Positions 1 to 64,000 are shown, numbered from the stretch's first letter. The stretch is DNA of 64,000 bases from Syntrophales bacterium (GCA_963668175.1 OY764159.1:1632001-1696000), one strand, 5' to 3'. The notes: generated by a model from the letters alone, not told the origin. Translations and numbers: made by a program.

Positions 1-1092
1 GGTCAGCATGCAGGCCCCGCAATGAATGACAAGGCGATAGTCCCGGAGGTTGTCCGGAAAATCCCGTCCTGCGGCGACGACGGTCTCGATTTCGCCTCCC
101 GTGTATTGCCGCAGCCAGCGGGGAATCTTGACCCGCCCGATATCGTCCTGGAGGGGGTGATGCGAGCACGCCTCGGCGATGAGCACCTTGTCGCCCGGCT
201 GCAGGCCGTCGATGGCGGTTACGCCCTCCGCGGCGGCGGCGAGGTCGCCCTTCTGCCGGGCGAAGAGGATGGAGAAGGTCGTACAGGGGATGTCCCGGGG
301 AATATCGGCCGATACCTTGAGAATCGCCTGGGAATCGCAGACGGCGATGTCCGGCGGCTTCTTCAGGCAGGACAGAAGCGAGGGCAATTCCCTTTCCTTC
401 ACGACCAGCGCCGCGGCGTCGTTGTCCAGGGCATCCCGGATGGTCTGGACCTGGGGGAGGATCAGACGTCCCTTCGGGGCCTGCAGGTCGATGGGCGTCA
501 CCAGGACGGCGATGCCTCCGGGTGGAAGCAGGTCGCCGATAAGGGGCGGCGTCCGGAGAAAATCGTCCGGAGCCGTTTCGAGGAGGTGATTCTTCAGCGT
601 CTCCAGATAAGCGTCCCGGTTTTTTTCGTTGCGGCAGGAAAGTGGGACGATGCGGTCGCACTTGCTTCTGAGCCCGAACAGGAAGCGGGTCGACGGTTCT
701 TTCACGTCGGTCTTGTTGACGACGATCACGACCGGCGTGCCGTTTTCGCGGGCCCGCGCCAGGATCGCCTCTTCGTAAGCCGTCCATGTCTCCGCTTCCG
801 TAACGAGCAGGATCACGTCCGCCCGCCCGTACGCCTCATCCGTTTTTTTCAGCCGGACCCCGGAGAGGTCGGAGACGTCGTCAAGGCCTGCCGTATCGAG
901 GAAGAGCACGGGGCCGACGGGAAGAAGCTCCGCCGCCTTTTCCACGATGTCCGTCGTCGTTCCCGAGACGGGCGAAGTGACGGCGGCGTCCTGTCCCACG
1001 AGGAAGTTGAGAAGGCTCGACTTCCCCACGTTGGTCCTGCCGAAAAGCGCGATATGCAGCCTATTCCCCTTCGGTGTCGTCTCCATCGCCAT
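1..1092 (-). CDS. hydF: [FeFe]-hydrogenase H-cluster maturation GTPase HydF (partial, 3' end outside window)
   Basis: Missing from ORF track. Manual minus-strand translation from ATG 1092 gives MAMETTPKGNRLHIALFGRTNVGKSS (P-loop); same frame reads VIHCGACMLT (HydF HCxxC motif) at the window edge. Confidence 0.93.
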   Translation of the reverse strand, partial: MAMETTPKGNRLHIALFGRTNVGKSSLLNFLVGQDAAVTSPVSGTTTDIVEKAAELLPVGPVLFLDTAGLDDVSDLSGVRLKKTDEAYGRADVILLVTEAETWTAYEEAILARARENGTPVVIVVNKTDVKEPSTRFLFGLRSKCDRIVPLSCRNEKNRDAYLETLKNHLLETAPDDFLRTPPLIGDLLPPGGIAVLVTPIDLQAPKGRLILPQVQTIRDALDNDAAALVVKERELPSLLSCLKKPPDIAVCDSQAILKVSADIPRDIPCTTFSILFARQKGDLAAAAEGVTAIDGLQPGDKVLIAEACSHHPLQDDIGRVKIPRWLRQYTGGEIETVVAAGRDFPDNLRDYRLVIHCGACMLT

Positions 1093-2452
1093 ATCCCAAA
1101 GCCGTTAGCTGATAGGGCGAGAAGACCTTTTCCGTCAGGCCTCTACCCAGTTTCTCTTCCAGGAAAGCCCGCACCGTCTTTCCGTTTTCGTGTCTGAATT
1201 CCTCCATGACCGCCGCCGCCTTTTCGTATCCGATGAAGGGGAGCAGGGCCGTCACGATCATGGGGCTGTGGTCGAAATAGGCCCGGCAGGCCGATTCGTT
1301 GGCCGTAATCCGGCCGACGTAACCGTCCAGAAGGCCGTCGATGCCGGCGAGCAGATCGAGGGATTCCAGGAAAGCGTGGGCCAGGAGGGGCAAAAACTCG
1401 TTAATCTGCCAGGTCCCGCGGCTTGCGGCATCGGCGACGATGCCGTCGTTCCCCATGACCTTGATGCCCGTCTGAATCGCCGCCTCCAGGAGGACGGGAT
1501 TGACCTTGCCCGGCATGATGGACGATCCCGCCTGAAGGGCGGGGACGCCGATCTCCCCGGTGAAATTCAGGAGCCGCAGGTCGTTCGATATCTTGATCAG
1601 GTTGGCCGCATGGGCCTTCAGGATGCCGGATACTTCCACGAAGGGGTCGGCATTGGCCGTCTCTCCCGCCATGTTCTCCCCCCGCGAGAGCCCGAAGCCC
1701 GTCACGTCCCGAAGTTTCTCGACGACGACGAAGATGTAGTCCCGGGGCGCTGTAAGGCCCGTCCCGACGGCCGTTCCGCCGAGGTTGACGACGCGGAGCC
1801 GCTCTTCGCATTTTGCCGTCCGCCAGCGGTCGCGCGCCAGCGCTTCCGAGAAGGCCGAGAATTCGATGCCCAGCGTCAGGGGGACCGCCTCCTGCAATTC
1901 CGTCCGTCCGATCTTTACGATGCGGCCGAACTCCTTTTCCCTGTCCTGAAAAGCGCCCTGGAGCCGGGCAATGGCCCTGCTCAGGTTGCGCAGGCCGGCG
2001 ATGCCGGCGATCTTGACCGCCGTCGGGTAGACGTCGTTCGTGGACTGGTGGAGATTGACGTCTTCCAGGGGATGGACCAGCGCGTAATCCCCCTTTTGCC
2101 CGCCGAGAAGCTCGATGGCCCGGTTGGCGATCACCTCGTTGACGTTCATGTTCGTGGACGTTCCCGCGCCTCCCTGGAGGGCGTCCAGGGGGAAATGCTC
2201 CAGCAGCCGGCCGTTCAGCATTTCTTCACAGGCGCCTAGAATGGCCGGGACTTTCCGCCCCGTAAGATATCCCGTTTCGGCGTTCGCCAGGCAGCAGGCC
2301 TTCTTCACCAGGACGAGCGCCTTGATGAGCGAGGGACGCACGCGATACCCGCTGATCGGGAAATTACGGACGGCCCGCTCCGTGTGAATCCCCCAGTAAG
2401 CGTCGCGGGGCAGCGCCATTTCGCCGAGAAAGTCTTTTTCGATACGGTCCAT
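1061..2452 (-). CDS. aspA: Aspartate ammonia-lyase (fumarase/aspartase superfamily)
   Basis: QGGAGTSTNMNVNEV, QSTNDVYPT and GSSIMPGKVNP signature motifs; overlaps the hydF start. Confidence 0.9.
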   Translation of the reverse strand: MDRIEKDFLGEMALPRDAYWGIHTERAVRNFPISGYRVRPSLIKALVLVKKACCLANAETGYLTGRKVPAILGACEEMLNGRLLEHFPLDALQGGAGTSTNMNVNEVIANRAIELLGGQKGDYALVHPLEDVNLHQSTNDVYPTAVKIAGIAGLRNLSRAIARLQGAFQDREKEFGRIVKIGRTELQEAVPLTLGIEFSAFSEALARDRWRTAKCEERLRVVNLGGTAVGTGLTAPRDYIFVVVEKLRDVTGFGLSRGENMAGETANADPFVEVSGILKAHAANLIKISNDLRLLNFTGEIGVPALQAGSSIMPGKVNPVLLEAAIQTGIKVMGNDGIVADAASRGTWQINEFLPLLAHAFLESLDLLAGIDGLLDGYVGRITANESACRAYFDHSPMIVTALLPFIGYEKAAAVMEEFRHENGKTVRAFLEEKLGRGLTEKVFSPYQLTALGYGDGDDTEGE

Positions 2453-2509
2453 TTCCTCATCACTCCGTATGGACGGTGATTTCTTATGCAGTGATAAGCC
2501 TCTGGGGCC

Positions 2510-4078
2510 TTACGCAAGCACCATGCGCGCCGCCTTTTGGACTTCCGCCGGGGCCTTCGACAAATCCGGCCGGAGTCCGTCTGCAGGGTCCCCGGGCGGA
2601 GGTCCTTCAATGCTGCCGCCCAGCGGCAGGTAGACATAGAAGGACGTTCCGGTGCCTTCGGCGCTTGTCACTTCCACCCTGCCGGCGGCACGCTCGATCA
2701 GTTTCTTGACGATGGACAGCCCCAGCCCGTTCCCCTCGATCGCGCGTGTTTCCGGGCGCTTTTCCCGGTAAAACTCGTCGAATATCTTCGGCAGGCTCTC
2801 CGTCCGGATGCCGAGCCCGGTATCCCTGATGCTGATCAGGGCTTCGCCCGCGTTGCTGCGCATGATCCGGACCTGGATCCTGCCTCCGTCGCGGTTGTAT
2901 TTGATGGCGTTGCCGATCAGGTTCGTCAGGATCGTCCGCAGGTCATCCGGCCGGATCATGACGCCGGGCAGGTCGTTCGCCGAATCGACGGTGTAATGTA
3001 TCCTCCGGGCTTCAGCCTGTGCCTGGTAGAGGTCCCATATCTCTTCCAGCATGGCCTTGGGATCGACGGCCTGCAGCGGCGGTCCCTTGCGGCCTTCCAT
3101 TTCGATCTGCGTAAGGGACAGGAGATTCCCGATCAAATCCACCAGGTCGTCCAGGCGTTTTTCGGACCGTTCCAGAAGCGGCAGATAGGGTGTTATATCG
3201 TCCCCGAGGCTCCGGTCGCGGGCGACCTCCAGCATGCCTTTGACCGCCCCGAGAGGCGATCGAAACTCGTGGATGATCGTCCGGATGAACCTGGTTTTTT
3301 CCAGTGTCAGGCGGCGGATTTCCGAAATGTTCGAGGCCGTCAGGATATGCCCCAGGCTCTCCCCGCCGTCGGAATAGAAAGGCGACAGACTGACCATGTA
3401 GCGGCGGTCTTCGATTTCGATGTCGTAGACGCTGCGGCCGGCGATGGGAGCAACGATGGCCTCCTGAACCGCCGCAAAAGGCGAAGCCGCCAGTATGCCC
3501 GCCGCCGGCTGTCTCAGAAGCCTGTCCTCCTCGACGCCGAGAATCCTCACCATGGCCCGGTTGACGAGGACGATTTCCCCGTCCCGGTTGATGACCAGGA
3601 CGGCGTCGCGGAGATTCGCAACCAGCGAATGCGTTTGGCTCTTTTCCGAGGCGAGCTCGAAAAGGCTGGCTTCGTGGGCGAGCCTGAGCCGGGCCGCGTC
3701 TTCCCGGAGCTTCTTGTGTCGCAGGACGGTTTCGATCACGCCTATGAGATCGTCGGGCGAAAAAGGTTTCGGCAGAAAGAAATCGCATCCCTGCCGTGTG
3801 GCGGCGATGGCCGTTTCGATATTGGCATAGGCCGTAATCATGCAGGTCATGGCCTCCCGGTCCCGCGACTGGATCGCCTGCAGGAGCGTCAGCCCGTCGA
3901 TATCCGGCAGGCGGTAATCGATCAGGATCACATCGAACCGGCTGCGGTCCAGGGCCGTAAGGGCTTCCTGCCCCGTCTTGGCCTCCTCCGAATCGTAGCC
4001 TTCAAGGTCGAGGATTTGATGAATGCCCGTCCGGACGCCGTATTCATCGTCTATAATCAATACCCTGCCCTTGCTCAT
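2510..4078 (-). CDS. Hybrid sensor kinase: REC-PAS-HisKA-HATPase
   Basis: Receiver (IIDDE, DYRLP, LPKPF), PAS-like segment, H-box HEFRSPL, N-box NAIKYN, G-box GNGLGL. Confidence 0.9.
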   Translation of the reverse strand: MSKGRVLIIDDEYGVRTGIHQILDLEGYDSEEAKTGQEALTALDRSRFDVILIDYRLPDIDGLTLLQAIQSRDREAMTCMITAYANIETAIAATRQGCDFFLPKPFSPDDLIGVIETVLRHKKLREDAARLRLAHEASLFELASEKSQTHSLVANLRDAVLVINRDGEIVLVNRAMVRILGVEEDRLLRQPAAGILAASPFAAVQEAIVAPIAGRSVYDIEIEDRRYMVSLSPFYSDGGESLGHILTASNISEIRRLTLEKTRFIRTIIHEFRSPLGAVKGMLEVARDRSLGDDITPYLPLLERSEKRLDDLVDLIGNLLSLTQIEMEGRKGPPLQAVDPKAMLEEIWDLYQAQAEARRIHYTVDSANDLPGVMIRPDDLRTILTNLIGNAIKYNRDGGRIQVRIMRSNAGEALISIRDTGLGIRTESLPKIFDEFYREKRPETRAIEGNGLGLSIVKKLIERAAGRVEVTSAEGTGTSFYVYLPLGGSIEGPPPGDPADGLRPDLSKAPAEVQKAARMVLA

Positions 4079-4120
4079 GGATGCTACTCCGCTTCTCCCC
4101 GTGAGGTTCGTCAGGACGCG

Positions 4121-4525
4121 CTATTTGGCGGCCGACGTCTTCTGTTCTATGACCTTGAGTAATTGCAGCCCCGTGACCGGTTTATCCAGAAACGTGTCGA
4201 CCCCGGACCATTTCTTGAGCTCCGCGGCATCCTGATCGAAGCGGCGTCCCGTTGCGGAAGCGACCCCCGACAGCATGATCAGGGGAACGTCCCTGAACCG
4301 CTCCACCGAACGGATCTTCCTGGCCAGGGCAAAACCGGAATCGTAGTGCTCCATCATCAAATCGAGGATCATGACGTCAGGCGTCTCTTCTTCCAGAAGC
4401 TTGAGGGCCTCCTGGTCGTCTTCCGCCGTCAGGACGTCGTAGCCCCTGCTTGAAAAGAAAATAGACTGACTCGTAAGAAAATCGCGGTCGTCATCGACAA
4501 ACATAATTTTTTTTGCAGCACTCAT
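4121..4525 (-). CDS. Single-domain response regulator
   Basis: MSAAKKIMFVDDD...DLMME...LDKP; ATG 4525 overlaps the upstream stop (ATGA). Confidence 0.88.
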   Translation of the reverse strand: MSAAKKIMFVDDDRDFLTSQSIFFSSRGYDVLTAEDDQEALKLLEEETPDVMILDLMMEHYDSGFALARKIRSVERFRDVPLIMLSGVASATGRRFDQDAAELKKWSGVDTFLDKPVTGLQLLKVIEQKTSAAK

Positions 4526-6543
4526 GACAATACGCTCCTCCCTGCCATAGCCTGGTATTTCGGCAATTCGATATGAAAGGTGGTTCCCGATCCGACCTCC
4601 GACTCGCACCAGATCGTTCCGTAGTGCATTTTCACAATACCGTAGCAAATGGGGAGTCCCAGGCCGACCCCTTTGCCGATCCCCTTGGTTGTGAAAAAAG
4701 GCTGAAATATCCTTTCCTGGTCTTCCGTCGGTATCCCGCAGCCCTGATCGGCAATGGAGACACGGATGTGGGCACTGTCCGGCATCGTTTCGGCGCTTAT
4801 CCGGATCTCCCCTCCCTTGCCCCCCATGGCCTCATGGGCATTTTTGATGAGATTCACAAAAACCTGAGTCATTTGGTCCCTGTCCATGTCGCACGATATT
4901 TCCGGCGTCTGCGCGCAGCAGTTTATCGCGATGCCCGTCTCGGACGGCGAGGACGCCGAAAACGACGTTGTGACGATGTGGCGCAGCAATTCCCCGACAT
5001 TCACGGTTTCCAGCCGGATGCGGTTCTGGCGAGCGAAGTCCAGCAGGCCGCCGACGATCTTCTTGCACCGCTTAGCCTCCGCCACCAGAAGATCGAGATC
5101 GTGGTCGAGGTCGCCCCGGTCTTTCAGCTTGCGCTGCAGCAGATTCGTGTAGAGGAGAATCGTGCCCAGGGGATTGTTGAGTTCATGGGCCACGCCGGCC
5201 GCCAGCTGTCCCATGGATGCCAGCTTTTCCGTATTGATCAGGTGGCGGTGCACCTGGCGGATTTCCCCCCAGGGGAGGTGCAGGTCGTGGCAGACCCGCT
5301 CTGCCTGCTCGATCATGAAGGGCAGGCACATGGCCTCCTCCGCCAGCCCGTGGTGGACCGCAACGGCCTTGGCGCGGCAGGTGTCGTATCCGCAGGCCTT
5401 GCAGTTCAGTTCGTCTTCGATCGTGAATTTGTTCGTAAGGGCGAGAATCGCCCGTATCTCCTGCTCCGTCGGTTTCTCAAGCCTGTGGTCGTCCTTGTCG
5501 AAGGAGCGCGTAAGCCCGATTTCCGCATACTGTTCCATGGCCTGCTCCCGGCCGGGGTTGTCTTGATCGTGGCGGCGGCATTCGTTGACGTACTGCTTGA
5601 CGATATCCTGACGGTTGAACGGAAAGTCGCGGGTGCTCATGCCCGGGCCGTCGTGGCAGCCCCGGCAGATCAAGGGTTCGATCAGGAACGGTTGGATCTC
5701 CCTGCGCGCGGCCGCCGCCAGGACGGACGTCACTTCCTGCTGCCCGCTGATCGTTACGATATTGGCGTCCAGGAGGTCTGCTTCCATCCGGGCGCTTTTG
5801 AGGAGCCCGCCGCTTAAGGGAAAAGCCCGTCCCATGCCGGCCAGCGGCGGATCGAACCACCGTTCTTCAAGGTCTCTATGGTAGTCGCGTTTGCGGCGAA
5901 AGAGGGATTTCAATTCCCGGAAGGTCAACACTTCGTCGATGACCGGCGGCACCAGGGGGTCCCGGGCCTCCAGCTTCTTGGCGATGCAGGGGCCGATGAA
6001 AATGCAGCGCGTATCCTTGCCGTACATCGATCGGACGGCAAGGCCCGTGGCGATCATGGGGGAGACGATGGGGACGAGCCGGTCGGTGAAGTCCGGCTGG
6101 TATTTGCGGACGTACTCGATCACGGCCGGGCAGGAGGAGCCTATCCAGGGGCCTTCCGCATGTGTTTCGAGGAATTCCCGGTAAGCGCGGCTGACCAGGT
6201 CCGCGCCGAAGGCGACTTCGACGACGTATTGGAAGCCGGCGGCCTTCAGCGCGCCGATGATGCTGCCCGGCTTGATGCCGGGGAATTCGGCCGGGAAGGA
6301 AGGCGCAAGGAGGGCCGCGACGGGGGACCCCTCCCCGAGAATTTCTTCGGCCCGTTCCAGCCCGCCTGCGTAAGTTTTGGCGTCCTGCGAGCAGACGATC
6401 GTGCAGTTGCCGCAGGAGATACAGCGGCCGGGAACGACCGATGCCTGCCCGTCGACGATCTTGATCGCCTTGACGGGGCAGTCCCGCACGCAAGTGAAGC
6501 AGCGCCGGCAGTTCTGTTTTATGGTCAGTATCGCTTCGAACAA
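4522..6543 (-). CDS. Putative sensory (group C-type) [FeFe]-hydrogenase fused to a histidine kinase
   Basis: N-terminal 2x[4Fe-4S] motifs; H-domain motifs GSSCP, GPCIAKKLE, EPLICRGCHDGPG; FeS domain LNCKACGYDTC...MC; HELNNPL H-box and HATPase boxes. Confidence 0.88.
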   Translation of the reverse strand: MFEAILTIKQNCRRCFTCVRDCPVKAIKIVDGQASVVPGRCISCGNCTIVCSQDAKTYAGGLERAEEILGEGSPVAALLAPSFPAEFPGIKPGSIIGALKAAGFQYVVEVAFGADLVSRAYREFLETHAEGPWIGSSCPAVIEYVRKYQPDFTDRLVPIVSPMIATGLAVRSMYGKDTRCIFIGPCIAKKLEARDPLVPPVIDEVLTFRELKSLFRRKRDYHRDLEERWFDPPLAGMGRAFPLSGGLLKSARMEADLLDANIVTISGQQEVTSVLAAAARREIQPFLIEPLICRGCHDGPGMSTRDFPFNRQDIVKQYVNECRRHDQDNPGREQAMEQYAEIGLTRSFDKDDHRLEKPTEQEIRAILALTNKFTIEDELNCKACGYDTCRAKAVAVHHGLAEEAMCLPFMIEQAERVCHDLHLPWGEIRQVHRHLINTEKLASMGQLAAGVAHELNNPLGTILLYTNLLQRKLKDRGDLDHDLDLLVAEAKRCKKIVGGLLDFARQNRIRLETVNVGELLRHIVTTSFSASSPSETGIAINCCAQTPEISCDMDRDQMTQVFVNLIKNAHEAMGGKGGEIRISAETMPDSAHIRVSIADQGCGIPTEDQERIFQPFFTTKGIGKGVGLGLPICYGIVKMHYGTIWCESEVGSGTTFHIELPKYQAMAGRSVLS

Positions 6544-6573
6544 AGTATCCTCGCTTTCGCCTCCGCCGGCGGA

Positions 6574-8298
6574 TTAACGCGTGTCTCCGGTCTGCCGCTC
6601 CGCTTTCCTGCGATCCGTGTACTGCCTGTGGAGAAGCCGGTGACTGGCATGACTCAGGGGTTTTCCCAGCACATCGCGATAGAGGGCTTTCACTTGCTCG
6701 TTTTCGTGAGACAGCCGTACCTCGGACTTTTGGTCCGTATCGTAGATCCGCTTCAGGCGCTTCCTGACGCCTTCGAGGTCGGTATCGTAGGGCTGTCCGC
6801 CGCCGCCGACGCAGCCGCCGGGGCAGGTCATGACCTCAATGAAGTGAAGAGACGGGCCGCCGGAGTTCATCGAATCGATCAATGCCTTGACTTCGCCCAG
6901 GCCGTTGACGACGGCGAAGTTGAGGGTTGCCCCTCCGATTGCGAGGGAGAAAACCTTGAGATTATCGAGGCCGCGGGCGGGCATGACTTTGAGCCCCCCC
7001 TTGAGTTCTTCCCCGGTCAGCAGTTTGTGGGCGGTGCGGATGGCCGCCTCCATGACGCCGCCCGTTGCGGCGAATATCCGTCCGGCTCCGGTGGCTTCTG
7101 CAAAAGGGGTATCCAGAGACCCCCGCGCCCCCTTGGGCGACAGGGATGTTCCGAAACGGCCGAGGAGTTCCTTCAGTTCCCGCGTCGTGAGGACCGCATC
7201 GACATCGCCCAGGTCCTGCGCTTCGAACTTCTTGGCGGTGCAGGGCATGATCGAGACGGAGAAGACGCGCTTGCTGCCCGTATCGGCCTTGGCCGGATAG
7301 AATTCCTTGATGAGGGCGCCGCCCATCTGCTGCGGCGATTTACAGGTGGAGAGATGCGGGATCAGCTCCGGCCGGTGAAGCTCCACGTACCGGACCCAGC
7401 CGGGAGAGCAGCTCGTAAACATCGGCAGGGCGCCGCCCGTCTTCACGCGTTCGATCAGTTCCGAGACTTCCTCCATGATCGTCAAGTCCGCCATGAAAGA
7501 CGTATCGAAAACAGCCGCGAAACCGATGCCCTTAAGGGCTCCGGCGAGGATCTCCAGAAGATCCGTCACCGATTTTATTTCCACGTCTTCCAGGAGCGTC
7601 ACCGGAACCGCCGGCGCCACCTGGGCGACGACCGTCGTGTCGGGGTCGGCAAGTGCCCTGATCACCATGTCGACATGGTTCTTTTCCGTCAGGGCGCCCG
7701 TGGGACATACGCGCACGCACTGTCCGCAGTAAATGCATCCCGATACGTTCAGCCCTTTATAGAAGGCCGGATCGATCCTGGTGTCGTAACCCCGCGCCGT
7801 GAAGTCGATGGCGCCGACGCCCTGAACGCCGTGGCATACCGCCACGCACCGCCCGCAGAGGATGCATTTGCTGGGTTCCCTGACGATCGACGGGGAAGAG
7901 ACGTCGATCGGGTGGGTTTTCTTCTTTCCGGAGTACCGCTTCCTGTTGACGCCCAGATCGGAGGCGAGCGAAGACAGTTCGCAGCTGCCGTTGCGGGGGC
8001 AGAAGAGACAGTCGTCGGGATGGCTGGCCAGGAGCAGCTCCAGGATATTGCGCCGGGCCGCCTGAATGCGCGGCGTATGGGTCCGCACCGTCATTCCGTC
8101 CCGGGCGACCGTCGTACAGCTCGTCTGCATGCGCGGCAGGTCGTCCACCTCCACCACGCACAACCGGCAGGCGGCGGGCTGTGAGTGCGCACCCTCAAAG
8201 GTGCAAAGGTGAGGGATTTCGATGCCCGCGCGGCGGGCGGCCTGGAGAATTGTTTCGTTGGGTTTCCATTCGATCTGCGTATTGTTGATGGTTATCAT
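6574..8298 (-). CDS. hydA: [FeFe]-hydrogenase catalytic subunit, group A3 (HydA/HndD-like)
   Basis: [2Fe-2S], His-ligated [4Fe-4S] (HPDDCLFC), 2x[4Fe-4S]; L1 TSCSPGW, L2 MPCTAKKFE, L3 EVMTCPGGCVGGGG. Confidence 0.93.
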   Translation of the reverse strand: MITINNTQIEWKPNETILQAARRAGIEIPHLCTFEGAHSQPAACRLCVVEVDDLPRMQTSCTTVARDGMTVRTHTPRIQAARRNILELLLASHPDDCLFCPRNGSCELSSLASDLGVNRKRYSGKKKTHPIDVSSPSIVREPSKCILCGRCVAVCHGVQGVGAIDFTARGYDTRIDPAFYKGLNVSGCIYCGQCVRVCPTGALTEKNHVDMVIRALADPDTTVVAQVAPAVPVTLLEDVEIKSVTDLLEILAGALKGIGFAAVFDTSFMADLTIMEEVSELIERVKTGGALPMFTSCSPGWVRYVELHRPELIPHLSTCKSPQQMGGALIKEFYPAKADTGSKRVFSVSIMPCTAKKFEAQDLGDVDAVLTTRELKELLGRFGTSLSPKGARGSLDTPFAEATGAGRIFAATGGVMEAAIRTAHKLLTGEELKGGLKVMPARGLDNLKVFSLAIGGATLNFAVVNGLGEVKALIDSMNSGGPSLHFIEVMTCPGGCVGGGGQPYDTDLEGVRKRLKRIYDTDQKSEVRLSHENEQVKALYRDVLGKPLSHASHRLLHRQYTDRRKAERQTGDTR

Positions 8299-8362
8299 CT
8301 TGGCATTTCCTTTTTAGTAGTAAGCCGAATCCGGTTCATCCGTCCCCGGTCCCTGACGCGGG

Positions 8363-10390
8363 CTACCGGGCGACCGCGATCTGTCGCACTTCTCCATGGA
8401 TATATTCGTACACCGCCTGCTGACGGCACGCCTCCATGCAGGCACCGCAGCCTATGCATCTGTCCGCGATAATGTAATGGGCCTGTTTCCGTTCGCCGAT
8501 GATGGCCTCGTTCGTACATTTTTTGCTGCACAGGGTACACCCGGTGCAGAGGGCCGGGTCGATGGCGAACGTCTTGAGGCCCCGGCAGACGCCGGCGGGA
8601 CAGTAGTTTTCCAGGATGTGGGCCTCGTATTCGTGGCGGAAAAAGCGCAGCGTGCTCAGAACCGGATTGGCCGCCGACTGGCCGAGACCGCACAACGAGG
8701 TCTCTTTGGTCGTCCGTCCCAGCTCTTCGAGGAAGAGCACGCTCTGGAAGCGTTCCAGCCGCTTGAGCTCGTCGCCAACCGGTTTTTCCGTGATGTTGGT
8801 CAGGATTTCGTGCATACGGATGGTTCCTTCCCGGCACGGAACGCATTTGCCGCAGGATTCGTTCCGGATGAACTCCATGAAGAATTTTGCGACGTCCACC
8901 ATGCAGGATCTTTCGTCCATGACGACCATGCCGCCGGAACCCATCATGGCGCCGAGCTGCTGCAGGGGCGCATAGTCGACGCGGACATCCATCTGCTTTT
9001 CGGGGATGCAGCCGCCGCTGGGGCCGCCGATTTGTACGGCCTTGATCTTGTGTCCGGGCAGGGCGCCGCCGCCGATGTCGTAGATGATTTTCTTGAGTTC
9101 GATGCCGATCGGGACCTCCACGAGTCCTGTGTTTTTAATGGCGCCGCTTAAGGCGAAAACTTTGGTCCCGGCACTGGGGCCGCCCGCAATGGCTTTGAAC
9201 CACGCGACGCCCTTGTCGGCGATCACGGGGACGTTGGCCAGCGTCTCCACGTTGTTGAGGACCGTCGGTTTGCCGTGAAGACCGCTGACGGCGGGAAAGG
9301 GCGGACGGTGCCGGGGCATGCCCCTGCCTCCTTCGATGCTGGCGAGAATGGCCGTCTCCTCGCCGCACACGAAAGCGCCGGCGCCCTGTTTGATCCGGAT
9401 ATCGAAAGAGAAAAGACTGTCGAGAATGTTGTGCCCGAGGAGGCCCGCCTGCCGGCACTGGTCGATTGCTTCCCGGAGCCGCACGAGGGCCAGGGGATAT
9501 TCGGCGCGGCAATAGATATAACCCTTGGAAGCGCCGATGGCGTAAGCCGCGATCAGCATACCTTCGAGAACCCGGAAGGGATCGCCTTCAAGGACCGCCC
9601 TGTCCATGAAGGCGCCGGGATCGCCTTCATCCGCGTTGCAGATGATGTATTTCTCGGCGCTGACGGTATCGTGGGCGACCCGCCATTTCTGGCCGGTGGG
9701 GAAGCCGGCGCCGCCGCGGCCGCGCAATCCCGAATCCAGGATGAGATCGCAGACCTCGGAAGGCGTCATTTCGTGCAGGACCTTGCCGGCCGCGCGGAAA
9801 GCGCCATGGGCCAGCGCCGCATCGAGGGTCGAGGGGTCGATGCGGCCGCAGTTATCGAGGACGACCTTGTTCTGGTATTTGAAAAAGGATACACTCTGAA
9901 CCAGAGGGACATCGGCCATGGAGCCGTCGGCATCGTCCCATCTGCCCAGCAGAAAGCGGTTCTTAGGATGGTTCCTGACGAAAACCTCGTCCAGGAGCTC
10001 GTCGATGTTGTCCGGCGTCAGATCGCAGTATGAGAGCCGCGGAGCCGCACCCTTCAGGATATCGACGAAGACTTCGCGCTGGCAGTAGCCGACACAGCCG
10101 ACCTCGACGATGGAGACCGGGATGGACCGATCGGCGAAGAAGGATCGCATCTTGTTCTTGATACGCATGGCGCCGTTTGCCAGTCCGCAGGTTCCGGTGC
10201 CGATGAATACGAGAAGGCCGTCGCCGCCCCTGCGGGCGGAGGCGAGGCGCTGCCGCCTTTCGCTGCGGCAGCTGTCATCCTGGTGGCAGAGGGGGCCTTC
10301 CGAGATACAGGGAATGAGCTGACGGCAGGGAGTGGCGGCTGTATGCGTACATCTGGCGCAGCAGGGTGAAATCAGGTTTATCGGTGTCAT
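8363..10390 (-). CDS. hydB: NADH/FMN-binding hydrogenase beta subunit (NuoF-like) with Cys-rich N-terminal extension
   Basis: GRGGAGFPTG, NADEGDPGAFMDR, GAGAFVCGEETA, GGPSGG, ESCGKCVPCREG, C-terminal 2x[4Fe-4S]. Confidence 0.93.
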   Translation of the reverse strand: MTPINLISPCCARCTHTAATPCRQLIPCISEGPLCHQDDSCRSERRQRLASARRGGDGLLVFIGTGTCGLANGAMRIKNKMRSFFADRSIPVSIVEVGCVGYCQREVFVDILKGAAPRLSYCDLTPDNIDELLDEVFVRNHPKNRFLLGRWDDADGSMADVPLVQSVSFFKYQNKVVLDNCGRIDPSTLDAALAHGAFRAAGKVLHEMTPSEVCDLILDSGLRGRGGAGFPTGQKWRVAHDTVSAEKYIICNADEGDPGAFMDRAVLEGDPFRVLEGMLIAAYAIGASKGYIYCRAEYPLALVRLREAIDQCRQAGLLGHNILDSLFSFDIRIKQGAGAFVCGEETAILASIEGGRGMPRHRPPFPAVSGLHGKPTVLNNVETLANVPVIADKGVAWFKAIAGGPSAGTKVFALSGAIKNTGLVEVPIGIELKKIIYDIGGGALPGHKIKAVQIGGPSGGCIPEKQMDVRVDYAPLQQLGAMMGSGGMVVMDERSCMVDVAKFFMEFIRNESCGKCVPCREGTIRMHEILTNITEKPVGDELKRLERFQSVLFLEELGRTTKETSLCGLGQSAANPVLSTLRFFRHEYEAHILENYCPAGVCRGLKTFAIDPALCTGCTLCSKKCTNEAIIGERKQAHYIIADRCIGCGACMEACRQQAVYEYIHGEVRQIAVAR

Positions 10391-10873
10391 GGTTCTCCTC
10401 CACGTTGATAAGCGTCGTCGGTCGGGTTGTTCGATACGTTGAACGGACCGTTACGTTTCTGAAGCGTCGAATGCTTGCGGCATTCGCCGCCGATTCCGAC
10501 TGCCGGCGTGTGTCTTGTTTTCGACAGGCAATACTCCGTTCGCCACGCCGCCGGTTTCCGCGCCGATGAAAGCAATGAGATCGCCGCCTCTCCTGCGGGC
10601 AGAAACGAGGCGCTGCCTTCTTTCGTCCCGGCAATTATCGTCCCGGTGACAGAGGGGGCCTTCCGAGATGCACGGAATCAAGAGACGGCACGGGGTGGCG
10701 GCTGCGTGCGTACATCGCGTGCAGCAGGGTGAAATCAGGCCTGCCGGTATCATGCTTCGTCTCCGCACTGACCGGCGGCGTCAATCGGACGGTTCAAGGC
10801 GTCGAGCAGGTTGTCGAGTTTCTGCAATGTCAAATGTCCATGGAATTCGCCGTCGATCCTGACGACGGGTGCA
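10148..10873. repeat. Degenerate 363-bp tandem duplication spanning the hydC 3' end / hydB 5' end junction
   Basis: Constant 363-bp offset (starts 10753 vs 10390; stops 10750 vs 10387). Decayed HydC tail PAVGIGGECRKHSTLQK aligns with PVVRIDGEFHGHLTLQK. Boundaries approximate. Confidence 0.85.
10451..10753 (-). CDS. Small Cys-rich protein, duplicate of the HydB N-terminus (100 aa)
   Basis: MIPAGLISPCCTRCTHAAATPCRLLIPCISEGPLCHRDDNC aligns with the HydB N-terminus; ATG overlaps the hydC stop (ATGA). Confidence 0.65.
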   Translation of the reverse strand: MIPAGLISPCCTRCTHAAATPCRLLIPCISEGPLCHRDDNCRDERRQRLVSARRRGGDLIAFIGAETGGVANGVLPVENKTHAGSRNRRRMPQAFDASET

Positions 10874-11238
10874 ATCGAACAGGCGCCGAGGCAGGCCACG
10901 GTGACGACGGAAAACTTTCCGTCGGCTGAATTACCCGTGGGGCTCAATTGCAGACGCCGTTTAAGATGCTCGAAGATGGCAAAGCTGCCCTTGACATGGC
11001 AGGCCGTGCCGCGGCATATTTCGACGACATGTTCGCCGAGAGGCGCAAAACGAAACTGCTTATAAAAGGTCGCAACGCCGTAGACCCTGCTGACGGGTAT
11101 GTCGAATTTGAAAGACAGCTCCTCCATGGCCTCGGTAGAAAGATATCCGTTTTCCGCCTGCACGTCCTGCAGAACCGGGATCAGGCTGTCCGGAGAAAGC
11201 GCTCCGTGTTCAGCGAGAACGTCTTCAATTGAACGCAT
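10750..11238 (-). CDS. hydC: [2Fe-2S] hydrogenase gamma subunit (NuoE-like)
   Basis: LIPVLQDVQ, GVATFY, CRGTAC...CLGAC thioredoxin-like [2Fe-2S] motif; start taken at MRSIEDV. Confidence 0.92.
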   Translation of the reverse strand: MRSIEDVLAEHGALSPDSLIPVLQDVQAENGYLSTEAMEELSFKFDIPVSRVYGVATFYKQFRFAPLGEHVVEICRGTACHVKGSFAIFEHLKRRLQLSPTGNSADGKFSVVTVACLGACSIAPVVRIDGEFHGHLTLQKLDNLLDALNRPIDAAGQCGDEA

Positions 11239-11692
11239 AGCGATTCTCCTGCTGCGCTTCCACATCGGTCTGTGCGGTTCTGCCCCTGGCCGCAAGAATT
11301 GCGCTGATCTTCTCGGCAAGCACCTTGAGCTCGATCGGTTTTTCCAGATATTCGTCCGCCGGCCAGTCCTGCCCGAGGACAAACTGGAAATTGTCCATTT
11401 TCTCCTGCAGGTGCTGTGAAAATCCCGAAACGATGATGATGGGAATCTTTTGCGTGGCGTTGTTTTGGCGCAGTTTGTACGCAAGGTTGAAACCCTCTGC
11501 GTCATAGTCCATCATGATGTCGAGGACGATCAGGTCGGTATTGCCACGGGCGATCTTTTCCCATCCCTCCGCGCCGTTGCCGGCCGTCTCGACGGAATAG
11601 CCCCGTCTCTCCAGGAAAATCTTCGTGCATTGGACAAAATCTTTGTCGTCGTCGATGAGTAGAATGTTACCTTTTGCCGTCTCCATGGTCAT
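11225..11692 (-). CDS. Single-domain response regulator
   Basis: ILLIDDD...DIMMD...LEKP; no output domain. Confidence 0.88.
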   Translation of the reverse strand: MTMETAKGNILLIDDDKDFVQCTKIFLERRGYSVETAGNGAEGWEKIARGNTDLIVLDIMMDYDAEGFNLAYKLRQNNATQKIPIIIVSGFSQHLQEKMDNFQFVLGQDWPADEYLEKPIELKVLAEKISAILAARGRTAQTDVEAQQENRYAFN

Positions 11693-11743
11693 TCCTCCTT
11701 CTGCTGGTTTACAACTTAACTACATTACATGTTATCGTTTACA

Positions 11744-11761
11744 CAGTGAAATATTTCACAA
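11744..11761. promoter_or_regulatory. Rex operator upstream of the hydrogenase operon
   Basis: CAGTGAAATATTTCACAA (reverse TTGTGAAATATTTCACTG) matches Rex consensus TTGTGAA-N4-TTCACAA with two mismatches; next to rex. Confidence 0.75.
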
Positions 11762-11787
11762 TACATTCCGACAAAAAGCGCATCACC

Positions 11788-12441
11788 CTAAAATCCTCCA
11801 AAATGGTAAAGAAACGAAAGCTTCTCCATCTTGGCGGAAATATCTATATTTTCAGTATATACGCCTTTCAGCTCAGGCAGCTGCTTCGGCACGAAATTCA
11901 GGATACCGCGAACCCCCGCCTTGCTGAGACGATGGGCCAGACCGATGAGCGACTCCGGACCGCAGGCCAGAACGGCGATCGTCACATTAAACTCGGGCAG
12001 AACCTGCTCGAGTTCCTGCTCATGGTAACAGCGCCTGCCCGCCAGGACCCGTCCGACCTTATCGGGATCGACATCGAACACGACGGCAATGCGGAAACCG
12101 CGCTCTTCAAAACCCCGGTAGTACAGCAATGCCCGGCCGAGGTTGCCGGCGCCGAAGAGGGCCACGTTCTGCAGGGTGTCGGTGCCCAGAAGCTTGCTGA
12201 TCGTGAGGATCATGGCGTGAACGGGATAGCCCTTCGATATATTGCCGAACGACCCGAAGGTCGCCAGGTCCCTGCGAAGCTGCGCGGAGCCGACGTGGAC
12301 CAATTCGGCCAGCTGGTGAGAGTAGACATATTCGACGCCGTTTCGGTGAAGTTCTTCGAGGACCTTCCTATATACGCTCAGACGTTCAACCGTCTGGAGG
12401 GAAATTCTTTTGCCAGTATTTTCTATTGCCTTGCTTTTCAT
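11788..12441 (-). CDS. rex: Redox-sensing transcriptional repressor Rex
   Basis: RLSVYRK, QLRRDLATFG, GY wing, GAGNLGRAL Rossmann motif, GILNFVP. Confidence 0.95.
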   Translation of the reverse strand: MKSKAIENTGKRISLQTVERLSVYRKVLEELHRNGVEYVYSHQLAELVHVGSAQLRRDLATFGSFGNISKGYPVHAMILTISKLLGTDTLQNVALFGAGNLGRALLYYRGFEERGFRIAVVFDVDPDKVGRVLAGRRCYHEQELEQVLPEFNVTIAVLACGPESLIGLAHRLSKAGVRGILNFVPKQLPELKGVYTENIDISAKMEKLSFLYHFGGF

Positions 12442-12475
12442 GTTCTTGCCCGTGTTTTTGAACTCGTTATGTTGG

Positions 12476-12493
12476 CTGTTATTATATTCACAG
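12476..12493. promoter_or_regulatory. Possible second Rex operator (rex autoregulation)
   Basis: CTGTTATTATATTCACAG, imperfect 18-bp Rex-like palindrome 35 bp upstream of the rex start. Confidence 0.5.
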
Positions 12494-12697
12494 CTCAGTT
12501 TCTGTCAACAAAAAAATTGAATTTAACTGAAGAAATTTGTGTTCAATAGCATAAACAAGTACTTAGGATATGTTTGGCCGCCGTGGAGCGGAAAGGAACG
12601 TCCGGGGGATGTTTGTGAACGGATGATCAGCTCCTCGGTAAAGGGATGTTCTGTGTCAATGAGGGAATGGCGCGCGGTATCGGCGCATATGCCTTGA

Positions 12698-13681
12698 TTA
12701 CGTTGCCGGTCTGTTCCGGCGCGGGTTCAGGGGGGTATTGGCGGCGTAAAGCGGCGCTTCGCCCCGGGCGTAGCGGGTGATGTTTTCGGCGCAGCCCTTT
12801 GCGGTACCGTCGTAGGAAACGTCCGTCACGCCGGCGATGTGAGGTGTCGCGACGACGTTTTGCCGGAGAAGGGGATGGTGCGGGTCGACGGGTTCCTCCG
12901 CGAAGACGTCGAGGCCTGCTCCCGCCAGCCGGCCGTTCTGAAGCGCTGCGAGGAGCGCTTCATGGTCGACGAGGCCGCCGCGGGCGACGTTGATCAGGAA
13001 GGCCCCGGGCTTGGCTGCGGCCAGGACCGTCTTGCCGATCAGGTGGCGGAGCCCGGCGTGGTAATTGATACAGACGGCGATGTAATCCGCCCCGGCGACG
13101 GCCAGCGGCAAGTCCTCCAGGGTATGGATCGCATCGATCCTGACGCCGTCGGGCATCGACCTGTGAGCATGATCGTCCGCCACGATGAGCCGCATGCCGC
13201 AAGCGCCGAGGCGGACGGCGAGGGCCGTTCCGATATTGCCCATGCCCACGATGCAGGCCGTTTTGCCGAGCAGCGCCGCTCCCAGCGGGACGCCGACGCT
13301 GCGGCTCGCCAGGGCCTGCGCGCAATCCGCCATTTTACGCGAGAGGGTGAGCATGAGGAGCATGGCGTGTTCTGCTACGGAGGCGGCATTGCCGGACACG
13401 GAACCGGGAACGCGCGCGACCCAGACTCCGGACCGGGTGGCCGCTTCGATATCCACGGTATCGAGGCCGACGCCGAACTGCTGGATCAGGCCGAAGTTTC
13501 CTCGTTCGATCAGCGCCGCGTCAATGCGGGCGATGGCCGGGATGACGACGTCGACGCCGTCCAGACTGCGGGCGATGTCCGTCTCGGCACAAACGATGAA
13601 TTCATGGCCCGACTCGGACAAGCGGGTTGCGAGTCTTTGCCTGGCTTCCGGAAATGTCTCTCCGCAATAGAGGACTTTCAT
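12698..13681 (-). CDS. D-isomer-specific 2-hydroxyacid dehydrogenase
   Basis: VGMGNIG, INVARG, GAGLDVFAEEP, TPHIAG; start at MKVLYCG behind AAAGGA. Confidence 0.9.
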   Translation of the reverse strand: MKVLYCGETFPEARQRLATRLSESGHEFIVCAETDIARSLDGVDVVIPAIARIDAALIERGNFGLIQQFGVGLDTVDIEAATRSGVWVARVPGSVSGNAASVAEHAMLLMLTLSRKMADCAQALASRSVGVPLGAALLGKTACIVGMGNIGTALAVRLGACGMRLIVADDHAHRSMPDGVRIDAIHTLEDLPLAVAGADYIAVCINYHAGLRHLIGKTVLAAAKPGAFLINVARGGLVDHEALLAALQNGRLAGAGLDVFAEEPVDPHHPLLRQNVVATPHIAGVTDVSYDGTAKGCAENITRYARGEAPLYAANTPLNPRRNRPAT

Positions 13682-13782
13682 AAACGGGGTCCTTTGTCGA
13701 TGCTGAAGCAATAGGCGGTACAACCTGGGCGCACGTTCCGGCGCCTGTGCTGCGAACCGCCGTTGCGGCCTGCTGCGCATCC

Positions 13783-14502
13783 TTACATTTTTCTGTAGAT
13801 CCGCTCGGGCACGATCTTGAGGAACCAGGCAATCAGACGCCAGCGCTTCGTGATATAGGCGACAGCTTCCTTTCTTTTGATCGCGGCAAAAATCTGCCGG
13901 GCCGCCTTCTCCGGCGGGGCGATCCAGAAGAGGCCTTCCCCTTTGGACATGGCCGTCTTGACGAATCCCGGCTTAATGTCGGTGACGGTGATGGGCAGCT
14001 TGAGCCTTGCCGTTTTCTGCCTCAAGCCTTCCAGGTAGTTGGAGTCGAAGGCCTTCGACGCGTTGTAGGCGGGGGATATTCTCCCGCCGCGGAGTGCCGC
14101 AATCGACGAGACGCCGACCAGGTGCCCCGAGCCTTTCTTTATAAAATGGTGGATTGCGACATTCGCCAGGGCGGCGAAACCCTCGACATTGATCCTGATG
14201 ATGTCGCTCTCCATGCGCCATTCGAGGTTGCGGTTCAATTCCCCCGTACCGGCGCTGATCACGATAAGATCGACGCCGCCCATCTCTTCGATGAAGTCCG
14301 TGAGCGACGCCATCGCCGGTGCCGCCTCCGCGACATCAATGGCTTTGACACGGACACTTTCTCCCAGATCGGTCCGCAGTTCCTTTAAAAGGTCCATCCG
14401 CCGGGCCATGACGCCGACCGTATATCCGTCGCCGGATAGAAGCTTCGCCAGTTCCCTTCCCATCCCGGAACTGGCGCCGATCACTATGGCTTTTTGGGTC
14501 AT
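13783..14502 (-). CDS. Short-chain dehydrogenase/reductase
   Basis: IGASSGMG, catalytic YNASK, PGFVKT. Confidence 0.9.
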   Translation of the reverse strand: MTQKAIVIGASSGMGRELAKLLSGDGYTVGVMARRMDLLKELRTDLGESVRVKAIDVAEAAPAMASLTDFIEEMGGVDLIVISAGTGELNRNLEWRMESDIIRINVEGFAALANVAIHHFIKKGSGHLVGVSSIAALRGGRISPAYNASKAFDSNYLEGLRQKTARLKLPITVTDIKPGFVKTAMSKGEGLFWIAPPEKAARQIFAAIKRKEAVAYITKRWRLIAWFLKIVPERIYRKM

Positions 14503-14532
14503 ATGCGTTTCCTGTCGAAATGTAATGACATT

Positions 14533-14841
14533 CTACCAGCCGTCCTTCATATCGCCGGCTCCTTCGACGAACAATAGCCGGCGGTCGAGAGCCGCGTTTC
14601 GGTATTTGAGCGCCTCCGCATACTCGGGCGAGGCGTACCATTCATGGATCTTCTGCAGGGAGGGAAACTCGACGACGACGAACCGCCGTACCGTTGCCTC
14701 TCCCTCGACGACTTCGGCCTCGGCGGCCCGCACCAGGTAGCGGCCCCCGTAGACGGCGATCGATTCAGCGGCGATCCGCCGGTATTGATCGGCCGCCGCT
14801 TCGTTTAATATCTCAACCTCCGAAATGACATATGCAGGCAT
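14533..14841 (-). CDS. DUF1330 family protein
   Basis: YGGRYLVR...VVEFPS...WYASPEY pattern. Confidence 0.85.
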   Translation of the reverse strand: MPAYVISEVEILNEAAADQYRRIAAESIAVYGGRYLVRAAEAEVVEGEATVRRFVVVEFPSLQKIHEWYASPEYAEALKYRNAALDRRLLFVEGAGDMKDGW

Positions 14842-14859
14842 ACGCGCCGTCGGGCCCTC

Positions 14860-15174
14860 CTATTTCGGCGTTCTCTTTTTCAGTTTTTTGAAGGCGTCTT
14901 CGACCATTTTCAACCGGTTTTCGACTTTCCTGACGGCGCTTTCCAGGGTGAATCCTTCTTCCAGCAACTCCTTGATGAGCAGCATCTTCTTAATGGTCTT
15001 GTAATCGAACCGTCTGGTCGTCGTCTTTCCCATGACGGATGCGATATAGCCCTTCGCCTCCCAGTACCGGATCTGCCGCTGGGGGATGTCCGTGATCTCG
15101 GAAACCTCGCCGATGCCGACGATCAGCTTGCTCAAAAAGTCCGTATCGCTCTGAAAGTCTTTCTTATCGTCCAT
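14860..15174 (-). CDS. MerR-family HTH transcriptional regulator
   Basis: IGEVSEITDIPQRQIRYWE motif; divergent from an MFS gene. Confidence 0.85.
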   Translation of the reverse strand: MDDKKDFQSDTDFLSKLIVGIGEVSEITDIPQRQIRYWEAKGYIASVMGKTTTRRFDYKTIKKMLLIKELLEEGFTLESAVRKVENRLKMVEDAFKKLKKRTPK

Positions 15175-15225
15175 TATTTTATTATGGACGTCCCGGCTGC
15201 CGTTGTCAATTAGATATTTATCGTG

Positions 15226-15259
15226 TTGACAAATTAAAATAATTGTAATTTAATTACAA
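15226..15259 (+). promoter_or_regulatory. Sigma70-like promoter with overlapping palindromic operator
   Basis: TTGACA (15226), 17 bp, TTTAAT; palindrome TTGTAATT-T-AATTACAA at 15243-15259. Confidence 0.5.
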
Positions 15260-15308
15260 ACAATGAAACTAAAATACTGAAGGAGGTAAGCGGCTCGGCC
15301 GCGATACG

Positions 15309-16526
15309 ATGACAGAAGGAATCGCAGTGGAAGGCGGAAAAACAGAAGAGACGATGAACAGGGACCGGCAGCAGATACTGGCGGCACCGCTGGTGCTGCT
15401 CCTGGCGACGGCCACGGGCCTTGCCGTCGCCAGCATTTACTACGCGCAGCCCCTTCTGGAAGAGATGCGCGCGGCCCTCGGGATGACCGTGGCCTATGCA
15501 GGTCTGATTGTTACGGCCTCCCAGCTCGGTTATGCCGCGGGCCTTGTCCTGCTTGTGCCGCTGGGCGATCTCCTCGAACGCCGGAATCTGGTCTCCGTTA
15601 TGGCCATCGGCATCGCGGCGGGACTTGCGGTCATCGGTTTTGCCCCCAATGCGCCGGTCCTGCTTGCCGCGTCGGCAGCCTTGGGGGCGATGTCCGTCGT
15701 GGCCCAGATTCTCGTCGCTTTTTCGGCTGACCTTGCCGGGGCGGAAGAGCGCGGCCGAGTGGTGGGGACCGTCATGAGCGGCCTTCTCCTGGGTGTGCTC
15801 CTGGCGCGGACCGTGGCCGGAGTGCTCGCCCATGCGGCGGGCTGGCGCGTCGTCTTCTGGCTGGCGGCCGCCGTCATGCTCTCCATTGCCGTCGCCATGT
15901 ACCGGGGGCTGCCGCTTCGCGCGCCCTCGGCGAAGTCGGGCTATTTCGACCTCCTGCGATCGATCCTGCAACTTTTCAGGGAAGAGCCGGTGCTGCGCCT
16001 GAGGGCCGTTTACGGCGCCTTCGCATTTGCCACATTCAGCGTGCTCTGGACGCCGCTTGCGTTTCTGCTCTCCAAACCGCCGTTCGCTTACCCGCCCGGC
16101 GTCATCGGCCTTTTCGGCCTCGCCGGCATTGCCGGCGCCGGCGCTGCGTCGGCGGCCGGCCGCCTCGCCGACCGCGGCCTGTCGGGGTTTACAACGACAG
16201 CAGCCATGGCGATCATCTTCGTTTCGTGGATACCGGTCTGGCTGGGGCGAGAGAATGTCTGGTTTTTGATAGCCGGGATCGTCTTTCTCGACTTCGGCGT
16301 CCAGGCCCTCCACATCACCAACCAAAGCGAGATCTATCGCCTGCGCCCGGAGGCGCGGAGCCGCCTGACGTCCTCGTATATGTCGTCGTTTTTCGCGGGC
16401 GGCGTTGTCGGCTCGTCGCTCGCGTCCGTGGTCTATGCGGAAGCGGGATGGACGGGGGTCTGTATCCTGGGGGCGGTCCTCGGATGCGCGGCCCTGGTCA
16501 TCCGGACTGTGAAGCAAAAAGGCTGA
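15309..16526 (+). CDS. MFS transporter
   Basis: About 12 hydrophobic segments; YYAQPLL, PLGDLLERR, GRLADRG motifs. Confidence 0.9.
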   Translation: MTEGIAVEGGKTEETMNRDRQQILAAPLVLLLATATGLAVASIYYAQPLLEEMRAALGMTVAYAGLIVTASQLGYAAGLVLLVPLGDLLERRNLVSVMAIGIAAGLAVIGFAPNAPVLLAASAALGAMSVVAQILVAFSADLAGAEERGRVVGTVMSGLLLGVLLARTVAGVLAHAAGWRVVFWLAAAVMLSIAVAMYRGLPLRAPSAKSGYFDLLRSILQLFREEPVLRLRAVYGAFAFATFSVLWTPLAFLLSKPPFAYPPGVIGLFGLAGIAGAGAASAAGRLADRGLSGFTTTAAMAIIFVSWIPVWLGRENVWFLIAGIVFLDFGVQALHITNQSEIYRLRPEARSRLTSSYMSSFFAGGVVGSSLASVVYAEAGWTGVCILGAVLGCAALVIRTVKQKG

Positions 16527-16557
16527 ATGAACGCTCGGATGCGGCGGATGGGGCAGG

Positions 16558-17253
16558 CTATTGTATCTGACGGCCTTCGATGAATTGCTGCTCCTGATCC
16601 TTGTTGAAACTGCCGTGGTATTTGCCGTAGGGCAGAGGGCCGAGAGCCCTGCGGTTCGCGTTTCTGGCATGGGGCACATAGTCCGCCGCCGCCGAGTTGA
16701 CGGCGGTGACGATCGCCTTGGCGATCAGGCCGGCCACGCCGCCGCCCGTATTGCCCCCGGAGAGATCGACCACGACATGGCCCCTTCTCTTCCAGAGGAC
16801 CCGGTCGGTCTTGGTCGATTTGAGCTCAAAGTCGATGGTGACCGTGAGGCTGGCCGCCAGAACAAGGTAGGACAGGTCCCACCGCTTGATCGTGGTAAAC
16901 ATGACGGCGTCGGCTCCGAAATATTCGCGGAATTTGACGAGGGGCGTGTTTCTCAGAAGCTCCGTGTCGTAGATGCCCTCCATCTTCAAAAGCTCGGAAG
17001 TCACTTCATAGGGGAGAACATAATAGCCGTAGTATGAAAACGGTTCGGTGATCGTCGTCGCGTAGTATTCCTTGGCATCGGCGGCCGTCGATTCGTTGAT
17101 GGGCGGAAGGATCAAAATGGCGACCGGGGCCTCTTCGTACATCAGCGGATAGGCCTTGCTCTTGCTGACCGTCTTCGGCGCGCAGCCGGCAAAGAAAAGA
17201 AACGCGGCGCCCAGAACGACAATCGCCATGGTCCTGCCGAGCGTCTTATTCAT
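16558..17253 (-). CDS. DUF799/GNA1162-family lipoprotein
   Basis: Lipobox FAGC; ILILPPINES; GYYVLP; FGADAV; C-terminal LPYGKYH. Confidence 0.8.
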   Translation of the reverse strand: MNKTLGRTMAIVVLGAAFLFFAGCAPKTVSKSKAYPLMYEEAPVAILILPPINESTAADAKEYYATTITEPFSYYGYYVLPYEVTSELLKMEGIYDTELLRNTPLVKFREYFGADAVMFTTIKRWDLSYLVLAASLTVTIDFELKSTKTDRVLWKRRGHVVVDLSGGNTGGGVAGLIAKAIVTAVNSAAADYVPHARNANRRALGPLPYGKYHGSFNKDQEQQFIEGRQIQ

Positions 17254-17746
17254 TCTTTTTTTCCCTCCGCTTCCGTCTTCACCGCAGGCTGGTCCGTCTT
17301 GACCTCCGGCGCCATGTCCGTTTTCGTTTCCGCCGCCGCGGAAGGTGCAGGGACGGCCGCCTCCGGTTTTTTCTCCGCCTTTTCCTTGCGCAGGGCGATG
17401 GCCTGTTTCAGCCGCGTCATCAGGATTTTCGACTCGGGATAGAGATTTTCTTCCATCTGAAAATACTGCGAGGCCAGACCGTCGTTGTTCTGCCGGAAGT
17501 AAATGTACCCAGCTCCGCGTACACGCCGGGCGGCACACGCAGATTGAGCGTCTTGGACTGCTCGACGATGTTCTCAAGGGACTGTCTGTGCGCCAGGAGC
17601 GTATCGTCGCCGGGGGTTTTCTTGGCGCGATAGAGGGTTTCGGAATAGTTGCCCCAATAGTACATGGACGGCCTGGGCACACAGCCGGCCGTGCAGAGCA
17701 AAGCCAGGACGGCGACGGTCCATACCGCCAGGTGCCGTCTCTTCAT
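17250..17746 (-). pseudogene. DUF4810-family lipoprotein with a 1-nt frameshift
   Basis: TAGC lipobox, YYWGNY, VPPGVYAELG; continues in another frame as YIYFRQ...EENLYPES; one base missing at 17508-17510. Confidence 0.75.
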
Positions 17747-18087
17747 GGGACCTCGATTTCCGTCGTCATGCCTTCGCCCAAAATGACGGTCCGGTTGACG
17801 ACGACCCGGTCGCCCTTCTTCACGACGATGTTGTACTTGCCCGGCTGGATCTGATGGAGGGTGGCGCCGCCGGGGGACCTTCTATCGCTTGCAGGCTGGT
17901 CCGATTCACCCGGGCCTTTGAGCGCAAACGGCTGGATATCGCCGATATAGGCGACGGCACCGGCCGTGTTGCCCGAGAACCATACGAAGCTCTTGGGCGA
18001 CGGCTGGACGACGCCTTCCCGGTAGCCGCAGCCCCATAGTCCGAGGAGTGCCGCCAGAACCAGAATGGGGAGAACGCGTTTCTTCAT
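17743..18087 (-). CDS. Hypothetical lipoprotein
   Basis: Signal peptide with LWGC lipobox; overlapping start/stop within the operon. Confidence 0.7.
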   Translation of the reverse strand: MKKRVLPILVLAALLGLWGCGYREGVVQPSPKSFVWFSGNTAGAVAYIGDIQPFALKGPGESDQPASDRRSPGGATLHQIQPGKYNIVVKKGDRVVVNRTVILGEGMTTEIEVP

Positions 18088-18095
18088 GGAACCTC

Positions 18096-19079
18096 CTACG
18101 GCGTTTCGCCTATGTACAGGTTGGAAAAGTCTTTCGTTTTCAGATAGGGGGCGATCGCCTCCCGGCCGTCGACCACTTCGCAGAGCGACACCTCGTTTTC
18201 CGGCGTGTCGCCCGCGCAGGTTACGACCTTGAGCGTGGCGATCTTCCTGCCGGGGAGCGTGATCATCATGTTCGTCTGGGGATTTTTCACCTTCTTGCCT
18301 TCGACGTAGACGATGAAGAGGTTGCCCGGCGCGATGTTCTGAGATTTGCCGCCGGAGATGATGACGCTGTCCTCCTCGTAGCCGATGATGTAGGCGCGCC
18401 AGGGCTTGTTGAGGAGGTTCTCGATCACCCGCGACGAGAGGTTGGTGATGGCGGCGTCGAGGGCCTTGTCGTTGAGGGTCGAGTCGTAGCCGGCCCGCGC
18501 CCCGACGCCGAAGACCGTGCCCGCCTCCGAGAAGGCGGACCCTTCCCCGTATTCGGAGTAGAGGATCTGGCCTGTGTGGACGTCGATCAGGCGGATGTGG
18601 ACCTTGGCGTAAGCGGTCTGCTTCTTCACCCGGGAAAAAACGCCCACGTCGCTTGTATCCTGCCGGCCGAACTCGGTGATGGAACCCACGATCAGGTAAT
18701 CGGCCATGTTCTTGAGCGGCGCCATATTGCCGAGGGCCAACTCCTTCTGTATCTTGTCGAGGTCAGCCCGCTCCAGCATGATGAACTTGTCCGTCTGGAG
18801 GAGCTTGGCCGACAGGATGTCGACGGCCTGCTTGCCGATGCGGTCCTTGTTTTCGTCGATGAAGAAACTCTGTCCGTACTTGCTTTCGTTTGTGAAGCGG
18901 GCGATGGCCACTTTTCTCTTCAGGCCCGTCTTGGCGCCGGGCTGCGGCGCTTCGCTTATGGTCTTGCTGACCCGGGGTTTGTCGTCGACGGGCTGAATCT
19001 CCTGCTTCGGCATGGTGGCGCACGACGTAAGCATAAACAGGGCCGAGATCGCAACACCGGTTATCGCTCTCAACGTCAT
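18096..19079 (-). CDS. CsgG/HfaB-family lipoprotein
   Basis: LTSC lipobox; KVAIARFTN, F.MLER, ADYLIVGSITEFG, RLIDVHTGQI; heads a CsgG-DUF4810-DUF799 operon. Confidence 0.82.
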   Translation of the reverse strand: MTLRAITGVAISALFMLTSCATMPKQEIQPVDDKPRVSKTISEAPQPGAKTGLKRKVAIARFTNESKYGQSFFIDENKDRIGKQAVDILSAKLLQTDKFIMLERADLDKIQKELALGNMAPLKNMADYLIVGSITEFGRQDTSDVGVFSRVKKQTAYAKVHIRLIDVHTGQILYSEYGEGSAFSEAGTVFGVGARAGYDSTLNDKALDAAITNLSSRVIENLLNKPWRAYIIGYEEDSVIISGGKSQNIAPGNLFIVYVEGKKVKNPQTNMMITLPGRKIATLKVVTCAGDTPENEVSLCEVVDGREAIAPYLKTKDFSNLYIGETP

Positions 19080-19385
19080 TCGGAGCCTCCGATATGTATG
19101 GGTTAGACTAGCTGTAATCCAATATTGTTTCTATAATACTTATAATTCGTGAAGTCAAGAAAAGACGGAGACGACTGAAAAACGGGGGACCACTGTATGG
19201 GAGGCGTGCAGGTGAGGCGTTCGGGGCGCTTCGCTGGCGGGTGTGATGCGAAAGATTCTACGGCTGCGGCGGCAAGATGCATGCCGGCTGTGCGTCTGCG
19301 GCCCGCGATCCGTCTGCCGTCGAACACACGCACATATCCCTGCGCTTGAAGTGAATAGGTGGCCGGGCGATGCCGGAGGCGGCCG

Positions 19386-20309
19386 TCAGCTGTGCCGGCG
19401 CTTGGTTCCCTGCGGGCCTTCCATCCACTGCTTGATGCGGTTGGCGTCGGCATAGCGCGTTGCGGTGCCCTGGGAATCGAGCAGGACGATCACGACCGGG
19501 CGCTGGCCCACGCGGGACTGCATCACCAGGCACCGGCCGGCCTCATCGATGAAGCCCGTCTTGGAAAGGCCGATCTGCCAGCGGGGATTCCCGATCAGGC
19601 GGTTGCTGTTGCGGTACTGGACGACCCGGTGGCCCATGCGCAAAGTGATCTCCTTGCGGGTGGTGTATTGCCGGATGGGACCGTACTGGTAGGCCGTGTC
19701 CACCATCTTGACCAGATCCCGGGCGGAAGAAACGTTACGGCTGGATATCCCGGATGCGTCGTCGAAGTGCGTCTCGGCAAGACCGATCGACTGGGCCTTG
19801 GCGTTCATGGCGGCCACCAGGGCGGGCATGCCTCCCGGATAGGTTCTGCCCAACGCGTTTGCGGCGCGGTTTTCCGAGGCCATCAGGGCCAGGAGCATGG
19901 CGTCGCCGCGGCGGATGACGGTATAGATGGGCAGGCGGGAACGGCTGTGGCGCACCCGGTCCTTATCGTCTTCCACAATGGTGATGGGTTCGCTGAGGTC
20001 CTGTTTCGCGTCCAGGACGACCATGGCGGTCATGAGCTTGGTTATGGAGGCGATGGGCAGGACGGCCTGGGGCTGCTTCTGGAGGAGGCATTCGCCGGTC
20101 TGCTGGTCCGCCACCAGGGCGGAGGCGGAGCGGAGGACGAGCTGCCCGGGGGCGCGCGGGGCTTTGGCGCGGGCTGCCTTGGTCCGGACGCGCTTTTTAT
20201 GAATCTGCTTGGTTTTTGCCGCGTCTGCCTGACCTGCAAACCCGTGGACGATCAGCAATATCCCGCTCAGTAGGACTGCCAGTACCAACATCACACGTCG
20301 CTGCGTCAT
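19386..20309 (-). CDS. pbpG: D-alanyl-D-alanine endopeptidase (PBP7-like, peptidase S11)
   Basis: SITK (SxxK), SEN, KTG, GFIDEAGRCL. Confidence 0.88.
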   Translation of the reverse strand: MTQRRVMLVLAVLLSGILLIVHGFAGQADAAKTKQIHKKRVRTKAARAKAPRAPGQLVLRSASALVADQQTGECLLQKQPQAVLPIASITKLMTAMVVLDAKQDLSEPITIVEDDKDRVRHSRSRLPIYTVIRRGDAMLLALMASENRAANALGRTYPGGMPALVAAMNAKAQSIGLAETHFDDASGISSRNVSSARDLVKMVDTAYQYGPIRQYTTRKEITLRMGHRVVQYRNSNRLIGNPRWQIGLSKTGFIDEAGRCLVMQSRVGQRPVVIVLLDSQGTATRYADANRIKQWMEGPQGTKRRHS

Positions 20310-20854
20310 TTGCTCTCCCCTGTCCGTTGAGATGTGGCCGGCGCCTGTCGTTCCGGGCGGCCTTTTTTCAAGATACCTTTTAAAGGTCAATTCGCAATCT
20401 GTCAAGACTGTAATTTAATATCCGGTGAGCTTTTCCGCACTATCCCCGCAGGGGAGGGCCGTGAATGTTGATACAGCGGAAGGACGGTTTTTCCGGAGGC
20501 AAGGAAGGCGGGTGCGGCGGTTCTGACTGACTGCGGACAGAGGGCATCGGCGGACCCGAAGCTTAGTGGCAGACGGCGCTACGACGCAGTTGCAAAGGTT
20601 TTCCGCCGGGGATTGGATGGTATGGAATTTGCTTCGTCAGATAGAGGAGAAGAAAAATATGCGGACAGGGCGTCACCCGTAAACCGCACTGTGACTGCTT
20701 TTGCCGCTTTATTTTTAGTGGGTGTTACGGCGTGTCTGCGATATAGGAGCACGGTTCGCCGGCCCGGCATGTGGCGTGTCGCAGCGGCCGCAGCGGGCCG
20801 GATCGTCCCGGATAGGCGCTGGGAATAGAAACATCATGAGAGAAAGGAGTCACT

Positions 20855-22009
20855 GTGAAAGTAACAAAAATTTTTACCGCTCTGGCGCTGTTGGCCTTAT
20901 GCGCCGCGCTGGTCGGATTGCCTGCGTCCCCGGCGGCGGAGGGCCAGGAAAGCCGTGTCAAGAAAGACGCCGGGTTCCTCGACGGCGTGATGCACTTCGC
21001 CGAGGGGCTGGCTGCGGTCTGTATCGAAGGGAAATGGGGATTCATTGATGCCGCCGGAAAGCGGGTCATCGAACCCCTGTACCACGAAGTCCGGAATTTC
21101 CGGAATAACTTCGCCGCCGCCCGGATCGAGAAAAAATGGGGTTTCATCGACAGAAAAGGGCGCATGGTCATCAATCCCCGGTTCGACGAGGCGCGTAATT
21201 TCTCCGAAGGACTCGCCCCCGTCAGGATGGGAACGAGCTGGGGCGCCATCGACGAGAAAGGCAACCTGGTTCTGGATTATTCTTTCGACGATCTGAAAGG
21301 CTTCAACGGCGGACTGGCGCCGGCAAAGCGAACGGGCAAGTGGGGGTTCATCGACAACAAGGGCAGCTTCCGGATCGCCCGGAAATACCTTGATGCCGGC
21401 GAATTCTCGGACAAGCTGGCTCCCGTGCGGAATGTGGAGAAGCAGTGGGGCTATATCGACCCCAAAGGCAATTTTGTCATCGACGCCCAGTTCGACGAGG
21501 CCGCATCCTTTGCCGAAGGGCTGGCCGCCGTTAAGGACGACACGAAATGGGGCTATATCGACAGGAAAGGACGCTTTGTCATCAACCTCAACTACGAAAA
21601 CGCCCGGCCTTTCTCGGAAAAACTGGCGGCGGTGATGTCCGGCGGACAGTGGGGTTACATCGACCGGAAAGGCGGTTTCGTTGTTTCCCCGGCCTATGCA
21701 AGCGCATCCGAATTTTCGCCGGAAGGGCTTGCCCTCGTCGAGAAGGACGGAGAGTCTTTCTACATCAGGACCAACAGCAAGAGGGTTGCGGAACTGCCGG
21801 CCAGGGCCGCGAAACTCCAGGCGGCCATGCCGCCCCCTGCCGTTCCGTCCGTTCCGTCCGAACCGGCTGCTGCGGCCGCGCCGCAGGTCGGTATTTCCGA
21901 CAGCAGCTGGACGCCGCGGATCGCCGGCGAAGAGGCCATCGCTCCCTCGATGAGACCTGCGGCATCCGACGACAAGTGGAGCCCGGCCATTCTCGACGAG
22001 TCCAATTAA
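20855..22009 (+). CDS. Secreted WG-repeat (WG beta-repeat/KWG) protein
   Basis: Signal peptide; seven WG[FYA]ID repeats with F.EGLA.V linkers; Ala/Pro-rich tail. Confidence 0.88.
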   Translation: MKVTKIFTALALLALCAALVGLPASPAAEGQESRVKKDAGFLDGVMHFAEGLAAVCIEGKWGFIDAAGKRVIEPLYHEVRNFRNNFAAARIEKKWGFIDRKGRMVINPRFDEARNFSEGLAPVRMGTSWGAIDEKGNLVLDYSFDDLKGFNGGLAPAKRTGKWGFIDNKGSFRIARKYLDAGEFSDKLAPVRNVEKQWGYIDPKGNFVIDAQFDEAASFAEGLAAVKDDTKWGYIDRKGRFVINLNYENARPFSEKLAAVMSGGQWGYIDRKGGFVVSPAYASASEFSPEGLALVEKDGESFYIRTNSKRVAELPARAAKLQAAMPPPAVPSVPSEPAAAAAPQVGISDSSWTPRIAGEEAIAPSMRPAASDDKWSPAILDESN

Positions 22010-22030
22010 ACCTATCCAAGGAGGATATCC

Positions 22031-23200
22031 ATGAAATTATTTAAACAGAAGACGTTCCATCTGCTCGCGGTTGCCGCGATATTAATTCTCGCCCTTTCGT
22101 CGGCCGAGGCCTGCACCGGCATCATGTTCACGCTGTTTCCCAAGATCGGCGTTTCCGACAACCAGTACGCCTTCCAGGCGAGGACCATGGAGTTCGGTCC
22201 CGACGTCACCGGCTGGCGCCTGATCTCCGTTCCCCGGGGTTATCCCTACACGAGCTGCCGGCAGAATATCTGCGGCGACGGCATCGAGGGCATCAAGTGG
22301 ACGTCGCGATTTCATTATGTCGGGATGAGCCCGGCGCGTCCCGGCATGCCGCTGATCGACGAAGTCACCGACGGCATCAACGAGCGGGGATTGGCCTGCG
22401 GCGGTTTCTACCATATGGGCTACGAGGAGTATAAAAAGAATCCGTCAAGCGGGCGGACGATCGCCAATACCGATTTCGTTTCGTGGGTCCTGAGCAATTT
22501 CGCGACGGTGAAGGAACTCAGGGAAGCCCTGTTCTTGAGAAAGGTGGAGGTCGCCCAGTTCACGGTGCCGTCCTGCGCGAAGGCCGGTACGTGCCCGCAG
22601 CTTCATTTTGCCGTTACGGACGAAAGTGGCGCCTCCGTCGTTATCGAATTCAAGGGCGGGGAGCCCGTCGTCTTCGACAGCATCGGCGTCATCACCAACA
22701 ATCCGACCTACGACTGGCACACGACAAACCTGAACAACTATATCGGCCTGCAGGCGCTGAGCCGGGAAACAGGCATTTTCTACAACAGGACATACACGAA
22801 GCTGGGCAACGGTACGGGCGCCATCGGACTGCCGGGAGATTTCACGCCGCCTTCCCGGTTCGTCCGGGCCATGTACTTTCTGACGACGTCCATGCCCCTC
22901 GATGCGAAGCCTGATGAGGGCGTGGCCAGGGCGTTTCGGATCCTGAACCAGTTCGACATCCCCGTCGGGTCGATTGTCGCCCCGTCGCCGACCGGACAGG
23001 GCATGATCCAGGATTCCACGATGTGGACATCCCTGTCGGACACCAAGCGGCGCCGCTATTATTTCCACACCCAGACGAACCGGACGGTGCGGGTGCTCGA
23101 ACTGGACAAGCTCCCCAAGAACAGCCTCTCCTATATGGAGCTGCCCGCCCATGACGTGATCATCGACGTGTCGAAGAAATTCACGCCGATGAGCAACTAG
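22031..23200 (+). CDS. Secreted Ntn hydrolase, choloylglycine hydrolase/penicillin V acylase family
   Basis: Signal ending AEA directly before nucleophile Cys (CTG); ARTMEF, DGINERGL, TNNP, GLPGDFTPPSRFVRA. Confidence 0.88.
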   Translation: MKLFKQKTFHLLAVAAILILALSSAEACTGIMFTLFPKIGVSDNQYAFQARTMEFGPDVTGWRLISVPRGYPYTSCRQNICGDGIEGIKWTSRFHYVGMSPARPGMPLIDEVTDGINERGLACGGFYHMGYEEYKKNPSSGRTIANTDFVSWVLSNFATVKELREALFLRKVEVAQFTVPSCAKAGTCPQLHFAVTDESGASVVIEFKGGEPVVFDSIGVITNNPTYDWHTTNLNNYIGLQALSRETGIFYNRTYTKLGNGTGAIGLPGDFTPPSRFVRAMYFLTTSMPLDAKPDEGVARAFRILNQFDIPVGSIVAPSPTGQGMIQDSTMWTSLSDTKRRRYYFHTQTNRTVRVLELDKLPKNSLSYMELPAHDVIIDVSKKFTPMSN

Positions 23201-23212
23201 AATAGAAACGGC

Positions 23213-23246
23213 CCGGCGGCCGGTCCCTGAACGGGACGGCCGCCGG
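23213..23246. terminator. Stem-loop between convergent genes
   Basis: ccggcggccg-gtccc-tgaac-gggac-ggccgccgg inverted repeat; no strong U-tract. Confidence 0.45.
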
Positions 23247-23300
23247 TATTCATCCTTCTCCGATCCGCCCGGTGGCGGAAACTGCCGCCGGGATAGGCCG

Positions 23301-23864
23301 TTATTTTTTCATGAGCTTGCGGCCGGCTTCCCAGGCCCGGCCCGCCTCATCCCCGAGGGACCGGTAGGTATTGTCGGGCATCGTGAGGATGAGGTAGTCC
23401 GCCCTGGCCGGGTTGATCCGGCCGCCTTCCAGGCACGACTCGGCCGCATAGGCCTCCCTGATCTCGCCGACGAAGAAAAAGTTGCTCGGCCCCGAAACGG
23501 TCTCCACGAGGGTACACGCCAGGTTGAGCGAGGCCTCCTCGATCAGCGGCGCCGTCTTGATGCCGCCGTAGAAGAGGGTGAAAAGGGAGGACTTGTCCAC
23601 TTTGGCGCCCGATACCATCCCGCAGTAGTCGGTCTTGTCGAGATCGGCGCGGCGCGGGAAACAGACGCTGAAGCCCGCGTTGGCGATGACGGCTTCGGGC
23701 GTCGCATGGGCGCGGTTAATGCCCACCCCGATCCACGGCGGGTTCGCATTGACGCGGGAGACCCAGCCCGCCGTCATAAAGTTGGCCTTGCCCTTAAGCA
23801 GGGAGCCGACAAGGATCACCGGCATCGGGATAAAAACGTTGTTGTCGATTTTGACCTGTTTCAC
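23301..23864 (-). CDS. Flavin reductase / flavoredoxin family protein
   Basis: PMPVILVG, NFMTAGW, DYCGMVSG, APLIEE. Confidence 0.85.
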   Translation of the reverse strand: MKQVKIDNNVFIPMPVILVGSLLKGKANFMTAGWVSRVNANPPWIGVGINRAHATPEAVIANAGFSVCFPRRADLDKTDYCGMVSGAKVDKSSLFTLFYGGIKTAPLIEEASLNLACTLVETVSGPSNFFFVGEIREAYAAESCLEGGRINPARADYLILTMPDNTYRSLGDEAGRAWEAGRKLMKK

Positions 23865-24002
23865 GGCAATTCCTCCCTCTTGAGCGGTGCTGGAACGGAT
23901 CAGCCGGAGCCGACGCAGGCATGCCGGCCTTCCGCCTTACAGTTGTCGCCGGAATCGGGAAATAGCGCCGGGGGAGGCGCCCATAGTGCCTAAATCGCAA
24001 CG

Positions 24003-24440
24003 TTACGCGATTTCGACCTTGACCGGTGTTACGTTACAGACATTGTCCGAAACAGGGCAACGGCATTCGACCTCGTGGATGAAGGCCTCTTTTTCCTCCT
24101 TCGACATGTCGGCGTCGATGTTCAGTTTTACCTTGATGTCCTGGAAGCCGGCCCGGTTGTCCTTGCATTTGCCCAGGAGCGTCTCGACGTCGAAGTCGCC
24201 TTCGATCTTGACGTCAAGGGCCTTCAGATCGATCCGCTTCTGCTTGGCGACGATCCGGGCGACCGTGCCGATGCAGCCTGCGATGGATGCAAATAGGTAT
24301 TCCACGGGGGTAGGTCCCGCGTCGGCTCCGCCTCCGGCCTGGGGCTGGTCGATATAGAGCGTATGGTTTCCCGCTTTCACTTCCACTTTGAATCTGTCGT
24401 CGAGTTTCGCCTCGACGGACACCGTCTTCATCTTTGCCAT
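24003..24440 (-). CDS. OsmC-family protein
   Basis: DQP...GPTPVEYLFASIAGC and CPVSD cysteine pair. Confidence 0.88.
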   Translation of the reverse strand: MAKMKTVSVEAKLDDRFKVEVKAGNHTLYIDQPQAGGGADAGPTPVEYLFASIAGCIGTVARIVAKQKRIDLKALDVKIEGDFDVETLLGKCKDNRAGFQDIKVKLNIDADMSKEEKEAFIHEVECRCPVSDNVCNVTPVKVEIA

Positions 24441-24751
24441 GCTCCGTCCTCCTTCATATTTTATTATTGCCGACGCCGGTCGATACCGGTGCAGTGTTTC
24501 CCCTCTTTCTTCCGGATGAACACGTGCTCGCCTCCTTCGCGCCCGGCCTTTCCGATGTCTGTCATGGATGAGGAAGTATAGAGAACCCCCCCAGGGCTGT
24601 CAATGGATTTAATCTTTTCCCTTCCGATTGCGAAGGGCACCGGCGGCATGGTATAAAGAAATACGTAGACGGTCTGTCGCAGGTTGGCGTTACCTAACCC
24701 CGGAGGCGGCGGTGAAGGACATCGTGCGCCGGAATGGCTGGAGGCGGGACC

Positions 24752-25417
24752 ATGAATATCGATTTCGGGTTGATGGTGCTTGAGTCCGTTCTGCTTGCCG
24801 TTACAATCATTCTCCTGATCTACAACATCCATGAGGGCAGGCAGCGGGACATGCTTCTCAAAGAAGTAGGCCGGGCGACGAAAATCCTTACGCGGCAGGA
24901 ATACTTCTTTGCTCTTCTCGACGCCATGCGGGATGCCGAACGTGAGATTGTCGGCTGCATCACCGGAAGCCCCCCTGTCGGGGAGGACATCCGGATGTCG
25001 CGCAGCATCGTGGAGACCATCGAGAAACTGACGGTGAAAGGCGTGCGCGTCGCCTTCGTGCTGCCCAAGTTTCCCGACCGGCTTCAGGTCGGCATGCTCT
25101 ACAGCAAGGCGGGGGCAGAGGTCCGCTTCAGCGGCGACGTTATGGTCCATGCCGTCCGCTACAGCGTCGTCGACGAAAAGGTCGTTGTCCTCGGCGTTCC
25201 CGAAAGCACGGGGGAGAAGGAAGCGACCAGGAAAGGGTACCGGATACCGTCGGAGGGGCTGGCGAGGATCCTGAAGGGCCATTTCAACGCCTGCGAAAAG
25301 ATATCGACCCTCAGGGAGTATGTGCGCGAGGTCATCAAACAGACGGGGGCGCCGCCGGATCATGTCGCCCGGGAATTCCACCTGGACGAAAAGGCCCTCC
25401 GGGACCTGCTGAAGTGA
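24752..25417 (+). CDS. Membrane-anchored hypothetical protein (possible PLD-like/TrmB-type fold)
   Basis: N-terminal TM; DAEREI...KGVRVAFVL...YSVVDEK pattern; GGAGG upstream. Confidence 0.65.
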   Translation: MNIDFGLMVLESVLLAVTIILLIYNIHEGRQRDMLLKEVGRATKILTRQEYFFALLDAMRDAEREIVGCITGSPPVGEDIRMSRSIVETIEKLTVKGVRVAFVLPKFPDRLQVGMLYSKAGAEVRFSGDVMVHAVRYSVVDEKVVVLGVPESTGEKEATRKGYRIPSEGLARILKGHFNACEKISTLREYVREVIKQTGAPPDHVAREFHLDEKALRDLLK

Positions 25418-25475
25418 CGGCGCAAGGCCCGCGCCGGGAACTCCGGCGCCCATCCGGGAGACGATCGATACAGTC

Positions 25476-25522
25476 AATAAAAAACGGCCGGAGGGCTTGC
25501 GCCCGCCGGCCGTTTTATTTTT
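25476..25522. terminator. Bidirectional intrinsic terminator
   Basis: A-tract, cggccggagggc-ttgc-gcccgccggccg stem, T-tract, between convergent genes. Confidence 0.8.
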
Positions 25523-25535
25523 CCGGGTATAACGG

Positions 25536-26987
25536 CTAAACGTCCTTACCGAACTGGGCCTGGAAGGCGTCCACCACTTTTCTCCCCCAGTCGCCCTTGA
25601 CGGGCTCAAGCAGACCGAAGAAAAAGCGCATCACCGGCGGCTCCTGGACGAAACGCAGGCCCCCGATCAGGTTCTTGTGCTTGTGGAGCCAGGCGATCCG
25701 GTCGGCGAGGTATTCGATCTGCCCCAGCGTGACGGCCCGGCGCGGGATGGCGATGCGCACCAGTTCCATCCTGCCCAGGACTTCCTTGCCGGTTTTCGGG
25801 TCCCGGTCCTCGGACATCGTTCCGCGCTCGACGCCGCGGGCGCCGGAGACGAGGTACATCGCCGCGTTCAGGCACTCCGCCGGATACTGGAGCGGCGGGA
25901 TGTGGGGCAGGAAGGCGCGGGCATCGACGTGGCAGGCCAGGCCCCCGGGAGGCGTCACGACGGGTACGCCATACTCCTGCAGGCGCTCGGCAAAGTACTG
26001 GATGAATTCGGGGCTGCTGCCGGCCACTTCCGGGTCGGTCATTTCGCTCAGGCCCACCGCCATTGCCTCCAGTTCCTTGGTGGACATGCCGCCGTAGGTG
26101 GAGAAACCTTCGTAGACGGGAAGCCACGTCATCAAGTGGCTGAACCACTCCTTGTTGTTCGTGGCGATGAGGCCGCCGCGGGCGCTGCCGCTCTTCCGGC
26201 CGGACATGTAAAGAAGGTCGGCGTAGCGCATCATTTCCCGCGTGATCTCCCGCAGGGATTTCTTGGCGTAGCCCTTCTCGCGCATCTTGATGAAATAGGC
26301 GTTTTCGCCCACGAGGCTGCCGTCGATGATAAGCGGTATCTTGTGCTCTGTCGCGATCTTCCGCACCTCTTTCAGGTTTTTCATCGAGAAGGGCTGGCCG
26401 CCGATGAGGTTCGTCGTTGCCTCCATCCGGATGAAGGCAACCTTGCCGGCGCCGAGTTTTCTGATGGCGGCCTTCAGTTTCCTGATGTCGATATTGCCCT
26501 TGAACGGTTCGTTGCCCTTGGGAATGAACGCATGGTCCGCAACGAGGTCGTGGATTTTGGACGCCGCCAGCTCTACGTGAACGCGGGTGGACGGAAAATG
26601 GTAGTTGTTCAGGACCTCCTGGCCGGGTTTCAGGAAGACCTTGACCAGCAGGTGTTCCGCGGCGCGGCCCTGATGGACGGGAAGGGTATGCTCGAAGCCG
26701 AAGACCTCCTTGACGACGCGGGCCAGTCGGAAGAAGCTCTCGGACCCTGCATAGGCGTCGTCCGCGACCATCATCGCCGCTAACTGGTTGTCGCTCATGG
26801 CGTTGGTGCCGCTGTCCGTCAGCCAGTCGAGGAAGACCTCCCGCGACGGCAACAGGAACGTGTTGTAGCCGCATGCCCGCAGGCATTTCAGTCTTTGCTC
26901 CGCCGGAAGCAGATTCATCTTCTGCACAATTTTGACCTTGTGCATTTCCACGGGTACGCGTTTTCCGCTTGCCAGGGTAATAAGCAT
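25536..26987 (-). CDS. PLP-dependent beta-eliminating lyase (tyrosine phenol-lyase/tryptophanase family)
   Basis: GYNTFLL, TDSGTNAMS, DAYAGS, HQGRAAE, EGFSTYGG, RIAIPRR. Confidence 0.9.
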   Translation of the reverse strand: MLITLASGKRVPVEMHKVKIVQKMNLLPAEQRLKCLRACGYNTFLLPSREVFLDWLTDSGTNAMSDNQLAAMMVADDAYAGSESFFRLARVVKEVFGFEHTLPVHQGRAAEHLLVKVFLKPGQEVLNNYHFPSTRVHVELAASKIHDLVADHAFIPKGNEPFKGNIDIRKLKAAIRKLGAGKVAFIRMEATTNLIGGQPFSMKNLKEVRKIATEHKIPLIIDGSLVGENAYFIKMREKGYAKKSLREITREMMRYADLLYMSGRKSGSARGGLIATNNKEWFSHLMTWLPVYEGFSTYGGMSTKELEAMAVGLSEMTDPEVAGSSPEFIQYFAERLQEYGVPVVTPPGGLACHVDARAFLPHIPPLQYPAECLNAAMYLVSGARGVERGTMSEDRDPKTGKEVLGRMELVRIAIPRRAVTLGQIEYLADRIAWLHKHKNLIGGLRFVQEPPVMRFFFGLLEPVKGDWGRKVVDAFQAQFGKDV

Positions 26988-27396
26988 CTCTATATGTCCT
27001 TTCGGTGAAGTATTTTTTTAAAGTGCATTTTAGGGGCAACCGGCTGTCGTGTCAATGAAAGTTTTACACGTCGATTACGGGAAGCCGGTGCGGCGACCCG
27101 GGGGTCACAGTCACCCGCCGCAAGGGTTGACGGCCGCCAGGGGGACGACGATCGAGAGGAAGGAATCCTTGGCGCAGGTAAGGGTGCTGTCGGAGGGCAG
27201 GTAGAGGCACGCGACGGCTGCCAGCCAAATCATGAGTGCCCCGGCCCCGTGCGGTTGATCCTGAACCGGTTCTCTGCGGAGGCGAAGTCCTCTCTGCTGC
27301 GGCTGCCGTATACGGGATTCATCCCGATCCCGCCCGGATAAAGGCAACCGCTGTAAACGATGCCCGCCGGGACCGCAAGAGCGACGGCCGAAAACG

Positions 27397-31164
<3,768 letters not shown>

Positions 31165-31565
31165 ACGGTTGATGGTTTCCAAATATCGTGCCAACGGTAA
31201 CGACCTCAAATGATATATCGTTTGGCGAATATAATCAACTCGTTAATCTGTTGCTAGGGCGCGCCGGATTTCTACGGATCAGGAAAAAGACCCCGGCCTT
31301 CCGTTTTTTCCACCGGATTTGTCTGAAATAGTGGACAGGGTGTGTACGATGCGCGTTGACATAGGGGTGCGATATTCATATTGCAGGGCTGTAAGGCTTG
31401 ATGACGGCGGCGCAAATAGATCATATGATGTTTTTATGAGGCATTTGCTTTAACGGCTTGACTCTTTCCCGGTTTGGTTATACTTTCCATACACATTTCA
31501 AATGGATAATTTTCATTTAATGCGGCATCTCCTCCAAAGATTTAAAAAGACAAACGAGCGAAAAA

Positions 31566-32798
31566 GTGAATAGACATACTCCAGTAATTTCCGCTTTTTC
31601 ATTAGAGGCCAAGATAAAAAGGTCTCTTCGCAATCACTTAAAGAAAATTGGATATACACGAACATCGGACGGTCTTCTTCATCCGCCAGATAAATCCAAA
31701 GAAACTATTCGTGCCTTACACAGTGCTCAACGATCGACTCTTATTAAGAGGGAACATGACTTCATCAAAAGATCCTGGCCAAAATTGAAGACGTACTTTG
31801 CTGACGGGAAAGATGTTGTGCCTGAAGAAATTACACCCGACTTGGAACTTATAGAGGGTGGGACTTGGCAATCTGATCTTTTTAGACTTGCATCACTCTT
31901 ATGGAGTGTTCCTGTTTCAAAAGGTTACGGACGCAGATTGCGTTTCTTGGTTTGGGATAAATCCAATGACAAACTGATAGGACTGTTCGGACTCGGTGAT
32001 CCTGTTTTCAACCTTAGAGTTCGAGATAATCTTCTTGAGTGGACCGCACAGCAAAGGAAAAAACATCTTGTTAGTTTGATGGATGCCTATGTCCTCGGTG
32101 CTGTCCCTCCGTACAATTTTTTATTGTGCGGTAAAATGATTGCGTGCCTGATAAGAACAAGAGAAGTCCGTGACCACTTTTCTGAAAAATATGACAAGAC
32201 AACAGGTATTATTTCTGGCGAGAGCAAACATGCGAAATTGGTTGCTATTACTACATCCTCAGCTCTCGGGAAATCATCTCTTTACAATAGATTGACAGTC
32301 AACGGACAAAAGTATTTCAAATCGATAGGTTTCACTGAAGGTTGGGGACATTTCCACGTCCCTGATTTGTTATTTAAATCCATCAGAGAATACTTGGAAA
32401 TTAAGGGGCACCAATACGCCGGAAACAATCGTTTTGGGGAAGGTCCCAATTGGCGATTACGAGCGATTCGTCAAGTGCTGACATCATTGAAACAAAATCC
32501 AAACTTACTCAAGCACGGAATAGCGCGGGAAGTATTTCTTTGCGAGTTTGCTGCAAATAGTAAGTCCTATTTGACGGACAAGGTTAAGCAACCGAAATAC
32601 AGTGATCTTTTATCTGTCACAGAGGTTGCGAAGCATTCTCTTGCTCGATGGGTCATTCCACGTTCTTTAAGAAAACCTGAATATTGTAGTTGGAAGAGAC
32701 AGAACATACGACATCTTCTGAAACCGTATGGCAACCGAACTGCAGAGGCTGTAATAACCGAACGAAAGGAACTTAAAGTTGGCTCTTGCAAACTTTGA
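31566..32798 (+). CDS. DUF4338/DruA-like protein
   Basis: GYGRRLRFLVWD...IGLFGLGDPVFNLRVRD..LEW, LGAVPPYN.LL.GK, TTSSALG..S.YNR motifs as I recall them for DUF4338/Druantia DruA; no HMM run. Confidence 0.72.
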   Translation: MNRHTPVISAFSLEAKIKRSLRNHLKKIGYTRTSDGLLHPPDKSKETIRALHSAQRSTLIKREHDFIKRSWPKLKTYFADGKDVVPEEITPDLELIEGGTWQSDLFRLASLLWSVPVSKGYGRRLRFLVWDKSNDKLIGLFGLGDPVFNLRVRDNLLEWTAQQRKKHLVSLMDAYVLGAVPPYNFLLCGKMIACLIRTREVRDHFSEKYDKTTGIISGESKHAKLVAITTSSALGKSSLYNRLTVNGQKYFKSIGFTEGWGHFHVPDLLFKSIREYLEIKGHQYAGNNRFGEGPNWRLRAIRQVLTSLKQNPNLLKHGIAREVFLCEFAANSKSYLTDKVKQPKYSDLLSVTEVAKHSLARWVIPRSLRKPEYCSWKRQNIRHLLKPYGNRTAEAVITERKELKVGSCKL

Positions 32799-33945
32799 CT
32801 TGGATTCTCTTCGAGAAAAAGTTTTGGCAGCCTATAAAGTCGATGACCCTCTTCTTAAGAAGTTCAGGGAATACGCTCGACGGCTTGGCGCCAATGTCAA
32901 ACCACTCAGAACATACTCAGTCAATGCAGTGTCCTTTGTATCAGCCGATGGAGGAGATAATCGTCTAACATTCAATCCGGCTATTGTTGAACTCGTTCGA
33001 GTTGTAGACTCTCGTGGTAACCAATGCGCCTTGGATGCTATTGCCAGCACTGCCGGCTCCAATGAGCTGAATGAGCGCATCAAACCAAATACGCCATCTC
33101 TAGTTGCTCCGCTACAACGTCTTTGTAACGACCTTGATATAGAAGATGTTGTCGCGTTATCCTATCTTCTGAAAGCACTCGACGAGCCGGGGAAAAGCAC
33201 AGGAGCAATCCGATGTTATCGTGATATTGTAGAATGGGCTGTACTTTATGACCTCATCTGCAATCCTGCCATTCAATGGGGCAGCGACACAATTCTGATA
33301 AGGGACGGCCTTCTTCGGACGAAGTCATTCAAACGGGAGATATTTCCTAAAATTGATCAAAATATTCGAGAAGGTGTAAAAAAACACCAAGAACGCAATG
33401 TTGCCTTGTCGTTGGTCGGTGTGGCCAAACAGAGCGCAGTTCTTGGTAGATTAGCCGTGGCACTCGAATTAGAAGCGACATTCCACAAACGTTATCCATG
33501 CTTCTGTGAAGTTCCTGAAGACATAGAGAGCGATTGTTACAACTTCGATATAACTTGGCTAAGAACGTATGAATCCTTTGAGTCTGATGATAAAGAAGTG
33601 AAACTTTACCAGTCAATGGGAAAGATGTACCTTGCCAAATTCGGAGACCATCCTTTTGATCCCGTATGGCCGGTTGATATTGCAGTCTGGCAAACGTCAA
33701 ACGCAGAAAAGATTCTTGGTCAACTGACAGTCGATGCACAACAGGGTTTCCCAATTCCTGATTATCCGATGACTATTCAGAAAGCACATGATTTTGCTAA
33801 GCTCAGTGGTTTAGAAGTGGAAGTCCTTCAGGATTTATTAATGCGAGGTATAACTCAAAACCTTGCCCCTGATGAAGCAGAACGAATACTGCGAATGAAA
33901 CATCTTGGAAGAACACTTGCAGCTTTGAGATACAAGGAGGGATGA
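32779..33945 (+). CDS. nurA: NurA-like nuclease (RNase H-like fold)
   Basis: VSADGG, LIRDG, VGVAK.S and C-terminal YP..IQKAH motifs; directly upstream of a HerA-like gene. Confidence 0.75.
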   Translation: MALANFDLDSLREKVLAAYKVDDPLLKKFREYARRLGANVKPLRTYSVNAVSFVSADGGDNRLTFNPAIVELVRVVDSRGNQCALDAIASTAGSNELNERIKPNTPSLVAPLQRLCNDLDIEDVVALSYLLKALDEPGKSTGAIRCYRDIVEWAVLYDLICNPAIQWGSDTILIRDGLLRTKSFKREIFPKIDQNIREGVKKHQERNVALSLVGVAKQSAVLGRLAVALELEATFHKRYPCFCEVPEDIESDCYNFDITWLRTYESFESDDKEVKLYQSMGKMYLAKFGDHPFDPVWPVDIAVWQTSNAEKILGQLTVDAQQGFPIPDYPMTIQKAHDFAKLSGLEVEVLQDLLMRGITQNLAPDEAERILRMKHLGRTLAALRYKEG

Positions 33946-35145
33946 TGCTTTTCGCCAACTCACAAGTCATGGGAACTTTCAAAGGATTTAATGAAAGAGG
34001 TTTGGAATTCGCCGCCGAGATAATAGCCCCATATGACGCCAGTATGCTTGAGCGCCCTCAACTCGGGCAATTCCTTCTAATTGAACTTGGCTCATTGGAA
34101 GAAGCGGCCCTTGGCCGGATTACCCGCTTTGTTCCTTCAGGTCTTCTAGCCACTGCCGAAGGAGAAGACTATGTCAATACAATGCAACGCAGACAACAGG
34201 CCGTTCCTGAAGATCTGAAACAGCAACGGCTTAAGTATCGAGTTCAGGTCAAACTATTGGGTGCAGTTCGTCTTGTTAAAAAAGAAGGCAAAGACACTGT
34301 TACCTACGTACCATCCCAGAGAAGGCTGCCTCATCTCGGCGCTAAAGTAGCCCTTCCCAGTTCGGAAGTTTTAGCTGAACTCTGCAAGTTAAGTAAGGGT
34401 GAAACCGATCTTGGTGACTATGTGCTAGGGGAGTTTGTTTACTCAGGTTCCGATGTTCCAAATGAAAATCCTATTTTGCGTCCAACGGACCCATCTCTGT
34501 CAGTAAAATTTGATATAGGTAACCTAGTTTCACGTAGATCGGTTGTTTTTGCGCGCGCAGGTTATGGTAAGTCCAACCTCATTAAGTATCTTATCTCTGA
34601 ACTATATAAAAAGGGCCAGCCTAAAACTGAAGGTGGGCAAAACGTAGGTACTCTAATTTTCGATGCTGACGGTGAATATTTTTGGCCAGACAGAGTCAAA
34701 CACCGTCCCGGTCTATGCGACGTGACGCATCTCAAGGATCATATTCTTGTATTCACAAACCGCCAACCCTACAATCCATATTATGGAAGCTGGAAAGCAG
34801 GAGAAGTGAGGCTCGATATCCGTGATCTTCCTCCGCGGGATGTTGTAGGAATCGCTGTGTCTTCTGAGCGGCAGGAACAACAGAATATACTCAAATTAAA
34901 AGGTCTGACGGATACAAATTGGAGACAATTAGTTGATTTAATACACAAAGATCGCCTTCAGGCTTCCGAAATCCAAGTCGGTGAATTGATGGGGTATTCG
35001 GAGAAACAGATTAAAGAAAGCGGTGCAGAAATAGCAGCAGCTAAAAGCAACATGAATAACGTTGTCAGGTTGCTACACGATCCAGCAAGTCAACTTCTTT
35101 CAGGCACTCTTCAGGCACTCATGCAAGGTCACATTGGAGTTGCCC

Positions 35146-35994
35146 CTATTTCACCGGACACTGTTCTAACTTATTTTGATGTCTCCTATACTCCCTGGGC
35201 GACATCATTTTCAATCCCTTGTGCGGATGGTTTTCATTGTAGTCTAAGAACCATCCGGGCAGTTGCTTCATGACCGTTTCGGCATCAGTCAGGATATTCA
35301 GATGAATATAATCCCTCTTGAAGGTCTTGACAAAGGATTCGGCCATTCCGTTCGATTCCGGGCTATAGAACGGGGTCGTGCAAACCTCAAGCCCCATCAT
35401 CTGCCCAAAGCTTTTCGTTTCCCTGGCGGTGTACGCAGGACCATTATCGCTCAGCCACTGGATTCTGTGAGGCAGCCGATTGATCATACCGAAACGGGCC
35501 TCAATGGCTTCCGCCATCAAGTCCCTGACCATGTCGCCGGATACGCCCCCTGTCGTGGCTACATAACTCATGATTTCCCTGTCGCAACAATCCATGCTGA
35601 ACGCTACCCGGAGACGGTCCCCATTCCAGCAGGCAATCTCAAACGCATCGGAACACCAACGAAGATCGCTCCGTCTCGTCGTGACCTTGCCCTCGTGAAG
35701 CCTTGCCGGCCTACCCGTATGCCGCTGAAGAAGCAGATTGTGCATCTTCATGAGACGATAAATCCGTTTGGGGTTAACTCCCGGATGCCCCTGACGTTCC
35801 AGAAACCTGTTGATTCTTGCCGTTACTCTCCGATAGCCGTAACTGGGACGATTATCAATAACCTGCCTGATCAGAAGAAGATATCTGCCATCGTCGCCTC
35901 TCCTGTAATGGCGGCTTCTCGAATCGGCTTCCTTCCCTTGCCTTTCGTACTGCCGGGAACGGGAAACGTCCAGCGTATCGACAACCGTCTTCAT
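35146..35994 (-). CDS. IS3-family transposase OrfB (DDE core), probably fused to OrfA by -1 frameshift
   Basis: YGYRR, WCSD, WLSDNG, SNGMAESFVKTFKRDY. Confidence 0.92.
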   Translation of the reverse strand: MKTVVDTLDVSRSRQYERQGKEADSRSRHYRRGDDGRYLLLIRQVIDNRPSYGYRRVTARINRFLERQGHPGVNPKRIYRLMKMHNLLLQRHTGRPARLHEGKVTTRRSDLRWCSDAFEIACWNGDRLRVAFSMDCCDREIMSYVATTGGVSGDMVRDLMAEAIEARFGMINRLPHRIQWLSDNGPAYTARETKSFGQMMGLEVCTTPFYSPESNGMAESFVKTFKRDYIHLNILTDAETVMKQLPGWFLDYNENHPHKGLKMMSPREYRRHQNKLEQCPVK

Positions 35995-36368
35995 CGGGAA
36001 TCGTCCTCCGGCAACAACGGCAACCGCGAGATCAGTTTTTTTTCACGGGCAATCCGGACAGCCTCTCTTAATATCTCCACCTCCATTGTCTTTTTGCCCA
36101 GAAGACGCTCCAACTCCCGGATCTGCTTCTTCAGTTCTCTGGCTTCCGATGCAGGAACGACGCCTTCATCTGCACCAACCGCCGACAGAGCCCCTTCTTC
36201 GGCAAGCCTGCGCCAGTGGAACAACTGGTTCGGATGGATGTCATACTTCCGGGCTACAGCCGAGATGCTCATTCCCGGCTGCTCCGCCTCCCGCACCATC
36301 GACTTCTTCTCGGCAGCCGACCAGCGACGTCGCCTCTGTACACCGACGATCACTTCTACAGGAACCAT
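35991..36368 (-). CDS. IS3-family transposase OrfA (HTH)
   Basis: RRRRWSAAEK...VARKYDIHPNQLFHWR...LERLLGKKTMEVEIL; A8C slippery run at 36036-36043. Confidence 0.9.
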   Translation of the reverse strand: MVPVEVIVGVQRRRRWSAAEKKSMVREAEQPGMSISAVARKYDIHPNQLFHWRRLAEEGALSAVGADEGVVPASEARELKKQIRELERLLGKKTMEVEILREAVRIAREKKLISRLPLLPEDDSR

Positions 36369-37376
36369 AAACACCTTCTTTCTGGTTGTAGTAATATCTC
36401 TATATCTATTCCTACAACTTATTTCCAGATTCAAAGTGTCCGGTTCAATTGGGGGCTACTTCACACATCGTTGTTATCGACATAAGCCTCTTGAGTTCTA
36501 CTGCAGGAAATACAATTGCCGGTCTGATCCTCAGAAGAATCTTTTCTCATAATCAAGAAAATTTTACCGGCGGGCAGTCACCCATTCCGGTTGTAACTGT
36601 GATCGAGGAAGCTCAGAGCGTCCTGGGGAGAAACCTCGATGAATCGAGTCCCTTTGTCGAATGGGTTAAAGAGGGTCGGAAATATGATTTAGGCGCAATA
36701 CTCGTTACTCAACAACCTGGATCTCTAGCTCCAGAACTTATGAGTCAGGCTGATAATTGGTTCAGTTTTCATTTGTTATCGGAAGGCGACGCAGGGGTAC
36801 TCGGTAAATACAATTCTCATTATTCCGATGATATCTTGTCGCACTTAATTGGGGAACCTATCCCTGGTAATTGTTTCATGTGGAGTGCCCCGCATCAGCC
36901 ATTCGTTCTGCCCGTTAGAGTTAGAAGTTTCGAGGGGCTTTATAGAGGCAATGTAAAGTTTGATGATGCATCAGGCGCCGTTCCTGACACTCCGGCGTCT
37001 AAGGTCCACAAAGATGTTTCAGCGAGACTTAATGAATTAGCAGGGAGAATTAAAGAGTCACTCAAAGCGCCTAGTACGAAGTTCGTTCAAGTATCTCCGG
37101 ATAAAGTTGGCATTAAGAGTGGACAACTATACTATCTTATAAGAGATGCCAAAAGTCTCAATGACTATGAAACTGCGAATCAGCTAATGGAACCATTATT
37201 AACAATTATACTTGGCGAAGGTAATTTTCAACAAACCGAGTTCAAAGACAAGGAGTTCTTTTGTTCTTCCCAAGAAAATTGGGCGAAAGCTCTCGGGAAA
37301 AATATTAGAATATCAGTCGGTTAATCATGGGCTACAACAGCATTTATTCAAAAGTAATTTAGATGGAGGAACATAA

Positions 37377-38408
37377 ATGTCGGAAAAGGAATTAACAATG
37401 GAAATGGCAAATCTCATATGCCGATTCGGAAGTGAATTCGTCTTGCTGGATATGCTAGAGCCAATTGTTTTCCCTGCTTTTTTCGGTGAATCAAAAATCA
37501 GAGTCTATGGGGAAACAAGCTTTTTCTTTTTTGATGTCAAACTGGTTCGTCTCAAATCATATGAGAATAATCTCAGATTAGGCATAGCCGGACGATTCAT
37601 TAAAGACACAAAAGTGCAGCGGGACCAAATATTCGAAGAAGGAAAAGGAATCATTAAAGATAGTCGTACGCTGCGTAGTTCTCCATCTGCATTATTTCTG
37701 CTGCTACTTAATAATCATCGGCTAATTTACGTTAAAGAAACAAGAGATGCACCTCCTAAAGACACTTTCCGGACCACGCTCCATTATTTTCTCATGGAAA
37801 GACATAAATCGTTTCTGAGAAAAGCCTTCGAAGACTATAAACTACGACGAAAAAGGGAGCCAGAGACGCCTGTCATGAGAAAGATAGACTTTCTTGAATT
37901 GTTTCCTCCGCCGAGTCTAAAGCTGATTCCGCTGACATCTGAAGATAGTATTCAAGAATTCATCAATAAGTACGAACTATTGAGATCAATAGAAATTTCT
38001 ATATCAGATAGAAATAGCGAGATTGATAATGATTCATTCTTTGAGGAATTGAATCGGCGAAAAGAATTGCTCGGAAGTAAAAAATCAGCTGTTAAACATT
38101 CTAGTCGTAACGGCCTGGATAAAGAAATTGCGAAAAACGAAGTAAGAGAAGCAACGAGTCAGGGAAATCAGGTGGTTAATTTAGATGGATACGACACTGA
38201 AGGAAATAAATTACAAGGCAATAATGAAAAATTCCAGTTAAGAAGATCAATTGAAGTGAGCGAAAAAATGGATGAAGCAATATCGCAGCTGGATCAATCA
38301 TTTATGGATCTAGTTAAGGCCGGTGTAGTGAAAGTACCGGAAGAACGTGAAAAAGATAAAGAGATTTTACGTTCAATTTATCGAGGCCATTATGACAAAA
38401 GCCGATAA
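37377..38408 (+). CDS. Hypothetical soluble protein (DUF4747-like, tentative)
   Basis: AT-rich 343-aa ORF with GGAGGA RBS; GRFIK...HRLIY...AP...F pattern; family guess only. Confidence 0.65.
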   Translation: MSEKELTMEMANLICRFGSEFVLLDMLEPIVFPAFFGESKIRVYGETSFFFFDVKLVRLKSYENNLRLGIAGRFIKDTKVQRDQIFEEGKGIIKDSRTLRSSPSALFLLLLNNHRLIYVKETRDAPPKDTFRTTLHYFLMERHKSFLRKAFEDYKLRRKREPETPVMRKIDFLELFPPPSLKLIPLTSEDSIQEFINKYELLRSIEISISDRNSEIDNDSFFEELNRRKELLGSKKSAVKHSSRNGLDKEIAKNEVREATSQGNQVVNLDGYDTEGNKLQGNNEKFQLRRSIEVSEKMDEAISQLDQSFMDLVKAGVVKVPEEREKDKEILRSIYRGHYDKSR

Positions 38409-39048
38409 TTTAAATTCTGCGGAATTGACCAGTGAAAAAAGATTATGTGAAATTTATCATAAGTCAAGAAAAATCCCGATGAGTAAATTCAATTTATGGT
38501 CAACTCTGATTGTTATGGTTTCTTTGTCCATCAATGTTTGGATTTCAAATCAGTCAATTGGTGATATGCTCGACATCATCAGAAAATCAGCTGAAAATGG
38601 CTTATCAATTTCTCTCAATACCCTTGGTTTTCTCATCGCAGGATTCACGGTATTTGCTACTTTGTCTAGTCCCGATCTGTCCCTTGAAATGGCAAATCAT
38701 ACGCATTCAGAAAGTGGATTATCATACTTGAAATACAATTATTTTGTTTTATTGAGGGTATTTGTACATTTCATAATTTTTGCAGGATTCTGTCTCGCCA
38801 TAGTGATGTATGGTCACAAAAATGGATTAGTATCATCATTAATAGCATCAGTAATATTAAAGTATCCGAAACTTTCTTTTTTACGTGATTGCCTTGTTGA
38901 AATATCATATGTGCTTATTTATACTGGATATTATTTCCTTCTCGTTCAATTGAAATCTTTCATATTTAACATTTACCATATCGTAATGACTTCTCTAAGA
39001 TGGAAAGCCGAACAAGGAACCGTCAGTGACAGTGCCCACATCGAATAG
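38392..39048 (+). CDS. Hypothetical multi-pass membrane protein (about 4 TM)
   Basis: Hydrophobic segments including LGFLIAGFTVFATL; overlaps the upstream ORF. Confidence 0.72.
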   Translation: MTKADNLNSAELTSEKRLCEIYHKSRKIPMSKFNLWSTLIVMVSLSINVWISNQSIGDMLDIIRKSAENGLSISLNTLGFLIAGFTVFATLSSPDLSLEMANHTHSESGLSYLKYNYFVLLRVFVHFIIFAGFCLAIVMYGHKNGLVSSLIASVILKYPKLSFLRDCLVEISYVLIYTGYYFLLVQLKSFIFNIYHIVMTSLRWKAEQGTVSDSAHIE

Positions 39049-39086
39049 AACCGCCAATCAATTATCTATCAATTATTCAGACAGTA

Positions 39087-39115
39087 TTGACAAGGGTTAG
39101 CATATATGCTAACTA
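39087..39115 (+). promoter_or_regulatory. Promoter with perfect 18-bp palindromic operator
   Basis: TTGACA at 39087; GTTAGCATATATGCTAAC at 39096-39113, just upstream of the XRE gene. Confidence 0.65.
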
Positions 39116-39121
39116 ATCTTC

Positions 39122-39481
39122 ATGGCTGAACTGAAATATAAACCCGTTCCCCACGACCATAAGGCCTTTCTCGATAAGGCCCGGAAGCGGGAGGGATTCG
39201 ATAAGGCATACCGCGATTTGGAAGAAGAATATGCGCTCGTCCGGGCGATGCTGTCGGCCCGGTCGAAATCCGGCCTTACCCAGGAGGCGGTTGCCGCGTT
39301 GATGGGAACGACGAAAAGCGCCGTCTCGCGCCTGGAATCCGCCGGGAAACATTCGCCCTCCGTGGCAACGCTGAAAAAGTACGCCCGTGCCCTCGGCTAT
39401 CGTCTGGAGATTAAATTCAAACCCGGAATCGTTCCCGCAAGCCGAGCGACCGGCGGATTGAAAAAGAAGCAGGCCTTCTAA
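39122..39481 (+). CDS. XRE-family HTH protein (HigA-like antitoxin), no adjacent toxin
   Basis: ARSKSGLTQEAVAALMGTTKSAVSRLES...PSVATLKKYARALG. Confidence 0.85.
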   Translation: MAELKYKPVPHDHKAFLDKARKREGFDKAYRDLEEEYALVRAMLSARSKSGLTQEAVAALMGTTKSAVSRLESAGKHSPSVATLKKYARALGYRLEIKFKPGIVPASRATGGLKKKQAF

Positions 39482-39924
39482 ATAAACCGATTCCTGCAAA
39501 ACCCGTGCGGTCGGCATCGGCAACTCTCAGCCACGCGGCTTCTTGGATGAGCCGCCGGCCTTATCCCGCGCCTGTCCGTTCCCCGTCGCTCCTCACGGCC
39601 GCAGCCGCCAGAACCCCTCTGCAACAAATTTGTTCCCCGCCTGATCGGATCGCCTTTTCCCTTTCAAATCGCCTGCCGGTGTAGCATTTCGTCCACCGGG
39701 GCAGCCGTGCAGGAAGGCCCGTATGATTTCATCCACCCGTGAATCATATGCTCCATTTCCTTGAATCATTCAAATAATACCGGATGTTCCGTGGGATGAC
39801 GCGATGGATTTTTTTCTACAGCGGTTGCCCCGAGCGTATGTTTTCATCCGTTTTTCTCCCGCGGCGGCGGCCTCTCTTTTTGAATTGCAAGCCAAAACAG
39901 CATCTTGCCTCCGGCGGTGATCGC

Positions 39925-39940
39925 TGGCACGCTCATTGCT
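39925..39940 (+). promoter_or_regulatory. Sigma54 (-24/-12) promoter
   Basis: TGGCAC-GCTCA-TTGCT, exact consensus, about 150 bp upstream of the CoA-transferase operon. Confidence 0.8.
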
Positions 39941-40092
39941 GTGTATCAAGCCATCTGTAAACATAACTATGTTGCGATTGAGCCCGTCCGGGATGCGATG
40001 AGGCAATATGGATGAGTCTGTCTGCTGGACTGTTCCCGCGGACCGGGAGGGGTGCGTCTGATGAGTACTAAATCTACGGGAGGTATCTATTT

Positions 40093-41037
40093 ATGAATAC
40101 GTCGAAGGTCATGACGGCCAAGGAAGCCGTGACCAAGTTCATCGGCGACGGTATGACGGTAGGCGTGGGCGGTTTCTTTCACGCCATTTCCTATGCCATT
40201 ACGCATGAAATCATCCGTCAGCAGAAGCGCCATCTTACGATCTGCCAGCCCAGCTTCAACGATCACGCCGACCAGTTGATCGGCGCCGGGTGCGTGGACC
40301 GCATCGTGTCTTCCTACGTCTGGATGGAAGTCTTCGGGCCCCTGTACTGCTTCCGGCGGGCTATGGAAAAGGGCATCCCCCACAAGATCGAGATGGAGGA
40401 CTACACGAACTTCGCAGTCATGGCGAGATATCTGGCCGGTTCGCTCGGCATTCCCTTTATCCCCATCCGCTCCATGATGGGAAGCGACATGATGAACTAT
40501 TCGGCATGGATGGGCGACAAGAAGGTCAAAACGATCGAGGACCCCTTTAATCCCGGGCAGGAATACGCCGCCGTTCCCGCGCTCACGCCGGATATCGGCT
40601 ATTTCCACGTCCAGAGGGCCGACGCGGAAGGCAACTGCCAGATGTGGGGCATCTGGGGCGACTCACCCTGGAGCATGAGGGCCTGCAAGCAGGTCATCGT
40701 CTCCTGCGAAGAGATCGTGACCCGCGACATCATCGGCCGCGATCCGAACCGTACGATCCTGCCGGGCTACAAGGTCTGCGCCGTCGTGGAAGCGCCGTTC
40801 GGCGCCCATCCCAAGCATACGCAGGGCTATTACGATGTCGACAGGGACTTCATCTTCAAGTACGTCCGCGAATCCCAGAAGGAAGAGGGATGGAAGAAGT
40901 TCATGGACGAGTGGGTATACGGCGTCGAGGACAGGGCCGGTTATCTGAAGAAATATATCGACACCTTCGGCATGAAGCGTTTCCTCGATCTCAAGGCGAG
41001 GGACATCAGCTCCAGCTCGGTCAACTACGGATTTTAA
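40093..41037 (+). CDS. Family I CoA-transferase subunit A (GctA-like)
   Basis: DGMTVGVGG, HEIIRQ, DQLIGAG, HVQRAD.EGN, PFGAHP. Confidence 0.88.
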   Translation: MNTSKVMTAKEAVTKFIGDGMTVGVGGFFHAISYAITHEIIRQQKRHLTICQPSFNDHADQLIGAGCVDRIVSSYVWMEVFGPLYCFRRAMEKGIPHKIEMEDYTNFAVMARYLAGSLGIPFIPIRSMMGSDMMNYSAWMGDKKVKTIEDPFNPGQEYAAVPALTPDIGYFHVQRADAEGNCQMWGIWGDSPWSMRACKQVIVSCEEIVTRDIIGRDPNRTILPGYKVCAVVEAPFGAHPKHTQGYYDVDRDFIFKYVRESQKEEGWKKFMDEWVYGVEDRAGYLKKYIDTFGMKRFLDLKARDISSSSVNYGF

Positions 41038-41048
41038 GGAGGTTTATC

Positions 41049-41828
41049 ATGGCTGCCCAAAATGCCACATATACGCTGCAGGAACTCATGGCCGTCGCGG
41101 CTTCGAGAGAAATCAAGGACGGAGAGAAGGTGATCATCGGCACGGGCCTTCCCCTCCTCGGGGCCTTCCTGGCCCAGAAGACCCATGCCCCCAACATTGT
41201 AGCCATCTACGAATCGGGGGCCATCGACTGCAAGCCCCTGGTGACCCCTTTCTCGGTGGCCGACTCCGTGCTGGCGCCGGGATCGGCGATGCAGGGCGGG
41301 CTCATGGAGGGCCTCGGCATCGTCCACGCCGGAGATCTCGATGTGGGATTCCTCGGCGGCGCCCAGATCGACAAATACGGCAATCTCAATACGCACGTCA
41401 TCGGCGACTACCGGAACCCCAGCGTCCGTTTCGCCGGCAGCGGCGGCAGCAACGATATCGGCGCGGGCTGTAAGCGGACGATCATCATGATGCTGCACCA
41501 GAAACAGCGCTTTCCCGAAAAGGTAGACTTCGTCACCACGCCGGGCTACTTCGGCGGCGGCAAGGAACGGGAAAAGATGGGCTTCTACGGAAACGGCCCG
41601 AGCGTCGTGGTTTCCACCCTGGGAATCCTGCGTTTCGACCCCGTGACGAAGGAGATGTATCTCGCGTCCAACCATCCCGGCATCTCCATCCAGACGATCA
41701 AGGACAACACCGGCTGGGACCTGAAGATCGCCCCGGATATCCACGAGACCGAACCGCCCACGCCGGAACAGATTCGCATGCTCCGGGAAGAACTCGATCC
41801 CACCGGCGTGTTCCTGGGAAAGAAGTAG
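41049..41828 (+). CDS. Family I CoA-transferase subunit B (GctB-like)
   Basis: GTGLP, YESG (catalytic Glu), GGAQIDKYGNLN, GSGG; RBS AAGGAGG. Confidence 0.88.
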   Translation: MAAQNATYTLQELMAVAASREIKDGEKVIIGTGLPLLGAFLAQKTHAPNIVAIYESGAIDCKPLVTPFSVADSVLAPGSAMQGGLMEGLGIVHAGDLDVGFLGGAQIDKYGNLNTHVIGDYRNPSVRFAGSGGSNDIGAGCKRTIIMMLHQKQRFPEKVDFVTTPGYFGGGKEREKMGFYGNGPSVVVSTLGILRFDPVTKEMYLASNHPGISIQTIKDNTGWDLKIAPDIHETEPPTPEQIRMLREELDPTGVFLGKK

Positions 41829-41891
41829 AAAATGTAACCCGATTCGTAGCGACGAGCATGTGCGGATCCTTTGACGACGAGGAGATGAAAG

Positions 41892-42653
41892 ATGGCAGAC
41901 GTTGTTCTCTACGAAAAAAAGGAAAATCTGGCTTTTATCACATTCAACCGCCCCGAGGCGCTCAACGCCCTTAACACGGAAGTCAACATGAAGGTCGTCG
42001 AGCTTCTGGATAAGGCGGAAGCCGACCCCGAGGTGCGCGTGATCATCCTCACGGGCACGGGCACCAAGGCCTTCGTGGCCGGGGCCGACATCAAGGAGAT
42101 GCTGAGCATGGGCGCCATGGAGGCCCGCGCCCACGCCCTCAAGTTCAAACGGGTGACGGACAGGATATGGAACTTCCCGAAGCCCGTCATCGCGGCCATT
42201 AACGGCTTCTGCCTCGGCGGAGGCCTGGAATATGCGTTGGCGTGCGATCTTCGGATCGCCGCCGCCAACGCCCGGATGGGACTGCCGGAAATCAGCCTGG
42301 GCATCCTGCCGGGCGGCGGGGGGACGCAGAGGCTTCCCCGCATCATCGGCCTCACCAAGGCAAAGGAATTGTGCCTTACCGGCGACATGATCGACGCCGC
42401 CAAGGCTCTGGAACTGGGCCTCGTCAACGCGGTCTATCCTTATGAATCGCTCATGGACGAGACGGTGGCCCTGGCGAAGAAGATTGCATCGAAGAGCGCG
42501 GCGTCCGTCACGCTCATTAAGCTGGCCATGAACAAGGGGACGGAGATGGATCTGGAATCGGCCGCCCTGTTCGAGATCGACAGTTTCGGCCTCTGCTTCT
42601 CCACGGAAGAGCAGAAGCAGGGTATGGCCGCCTTTGTCGGCAAGAAGAAGTAA
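41892..42653 (+). CDS. Enoyl-CoA hydratase (crotonase)
   Basis: NRPEALNAL, FVAGADI, GGGLEYAL, GLPEI, PGGGGTQRL. Confidence 0.92.
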   Translation: MADVVLYEKKENLAFITFNRPEALNALNTEVNMKVVELLDKAEADPEVRVIILTGTGTKAFVAGADIKEMLSMGAMEARAHALKFKRVTDRIWNFPKPVIAAINGFCLGGGLEYALACDLRIAAANARMGLPEISLGILPGGGGTQRLPRIIGLTKAKELCLTGDMIDAAKALELGLVNAVYPYESLMDETVALAKKIASKSAASVTLIKLAMNKGTEMDLESAALFEIDSFGLCFSTEEQKQGMAAFVGKKK

Positions 42654-42730
42654 CGTAACCATCTATCCCGGCTGGACCGGACAGAGATATTGAAGCAGCA
42701 CAAAATTCAACATGCGTATTGGAGGTAGAT

Positions 42731-43876
42731 ATGGATTTCAGACTGAATGACGTTCAAACGATGCTAAGGGACACCATCAGGAGGATCGCCCAGGAGCAGT
42801 TCGCGCCCAGGGCGGCGGAGATCGATGCATCCGAAAGGTTTCCCTGGGAAAACTTCGAGGTACTGCGGGACAACGGTCTTCTGGGTGTCAACGTGGAAGA
42901 AGAGTACGGCGGTACCGGCGCCGGCCAGCTGGCGATGCTGCTGGTCCTTGAAGAAACGGCCCGCGCCTGCGGTTCCACCTCGGTCATCCTGACCAACCAG
43001 GGGCTTTCCAGCGAACCCCTCATGATCGCCGGCAACGAGGAACAGAAAAAGACGTACCTTTACCGCCTGGCCACGGGCGAATGCCCCGGCGCTATGGCTA
43101 TCACGGAACCGAACGCCGGTTCGGACGTGGCGGGAATGAAGACGACGGCCACCAAGGTAGACGGGGGCTACGTCCTGAACGGTTCCAAGATATTCATCAC
43201 CCAGGCCGCCGTCGCCGGGATCACGAACGTGATCTGCTACACCGACAAGTCCAAGGGCAACAAGGGTATGAGCATCTTCACCATCGAGAAAGGCGCGAAG
43301 GGACTGGTTATCGGCAAGCCTGAGCACAAATTGGGCATCCGCGGCTCCGACACGCGCGAGCTTTCCTTCGAGGACTGCTTCGTTCCCGATAAAAATCTGG
43401 TAGGTCCCGAGGGAAGCGGCTTCAAGACCCTCATGAAGACCTTCAACTACTCGCGACCCAATATCGCCGCCCAGGCCCTCGGCATCGCCCAGGGTGCGCT
43501 GGACGCCGCCATTTCCTACGCGAAGGAACGCATGCAGTTCGGCAAGACCCTGGCCTCTTTCCAGGGCATGCAGTGGATGCTGGCCGAGATGGCGCTCGCC
43601 GTCGAGTCGTCCCGGACGATGGTTTACCGTGCGGGCACCATGATCGATACGGAACCCGACCATCCCGATATCCCCAAGATCTGTTCCATGGCGAAATGGA
43701 TCGCTTCCGACACGGCCATGAAGGTCACGACCGACGCCGTGCAGATTTTCGGCGGCTACGGCTACACCAGGGAGTATCCCGTCGAGAGAATGATGCGCGA
43801 TGCCAAGATCACGCAGATTTACGAAGGAACAAACCAGGTACAGCGGATCATCATCGGAGGCCAGCTGTTGAGGTAG
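42731..43876 (+). CDS. Acyl-CoA dehydrogenase
   Basis: TEPNAGSD, NGSKIFIT, KLGIRGS, GGYGY, IYEGTNQ. Confidence 0.93.
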   Translation: MDFRLNDVQTMLRDTIRRIAQEQFAPRAAEIDASERFPWENFEVLRDNGLLGVNVEEEYGGTGAGQLAMLLVLEETARACGSTSVILTNQGLSSEPLMIAGNEEQKKTYLYRLATGECPGAMAITEPNAGSDVAGMKTTATKVDGGYVLNGSKIFITQAAVAGITNVICYTDKSKGNKGMSIFTIEKGAKGLVIGKPEHKLGIRGSDTRELSFEDCFVPDKNLVGPEGSGFKTLMKTFNYSRPNIAAQALGIAQGALDAAISYAKERMQFGKTLASFQGMQWMLAEMALAVESSRTMVYRAGTMIDTEPDHPDIPKICSMAKWIASDTAMKVTTDAVQIFGGYGYTREYPVERMMRDAKITQIYEGTNQVQRIIIGGQLLR

Positions 43877-44235
43877 GACACCATTACAGGCCGGGACGTG
43901 CTCCGCGTGTTCCGACTGCTGAAGACGATGATCGAAAGGTGTGCCGGAAACGGAGACCCCCGTCCGGCGCACCTTTGATCTTTGACAACGATATAGCAGA
44001 CGATTTTTTACAATTTTGTAACACGTATGGGAATGCATGATATCCTACGCTAATGACGCAAATGCTTCATCGGTTCCGGCAACGGACAATCCTGGCGGAT
44101 AAGCCCGGGGGCCGCAACTCCCGTCCCGACCGACGGCGGGCTCCGAGTGAAGCATTTCATCCAGAACAGCGGCGGCGGCAGGCGTTCCCTGATAAATAGT
44201 GGCATGATATCGGAGCCTTATAAATAATGGAGGAC

Positions 44236-44251
44236 TGGCACGTTTCTTTCT
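44236..44251 (+). promoter_or_regulatory. Possible sigma54 promoter (variant -12)
   Basis: TGGCAC-GTTTC-TTTCT upstream of the MFS gene; -12 element lacks the GC. Confidence 0.35.
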
Positions 44252-44349
44252 ATCTCTCATGCGAGCCCTCAAAAAGCATCCGATATCCAGCAAGGCTTTA
44301 ACCTATTTTCCAGTATGGAATAGATTAATTATGTTAAGGAGGAGGGAGT

Positions 44350-45669
44350 ATGGCCAATGAATCAGTAGCAACAGCAACACAGGCATTTGCGAAGCCAGAG
44401 ACCAATACCCGCTGGTATATCGTTTTTATGCTGGCTCTGGGAACAGTCATCAACTACATTGACCGCGTCAATTTCGGTGTCGCGACGCCGACATTGATGA
44501 AGGAGTTCAACTTGGGGGCGGTGGAAATGGGCGTCCTCATGTCGGCCTTCTTCTGGTCGTATACCATCATGATGCTTCCTGCCGGCGCCCTTTTGAACAA
44601 ATTCGGGCCCCACAAGGTCCTGGGCGCCGCGGGGCTCGCCTGGGGTGCCGTCACGATGTCGATGGCGGCCTGCCAGGGTTTCGTTTCGTTTATCGTGATC
44701 CGCGTCGGTCTGGGCCTCACGGAGGCACCCGCTTTCCCGTCCAACGCCCGTGTGGTTTCGGTCTGGGTGCCGAAGCGGGAAAGGACCTTCGCCTCGGCGA
44801 TGTTCGACTGCAGCGCCCGGGCCGGTAATGCCTTTGCGCCCCCGCTCGTCGCCTACATCATCGCGGCATGGGGCTGGAAGGCCTCCTTCGTCGTCACCGG
44901 CGCCCTGGCCGTTGTCTGGGCCATCTGGTGGCTCATGACCTATCACGAACCGTCCAAGCATCCGAGAATCTCCAAGAGCGAACTCATGTATATCCGCCAG
45001 GACGAAGTCATCCATGACGACGGGACGATCAAGAGCCATCCGATTCCCATGTGGCGGCTTATCACCTATCCCACCATCCTCAAGCTGTGCGTCGCCTATG
45101 CGCTCTATCTTTATGTCTGGGTCGTCTTCACGTTTTGGATTCCCACCTTCCTGATGAAGGCCAAGGGCCTGTCGCTGAAGGAGATGGGGCTTGCCGCGTC
45201 GGTGCCGTTCATTGTCGGCGTTCTCATGGAGCTCGTCGGCGGCAAGGTTTTCGACAAATGGTACGATAAGGGCGGCACGATCAACTCCCTGCGCCGGACA
45301 GGCATGGGCATCGCCATGTTCGGGGCGGCCATTTTCATCTACTGCCTCATGGAATCCAACACGGCCTTCTGGGCGGTCTTCTGGCTGAGCGCCTTCATGG
45401 GAATCTTCTCCTTCGGCGCCTCCAACGTCTGGGCCATCCCGAGCGACATCGCCCCTTACGGACAGGCGGGCGGCGTCGGCGGCATCTACAATTTCGCCGG
45501 CAACTTCGGCGCCCTCTTCGGCCCGATGATCACCGGCTGGTTCGTCCAAAATTCGCCCTATGGCTTCAACGGCGCCTTCGGGCTCTGCGCGGCTTTCGCG
45601 GCAATAGGCGGTTTCCTCTACATCTTTACAAGCTATGAACGCCTGATGCCCAAGAAACAGGATATGTAA
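44350..45669 (+). CDS. MFS transporter, anion:cation symporter (ACS) type
   Basis: NYIDRVN, SAFFWSY, EAPAFP, WVPKRER. Confidence 0.9.
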   Translation: MANESVATATQAFAKPETNTRWYIVFMLALGTVINYIDRVNFGVATPTLMKEFNLGAVEMGVLMSAFFWSYTIMMLPAGALLNKFGPHKVLGAAGLAWGAVTMSMAACQGFVSFIVIRVGLGLTEAPAFPSNARVVSVWVPKRERTFASAMFDCSARAGNAFAPPLVAYIIAAWGWKASFVVTGALAVVWAIWWLMTYHEPSKHPRISKSELMYIRQDEVIHDDGTIKSHPIPMWRLITYPTILKLCVAYALYLYVWVVFTFWIPTFLMKAKGLSLKEMGLAASVPFIVGVLMELVGGKVFDKWYDKGGTINSLRRTGMGIAMFGAAIFIYCLMESNTAFWAVFWLSAFMGIFSFGASNVWAIPSDIAPYGQAGGVGGIYNFAGNFGALFGPMITGWFVQNSPYGFNGAFGLCAAFAAIGGFLYIFTSYERLMPKKQDM

Positions 45670-45682
45670 ACATTAAGAAGAT

Positions 45683-45716
45683 CCGGGACGGCCGCCCGCA
45701 AGGGTGGCCGTCCCGG
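45683..45716. terminator. Strong intergenic stem-loop with GCAA tetraloop
   Basis: ccgggacggccgccc-gcaa-gggtggccgtcccgg; no U-tract, so possibly a stability element. Confidence 0.5.
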
Positions 45717-45837
45717 CCCCTATCGGCGCTTCTCATTGCAAGCGAGGCCCCGCATGAGCGGTCCTGCGGCGCATCCCGTGTAATGATCCGCGATTCTCGA
45801 AAGCAGTTAAGAAATAAACACAGGAAAGGAGTTTGTT

Positions 45838-46977
45838 ATGGAGTTCTCTTTAACGGAAGAACAAACCATGTTTAAGGAGACCGCGAGGAAATTTGCCGAA
45901 ACGGAGATTACTCCTCTCATTCATCAGATGGAAACGACACAGCGGACGCCCCGCGAGCTGATCAAGAAGATGCGGGAGTTGAGTTTTTACGGAATCCAGT
46001 ATCCGGCCAAGTACGGCGGTGTCGGCAGCACTTATCTCGAATACGTTATGGTCCTTGAAGAGATCTGTCGCGTGTACTGCGCAATCGGCGGCCATATTTC
46101 CGTCAACTGTCTCTGCGCAGGGACGCTCAACGATTTCGGCACGGAAGAACAGAAGCTGAAGTACCTGCCCCAGGTCGTGGCCGGAGACGCGGTAGGGAGC
46201 TTTGCCTTCACCGAGCCGGCGACGGGCTCCGATCCCGGTGCGGTCCGGACGACCTGCGTCCGCGACGGTAACGACTGGGTCATCAACGGCGAAAAGATAT
46301 TCATCACCAACTCGACCCTGCCCGGCTATATCGTCGTCTTCTGCAAGGATGTGGAAAAGGAAAACAAGATCACGAATATCATCGTTCCCAAGGATGCCAA
46401 GGGCTATTCTACGCCGAAGCTCGTGGAGAAGATGGGCATGCACGGCATGGAAGTGGCCGACGTCGTTCTTGAAGACGTGCGCGTGCCGTTTGAAAATACG
46501 ACCGGCGGTGAAGCGGGACGGGGCAAGGGCTTCACCATTCTGACCACGGAAATCGCCATCGGGAAGCTGGGCATCTCGGCCGAGTGCGTCGGCATGGCCC
46601 AGGGCGCCCTTGAAGAGGCGATCAAGTATGCCAAGGAGAGGGTCCAGAGGGGAAAGCCGATTTCCAGCTTCCAGACGATCCAGTGGCTTCTTGGCGAAAT
46701 GTCGTCCGATGTCGAAGCGGCGCGGCAGTACCTGTACTACACGGCCTACTGGAAATCCCAGAAAAAGGATATCCTGTTCGATTCGGCGAGGCTCCGTCTC
46801 TTCGCATCGCAGGCTTGTCACCGCGTGACGAGCAACGCCATGCAGGTCCTCGGTGCGTTTGCCTATTCGAAGGAGTTCAACGTGGAGCGGATCTTCCGCG
46901 ACATGAAACTGGCGGAAATTTACGAAGGTGTCAACGAAATCCAGCGCGTCATGGCTGCGGCCGGTGTCCTTCGCTAA
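45838..46977 (+). CDS. Acyl-CoA dehydrogenase
   Basis: FTEPATGSD, NGEKIFITN, KMGMHG, IYEGVNEIQR. Confidence 0.92.
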   Translation: MEFSLTEEQTMFKETARKFAETEITPLIHQMETTQRTPRELIKKMRELSFYGIQYPAKYGGVGSTYLEYVMVLEEICRVYCAIGGHISVNCLCAGTLNDFGTEEQKLKYLPQVVAGDAVGSFAFTEPATGSDPGAVRTTCVRDGNDWVINGEKIFITNSTLPGYIVVFCKDVEKENKITNIIVPKDAKGYSTPKLVEKMGMHGMEVADVVLEDVRVPFENTTGGEAGRGKGFTILTTEIAIGKLGISAECVGMAQGALEEAIKYAKERVQRGKPISSFQTIQWLLGEMSSDVEAARQYLYYTAYWKSQKKDILFDSARLRLFASQACHRVTSNAMQVLGAFAYSKEFNVERIFRDMKLAEIYEGVNEIQRVMAAAGVLR

Positions 46978-47011
46978 ATAGATCATAAGTATATCAGGAA
47001 GGAGTACGTTT

Positions 47012-47785
47012 ATGGACATGAAGTATTTGCTGTTGAATGTGGAAGACAAGGTGGCGACCGTAACGATCCATCGTCCCGACAAGGGGAATGCGCTGGCGCC
47101 GGAGGTTCTTCAGGAAGTGGAATATATCTTTACGGAGATCGCAAAGCGTCAGGACGTGAACGTGGTCGTGTTCACGGGCGGCGAGAAATACTTCTCGGCG
47201 GGCTTCGATCTCACGATCATCCGGAAGCTGGAGAAAGTATCGAACGAGGACTACACGGCGCTGTTCCACCGTGCGTACCGTGCGATTATGTTCTGCGAGC
47301 AGCCGGTAATCTGCGCCGTAGGCGGACCGGCGATCGCGGGCGGATTCGACCTGACCTTGATGTGCGATATCCGGTATGCATCCGAGCGGGCGAAGTTCGG
47401 TCAGCGGGAAATCGTTCTGTCGCTGACGCCGATCATGGACCCGCTGTGGCGTATCATCGGTCTGGGCCGTGCGAAGGAAGTGGCGCTGACGGGCCGTATC
47501 TACGACGCCCACGAGGCGGAGAAGATGGGCTACGTGACGAAGGTGTTCCCGGAAGGGCAGTTGCTGACGTCTGTCATGGCGATCGCGAAGGAGATGGCCT
47601 CCTACGACCGTATGTGCCTGAAAGAGACGAAGCAGCTTGCGAACCACATTTTGGACGAAGACCTTGACGGCGCCATGAAGGTCCAGGAATGGCTGTTCAG
47701 GACGTATATCGGCTCCGAGGACAACCACCAGCGCATCGACGCCCTCCAGGCCAAACTGGCGGCGGCGAGAGCGAACAAGAAATAA
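47012..47785 (+). CDS. Enoyl-CoA hydratase/isomerase family protein (atypical)
   Basis: FSAGFDL, AIAGGFDL (Asp at the usual first Glu), FGQRE. Confidence 0.85.
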   Translation: MDMKYLLLNVEDKVATVTIHRPDKGNALAPEVLQEVEYIFTEIAKRQDVNVVVFTGGEKYFSAGFDLTIIRKLEKVSNEDYTALFHRAYRAIMFCEQPVICAVGGPAIAGGFDLTLMCDIRYASERAKFGQREIVLSLTPIMDPLWRIIGLGRAKEVALTGRIYDAHEAEKMGYVTKVFPEGQLLTSVMAIAKEMASYDRMCLKETKQLANHILDEDLDGAMKVQEWLFRTYIGSEDNHQRIDALQAKLAAARANKK

Positions 47786-47847
47786 CGGCCTTGCAGTAAG
47801 GGGGCCCGGGATACCGGGTTTACTGGGCCAGTTCTGCGTGCCGCGAA

Positions 47848-47880
47848 GGACGGCCGGATGATGCGGACATCCGGCCGTCC
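47848..47880. terminator. Stem-loop after the operon
   Basis: ggacggccggatg-N7-catccggccgtcc perfect 13-bp stem. Confidence 0.45.
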
Positions 47881-48331
47881 CCGCGCGGTGGCAGGACCGG
47901 CCCCAACGAGGCAGAGATGCCGTCCACCCCTTTGACATCGTTCAATCTTTTCTTCCTCTCCGGGCGGACCGACTGACGCGGATATGTGCACCGGCGGAGA
48001 ACGGCCGCCGTTTCTCTGCGGACGAGGAATGAATCAGGAACCGGGGCTCCGCGTGGAATTTCGATCCGGCTCGCTGCAGGCTTGACGTCTGGGGACATCC
48101 GCGGGGACGGGTTCCTGTTGCTTGTCGTGTCTGTCAACGTACCCCTTGCGCGGGCGGGCATTTGCTGGTATGAAGAGCACATCACCCCATCCGTGATGGG
48201 AAGCTGTAAGGGGTGGGACTACTGAGTGCCCTCATTTGTGTCGCCCTGCCACTTTCGGTTCCCTGCGTTGCCTGCATTCCTGCGCTGTTGAGCAGTCATA
48301 TTCTCCTTAGGAAAGGGTTATAATACCCCAT

Positions 48332-48904
48332 ATGAATGCCATATCCGTCGCCGCCATCGTTTTTGCCGCCGCCCTGGTCGTCATTTTCATCCGCGGACAT
48401 CGTATCCTTAAGAAACGAGAGAAGAGGCTCGAAGAGATTGCCCGGGAGGAGCAGAGGGATGTGAGAAAGCTTGCTTACGTCGCCTACCACGGCGGTCATC
48501 CCGACCTACCGGTGCCCCAGAAGCTGACGGCGGCTCTGACGGAGGATGCCCTTGTCCTGGTAACCAACCGGGGAGATAAGACCGTGCTTCCCATGCAAGA
48601 CTGGGTCAAGTTGGAGAAGTTTACGACAAAGCGGAAGCACGATGTGAAGCAGCGGAGCATGGTCCTCTGGGGCCCTTTCAATAATGTCATGTTCAAGGAT
48701 CAGATCCGGCATTTTATAGTCGTCAACTACCGCCACGGCCGGAACGAAGATCCGGACAACCATATCCTGATCGAACTGGGAAACCCGGACGAGAGGGACA
48801 AGGTATTTGCGGAAATCGACCGGACGCTCACGCAATTCAGACGTTCCGGTCCGGTGGCGGAGCGGGGCCGGCCGGCGGAAGCGGATCTGCTGCATACGTC
48901 CTGA
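48332..48904 (+). CDS. Membrane-anchored hypothetical protein
   Basis: N-terminal TM, YHGGHP motif; directly upstream of a sensor kinase. Confidence 0.65.
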   Translation: MNAISVAAIVFAAALVVIFIRGHRILKKREKRLEEIAREEQRDVRKLAYVAYHGGHPDLPVPQKLTAALTEDALVLVTNRGDKTVLPMQDWVKLEKFTTKRKHDVKQRSMVLWGPFNNVMFKDQIRHFIVVNYRHGRNEDPDNHILIELGNPDERDKVFAEIDRTLTQFRRSGPVAERGRPAEADLLHTS

Positions 48905-48932
48905 CCGGTGCCAGACGGGGAAAACGGGCGCG

Positions 48933-51071
48933 ATGGAAGAGACGGAAAGAGAAAAAAAGCATTTTGACAAGAGATACTTTCGCTCTCAGGAGCATTTGAA
49001 GAAAAAAGTCCGGCTCCTAGCATCCATCTATAAAATCAGCCGGCTGCTCAACCGGTCCATCACCAGGGACAAGATTCTGCTTGCCCTCGTCAAGGAGATG
49101 AAGAAAGTCTTCGATCTCCACCGCAGCATGATCTTTCTGATCAACAGGCGGGAGAATACCCTGGAGATGAAGTACGTCATCGGTTTCTCCCCGGAAGAGT
49201 CCAAGAGGGCCTTCAAATACCCCCTGGACATGGACAAACAGCAGTGCCGGGAGACGCTCGTCGCCAGGACGGGCAAGACCATCTACATCAGGAACGCCCA
49301 GAACAGCCCGATCATCACCGAATTCGACTTCAAGATGGACCGCATCTGGCGCCGGACGTCCTCCATCTCGATGCCGCTCAAAATAAAGGGGGAGATCATC
49401 GGCGTCATCCAGGGCGACCAGACGGAAAAGGAACTCGTCCTGTCGAAGAGCGACATCGACCTTTTTTCGACCTTTGCGAGCCACGCCTGCCTGATCATTG
49501 AGAACGCCCGTCTTCAGGAGCAGTACCAGAAAAAGATCGCCCAGCTCCTCTCCCTTCAGGAAATTACGAAAAAGACGAGCTCCACACTGAACCTCCGGAA
49601 ACTGCTGAATATCGTGACGGTCAATGCCCTCAAGATCACCGGCGCCGCTGTCTGCACGCTCCTGCTTGCGGAGCGGGACTATCTCCGTATCGTCTCCTGC
49701 GTCGGGCATGAGATCGATCCCGAAAAGTTCCGGTTGAAAATCGGCGAGGGAATCGCCGGCTGGGTGGCGGAGAAAGGCGTGCCCCTTCTGATCGGCGACG
49801 TGACCGAAGAGCCGCGATATATCGAAAGCATACCGGGGATCGGGTCCACCCTGGCCGTTCCCCTGGTCAGCGAGAAGAAGGCGCTCGGCGTTCTCGTCGT
49901 GGACAGCTTCAAGAAGTCGGCCTTTTCGCTCGACGACCTGGAACTCCTCATGGTCTTCGCGAGCCATACGGCGGTCGTCATCGACAGCGTCCGTCTCTAC
50001 GAACAGGTGATCGCAGAGAGGAACTTTGCCTCCAACATCCTGGAAAGCTCGCCCAACGGCATCATCACGATCGACGAGAACAAGAAAATCCGGGCGCTCA
50101 ACCGGAAGCTGGAGGAGATCCTCGGCATCAAGCGGAGACTCATGCTGGACAAGAAGATCTCCGAAGTCTTCAAGGACAACGAAATCCTCGCCGTTCTGAA
50201 CCAGATGATCGAAGAGCGGCAGATCGTCGAGAACCACGAAGTCACCATGACGAAGAAGGACGGCTCGACGGTCATCCTGGGGCTCAGTTCTTCCTCCATG
50301 CAAACGGACGAAAAAGGGCTGGCGGCCATGATCATCACGATCCAGGACCTGACTGATTTCAAACGCGCCGAAGCCCTTATCCGCAGGGTGGACCGCCTTT
50401 CCTCGCTGGGGCAGTTGTCGGCGGGCATTGCCCACGAGATCCGGAACCCCCTTGCCAGCATCAACTTCAACGCCCAGCTGCTCCAGAAGAAGCTCAAGTC
50501 CGATAGAAATGTCGAAAGCATCCTCAATGACACCTTCGAGGGAATCGACCGTATCAAGGTGCTGGTGCGGCGGATACTCGACTTTACCAAGACGGGACAG
50601 CCCTCGTTCAGCAAAAGCTCCATCAACAGCGTCATTGCCGACTCCATTTCACTGATCGAACCGCAGCTTAAGAAGCGCAAGGTCGATATTAAAAGATATT
50701 TCGCCGACGGCGTTCCCGATATCCTCTGCGATCCCCACCAGATCCAGCAGGTCTTTGTCAATCTCCTGATGAATGCGATCGAATCGATCGAGGACGCAGG
50801 TACGATCGAAATCAGATCCACCGTGGAAAAAAGGCGGTCGGACGGAACGCGCGTCGTCGTCGTGCTTTCCGACGACGGCGTGGGCATCCCCAAGGAGAAC
50901 GTCGCCCGGGTGTTCGATCCGTTTTTTACCACCAAACCCGACGGGACGGGACTGGGGCTCTCGATCGTCTATAAGATCCTGGAGCAGCACGACGCCCAGA
51001 TAGAAATCAAAAGCAGGGAAAAGAAAGGGACGTCGTTCGTCCTCCGGTTTCCCGTAAAAATGCATACATGA
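48933..51071 (+). CDS. GAF-GAF-PAS sensor histidine kinase
   Basis: Two GAF domains, PAS, HEIRNPL, PFFTTK, GTGLGL. Confidence 0.92.
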   Translation: MEETEREKKHFDKRYFRSQEHLKKKVRLLASIYKISRLLNRSITRDKILLALVKEMKKVFDLHRSMIFLINRRENTLEMKYVIGFSPEESKRAFKYPLDMDKQQCRETLVARTGKTIYIRNAQNSPIITEFDFKMDRIWRRTSSISMPLKIKGEIIGVIQGDQTEKELVLSKSDIDLFSTFASHACLIIENARLQEQYQKKIAQLLSLQEITKKTSSTLNLRKLLNIVTVNALKITGAAVCTLLLAERDYLRIVSCVGHEIDPEKFRLKIGEGIAGWVAEKGVPLLIGDVTEEPRYIESIPGIGSTLAVPLVSEKKALGVLVVDSFKKSAFSLDDLELLMVFASHTAVVIDSVRLYEQVIAERNFASNILESSPNGIITIDENKKIRALNRKLEEILGIKRRLMLDKKISEVFKDNEILAVLNQMIEERQIVENHEVTMTKKDGSTVILGLSSSSMQTDEKGLAAMIITIQDLTDFKRAEALIRRVDRLSSLGQLSAGIAHEIRNPLASINFNAQLLQKKLKSDRNVESILNDTFEGIDRIKVLVRRILDFTKTGQPSFSKSSINSVIADSISLIEPQLKKRKVDIKRYFADGVPDILCDPHQIQQVFVNLLMNAIESIEDAGTIEIRSTVEKRRSDGTRVVVVLSDDGVGIPKENVARVFDPFFTTKPDGTGLGLSIVYKILEQHDAQIEIKSREKKGTSFVLRFPVKMHT

Positions 51072-51077
51072 GGGGCC

Positions 51078-52454
51078 ATGTACCGCTATAAGCTACTCAT
51101 CGTCGACGACGACCGGTTGCTGCAGAATTCTCTGAACAATATCCTTTCGGAGAATTACGACGTCATGATCGCCGGCAGCGGTGAGGCCGCCCTGCAGATC
51201 CTGAAGAAACATACGGTGGATCTGATCCTGCTGGATATCAGGCTGCCCGGCATCGACGGGGTGGAGACGCTCCGCCAGATAAAAAACGGCGACAACAGTA
51301 CGGGTGTGATCATGATGACGGCTTACGAGGACATCAAGACCGTGATCACCTCGATGAAGAACGGCGCCGCGGACTATCTGGTGAAGCCCCTCGATATCGA
51401 GGAACTGGAGATCATCATCGAAAGGGCGCTGGAAAACATCCGCCTGAAGCGTGAACTGGAAGAACTCAGGAAACAGTACATCCAGGAATTCGACATCGAC
51501 CAGATCGTGGCTGAGAGCCAGGGCATCAAGAACGCCCTGAAACTGGCGAACACCATTGCCCAGAGCGACGATACGACCGCGCTGATCGAGGGCGAGACGG
51601 GAACGGGCAAGGAGGTCATAGCCCGGACGATCCACTGCAACAGCCGTCGCTTCGGGAAGCCCTTCGTTAGCATCAACTGCGGGGCGATCAGCAAGGAACT
51701 GATCGAAAGCGAACTCTTCGGCTACGAAAAAGGGACGTTCACGGGCGGCCTGCAGGAAGGTAAGAAGGGAAAGATCGAACTGGCCGAGAGCGGGACCCTT
51801 TTCCTCGACGAGATCAGCGAACTTCTCCCGTACTCGCAGGTCAACCTGCTCAGGTTCCTGGAAGAGAGGGAGTTCTACCGGGTCGGGGGGACGGAGAAGC
51901 GCAAGGTCGACGTGCGGATCATCGCCGCCACGAACAAGAGCCTGGAGGAAGGTATCGCGAAGGGCACCTTCCGGAAAGACCTCTATTACCGTCTGAACGT
52001 GGCCAAGATATTCCTGCCGCCGCTTCGGGACCGGAAGGCCGACGTCATCGCCCTCGTCCGCTTTTTCATGAACAAGTTCAACGAAAAGTTCGGCAAGAAT
52101 TTCCGCGGGGTATCCAAAGAGGCCCAGGCGCATCTCCTCAATTATCCCTGGGTGGGCAACGTCCGGGAGCTCCGTAATTGCGTCGAAAGGGTGATTCTCG
52201 TCGAGAACGACACGGAGATCCGGCCGGAACATCTCCTGTTCTTGAACCACCAGCTCGACACCCATCTGCCCGCCACTTTCGAGCCGGCATGGAGCCTTCC
52301 CCCTGCGGGGATCGACCTGGACGAACTTATCAAGAAACTGATCCTGCAGGCCCTGGAGCGGGCGCACGGCAACAAAGCCCAGGCCGCCAAACTCCTCGGC
52401 ATGTCCCGGCCGACTATGATCTACCGTATCGAAAAGTACGGCATCAAAATTTAG
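51078..52454 (+). CDS. Sigma54-dependent response regulator (NtrC family)
   Basis: Receiver, GETGTGKE, ESELFG...GTFTGG, FLDEI, DLYYRL, WVGNVREL, Fis-type HTH. Confidence 0.94.
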   Translation: MYRYKLLIVDDDRLLQNSLNNILSENYDVMIAGSGEAALQILKKHTVDLILLDIRLPGIDGVETLRQIKNGDNSTGVIMMTAYEDIKTVITSMKNGAADYLVKPLDIEELEIIIERALENIRLKRELEELRKQYIQEFDIDQIVAESQGIKNALKLANTIAQSDDTTALIEGETGTGKEVIARTIHCNSRRFGKPFVSINCGAISKELIESELFGYEKGTFTGGLQEGKKGKIELAESGTLFLDEISELLPYSQVNLLRFLEEREFYRVGGTEKRKVDVRIIAATNKSLEEGIAKGTFRKDLYYRLNVAKIFLPPLRDRKADVIALVRFFMNKFNEKFGKNFRGVSKEAQAHLLNYPWVGNVRELRNCVERVILVENDTEIRPEHLLFLNHQLDTHLPATFEPAWSLPPAGIDLDELIKKLILQALERAHGNKAQAAKLLGMSRPTMIYRIEKYGIKI

Positions 52455-52661
52455 CAGGCCGCGCCCCCTGCATGGGGGCAGTTGAAAAACGCCCATCTGC
52501 AGCGTTGCGTTTCGCCCCGCGGGTGCTCACGTACCTTGTAGTACGCTCCGCTCCGCGATGCTCGCGCGCCTTGCATATGGACATTTTTGAACAGCCTGTT
52601 CAGAATCTCGTTTTAGCAGGCCGCGCCCCCTGCATGGGGGCAGTTGAAAAACGCCCATCTG
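52450..52661. repeat. MITE-like element plus truncated second copy (50-bp perfect direct repeat, 162-bp period)
   Basis: TTTAGCAGGCCGCGCCCCCTGCATGGGGGCAGTTGAAAAACGCCCATCTG at 52450-52499 and 52612-52661; inverted end TTTTTGAACAGCCTG at 52584-52598. Confidence 0.75.
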
Positions 52662-52675
52662 TCGCACTTCAATTC

Positions 52676-53974
52676 CTATCCCTGCCGACCGCGCACTTCC
52701 TTGACAAAAAGAAAGAAGACGACGGCCGCTCCGGCCATGGCCGCATCCAGCAGGAAGGCCCAATGGTAGCTTCCAAGCGTATCCCGGACGGCGCCGCCGG
52801 CCCAGTGGGAGAGGATGGCCCCCGCGCCGTACAGGGGCGTCCAGACACCGATGACGGTGCCGATCAGCGGCCGCGGAAAATAGTCGCCGGCGCAGGCGCC
52901 GTAGATAGGGAATGTTGCGCCGTAGACGATCGCCAGGGCGCCCACCAGACAGGGGAGTACAATCGTTCCCGTACCGGCGGCGACGATCAGAAAGAGGACG
53001 ATGGCGAGAAATACGTTTGCACAGAGGATAGTTCGCCTCCGGCCCAGGCGGTCCGAGAGGGGCAGAATCGTGAGGACTCCCAGAACCTGAAAGATGCCGT
53101 GAATCGTGGCGAGAAAGCTTGCCGCTCCGAGGGAGAGGCCGGCTTCGCTGCGGGCGTAATCGACCATGAAGGTCGTAAATCCGTAAAGGGCGAAGGCGAC
53201 CGAGAAGTAGGAGCCGCCTATCCACCAGAAGATCGGGTTCCGGAGAACGGCCGTAAATGGTCCGGCGGAGGCCGGACCGGATGAAGGCGGCGGGACTGCG
53301 GCACAGCCGTCCTTATCTCCCCAGGGGACCGTGCCCGAGGATTCGGGAGTGTTCCGAAGGACCGCGGCGTTGACGGCGACCAGGGCAAGGGCAGCTCCTC
53401 CCAGGGCGAGCCATGTCCAGCGCCAGTCGTAATGGGCCGCGACGAAGGGAAAGATGGCGCCGACGGCGGCAAAGCCCAGCCCGTATCCTGTGCCGAGAAT
53501 ACCGAGGGCGAGGCCGCGGCGACGCGGGGAAAACCACCGCTGGATCACGGCCAGGACCGGGGTCCAGATGCCTGCGGCCCCGGCTCCCGCGAGGGCATAC
53601 GCCAGGCACGCCTCACCGAGGCCCGACGCTTTCGACAGGAGCAGAACACCGGAGCCCAGGACGGCAAGACAGACGGGGATGACAAGCCGGACGCCGATGC
53701 GGTCGGCGAGGAATCCGGCGACGGGTGCGAGGCAGATATACGCGCCGAGATAGGCATTGTAGATCGTGCCGCCGGCGGTGCGGGAGAGGCCCATGTCGCG
53801 GATCATCTCCGGCAGGACAACGCCGTAGCCCAGGCGGACCGAGTAATTGATGAAGATGTCCAGAAAGCCGGCGCCCAGGATGATCCAGGCCCAGTGCAGG
53901 ACTCTTCCCTGAGTCGATCGGGATGGCATGCGTTTTTGGAATGAGAGTATATGAGGTGCCGGCCGGGTTGTCAA
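52676..53974 (-). CDS. MFS transporter
   Basis: GFLADRIG, RWFSPRRRGLALG, LSDRLGRR; start uncertain. Confidence 0.88.
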   Translation of the reverse strand: MTTRPAPHILSFQKRMPSRSTQGRVLHWAWIILGAGFLDIFINYSVRLGYGVVLPEMIRDMGLSRTAGGTIYNAYLGAYICLAPVAGFLADRIGVRLVIPVCLAVLGSGVLLLSKASGLGEACLAYALAGAGAAGIWTPVLAVIQRWFSPRRRGLALGILGTGYGLGFAAVGAIFPFVAAHYDWRWTWLALGGAALALVAVNAAVLRNTPESSGTVPWGDKDGCAAVPPPSSGPASAGPFTAVLRNPIFWWIGGSYFSVAFALYGFTTFMVDYARSEAGLSLGAASFLATIHGIFQVLGVLTILPLSDRLGRRRTILCANVFLAIVLFLIVAAGTGTIVLPCLVGALAIVYGATFPIYGACAGDYFPRPLIGTVIGVWTPLYGAGAILSHWAGGAVRDTLGSYHWAFLLDAAMAGAAVVFFLFVKEVRGRQG

Positions 53975-54070
53975 TGGGCGATATGCCGGTCGCCGTTCCT
54001 CGGCAGGAGGGGAGAGGCCTCCGGCCGAAAGGCGGCCGAAGGCGATATTTCCCCGCCCCCCGATTCGTTC

Positions 54071-54490
54071 TTACTGTTTTTTGGCCTTGTTCGGCAGCTT
54101 CATGTCGAACCTGGCGTGGCAGTCGAGACAGTAAACCTTGGACGGCGAATGCTCGTGATGGCAGACCGTGCAGGCGATGTCCCCCAGGTGGGATTTGTGG
54201 GGGTTGCGGTCGGGAAAATCCTTCGGCGTGGAATTTTTAACGAGCTTTTCCATGGGACCGTGGCAGGCGAGGCAGCGCTGGTTCTCCACTTCCGCGTCGG
54301 CCGCGGGAACGGACTTCCCGTGGCAGTTGGCGCAGGCGATGCCGCCTTGCATATGGGGCCCCGCGGCAACCTGGGGCGCTTTGGCAGTCTTCGGCTCTTT
54401 TTTCGCCGCCATAGCGGTGAGATGGCCCGCGGCCAGGCAGATTGCGACCGCCCAAAGGGCGATCCATACGGGTGCGAATTTTCGTTTCAT
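54071..54490 (-). CDS. Small periplasmic tetraheme cytochrome c
   Basis: Sec signal; four CxxCH motifs (CANCH, CLACH, CTVCH, CLDCH); NPH.SH. Confidence 0.9.
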   Translation of the reverse strand: MKRKFAPVWIALWAVAICLAAGHLTAMAAKKEPKTAKAPQVAAGPHMQGGIACANCHGKSVPAADAEVENQRCLACHGPMEKLVKNSTPKDFPDRNPHKSHLGDIACTVCHHEHSPSKVYCLDCHARFDMKLPNKAKKQ

Positions 54491-54680
54491 CGTTATCTCC
54501 CTTGTGTAAAGAAAAGGCCCGTGAATCCGGCCCATTCACGGACCCTGTATAAAACCGGACGACAGGGACGACGCCGGCGTCGGCCGGGGGTCAATTGAAG
54601 CCCGGACCGGCGCCGACGGTCCCATTCCTGTGGAGACTCCTCCCGCGGACCGCCTCCGGCCCGCAGAAGGAGCATTTCCT

Positions 54681-56291
54681 CTATTTCCAGATTTTCTCCG
54701 TGGCGGCGAACTTTCCCGCCTGGCGTCCGAAGACGATCAGGTCGCAGATGGCCGTCCCGCTGCCGGGATACCTGCCGCCGAAAACGCCGATGGCATCGCG
54801 GCCCGCCGCATAGAGGCGCGGAATGACCTCGTCGAAGGCGTTGAGCACCTGGGCCTTGGTGTTGATGTTGAGCCCGCCGTCGTGGGCGATCATGCCCACG
54901 CGGACGGTGAAGCCGTAGTAGGGAGGCGTCCTCAGGGGGGCCAGGGCTTTCTTCCTGCCGAACTGGCTGTCCTTTCCCGCTTCGGCGTCCTTGTTGTAGT
55001 AGGCGATGGTCTTCTCCACGGCCGCCGTATCGAGACCCATTTTTGTCGCCAATTCGGCGATAGTGTCGGCCTTCCAGAGGTCGCCCGCCGCGGCCTGCTT
55101 GTCGATGTTGTTGGGATTGAGACCGATGGCGATGGTCATTTCGGGTGTGATCCCCCGGGCTTTCCCCGTTTCGGCGATCTCCAGGGCCTTCTTGACGCTG
55201 GTGGAATCCAGGATGCAGTAGGCCGTCGTCGCCTTGTTGGTGATCATCGCCTCGCAGACGAGGACGTAGTAAGTGCCTTCGTCGACGAAGCGCGTGCCGT
55301 CCTTCTTGACATAGATGTTGGGAATTCCCCAAATGTTTGCATAGACGATACTCGCCATCCGCTGGCCGGGGAACATGGTCGAGGGCAGCGGGCAGATCGT
55401 GTTCAGGCCCTTCATGGCGCCGCCGCAGTAGATGCCGATTTTGTAACCGTCTCCCGTGGCGTTGATGTCGCCGGTGGGGATGGTGTCGGCGAGATCGGGC
55501 GAATAGTCCCGAAGCCAGGGAATGCACCCGGGGCTGGACACGATGCCGCCGGTGGCGAGCACGACGGCCTTGCGGGCCCGGACGTTGATTTCCTTGCCGC
55601 GCCTCACAACCTTGACGCCGACGACCTCGTAGCCGCCGTCCGCCTTCGACGGCCGGACGATGGGGCGCGTCACCTGGGCGCCGAGGACGGTCTTGATGTT
55701 CTTCTCGGCCTTCACGGTATTCATCATGACGTTGAACAGATCGCGGCCGCCTCCCTTCACGCGGTGCCCCCGTTTCATGGGCGGGGTGATCGCCGTGTAT
55801 TCCGGCAGAAACTCCATGCCGCTCATGGCGAGGAGTCCTACGGGAAATTCGGCCCCCATGCTCCTGATCCATTCGATGTTCTCGTTCGACATCTCCGCCG
55901 CGAGCTTCACAAGCTCCGGTTTCGCCCCGCCCTTCCCGCAGGCCATGATATATTTGTACATGGCCTCGGGGGAGTCTGAAAGCCCCGCTTCCTTCTGTGT
56001 GCTCGTTCCCGAAGCGTAGATGATGCCGCCCGATATCTTCGTCGAGCCGCCCGGCACCTCCGATTTATCGAAGATGAGGACCGACGACCCTGCCCGCGCC
56101 GCTTCGATGGCGGCGCAGGCCCCGGCGCCCCCGTATCCGGCGACGACGACGTCGGCCTCCATGTCCCATTTCTTCGGTATCGGCGCTGCGTGCGAATCCT
56201 TCATGCCCATTCCTGCCATGGCCAGGGCACCCGTGCCGATGGCCGCTCCTTTCATGAATCCCCTGCGGGACAACTTTCCTTCTTCCGGCAT
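54681..56291 (-). CDS. Tat-exported FAD-binding flavoprotein (flavocytochrome c/fumarate reductase superfamily)
   Basis: SRRGFMK twin-arginine signal; GYGGAG; LATGG; TGDG; G.RFVDE; LYAAG. Confidence 0.9.
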   Translation of the reverse strand: MPEEGKLSRRGFMKGAAIGTGALAMAGMGMKDSHAAPIPKKWDMEADVVVAGYGGAGACAAIEAARAGSSVLIFDKSEVPGGSTKISGGIIYASGTSTQKEAGLSDSPEAMYKYIMACGKGGAKPELVKLAAEMSNENIEWIRSMGAEFPVGLLAMSGMEFLPEYTAITPPMKRGHRVKGGGRDLFNVMMNTVKAEKNIKTVLGAQVTRPIVRPSKADGGYEVVGVKVVRRGKEINVRARKAVVLATGGIVSSPGCIPWLRDYSPDLADTIPTGDINATGDGYKIGIYCGGAMKGLNTICPLPSTMFPGQRMASIVYANIWGIPNIYVKKDGTRFVDEGTYYVLVCEAMITNKATTAYCILDSTSVKKALEIAETGKARGITPEMTIAIGLNPNNIDKQAAAGDLWKADTIAELATKMGLDTAAVEKTIAYYNKDAEAGKDSQFGRKKALAPLRTPPYYGFTVRVGMIAHDGGLNINTKAQVLNAFDEVIPRLYAAGRDAIGVFGGRYPGSGTAICDLIVFGRQAGKFAATEKIWK

Positions 56292-56469
56292 TGCCAATCT
56301 CTCCTTCCTCTCTTTTCTCTTACGTCATAAGTCGGCGGCAATATACCAGCGACATAAGGCCGCCGCGGCCTGACACGGTCGCCTGGGCGACGGTTCAGCT
56401 TTGGGTTTTGTACGGTTAAAAGGCGGGAAAGACAATGACAAGAAATCTTACGTTGATCTTAAAAAATAT

Positions 56470-57759
56470 TTAAGATTCGCCGTAGGACGCAAGGAAAGAC
56501 CGGAGGTTCTGCGTTTTGCTGAGGCCGATCTTCTTCCGGATGTGGTGGCGGTAGACGTTGACGGCGTTTTCCGAGACGTTCACGATTTCGGAAATCTCCT
56601 TCGTTGTTTTGCCCTCCCGGATGAGGCTTGCAACCTGAATCTCCTTATTGGTCAGGTCCAGGTGGTTCACGGTGAGCTTGTGGGCGAAGGGCGAGATGAT
56701 GTCCCGCAGGTTGGATTCGACGACCTTGAGATAGGAGCGGCCCCTTTCGCCCGTCTGGTTCTGCAATTTCTCCAGGTAGGGAAGGACGAGCTGCTTGATG
56801 TTTGCGAGGATCTTGTCCTCCATCTCGCCGCGATCGCCGTCGCGCTGCTTCAGGAGGACCCTGAGGGCCGTGTTCAGATCCTGCAATTCCCCCGCCTTGA
56901 TCTCCAGTTCTTTTTCCTTCCGCCTCAATTCGGTGATGTCCCGGATCGATTCGAGAGCCCCGACGACGTTGCCGTCGCTGTCGTAGAGAGGGCTGGCCTT
57001 GCACCATAGGCAGACCTTCTTCCCTTTCAGGCGGCCGACCCATTCCATGCGCAGGAGGGTTTTGTGTTCCCGGACGACGGAAAATTCCCTTTCGCCCCTG
57101 GCGTCGGGGGCAAGCACGAAGTCGATCAGGATCGGCCGGCGGTTTCCGCAGAAGGGCACGACGTAACTGTAATTCCCCTGTCCCATCATCTCACTCGCCG
57201 GAACACCCGTCATTTCCTCGATCGCCCGGTTCCAGGCGATGACCTTCCCGTCGAGGTCGATCGCCAGTGTGGCGTCCGGGAGGAAGTCGATGACGTCCAT
57301 CCAGCGATGTTCCGATTCCCGGAGGGCCACCTCCGCCTGCTTGCCGGCGGTTACATCGCGGCAGCCGACGACCAGGCCGCCGTTTCCGCCGTTTTCCCGG
57401 ACGGTTTTTCCCGAACAATAGAGCCAGACATAGCGGCCGTCGGCGTGGCGGAAGCGGAAGGATTCGCCCTGCTGTCCGGTCTTGAGGGCCTCCGCGAAGG
57501 ACGCCTTCATCCGTTTGCGGTCCTTTGGGTGCACGTGGTCGGTGACTTCGCGGCCGACGATATGGTCGGCATCGTAGCCGAGAATGCCTTTGATGGAGGG
57601 GGTCACGTACTGGAAAATGCCGTCCCTGTCGAGGAGGGCAACGATATCGACCATGTTGTCGAAGATGACCTTTTGCAGGGCTGCCGCCGTCGCGCCTCGA
57701 TCGGCGGTTCTGCGGCACGGGGATTGAGACGGAGTTTTTTTCTGAATTTGCTTTTTCAT
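56470..57759 (-). CDS. PAS-PAS-LuxR transcriptional regulator
   Basis: Two PAS domains; LTNKEIQVASLIREGKTTKEIS...IRKKIGL; start uncertain. Confidence 0.88.
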   Translation of the reverse strand: MKKQIQKKTPSQSPCRRTADRGATAAALQKVIFDNMVDIVALLDRDGIFQYVTPSIKGILGYDADHIVGREVTDHVHPKDRKRMKASFAEALKTGQQGESFRFRHADGRYVWLYCSGKTVRENGGNGGLVVGCRDVTAGKQAEVALRESEHRWMDVIDFLPDATLAIDLDGKVIAWNRAIEEMTGVPASEMMGQGNYSYVVPFCGNRRPILIDFVLAPDARGEREFSVVREHKTLLRMEWVGRLKGKKVCLWCKASPLYDSDGNVVGALESIRDITELRRKEKELEIKAGELQDLNTALRVLLKQRDGDRGEMEDKILANIKQLVLPYLEKLQNQTGERGRSYLKVVESNLRDIISPFAHKLTVNHLDLTNKEIQVASLIREGKTTKEISEIVNVSENAVNVYRHHIRKKIGLSKTQNLRSFLASYGES

Positions 57760-57915
57760 GACGGCTGCATGCGGCAAAGGGGCTCTGCCCGTTTGTTATT
57801 TCAGAGGGTGGAGTATAGAAAAGCCGCCGCGCCGTGTCAACGGAATTATGGCTGCTCTGTCGGAAGGTCGCGCGGAGTGGCTGTTACGCCGGGCCGGCTG
57901 CAGCAGTTCGTGCGG

Positions 57916-58545
57916 TTAACGGACGGTGATCTCCACACGGCGGTTTCGCGGTTCGGAGACGCCGTCGGCCGTCGGGACCAGGGGGTTTCCCTTTCCATGG
58001 TAGGTGATTTCGATGCTGTCGCGGGGGATGCCCTTCGAGAGCAGGACGTTCGCCACGGACTTCGCGCGGCGCAGGGAAAGCATCCGGTTGTAGTCGTCCG
58101 AGCCCACGCTGTCCGTATGGCCGCTGACGATGATGTCCGTCGATTTCCGGACCCTGACGGCTTCCAGGACATCCGGCAGCAGGCGGAGGGATTCGGGCGT
58201 CAGGTCGGCGCTTCCCGACTTGAACTGCATGACGAAGGTCGCCGGGGCCATGGGCTCAGCTTCCAGGGCCTGCCGGACGGCCGTCCGGGCCTGCTGTTCG
58301 CCGATCACTTTAGGCTTCCCCTGGGCTCCGGTCAGCGCGGAGGTTTCCGTCGATTGCCAGGCCTGATCCAGCGTTTGCGATCCTTTTTTGTCGGTGACTT
58401 CGAGGCTGCCGACCTTGCCGTCGGGATTGGGGAGGAGGATGACTTGCGTCGTCGGACCGCAGGCGGCTACGATGAGGGAAGCGAGAATGGAAAAGGTTAC
58501 GGCCTTCAGCGGCTTCAGGCATGATCGCGTAGTCCCCGCGGCCAT
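57916..58545 (-). CDS. OmpA-family peptidoglycan-binding lipoprotein
   Basis: VAAC lipobox; GHTDSVG...N..LS.RRA; NRRVEI. Confidence 0.9.
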   Translation of the reverse strand: MAAGTTRSCLKPLKAVTFSILASLIVAACGPTTQVILLPNPDGKVGSLEVTDKKGSQTLDQAWQSTETSALTGAQGKPKVIGEQQARTAVRQALEAEPMAPATFVMQFKSGSADLTPESLRLLPDVLEAVRVRKSTDIIVSGHTDSVGSDDYNRMLSLRRAKSVANVLLSKGIPRDSIEITYHGKGNPLVPTADGVSEPRNRRVEITVR

Positions 58546-58546
58546 G

Positions 58547-59083
58547 TTATTCCCCGGCTTTCTTGCCCCGGACCTTGTCCCACAGACCCTTGAGCGTCGA
58601 TTTGTCTTCGCCCTTCGCCGGAGCGGCGTCGTCCTCGTCGGGGGCGTCGACCTTGATGGCGAAGTGCGTTCCCCTGATGCCGCAGACGGCCGTGGGCGTC
58701 TCGAAGCTGACCCCTTTTCGGTTGAGCTTGGCGATGAGTCCGGTGAGATAGGCGATCGTTCCGCGCCGGATTTTCGCCACGAAGGAGAGCTTTTCTTCCG
58801 CCGGATCGAAGGCAAACTGCGACAGGACCACCCGCGAATTGGGTCCCAGGGACAGGACGCTGTTGTCCTGGAGGATGATCCCCATCGATCCGTCGGCCCT
58901 GGTGATCAGGGTGTCGCTGACTTGCAGTTTTTCGTTTGCCCTGGCGGGGATCATCTGCGCCTGGCGTTTTATGAAGGCCTGGCCGGAAACGTTTTTGATA
59001 AAACCGACCTTGGCCTCCACCGCCGCGGCAGGACCCGTATACAGGATCGCCGCCAGGCAAACCAGTATGGTCAAATTTTTCAC
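58547..59083 (-). CDS. Secreted FecR-domain protein
   Basis: Signal peptide; D.S.LSLGPNS, ETPTAVCGIRGTHF; GTG start inferred. Confidence 0.82.
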   Translation of the reverse strand: MKNLTILVCLAAILYTGPAAAVEAKVGFIKNVSGQAFIKRQAQMIPARANEKLQVSDTLITRADGSMGIILQDNSVLSLGPNSRVVLSQFAFDPAEEKLSFVAKIRRGTIAYLTGLIAKLNRKGVSFETPTAVCGIRGTHFAIKVDAPDEDDAAPAKGEDKSTLKGLWDKVRGKKAGE

Positions 59084-59156
59084 GGATTCACCTTTGGAAT
59101 GGACGAAGTGTAATATATTCGCAGATAAATGCAATATCTTTTTGTCGTCAGGTCGT

Positions 59157-60611
59157 CTACAGCCAGGGGAACCTGACCATCAGGCGGTAGATGCGATCGA
59201 AGGTCCCGCCGTAGGGCGGCGCCAGAAGGGCGCTCGCGGGGAAGGGCGCCTGTTTGAAGACCGGGCGGAGCTTCGAACATTCCAGGAAGCCCTCGTAGCC
59301 GTGGTAATGGCCCATGCCGCTGTTGCCGACGCCTCCGAAGGGGAGGTCGTGCTGGGCCACTTGCATCGCGCAGTCGTTGATGCAGACGCCGCCCGACATG
59401 GTCCGGGCGATGACGCTCTCCTGGACGGTGTGGTTGCCGGTGAAGAGGTAGAGGGCCAGGGGCCTGGGGCGGCTGTTGACATAGGCGACTGCTTCGTCAA
59501 TGTTCCGGTAGGTCTTGATCGGCAGGACCGGACCGAATATTTCCTCCTGCATCAGCGTCATGGCGTCATCGACATGGAGAGCCAGCATGGGCGGTATTTT
59601 CCGCGATGCCACATCGGGGACGGCGCCGGGAAGGAGATCGACGATCTCGGCCCCCTTGGCGCGGGCGTCGTCGATGGCCGCCGTAAGCCGCGCAAAGGAT
59701 TTGGCGTCGATGATGGACGTGTAGTCGGCCGTATCGAGCCGCGGATATCGCCTGGGAACCAGGTTACGGGCCCTGGCGACGAAGGCCTCTGCTTTGTCTT
59801 CGGGGAGAAAGATATAGTCGGGGGCGACGCAGGTTTGTCCTGCGTTCATGTATTTCACGTAGAGGATACGTTCCGCCGCCTTGCCGATGTCGAAGTCGGC
59901 CGCGACGATCGCCGGCGACTTGCCGCCCAACTCCAGGGTGACCGGCGTCAGATGCTCCGCGGCGGTCTTCATGACGGTCTTCCCCGAACCGGGCGACCCG
60001 GTGAAAATCAGGTGGTCGAAGGGCAGCGCGGTGAATTCCCCGGCGGCGATACCCGGCAGGAAGGCCACGAGATCTTCGGGGATGACTTGGGAGACCAGGC
60101 GCTGCAGGAGGCGGCAGAGTCCCTGGGAGTTGGCCGCCATCTTGATCATGCACCGGTTCCCCGCCGCAAGGGCGGATGTCAGCGGGCAGACAGCGAGCTG
60201 CAGGGGATAATTCCACGGTGAGACGATGCCCACCACGCCTTTCGGCTGGGGGATGACGCGGTTTCCCGCTCCCATGAACCAGAGCGACACATGCCGGTGC
60301 TGCGGCCTTGCCCATGCCGCCAGGCGGCGGCGCGCGTCGGCGAGTCCCGACAGGACGGGAAAGATTTCCAGGAGTCTCGTTTCGTGAAGGCTGCGGTTGC
60401 CGAAGTCGCGGCAAACGGCATCGGCGATCTCCGCCTCGTTCTCGGCGATGGCCGTCTCCAAGGCGAGAAGTGTCCGGCGCCTTGCGTCCAGGGAGAGATA
60501 AGGATTGTCCAGGTACGACGCCCGTTGTTTCGTGAAAACGTCTTGCGCCTGATTTCGCCCCTCATTCATAGCCGGGGACCGATCCAAAGGAACCGTTACC
60601 GTCTCGTCCAT
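59157..60611 (-). CDS. Aldehyde dehydrogenase (coniferyl-aldehyde DH/ALDH3-like)
   Basis: PWNYP, FTGS, LELGGKSP, NAGQTCVAPDY, EEIFGP, PFGGVG.SGMG.YHG. Confidence 0.9.
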   Translation of the reverse strand: MDETVTVPLDRSPAMNEGRNQAQDVFTKQRASYLDNPYLSLDARRRTLLALETAIAENEAEIADAVCRDFGNRSLHETRLLEIFPVLSGLADARRRLAAWARPQHRHVSLWFMGAGNRVIPQPKGVVGIVSPWNYPLQLAVCPLTSALAAGNRCMIKMAANSQGLCRLLQRLVSQVIPEDLVAFLPGIAAGEFTALPFDHLIFTGSPGSGKTVMKTAAEHLTPVTLELGGKSPAIVAADFDIGKAAERILYVKYMNAGQTCVAPDYIFLPEDKAEAFVARARNLVPRRYPRLDTADYTSIIDAKSFARLTAAIDDARAKGAEIVDLLPGAVPDVASRKIPPMLALHVDDAMTLMQEEIFGPVLPIKTYRNIDEAVAYVNSRPRPLALYLFTGNHTVQESVIARTMSGGVCINDCAMQVAQHDLPFGGVGNSGMGHYHGYEGFLECSKLRPVFKQAPFPASALLAPPYGGTFDRIYRLMVRFPWL

Positions 60612-61125
60612 CCTGGCACCTCCCGCTGTCTTTCGCTGGGGGCACGCGTTCCGTCTTGAACCGTTCGCGCCGTGTGCCGGCCCGGAAACCGATTCCCTCC
60701 GGGGCACCGCTTTCCGTGACCGCTCCCCCCCTGCACGGTACGGCGTCCTTCCCTGTTCCTTGAGTCTTGCGATGTTACCAGTATAAGAAGGCCGTTTGAA
60801 TATGTCAAATAAAACATAATATGTCAGGAACGAACGGACGAACGGATCGCCTGTGTCGAACGCCACGGCCGGCGAAACAGGAAAAAGCTATAATTATTGA
60901 ATATATACAATATAAGACCGGAAAGGCGCGTCCGGCTTTGTGTTGCGGGAATGAACGTTCGCTCATGTAGGAACTACAGAGCTTATAGCGATTGATCTTT
61001 TATAAAATATTCAATATAATGCCGGAAAGTGGTTTCCCGCTTGAAAACGTGCCGGTAAGGCCCGGAAGAAAGCCTTGTGCGGTTTCGGCGGGAATCCTAC
61101 GCGAAATAGATCAAGGAGGTTTTGG

Positions 61126-62796
61126 ATGCGCAAGACAAGGATGTTGTTATTGGTGGGCGGTATCATGCTGGTGCTGATATCGTCGTCCGTCGCCGCAGCC
61201 GCCGAGGCGAAGGATGCCCGGAGCGGCGCGACGTCTTTTGAAAAGCTGATGGGCTTCGGCGAAGGCCTGGCTGCCGTTTACGCCAAAGGGCAGTGGGGTT
61301 TTATCGACCTGGCGGGCAAGCGGGTCATCGAGCCCCTCTTCCATGAAGTCAGGGGATTCCGCGGAGACTATGCCGCGGCCCGCCTGGAAAAGCGATGGGG
61401 TTTCATCGACAGGAAGGGCACGTTCGTCATCAATCCCCAGTTCGACGACGCCCGGAATTTTTCCGAAGGCCTGGCCGTCGTGAAGAAAGAGAATGCCTGG
61501 GGTGTAATTAACGAAAAGGGTGCTATCGTCCTCGACTATTCCTATGAAGATCTGAAGAGTTTCAACGGCGGCCTGGCCCCGGCCAAGAGGACCGGCAAGT
61601 GGGGCTACATCGCCAAGGACGGAAGCTTCAAAATCGCCCGGACCTGGCTGGAGGCCGGCGAATTCGCCGACGGCTTCGCCCCGGTGAAGACCGTGGAAAA
61701 CCAGTGGGGTTATATCGATACCAAGGGCCGGTACGTCATCGAGGCCCAGTTCGACGGCGCCGGCGGATTCTCGGGCGGGCTGGCCCCCGTGCAGGAAGAG
61801 ACGAAATGGGGCTTCATCGACAGGAAGGGCAAATTCCGGATCAACCCCCAGTACGCCGGAGCCAGGCCTTTTAAAGACGATCTGGCTGCGGTGCAGTCGG
61901 GCGGCAAGTGGGGTTACATCGACAGGAAAGGGAGGCTCGCCGTCCCCTGTAGTTTCGATGCGTCCGGCGACTTCAGCGGCGGCCGCGCCCTCGTGGAAAA
62001 AGACGGCGTCTCCTTCTACATCGACAAGAAAGGCGGGCAGATCCTCGACGTATCGGCCCGTAAGGTGGTCGCGGCGGCTCCGGTGACTCCGGCGGCTCCG
62101 GCGGCGAAAAGAAGCAGCCTGAAGGACGCGTGTGGCCAGACGCCCTGTCGCATTACCGGCCTCGGCAACGTCGCCTTCGGCGATATCCCCGTCAGCAACA
62201 GGTTAGGGAGTGCAGCGGACAACGATCTCGTGATCCTGAACCTGAGTTCTTCCGATCTCGTTGTGACCGCGAACAACATCTTTGCCGGCATGCCGAACAC
62301 GATCAAGAAAGGGCACAACTACACGTTCTATAACCAGAAGGATACGTTACAGGGTTATATAACCTTCGCGTTCGACGATGCCGCGAACCCCGATCCGTTC
62401 ATGATTTATGGGGATCACGTATCCCAGGACCCGTTTGCCTTTTTCGTGCAGGATCCCTGTCCGCAATCCTCTTTGTCCACCAGGAAGGGACTCAAGGCAC
62501 CGCTGGGCAGTTCGCCTGCAGCCCCGAAAGATTCGGGAAACAGTCCCTATCAGTGGGACGGCCAGATGCACTGGGGCCGGTTCGCCACGAATGTCGCGCC
62601 GGTGGGGCAGTGTCCGGAAATGTGCACGGATTACAGGGCCTATACCGTCGTATCGCCCCGGCGGACCGTCACGATCTCTTCGACGAATTTCAAGGAAAAA
62701 ACCGGCGGCACGCTTTTCCTCATCGTTGCCGATACGAATCCGGGCGACGGCGTTTCGATCTTCTCGCAGCGCATCTCGCCCGTCGTACCCAAATAG
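61126..62796 (+). CDS. Secreted WG-repeat protein with unrecognised C-terminal domain
   Basis: AAGGAGG RBS; signal peptide; seven WG repeats collinear with 20855..22009; Ala/Pro linker; Cys-containing C-domain of about 220 aa. Confidence 0.87.
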   Translation: MRKTRMLLLVGGIMLVLISSSVAAAAEAKDARSGATSFEKLMGFGEGLAAVYAKGQWGFIDLAGKRVIEPLFHEVRGFRGDYAAARLEKRWGFIDRKGTFVINPQFDDARNFSEGLAVVKKENAWGVINEKGAIVLDYSYEDLKSFNGGLAPAKRTGKWGYIAKDGSFKIARTWLEAGEFADGFAPVKTVENQWGYIDTKGRYVIEAQFDGAGGFSGGLAPVQEETKWGFIDRKGKFRINPQYAGARPFKDDLAAVQSGGKWGYIDRKGRLAVPCSFDASGDFSGGRALVEKDGVSFYIDKKGGQILDVSARKVVAAAPVTPAAPAAKRSSLKDACGQTPCRITGLGNVAFGDIPVSNRLGSAADNDLVILNLSSSDLVVTANNIFAGMPNTIKKGHNYTFYNQKDTLQGYITFAFDDAANPDPFMIYGDHVSQDPFAFFVQDPCPQSSLSTRKGLKAPLGSSPAAPKDSGNSPYQWDGQMHWGRFATNVAPVGQCPEMCTDYRAYTVVSPRRTVTISSTNFKEKTGGTLFLIVADTNPGDGVSIFSQRISPVVPK

Positions 62797-62811
62797 AAAG
62801 GATAACAGAAC

Positions 62812-64000
62812 ATGAACAAGTCCCTTAAATGGTTTCTCATAGTCGCTTTCGGGTTCTGTCTCGGCATCCTGCCGCCTGCCGTCTGCCCGGCGATGCAGGC
62901 CTACGAGCTGGCTCAGAATCTCACCGGCACGGCGTCGGGTACGGTCATCTTCCTCCAGAATCTGTCGCCGTACTCAATCAAGCTGACGGCGCACAATGTT
63001 TCCGATCCCGTGACGGCCAGTTCCCAGAGCACGGTCCTGGTACCCTTGGGCTTCCCGACGGCGCTGCCCGCGACAGTCTATCCCTCGTGTACGGCCGTGG
63101 CCTACACCTCGCCAATGGTTCCCATATTCGTCAACTTTCAGGACTATAATTCGCCGATCGTCAACCTGTTTCAGCTCGATTACCTGATCAGCCAGGTTAC
63201 GGCCCTCGACAACCAGAATCGCCCCGTTACCGCCGACGTCCCGTTCCGTCTCTACATTTCCCATACGGTTCCCCCGGCGCCAGAACGGGGCAGCATGCAT
63301 CTGCTCTGGAATCTGTTCAAGGAAGCCCTGTCCATCACCGATGTCGTTCTGGACCCGGAAAGCAAGATAGGGTGGATCGCCCTGGCGGCCGACACCTACG
63401 ATCTCATCGACGACGCCGCCTTCCCGGACGGCAACAAGAATACGGGTTCGCCGAGCAATCCGAACATCATTGCCGCCTATGCCGTCATGGACTTCACCAG
63501 GGAGACCCCCAGCGTCTTCACTACCGACGGGAGTCTCCAGAATACGGATGCCATCGCCACCCAGGCGGGAGGCATGTCCGCCCCGGCCAACGGCATTATC
63601 GTGACGGTTTCGACGGTCCGCGGCAAATGGGGAACGACCGGGGCCGACGTAGTGCCCTACACTTTCGTGACCATTTACGACACCCCCCATTTCACGGCAG
63701 CCAGCCTCTCCCTGGCCATCAAGGATGCGACCAAGGCGGGGACGCTTACGGCCGATAACGCCACAGCCGGAATGGCGGTCCGCATGCAGAAGAGCGGCCG
63801 CGTGGCGATTATGGAGATCGCCAATGCGTTGAAAGGCTTTTCTCCCCAGCAGTATGCCGCCGTGAACAGCGCCATTGCGAAGATCAGGGGCGGAAAGGCG
63901 CTGGCGTCCGATGAAGCGGCGATCCTGAACGATCTGGGGGCCCGGGCTGACAAGCTGATCCTGGCCCGTGCGACCGATTGCCCGTCGGGGGCTTGCACCA
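62812..64000 (+). CDS. Secreted hypothetical protein (partial, runs off window)
   Basis: Missing from ORF track. AAAGGA RBS, MNKSLKWFLIVAFGFCLG signal; frame appears open to the window end (...ARATDCPSGACT). Confidence 0.75.
   Translation, partial: MNKSLKWFLIVAFGFCLGILPPAVCPAMQAYELAQNLTGTASGTVIFLQNLSPYSIKLTAHNVSDPVTASSQSTVLVPLGFPTALPATVYPSCTAVAYTSPMVPIFVNFQDYNSPIVNLFQLDYLISQVTALDNQNRPVTADVPFRLYISHTVPPAPERGSMHLLWNLFKEALSITDVVLDPESKIGWIALAADTYDLIDDAAFPDGNKNTGSPSNPNIIAAYAVMDFTRETPSVFTTDGSLQNTDAIATQAGGMSAPANGIIVTVSTVRGKWGTTGADVVPYTFVTIYDTPHFTAASLSLAIKDATKAGTLTADNATAGMAVRMQKSGRVAIMEIANALKGFSPQQYAAVNSAIAKIRGGKALASDEAAILNDLGARADKLILARATDCPSGACT

Follow-up and report, generated by a model that had tools for sequence, protein, structure and literature searches.

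The 64-kb stretch of DNA analysed here (the window) carries three overlapping genes, for a DruA (DUF4338) protein, a NurA-like nuclease and a HerA-like ATPase, which we interpret as a copy, inactivated by an insertion sequence (IS), of a conserved and horizontally transferred anti-invader module of the TdpAB type, in which DruA would spare DNA, most likely by covalent marking; taken as a whole, we give this interpretation an even chance of being right. The nuclease and the ATPase most closely resemble TdpAB, part of the published TdpABC system, a likeness that goes beyond the original prediction made for this DNA. TdpABC was reportedly published by An et al. (Nat Chem Biol 2025).

The druA gene (31566 to 32798, + strand) has a GTG start and encodes 410 amino acids. 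The NurA-like (TdpB-like) nuclease gene (32779 to 33945, +; TTG start, 388 amino acids) overlaps it by 20 bp, and the herA/tdpA-like gene starts at position 33942, where its ATG overlaps the TGA stop of the nuclease gene (ATGA), behind an AAGGAGG sequence at 33934 to 33940. The reading frames, overlaps and coordinates are those originally claimed, and the genes are indeed AT rich in a GC-rich chromosome, with a GC content of 0.40 to 0.48 over 31500 to 35000 and of 0.33 to 0.39 over 37000 to 39000, compared to 0.56 to 0.66 in the flanks. The triad has a histidine kinase gene on its left, and on its right two unknown genes together with those of an XRE regulator and of CoA transferases; acyl-CoA dehydrogenases are also present among the neighbours. 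The same AT-rich islet includes, outside the triad, the genes for a DUF4747-related protein of 343 amino acids (37377 to 38408, +) and for a 233-amino-acid protein with three hydrophobic segments by hydropathy (38347 to 39048, +), neither of which gave a match by tblastn against the 80 related loci described below. As a side observation, PF15931/DUF4747 is found in 19 of 113 homologues of the 343-amino-acid protein, for which the Atlas lead points to DUF4747/DUF6731/RexA.

In the window, the ATPase gene is split. Its 5' part (33942 to 35134, +) comprises codons 1 to 397 plus two bases and includes the Walker A motif ARAGYGKS (residues 204 to 211), and its 3' part (36469 to 37324, +) encodes the Walker-B-like motif VVTVIEEAQ and the C-terminal region. 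Between them lies an IS of 1,329 bp (35135 to 36463, -), with imperfect terminal inverted repeats and a direct 5-bp target duplication, CACAT, at 35130 to 35134 and 36464 to 36468. The two overlapping transposase ORFs (orfA, 35991 to 36434, -; orfB, 35146 to 35994, -), the inverted repeats and the short target duplication are features of the IS2 group of the IS3 family; in agreement, the encoded proteins match the NCBIfam model transpos_IS3 (196 bits, cut-off 160), IS2 TnpB (E = 3.4e-76) and the Pfam families rve and HTH_Tnp_1. The IS end is found only once in the window. Read across the IS, with one copy of the duplication ignored, the gene is in frame and gives 682 amino acids, intact HerA homologues having mostly 681 to 685, and both parts map onto adjacent codons of the intact gene of locus L001, to which the 5' part is 82% identical. 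Since the IS splits the gene between Walker A and Walker B, the system cannot work here, and the window's copy of the module is inactive. Separately, an IS disruption of the gene was seen in a further related locus, L055.

The HerA-like motifs expected of the ATPase are thus present in its two parts, and the central domain, in the 5' part, matches Pfam DUF87/HerA (E = 5.5e-20). The best PDB match of the 3' part is TdpA (8wet_A, E = 6.2e-17 by phmmer), and the 5' part alone retrieved nothing from the PDB at E<=0.01. The NCBIfam HerA_antiphage models gave 34 bits against a cut-off of 800.

Taken alone, the window's nuclease has no family match in Pfam, NCBIfam or PADLOC, and no genuine model of PADLOC 2.0 was matched. 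Even so, the middle gene product is counted as a NurA-family protein on the evidence of the matches of family members, of the family profile and of the predicted structure. In particular, Pfam NurA is matched by 17 of 53 family members (best 3.2e-12); the family profile retrieves TdpB from the PDB (E = 2.7e-16) and, weakly, Sulfolobus solfataricus NurA (2ygk, E = 0.2); and the best Foldseek matches of the model are TdpB (8wet_G, E = 8e-13, TM 0.56/0.60) and NurA (3tai, E = 8.6e-4), with a structure-based identity to TdpB of 16 to 17%. Residues D57, E152, K217 and H337 are invariant in an alignment of the NurA-like proteins (A3), and D176 and Y329 in a closer one (A1). The catalytic and active-site residues of S. 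solfataricus NurA are D58, E116 and D133, plus K202 and Y298 (PMC3326311); the segments of 2ygk containing D58 and Y298 are aligned with D57 and Y329, and the corresponding motifs of TdpB with E152, D176 and K217, in line with the catalytic motifs proposed at the outset for a NurA-like nuclease.

The identity of the first gene as DUF4338/DruA, also predicted, is firm as far as profile matches can establish it: Pfam PF14236 (E = 6.1e-84) is the sole Pfam family of the protein, and the PADLOC model DruA1 (PDLC00002) is matched over residues 4 to 398 (E = 9.5e-180). For DruA, neither sequence nor profile searches retrieved anything from the PDB. Its AlphaFold model (pLDDT 85.8) presents a GNAT-like core with many invariant residues and extra helical parts at the N and C terminus. 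The leading Foldseek matches of the model are all of the GNAT fold, with none at E<=1e-3 in the PDB, and they include the nucleic-acid modifiers TmcA and phage Mu Mom (8bv8_A, a weak match with a probability of 0.92 and a TM of 0.43 to the target); Mom of phage FSL SP-031 (BFVD) was retrieved at E = 7.3e-3. These weak structural matches suggest that DruA is a GNAT-fold protein. PMC7261163 and PMC13219725 describe Mom itself as an enzyme with a GNAT fold whose target of modification is the adenine of DNA.

The 80 related loci come from many phyla, and in all of those where the contig extends far enough and neither gene has decayed, the NurA-like gene has the HerA gene as its direct neighbour. 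A tree of 71 NurA-like proteins comprises a DruA clade (44 rows, the window's own deep clade) and a methyltransferase clade (27 rows), separated by a branch length of 2.03 with 100% SH-aLRT support. DruA stands beside the pair in 37 of the 44 rows and occurs in two gene orders, upstream in 23 rows and downstream in 14, while a weak search found no fused DruA-NurA forms. In the sister clade, the slot of DruA is occupied by an N6/N4 DNA methyltransferase in 22 of 27 rows (PF01555 in 4/4 proteins tested), three further rows being at contig edges. One of the two partners is therefore found with the pair in 59 of 71 rows, and partnerless pairs among ordinary genes account for 7/44 rows in the DruA clade and 2/27 in the methyltransferase clade (9/71). 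Proteins that are 61 to 80% identical occur in metagenome-assembled genomes (MAGs) titled Nitrospirota, Spirochaetota, Planctomycetota, Acidobacteria, Bacteroidia, Firmicutes and others, and the GC content of the triad is at least 0.05 below that of its flanks in 16 of 32 loci. Judged from this survey of neighbourhoods, identities and base composition, the three genes are a conserved, horizontally mobile module, as the original prediction had proposed from the window.

A scan of 34 loci, covering the two ORFs on each flank of the triad, found type I, type III and type ISP restriction genes, GmrSD and an OLD and UvrD pair, as well as HigB, BrnT, Schlafen/AlbA_2 and HNH genes; neighbours are thus often restriction, toxin-antitoxin or other defence genes, and HTH-M78 regulators lie nearby in four related loci. 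No mre11/rad50 gene was found among the scanned flanks, and in the Pfam/NCBIfam/PADLOC annotation of the window's neighbours neither mre11/rad50 (sbcCD) nor druB to druE adjoins the triad, so that the claimed absence of both from its surroundings, and a context of defence rather than repair, are borne out. These data bear on the view that the pair is a housekeeping NurA-HerA machine for end-resection repair, with DruA an unrelated neighbour. NurA-HerA is a known resection complex of archaea and Deinococcus, and some orphan pairs do sit among ordinary genes. However, we find this view hardly credible, given the missing mre11/rad50 gene beside the window's triad, the patchy spread across phyla at such identities, the AT-rich islet, the co-occurrence of DruA or a methyltransferase in most rows, the closest solved relatives, which are the anti-phage TdpAB and not repair complexes, and the tolerance of the gene to IS disruption in both the window and L055.

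The triad could also be a variant of Druantia type I, in which NurA-HerA replaces DruBCD and a DruE helicase, nearby or elsewhere, is still needed. DruA is of the same family in both, and in three loci (L006, L017 and L036) the triad has next to it a DruE-like helicase, matched by the PADLOC model DruE3 (E = 6.1e-69 to 2.5e-90). We consider this variant very unlikely, since within the stretch fetched a DruE-like helicase accompanies only 3 of 38 DruA-bearing loci, no ORF of the window exceeds 1,270 amino acids except the histidine kinase, and defence systems often simply sit side by side.

The best reading of the triad would be a restriction-modification-like system in which DruA gives self/non-self discrimination. 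By homology to TdpAB and NurA-HerA, the HerA-like ATPase would act as a hexamer and pump double-stranded DNA into the dimeric NurA-like nuclease, which would degrade it, and the third component, the putative GNAT-fold and faster-evolving DruA, would decide which DNA is spared. DruA would most likely mark the host's own DNA covalently, in the way that TdpC does and that is presumed for the sister clade's methyltransferase, and unmarked incoming DNA would be destroyed. It is the gene position and the exchange with a methyltransferase that suggest the marking step, and the latter sharpens the DNA-marking option for DruA. Counting against this restriction-modification-like reading are the orphan pairs of both clades, the weakness of the GNAT matches and a different reading of DUF4338 in the literature. 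A restriction nuclease that is always active would be expected to kill a cell that lacks the marker, so that the orphan pair would either not be toxic by itself or have its marker encoded elsewhere in the genome.

The literature in question is PMC10853773, the sole paper found that names the DUF4338 fold, whose available text takes DUF4338 fused to DndF for a co-effector whose targets may be proteins and not DNA. Together with the weakly supported GNAT fold, that proposal would favour DruA as a second (back-up or suicidal) effector, an acyltransferase acting on host or phage proteins or on charged tRNA if the nuclease is blocked. It is quite unlikely in our judgement: a toxic effector is not expected to exchange places with a DNA methyltransferase, it would be out of place as the product of a first gene conserved in two distinct nuclease/helicase systems, and no conserved antitoxin-like partner was found beside DruA in the related loci.

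The median identity to the window's protein is 43% for DruA, against 65% for the NurA-like protein and 71% for the HerA 5' part, and DruA is the least identical of the three in 33 of 35 loci; by this measure, DruA is evolving faster than both partners, a pattern that a sensor engaged in an arms race could show too. In that case DruA would not modify DNA. As a sensing or licensing subunit, it would respond to a sign of infection, either a phage protein or a DNA structure, by activating a NurA-HerA machine that otherwise stays idle. The orphan pairs, which may be harmless until activated, and the divergence expected of arms-race sensors speak for it, as do the overlap of druA with the nuclease gene, suggestive of translational coupling, and the different effector set that DruA serves in Druantia type I. 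Still, we rate a sensor as possible but rather unlikely, because the slot holds a DNA methyltransferase and no sensor in most of the sister clade, the gene order is variable, with many downstream copies of DruA, and the enzyme-like GNAT core with its many invariant residues argues for catalysis.

The NurA-HerA resection complex shares both protein families with the triad, whose RNase-H-like nuclease keeps the D/E/D triad and the Lys/Tyr pair and whose ATPase is an FtsK/HerA-type P-loop protein. However, the triad lacks the mre11/rad50 linkage, lies in a mobile islet and a defence neighbourhood, and has a nuclease family that is weak or sub-threshold against Pfam NurA, the window's own protein having no match. 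HerA-based defence systems (Sir2-HerA, DUF4297-HerA, DndFGH, HerA/FtsK "capture" and BRC) likewise couple a HerA/FtsK ATPase to an effector, and GNAT and TGT modules of BRC systems may mark host DNA, according to a proposal in the available part of PMC12839542. Different from these, the triad has no Sir2, DUF4297, DndF/G, PglZ or TGT (no Pfam or PADLOC match for a Sir2 or DUF4297 effector was found beside the window's HerA), its HerA parts match the PADLOC HerA models weakly (best 2.1e-14, 3' part), and NurA has 0 occurrences in the available text of two Aravind-group papers (PMC10853773 and PMC12839542).

Phage Mu Mom resembles DruA, on the weak model-based match, as a GNAT fold acting on DNA, but the two share no sequence similarity, DruA has about twice the length of Mom, and Mom serves a phage as a counter-defence enzyme rather than a host as a self-marker. 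Unlike classical restriction-modification, the window's islet contains no DNA methyltransferase by Pfam and PADLOC, the enzyme being present instead in the sister clade. With Druantia type I the triad shares a first gene of the same DruA family, the window's protein being 49 to 53% identical to DruA of plasmid operons (Nitrosococcus, Pseudomonas putida and Ralstonia UW163, whose Druantia set has been called complete; PMC7251935), and at about 50% identity DruA appears to be a portable module that is also the first gene of those operons. The difference is that the triad has NurA-HerA as its effector and no DruB, DruC, DruD or DruE: none of the four has a PADLOC match among islet proteins 2 to 6, and the histidine kinase is the only ORF above 1,000 amino acids near the islet, DruE being a large YprA-type helicase of about 1,800 to 2,100.

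The combination of DruA, NurA-like nuclease and HerA has no description in PADLOC 2.0 or in the literature searched, in keeping with the original view of it as an unnamed system. As far as the available parts of PMC12914056 and PMC13223576 and the PDB titles 8wet/8wfd indicate, TdpABC is a phosphorothioate-based anti-phage system in which TdpA and TdpB are the restriction half and TdpC is a single-gene phosphorothioation enzyme. The triad differs from it in its first gene, which, judged from the family and fold of DruA and not from the TdpC sequence, is a GNAT-like DUF4338 gene and not tdpC, in the low structure-based identity between the two nucleases, and in its hosts, which are diverse MAGs of many phyla, tdp being found in extremophilic bacteria in the available text of PMC12914056. 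On the other hand, both systems have three genes, TdpABC combining a DNA-marking enzyme with a NurA-like TdpB and a HerA-like TdpA, and among solved structures the window's nuclease and ATPase match TdpB and TdpA best. Since the pair resembles TdpAB, the triad would belong to a kind of system that is already known.

The triad lies in an AT-rich islet that spans some 7.8 kb of the window (about 31250-39100), with a GC content of 0.33 to 0.48 against 0.56 to 0.66 around it. On one side, the islet is bordered by the GC-rich gene of a histidine kinase (27397-31209, minus strand), on the other by GC-rich CoA-transferase genes. The three genes (31566-37324) are co-directional on the plus strand and overlapping: druA (31566-32798) comes first, the gene for the 388-residue NurA-like protein (32779-33945) overlaps it by 20 bp, and herA starts at 33942 in an ATGA overlap with the preceding stop codon, with AAGGAGG just before. 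Promoter and terminator scans of the islet scored no better than shuffled sequences, no direct repeats flanking the islet were found, and the 64-kb window contains no tRNA gene. At the right edge of the islet, an XRE-family HTH gene of host-like GC (39122-39481) encodes a protein with an HTH_3 domain (E=2.8e-13) and weak similarity to MqsA and to Xre antitoxins; HTH_3 genes (cluster C12) are also present a few hundred bases away from the triad in three related loci from other genomes (L008, L016, and L019).

Two more AT-rich genes (37377-39048) stand directly 3' of herA. The first encodes a 343-residue protein, with DUF4747 detected in 19 of 113 homologues and DUF4747/DUF6731/RexA as its Atlas lead, and the second a 233-residue protein with three hydrophobic segments. 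Since a tblastn search of 80 related loci gave no match to either, we do not consider them part of the module; they could be a second defence pair, made of a RexAB-like sensor and a membrane protein. In one related locus (L033), a DUF4747 gene (Pfam, 1.4e-15) and a 209-residue ORF directly follow the triad, and we rejected their identification with the two islet genes as one system, the direct comparisons (E=2.6 and E=0.006) being too weak.

The herA gene is broken after codon 397 by an insertion sequence of 1,329 bp (35135-36463), which carries, on the minus strand, two transposase ORFs containing HTH_Tnp_1 and rve domains, scores 196 bits against the NCBIfam transpos_IS3 model (cut-off 160), and matches IS2 TnpB with E=3.4e-76. 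The terminal inverted repeats of the element are imperfect, and its 5-bp target duplication reads CACAT; it is apparently intact, with both transposase ORFs open and the duplication perfect, and the 64-kb window contains no second copy of its end sequence. The break falls between the Walker A motif (ARAGYGKS, residues 204 to 211) and a Walker-B-like VVTVIEEAQ. The two halves match adjacent codons of intact homologues with the frame preserved, and the uninterrupted protein would have 682 residues, homologues having mostly 681 to 685. No further lesion was found in either half, from which it follows that the insertion alone inactivates herA and, given the perfect duplication, looks recent. Thus, the triad in the window is inactive. 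Similar damage recurs among the related loci: in L055, an insertion bearing an IS1-type transposase ORF divides herA (10133-12765), in L034 and L053 the gene is present as two ORFs, and in L040, L066, and L072 all three genes are fragmented. This recurrence suggests that the module is often costly to its hosts, even if some of these damaged copies may be assembly errors in metagenome-assembled genomes (MAGs).

The NurA-like protein itself showed no family match beyond chance in Pfam, NCBIfam, or PADLOC; PADLOC 2.0 holds no model for it and returned only a chance-level Cas8b match for the window protein (E=7.8e-4) and none for two orthologues. At E<=1e-3, its family includes 751 clusters at 90% identity, the best 120 of the 751 being 69 to 100% identical, and 298 representatives at 50% identity. 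Among 53 diverse members, 17 have a Pfam NurA match, the best at 3.2e-12. The family profile retrieved TdpB, the NurA-like protein of the TdpAB complex, with E=2.7e-16, and the NurA of S. solfataricus with E=0.2. Furthermore, the top structural match of the AlphaFold model (pLDDT 72.3, pTM 0.71) is TdpB (E=8e-13, TM 0.56 to 0.62), followed by the NurA structures 3tai (8.6e-4) and 2ygk (2.8e-3). An excerpt of PMC3326311 assigns the S. solfataricus NurA active site to D58, E116, and D133, with K202 and Y298; in our alignments the corresponding positions are conserved in the window protein, whose D57, E152, K217, and H337 are invariant in the wider alignment (A3), the closer one (A1) showing invariance of D176 and Y329. 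No fused or longer forms of the protein were found, which is weak evidence, and it had no match among plasmids.

As for the ATPase, the halves of HerA match Pfam HerA/DUF87 (E=5.5e-20) and, modestly, the PADLOC HerA models (best 2.1e-14). The nearest solved relative of the 3' half is TdpA (E=6.2e-17), followed by the Sir2-HerA, DUF4297-HerA, and archaeal HerA chains; the 5' half alone had no match in the PDB. On these sequence, profile, and structure matches to TdpA and TdpB, the pair is a predicted NurA-HerA-type machine, with the anti-phage restriction complex TdpAB as its nearest characterised relative. It is possible to hypothesize that the HerA-like ring would translocate duplex DNA into a NurA-like dimer, as TdpAB and NurA-HerA do, that the dimer would degrade the DNA so delivered, and that DruA would provide the discrimination by which host DNA is spared.

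Scanning species-representative genomes with alignment A3 gave 128 confirmed relatives, from which the 80 loci were kept and analysed by tblastn and ORF clustering. The NurA-like gene was recognised in 74 of these and HerA in 73, and they lie next to each other in every locus where the contig extends far enough and neither gene is decayed. A DruA gene is present in 39 loci, and 24 have another gene of 370 to 460 codons, an N6/N4 DNA methyltransferase (PF01555 in all four proteins tested, PADLOC MTase_II in both of two). We built a maximum-likelihood tree from 71 full-length NurA-like proteins, one from the window and 70 from related loci, excluding ORFs shorter than 330 residues. It falls into two clades, separated by a branch of length 2.03 with SH-aLRT support of 100%. 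The window's clade (44 rows) has DruA upstream in 23 rows, downstream of HerA in 14, an order of Bacteroidota type, and neither partner in 7. The other clade (27 rows) has the methyltransferase in 22, immediately upstream in 21 of them, with neither partner in 2 and a contig edge in 3. The partner labels require 8 changes on this tree versus a shuffled mean of 35.9. The original prediction had read the three genes as one module, and the survey of homologues bears out their conservation as a triad, DruA accompanying the pair in 37 of the 44 rows of the window's clade.

The occupation of the DruA slot by a methyltransferase in the sister clade points to DruA as a marking enzyme for host DNA, a role for which, arguing by analogy, we would put the chances at about even. 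Doron et al. are said to have reported in 2018 a methylase, DruM, in Druantia type II where type I has DruA; this would be another instance of the exchange, arisen independently. In nine loci (L041, L042, L043, L035, L038, L039, L045, L058, and L060), the NurA-like/HerA pair has no DruA or methyltransferase gene in its vicinity and is in most cases surrounded by ordinary metabolic genes; either the marker gene of these loci is elsewhere or the pair is able to exist alone. These 9 partnerless pairs among 71 fit a different role for DruA, as a sensor or licensing factor, and would be awkward for a constitutive restriction nuclease; we consider such a role rather unlikely.

The identity of DruA is, by sequence, unambiguous (Pfam PF14236, E=6.1e-84; PADLOC DruA1, E=9.5e-180 over nearly the full length), and its invariant residues include R123/R124 and H264. 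It is 49 to 53% identical to the DruA of plasmid-borne operons that combine DruA with a large DEAD-box helicase and two or three unnamed proteins, that is, Druantia type I; the Druantia set of Ralstonia UW163 is complete according to an excerpt of PMC7251935. In a quick DruA tree, three Druantia-type DruAs fell inside the triad DruAs (a 14-row clade, SH-aLRT 99), and an AU test did not reject the grouping of all triad DruAs together (p=0.151); we therefore claim only that triad and Druantia DruAs form one family and are not clearly separated. When loci are compared, DruA proves to diverge faster than its two partners: the median identity to the window is 43% for DruA, 65% for the NurA-like protein, and 71% for the 5' part of HerA, and DruA is below both partners in 33 of 35 loci.

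When DruA was compared with the PDB by sequence and by profile, matches did not rise above chance level, and its model (pLDDT 85.8, pTM 0.84) matched no PDB structure at E<=1e-3. The leading weak matches of the model nearly all have the GNAT fold (malonyl-CoA decarboxylase, KKT23, SpeG, TmcA, Mom, GCN5, and NAA60), in agreement with a passage in PMC10853773 that calls DUF4338 a GNAT domain. For DUF4338 in DndF fusions, the same authors prefer the role of a co-effector directed at proteins; a co-effector role for DruA receives smaller weight from us. For DruA as a marking enzyme speak two precedents, that GNAT-fold enzymes can modify DNA, as does Mom of phage Mu (excerpts of PMC7261163 and PMC13219725), and that the third gene of TdpABC makes a protective phosphorothioate (in part of PMC12914056). 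More specifically, and tentatively, DruA could be a GNAT enzyme writing a novel acyl-type (or aminoacyl-derived) covalent DNA mark, used as a self-signal by both NurA-HerA and DruBCDE; a mark read by both machineries would explain the DruA/methyltransferase swap in the NurA-HerA family and would add one more form of epigenetic self-marking in bacteria to methylation, phosphorothioation, and 7-deazaguanines.

DruA-like folds also occur in the BFVD viral library, in uncharacterised giant-virus proteins (Faunusvirus, 4.5e-20; Yasminevirus, 2.5e-16; Dasosvirus, 1.9e-9) and in a protein of an uncultured tailed phage (3.5e-8, TM 0.76 to the target), with a Mom protein lower in the match list; judged from the model, such viral copies would fit a DNA-marking or a mimicry role. 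A Roseivivax plasmid (L085, 8813-10801) encodes a longer, 662-residue DruA-annotated protein after an "ATP-binding protein" gene, with no DruE near it, and represents a third DUF4338 context, perhaps the DndF-type fusion of PMC10853773.

NurA-like proteins with 61 to 80% identity to that of the window are found in MAGs whose titles name Nitrospirota, Spirochaetota, Ignavibacteriales, Gammaproteobacteria, Planctomycetota, Acidobacteria, Latescibacterota, Firmicutes, Bacteroidia, Obscuribacterales, and Gemmatimonadales, and the GC content of the triad is at least 0.05 below that of its flanks in 16 of the 32 loci with enough flank. We scanned 119 flanking ORFs, two per side of the triad, in 34 of 38 DruA-bearing loci. 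Excluded were L009 and L014, which nearly duplicate L008, L029, which lacks a usable flank, the decayed L040, and ORFs scanned separately beforehand. The neighbourhoods are defence-rich, a qualitative picture rather than a measured enrichment. In particular, we found restriction-modification genes of type I (L001 and L003), type ISP (L004), a type III methylase with a Res subunit (L026), and MamI (L030); GmrSD (L001, L003, L007, and L031); a YhcG nuclease with a dGTPase-like HD protein (L001); an OLD-TOPRIM and UvrD pair (L023); Schlafen/AlbA_2 (L006); HigB (L008 and L016); BrnT (L019); Uma2 with an SNF2 helicase (L036); HNH_2 with Hypoth_Ymh (L037); and DUF4747 (L033). No repair genes were seen in the scanned flanks and mre11/rad50 are absent, both of which speak against the pair being a repair machine, a reading of smaller weight.

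In four loci of Bacteroidota type (L024, at 6892-7998, L025, L026, and L030), an HTH and M78-peptidase regulator (PADLOC PD-Lambda-2_B, E=1e-41; also RmrA-/CapP-like) lies immediately upstream of the nuclease gene, which suggests damage- or infection-responsive control of the triad there. DruE-like helicases (PADLOC DruE3, E from 6.1e-69 to 2.5e-90) stand directly beside the triad in L006 (13397-17125), L017 (11232-16316), and L036 (12406-17145), which prompts one to ask if DruA works for both machines in these loci.

The anti-phage role of Druantia type I has been known since 2018, and the triad offers its signature protein, DruA, for which no biochemical role was found in the literature searched, in a far simpler context of three genes. 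The two accompanying proteins have, in TdpAB, relatives of solved structure and understood mechanism, and the sister lineage has a plain methyltransferase in the DruA slot. If DruA marks DNA, this would be a new modification chemistry for self-recognition, explaining part of Druantia; otherwise, the triad still provides a compact model of what protects host DNA from a NurA-HerA shredder. The literature searched on DUF4338, DruA with HerA, NurA/HerA defence, and Druantia type I contained no account of the triad; the Aravind-group supplements and the Tdp paper of An et al. 2025 may bear on priority.

Compared with known systems, the triad has no DruB-E and so is not Druantia type I; that it is a DruE-dependent variant of Druantia is a further reading to which we assign smaller weight. 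Likewise, lacking mre11/rad50, it is not a repair NurA-HerA operon, and it belongs to neither Sir2-HerA nor DUF4297-HerA. It has no phosphorothioation enzyme and is therefore not a member of TdpABC; in its mode of working, however, it may by analogy be likened to TdpABC and to restriction-modification in general.
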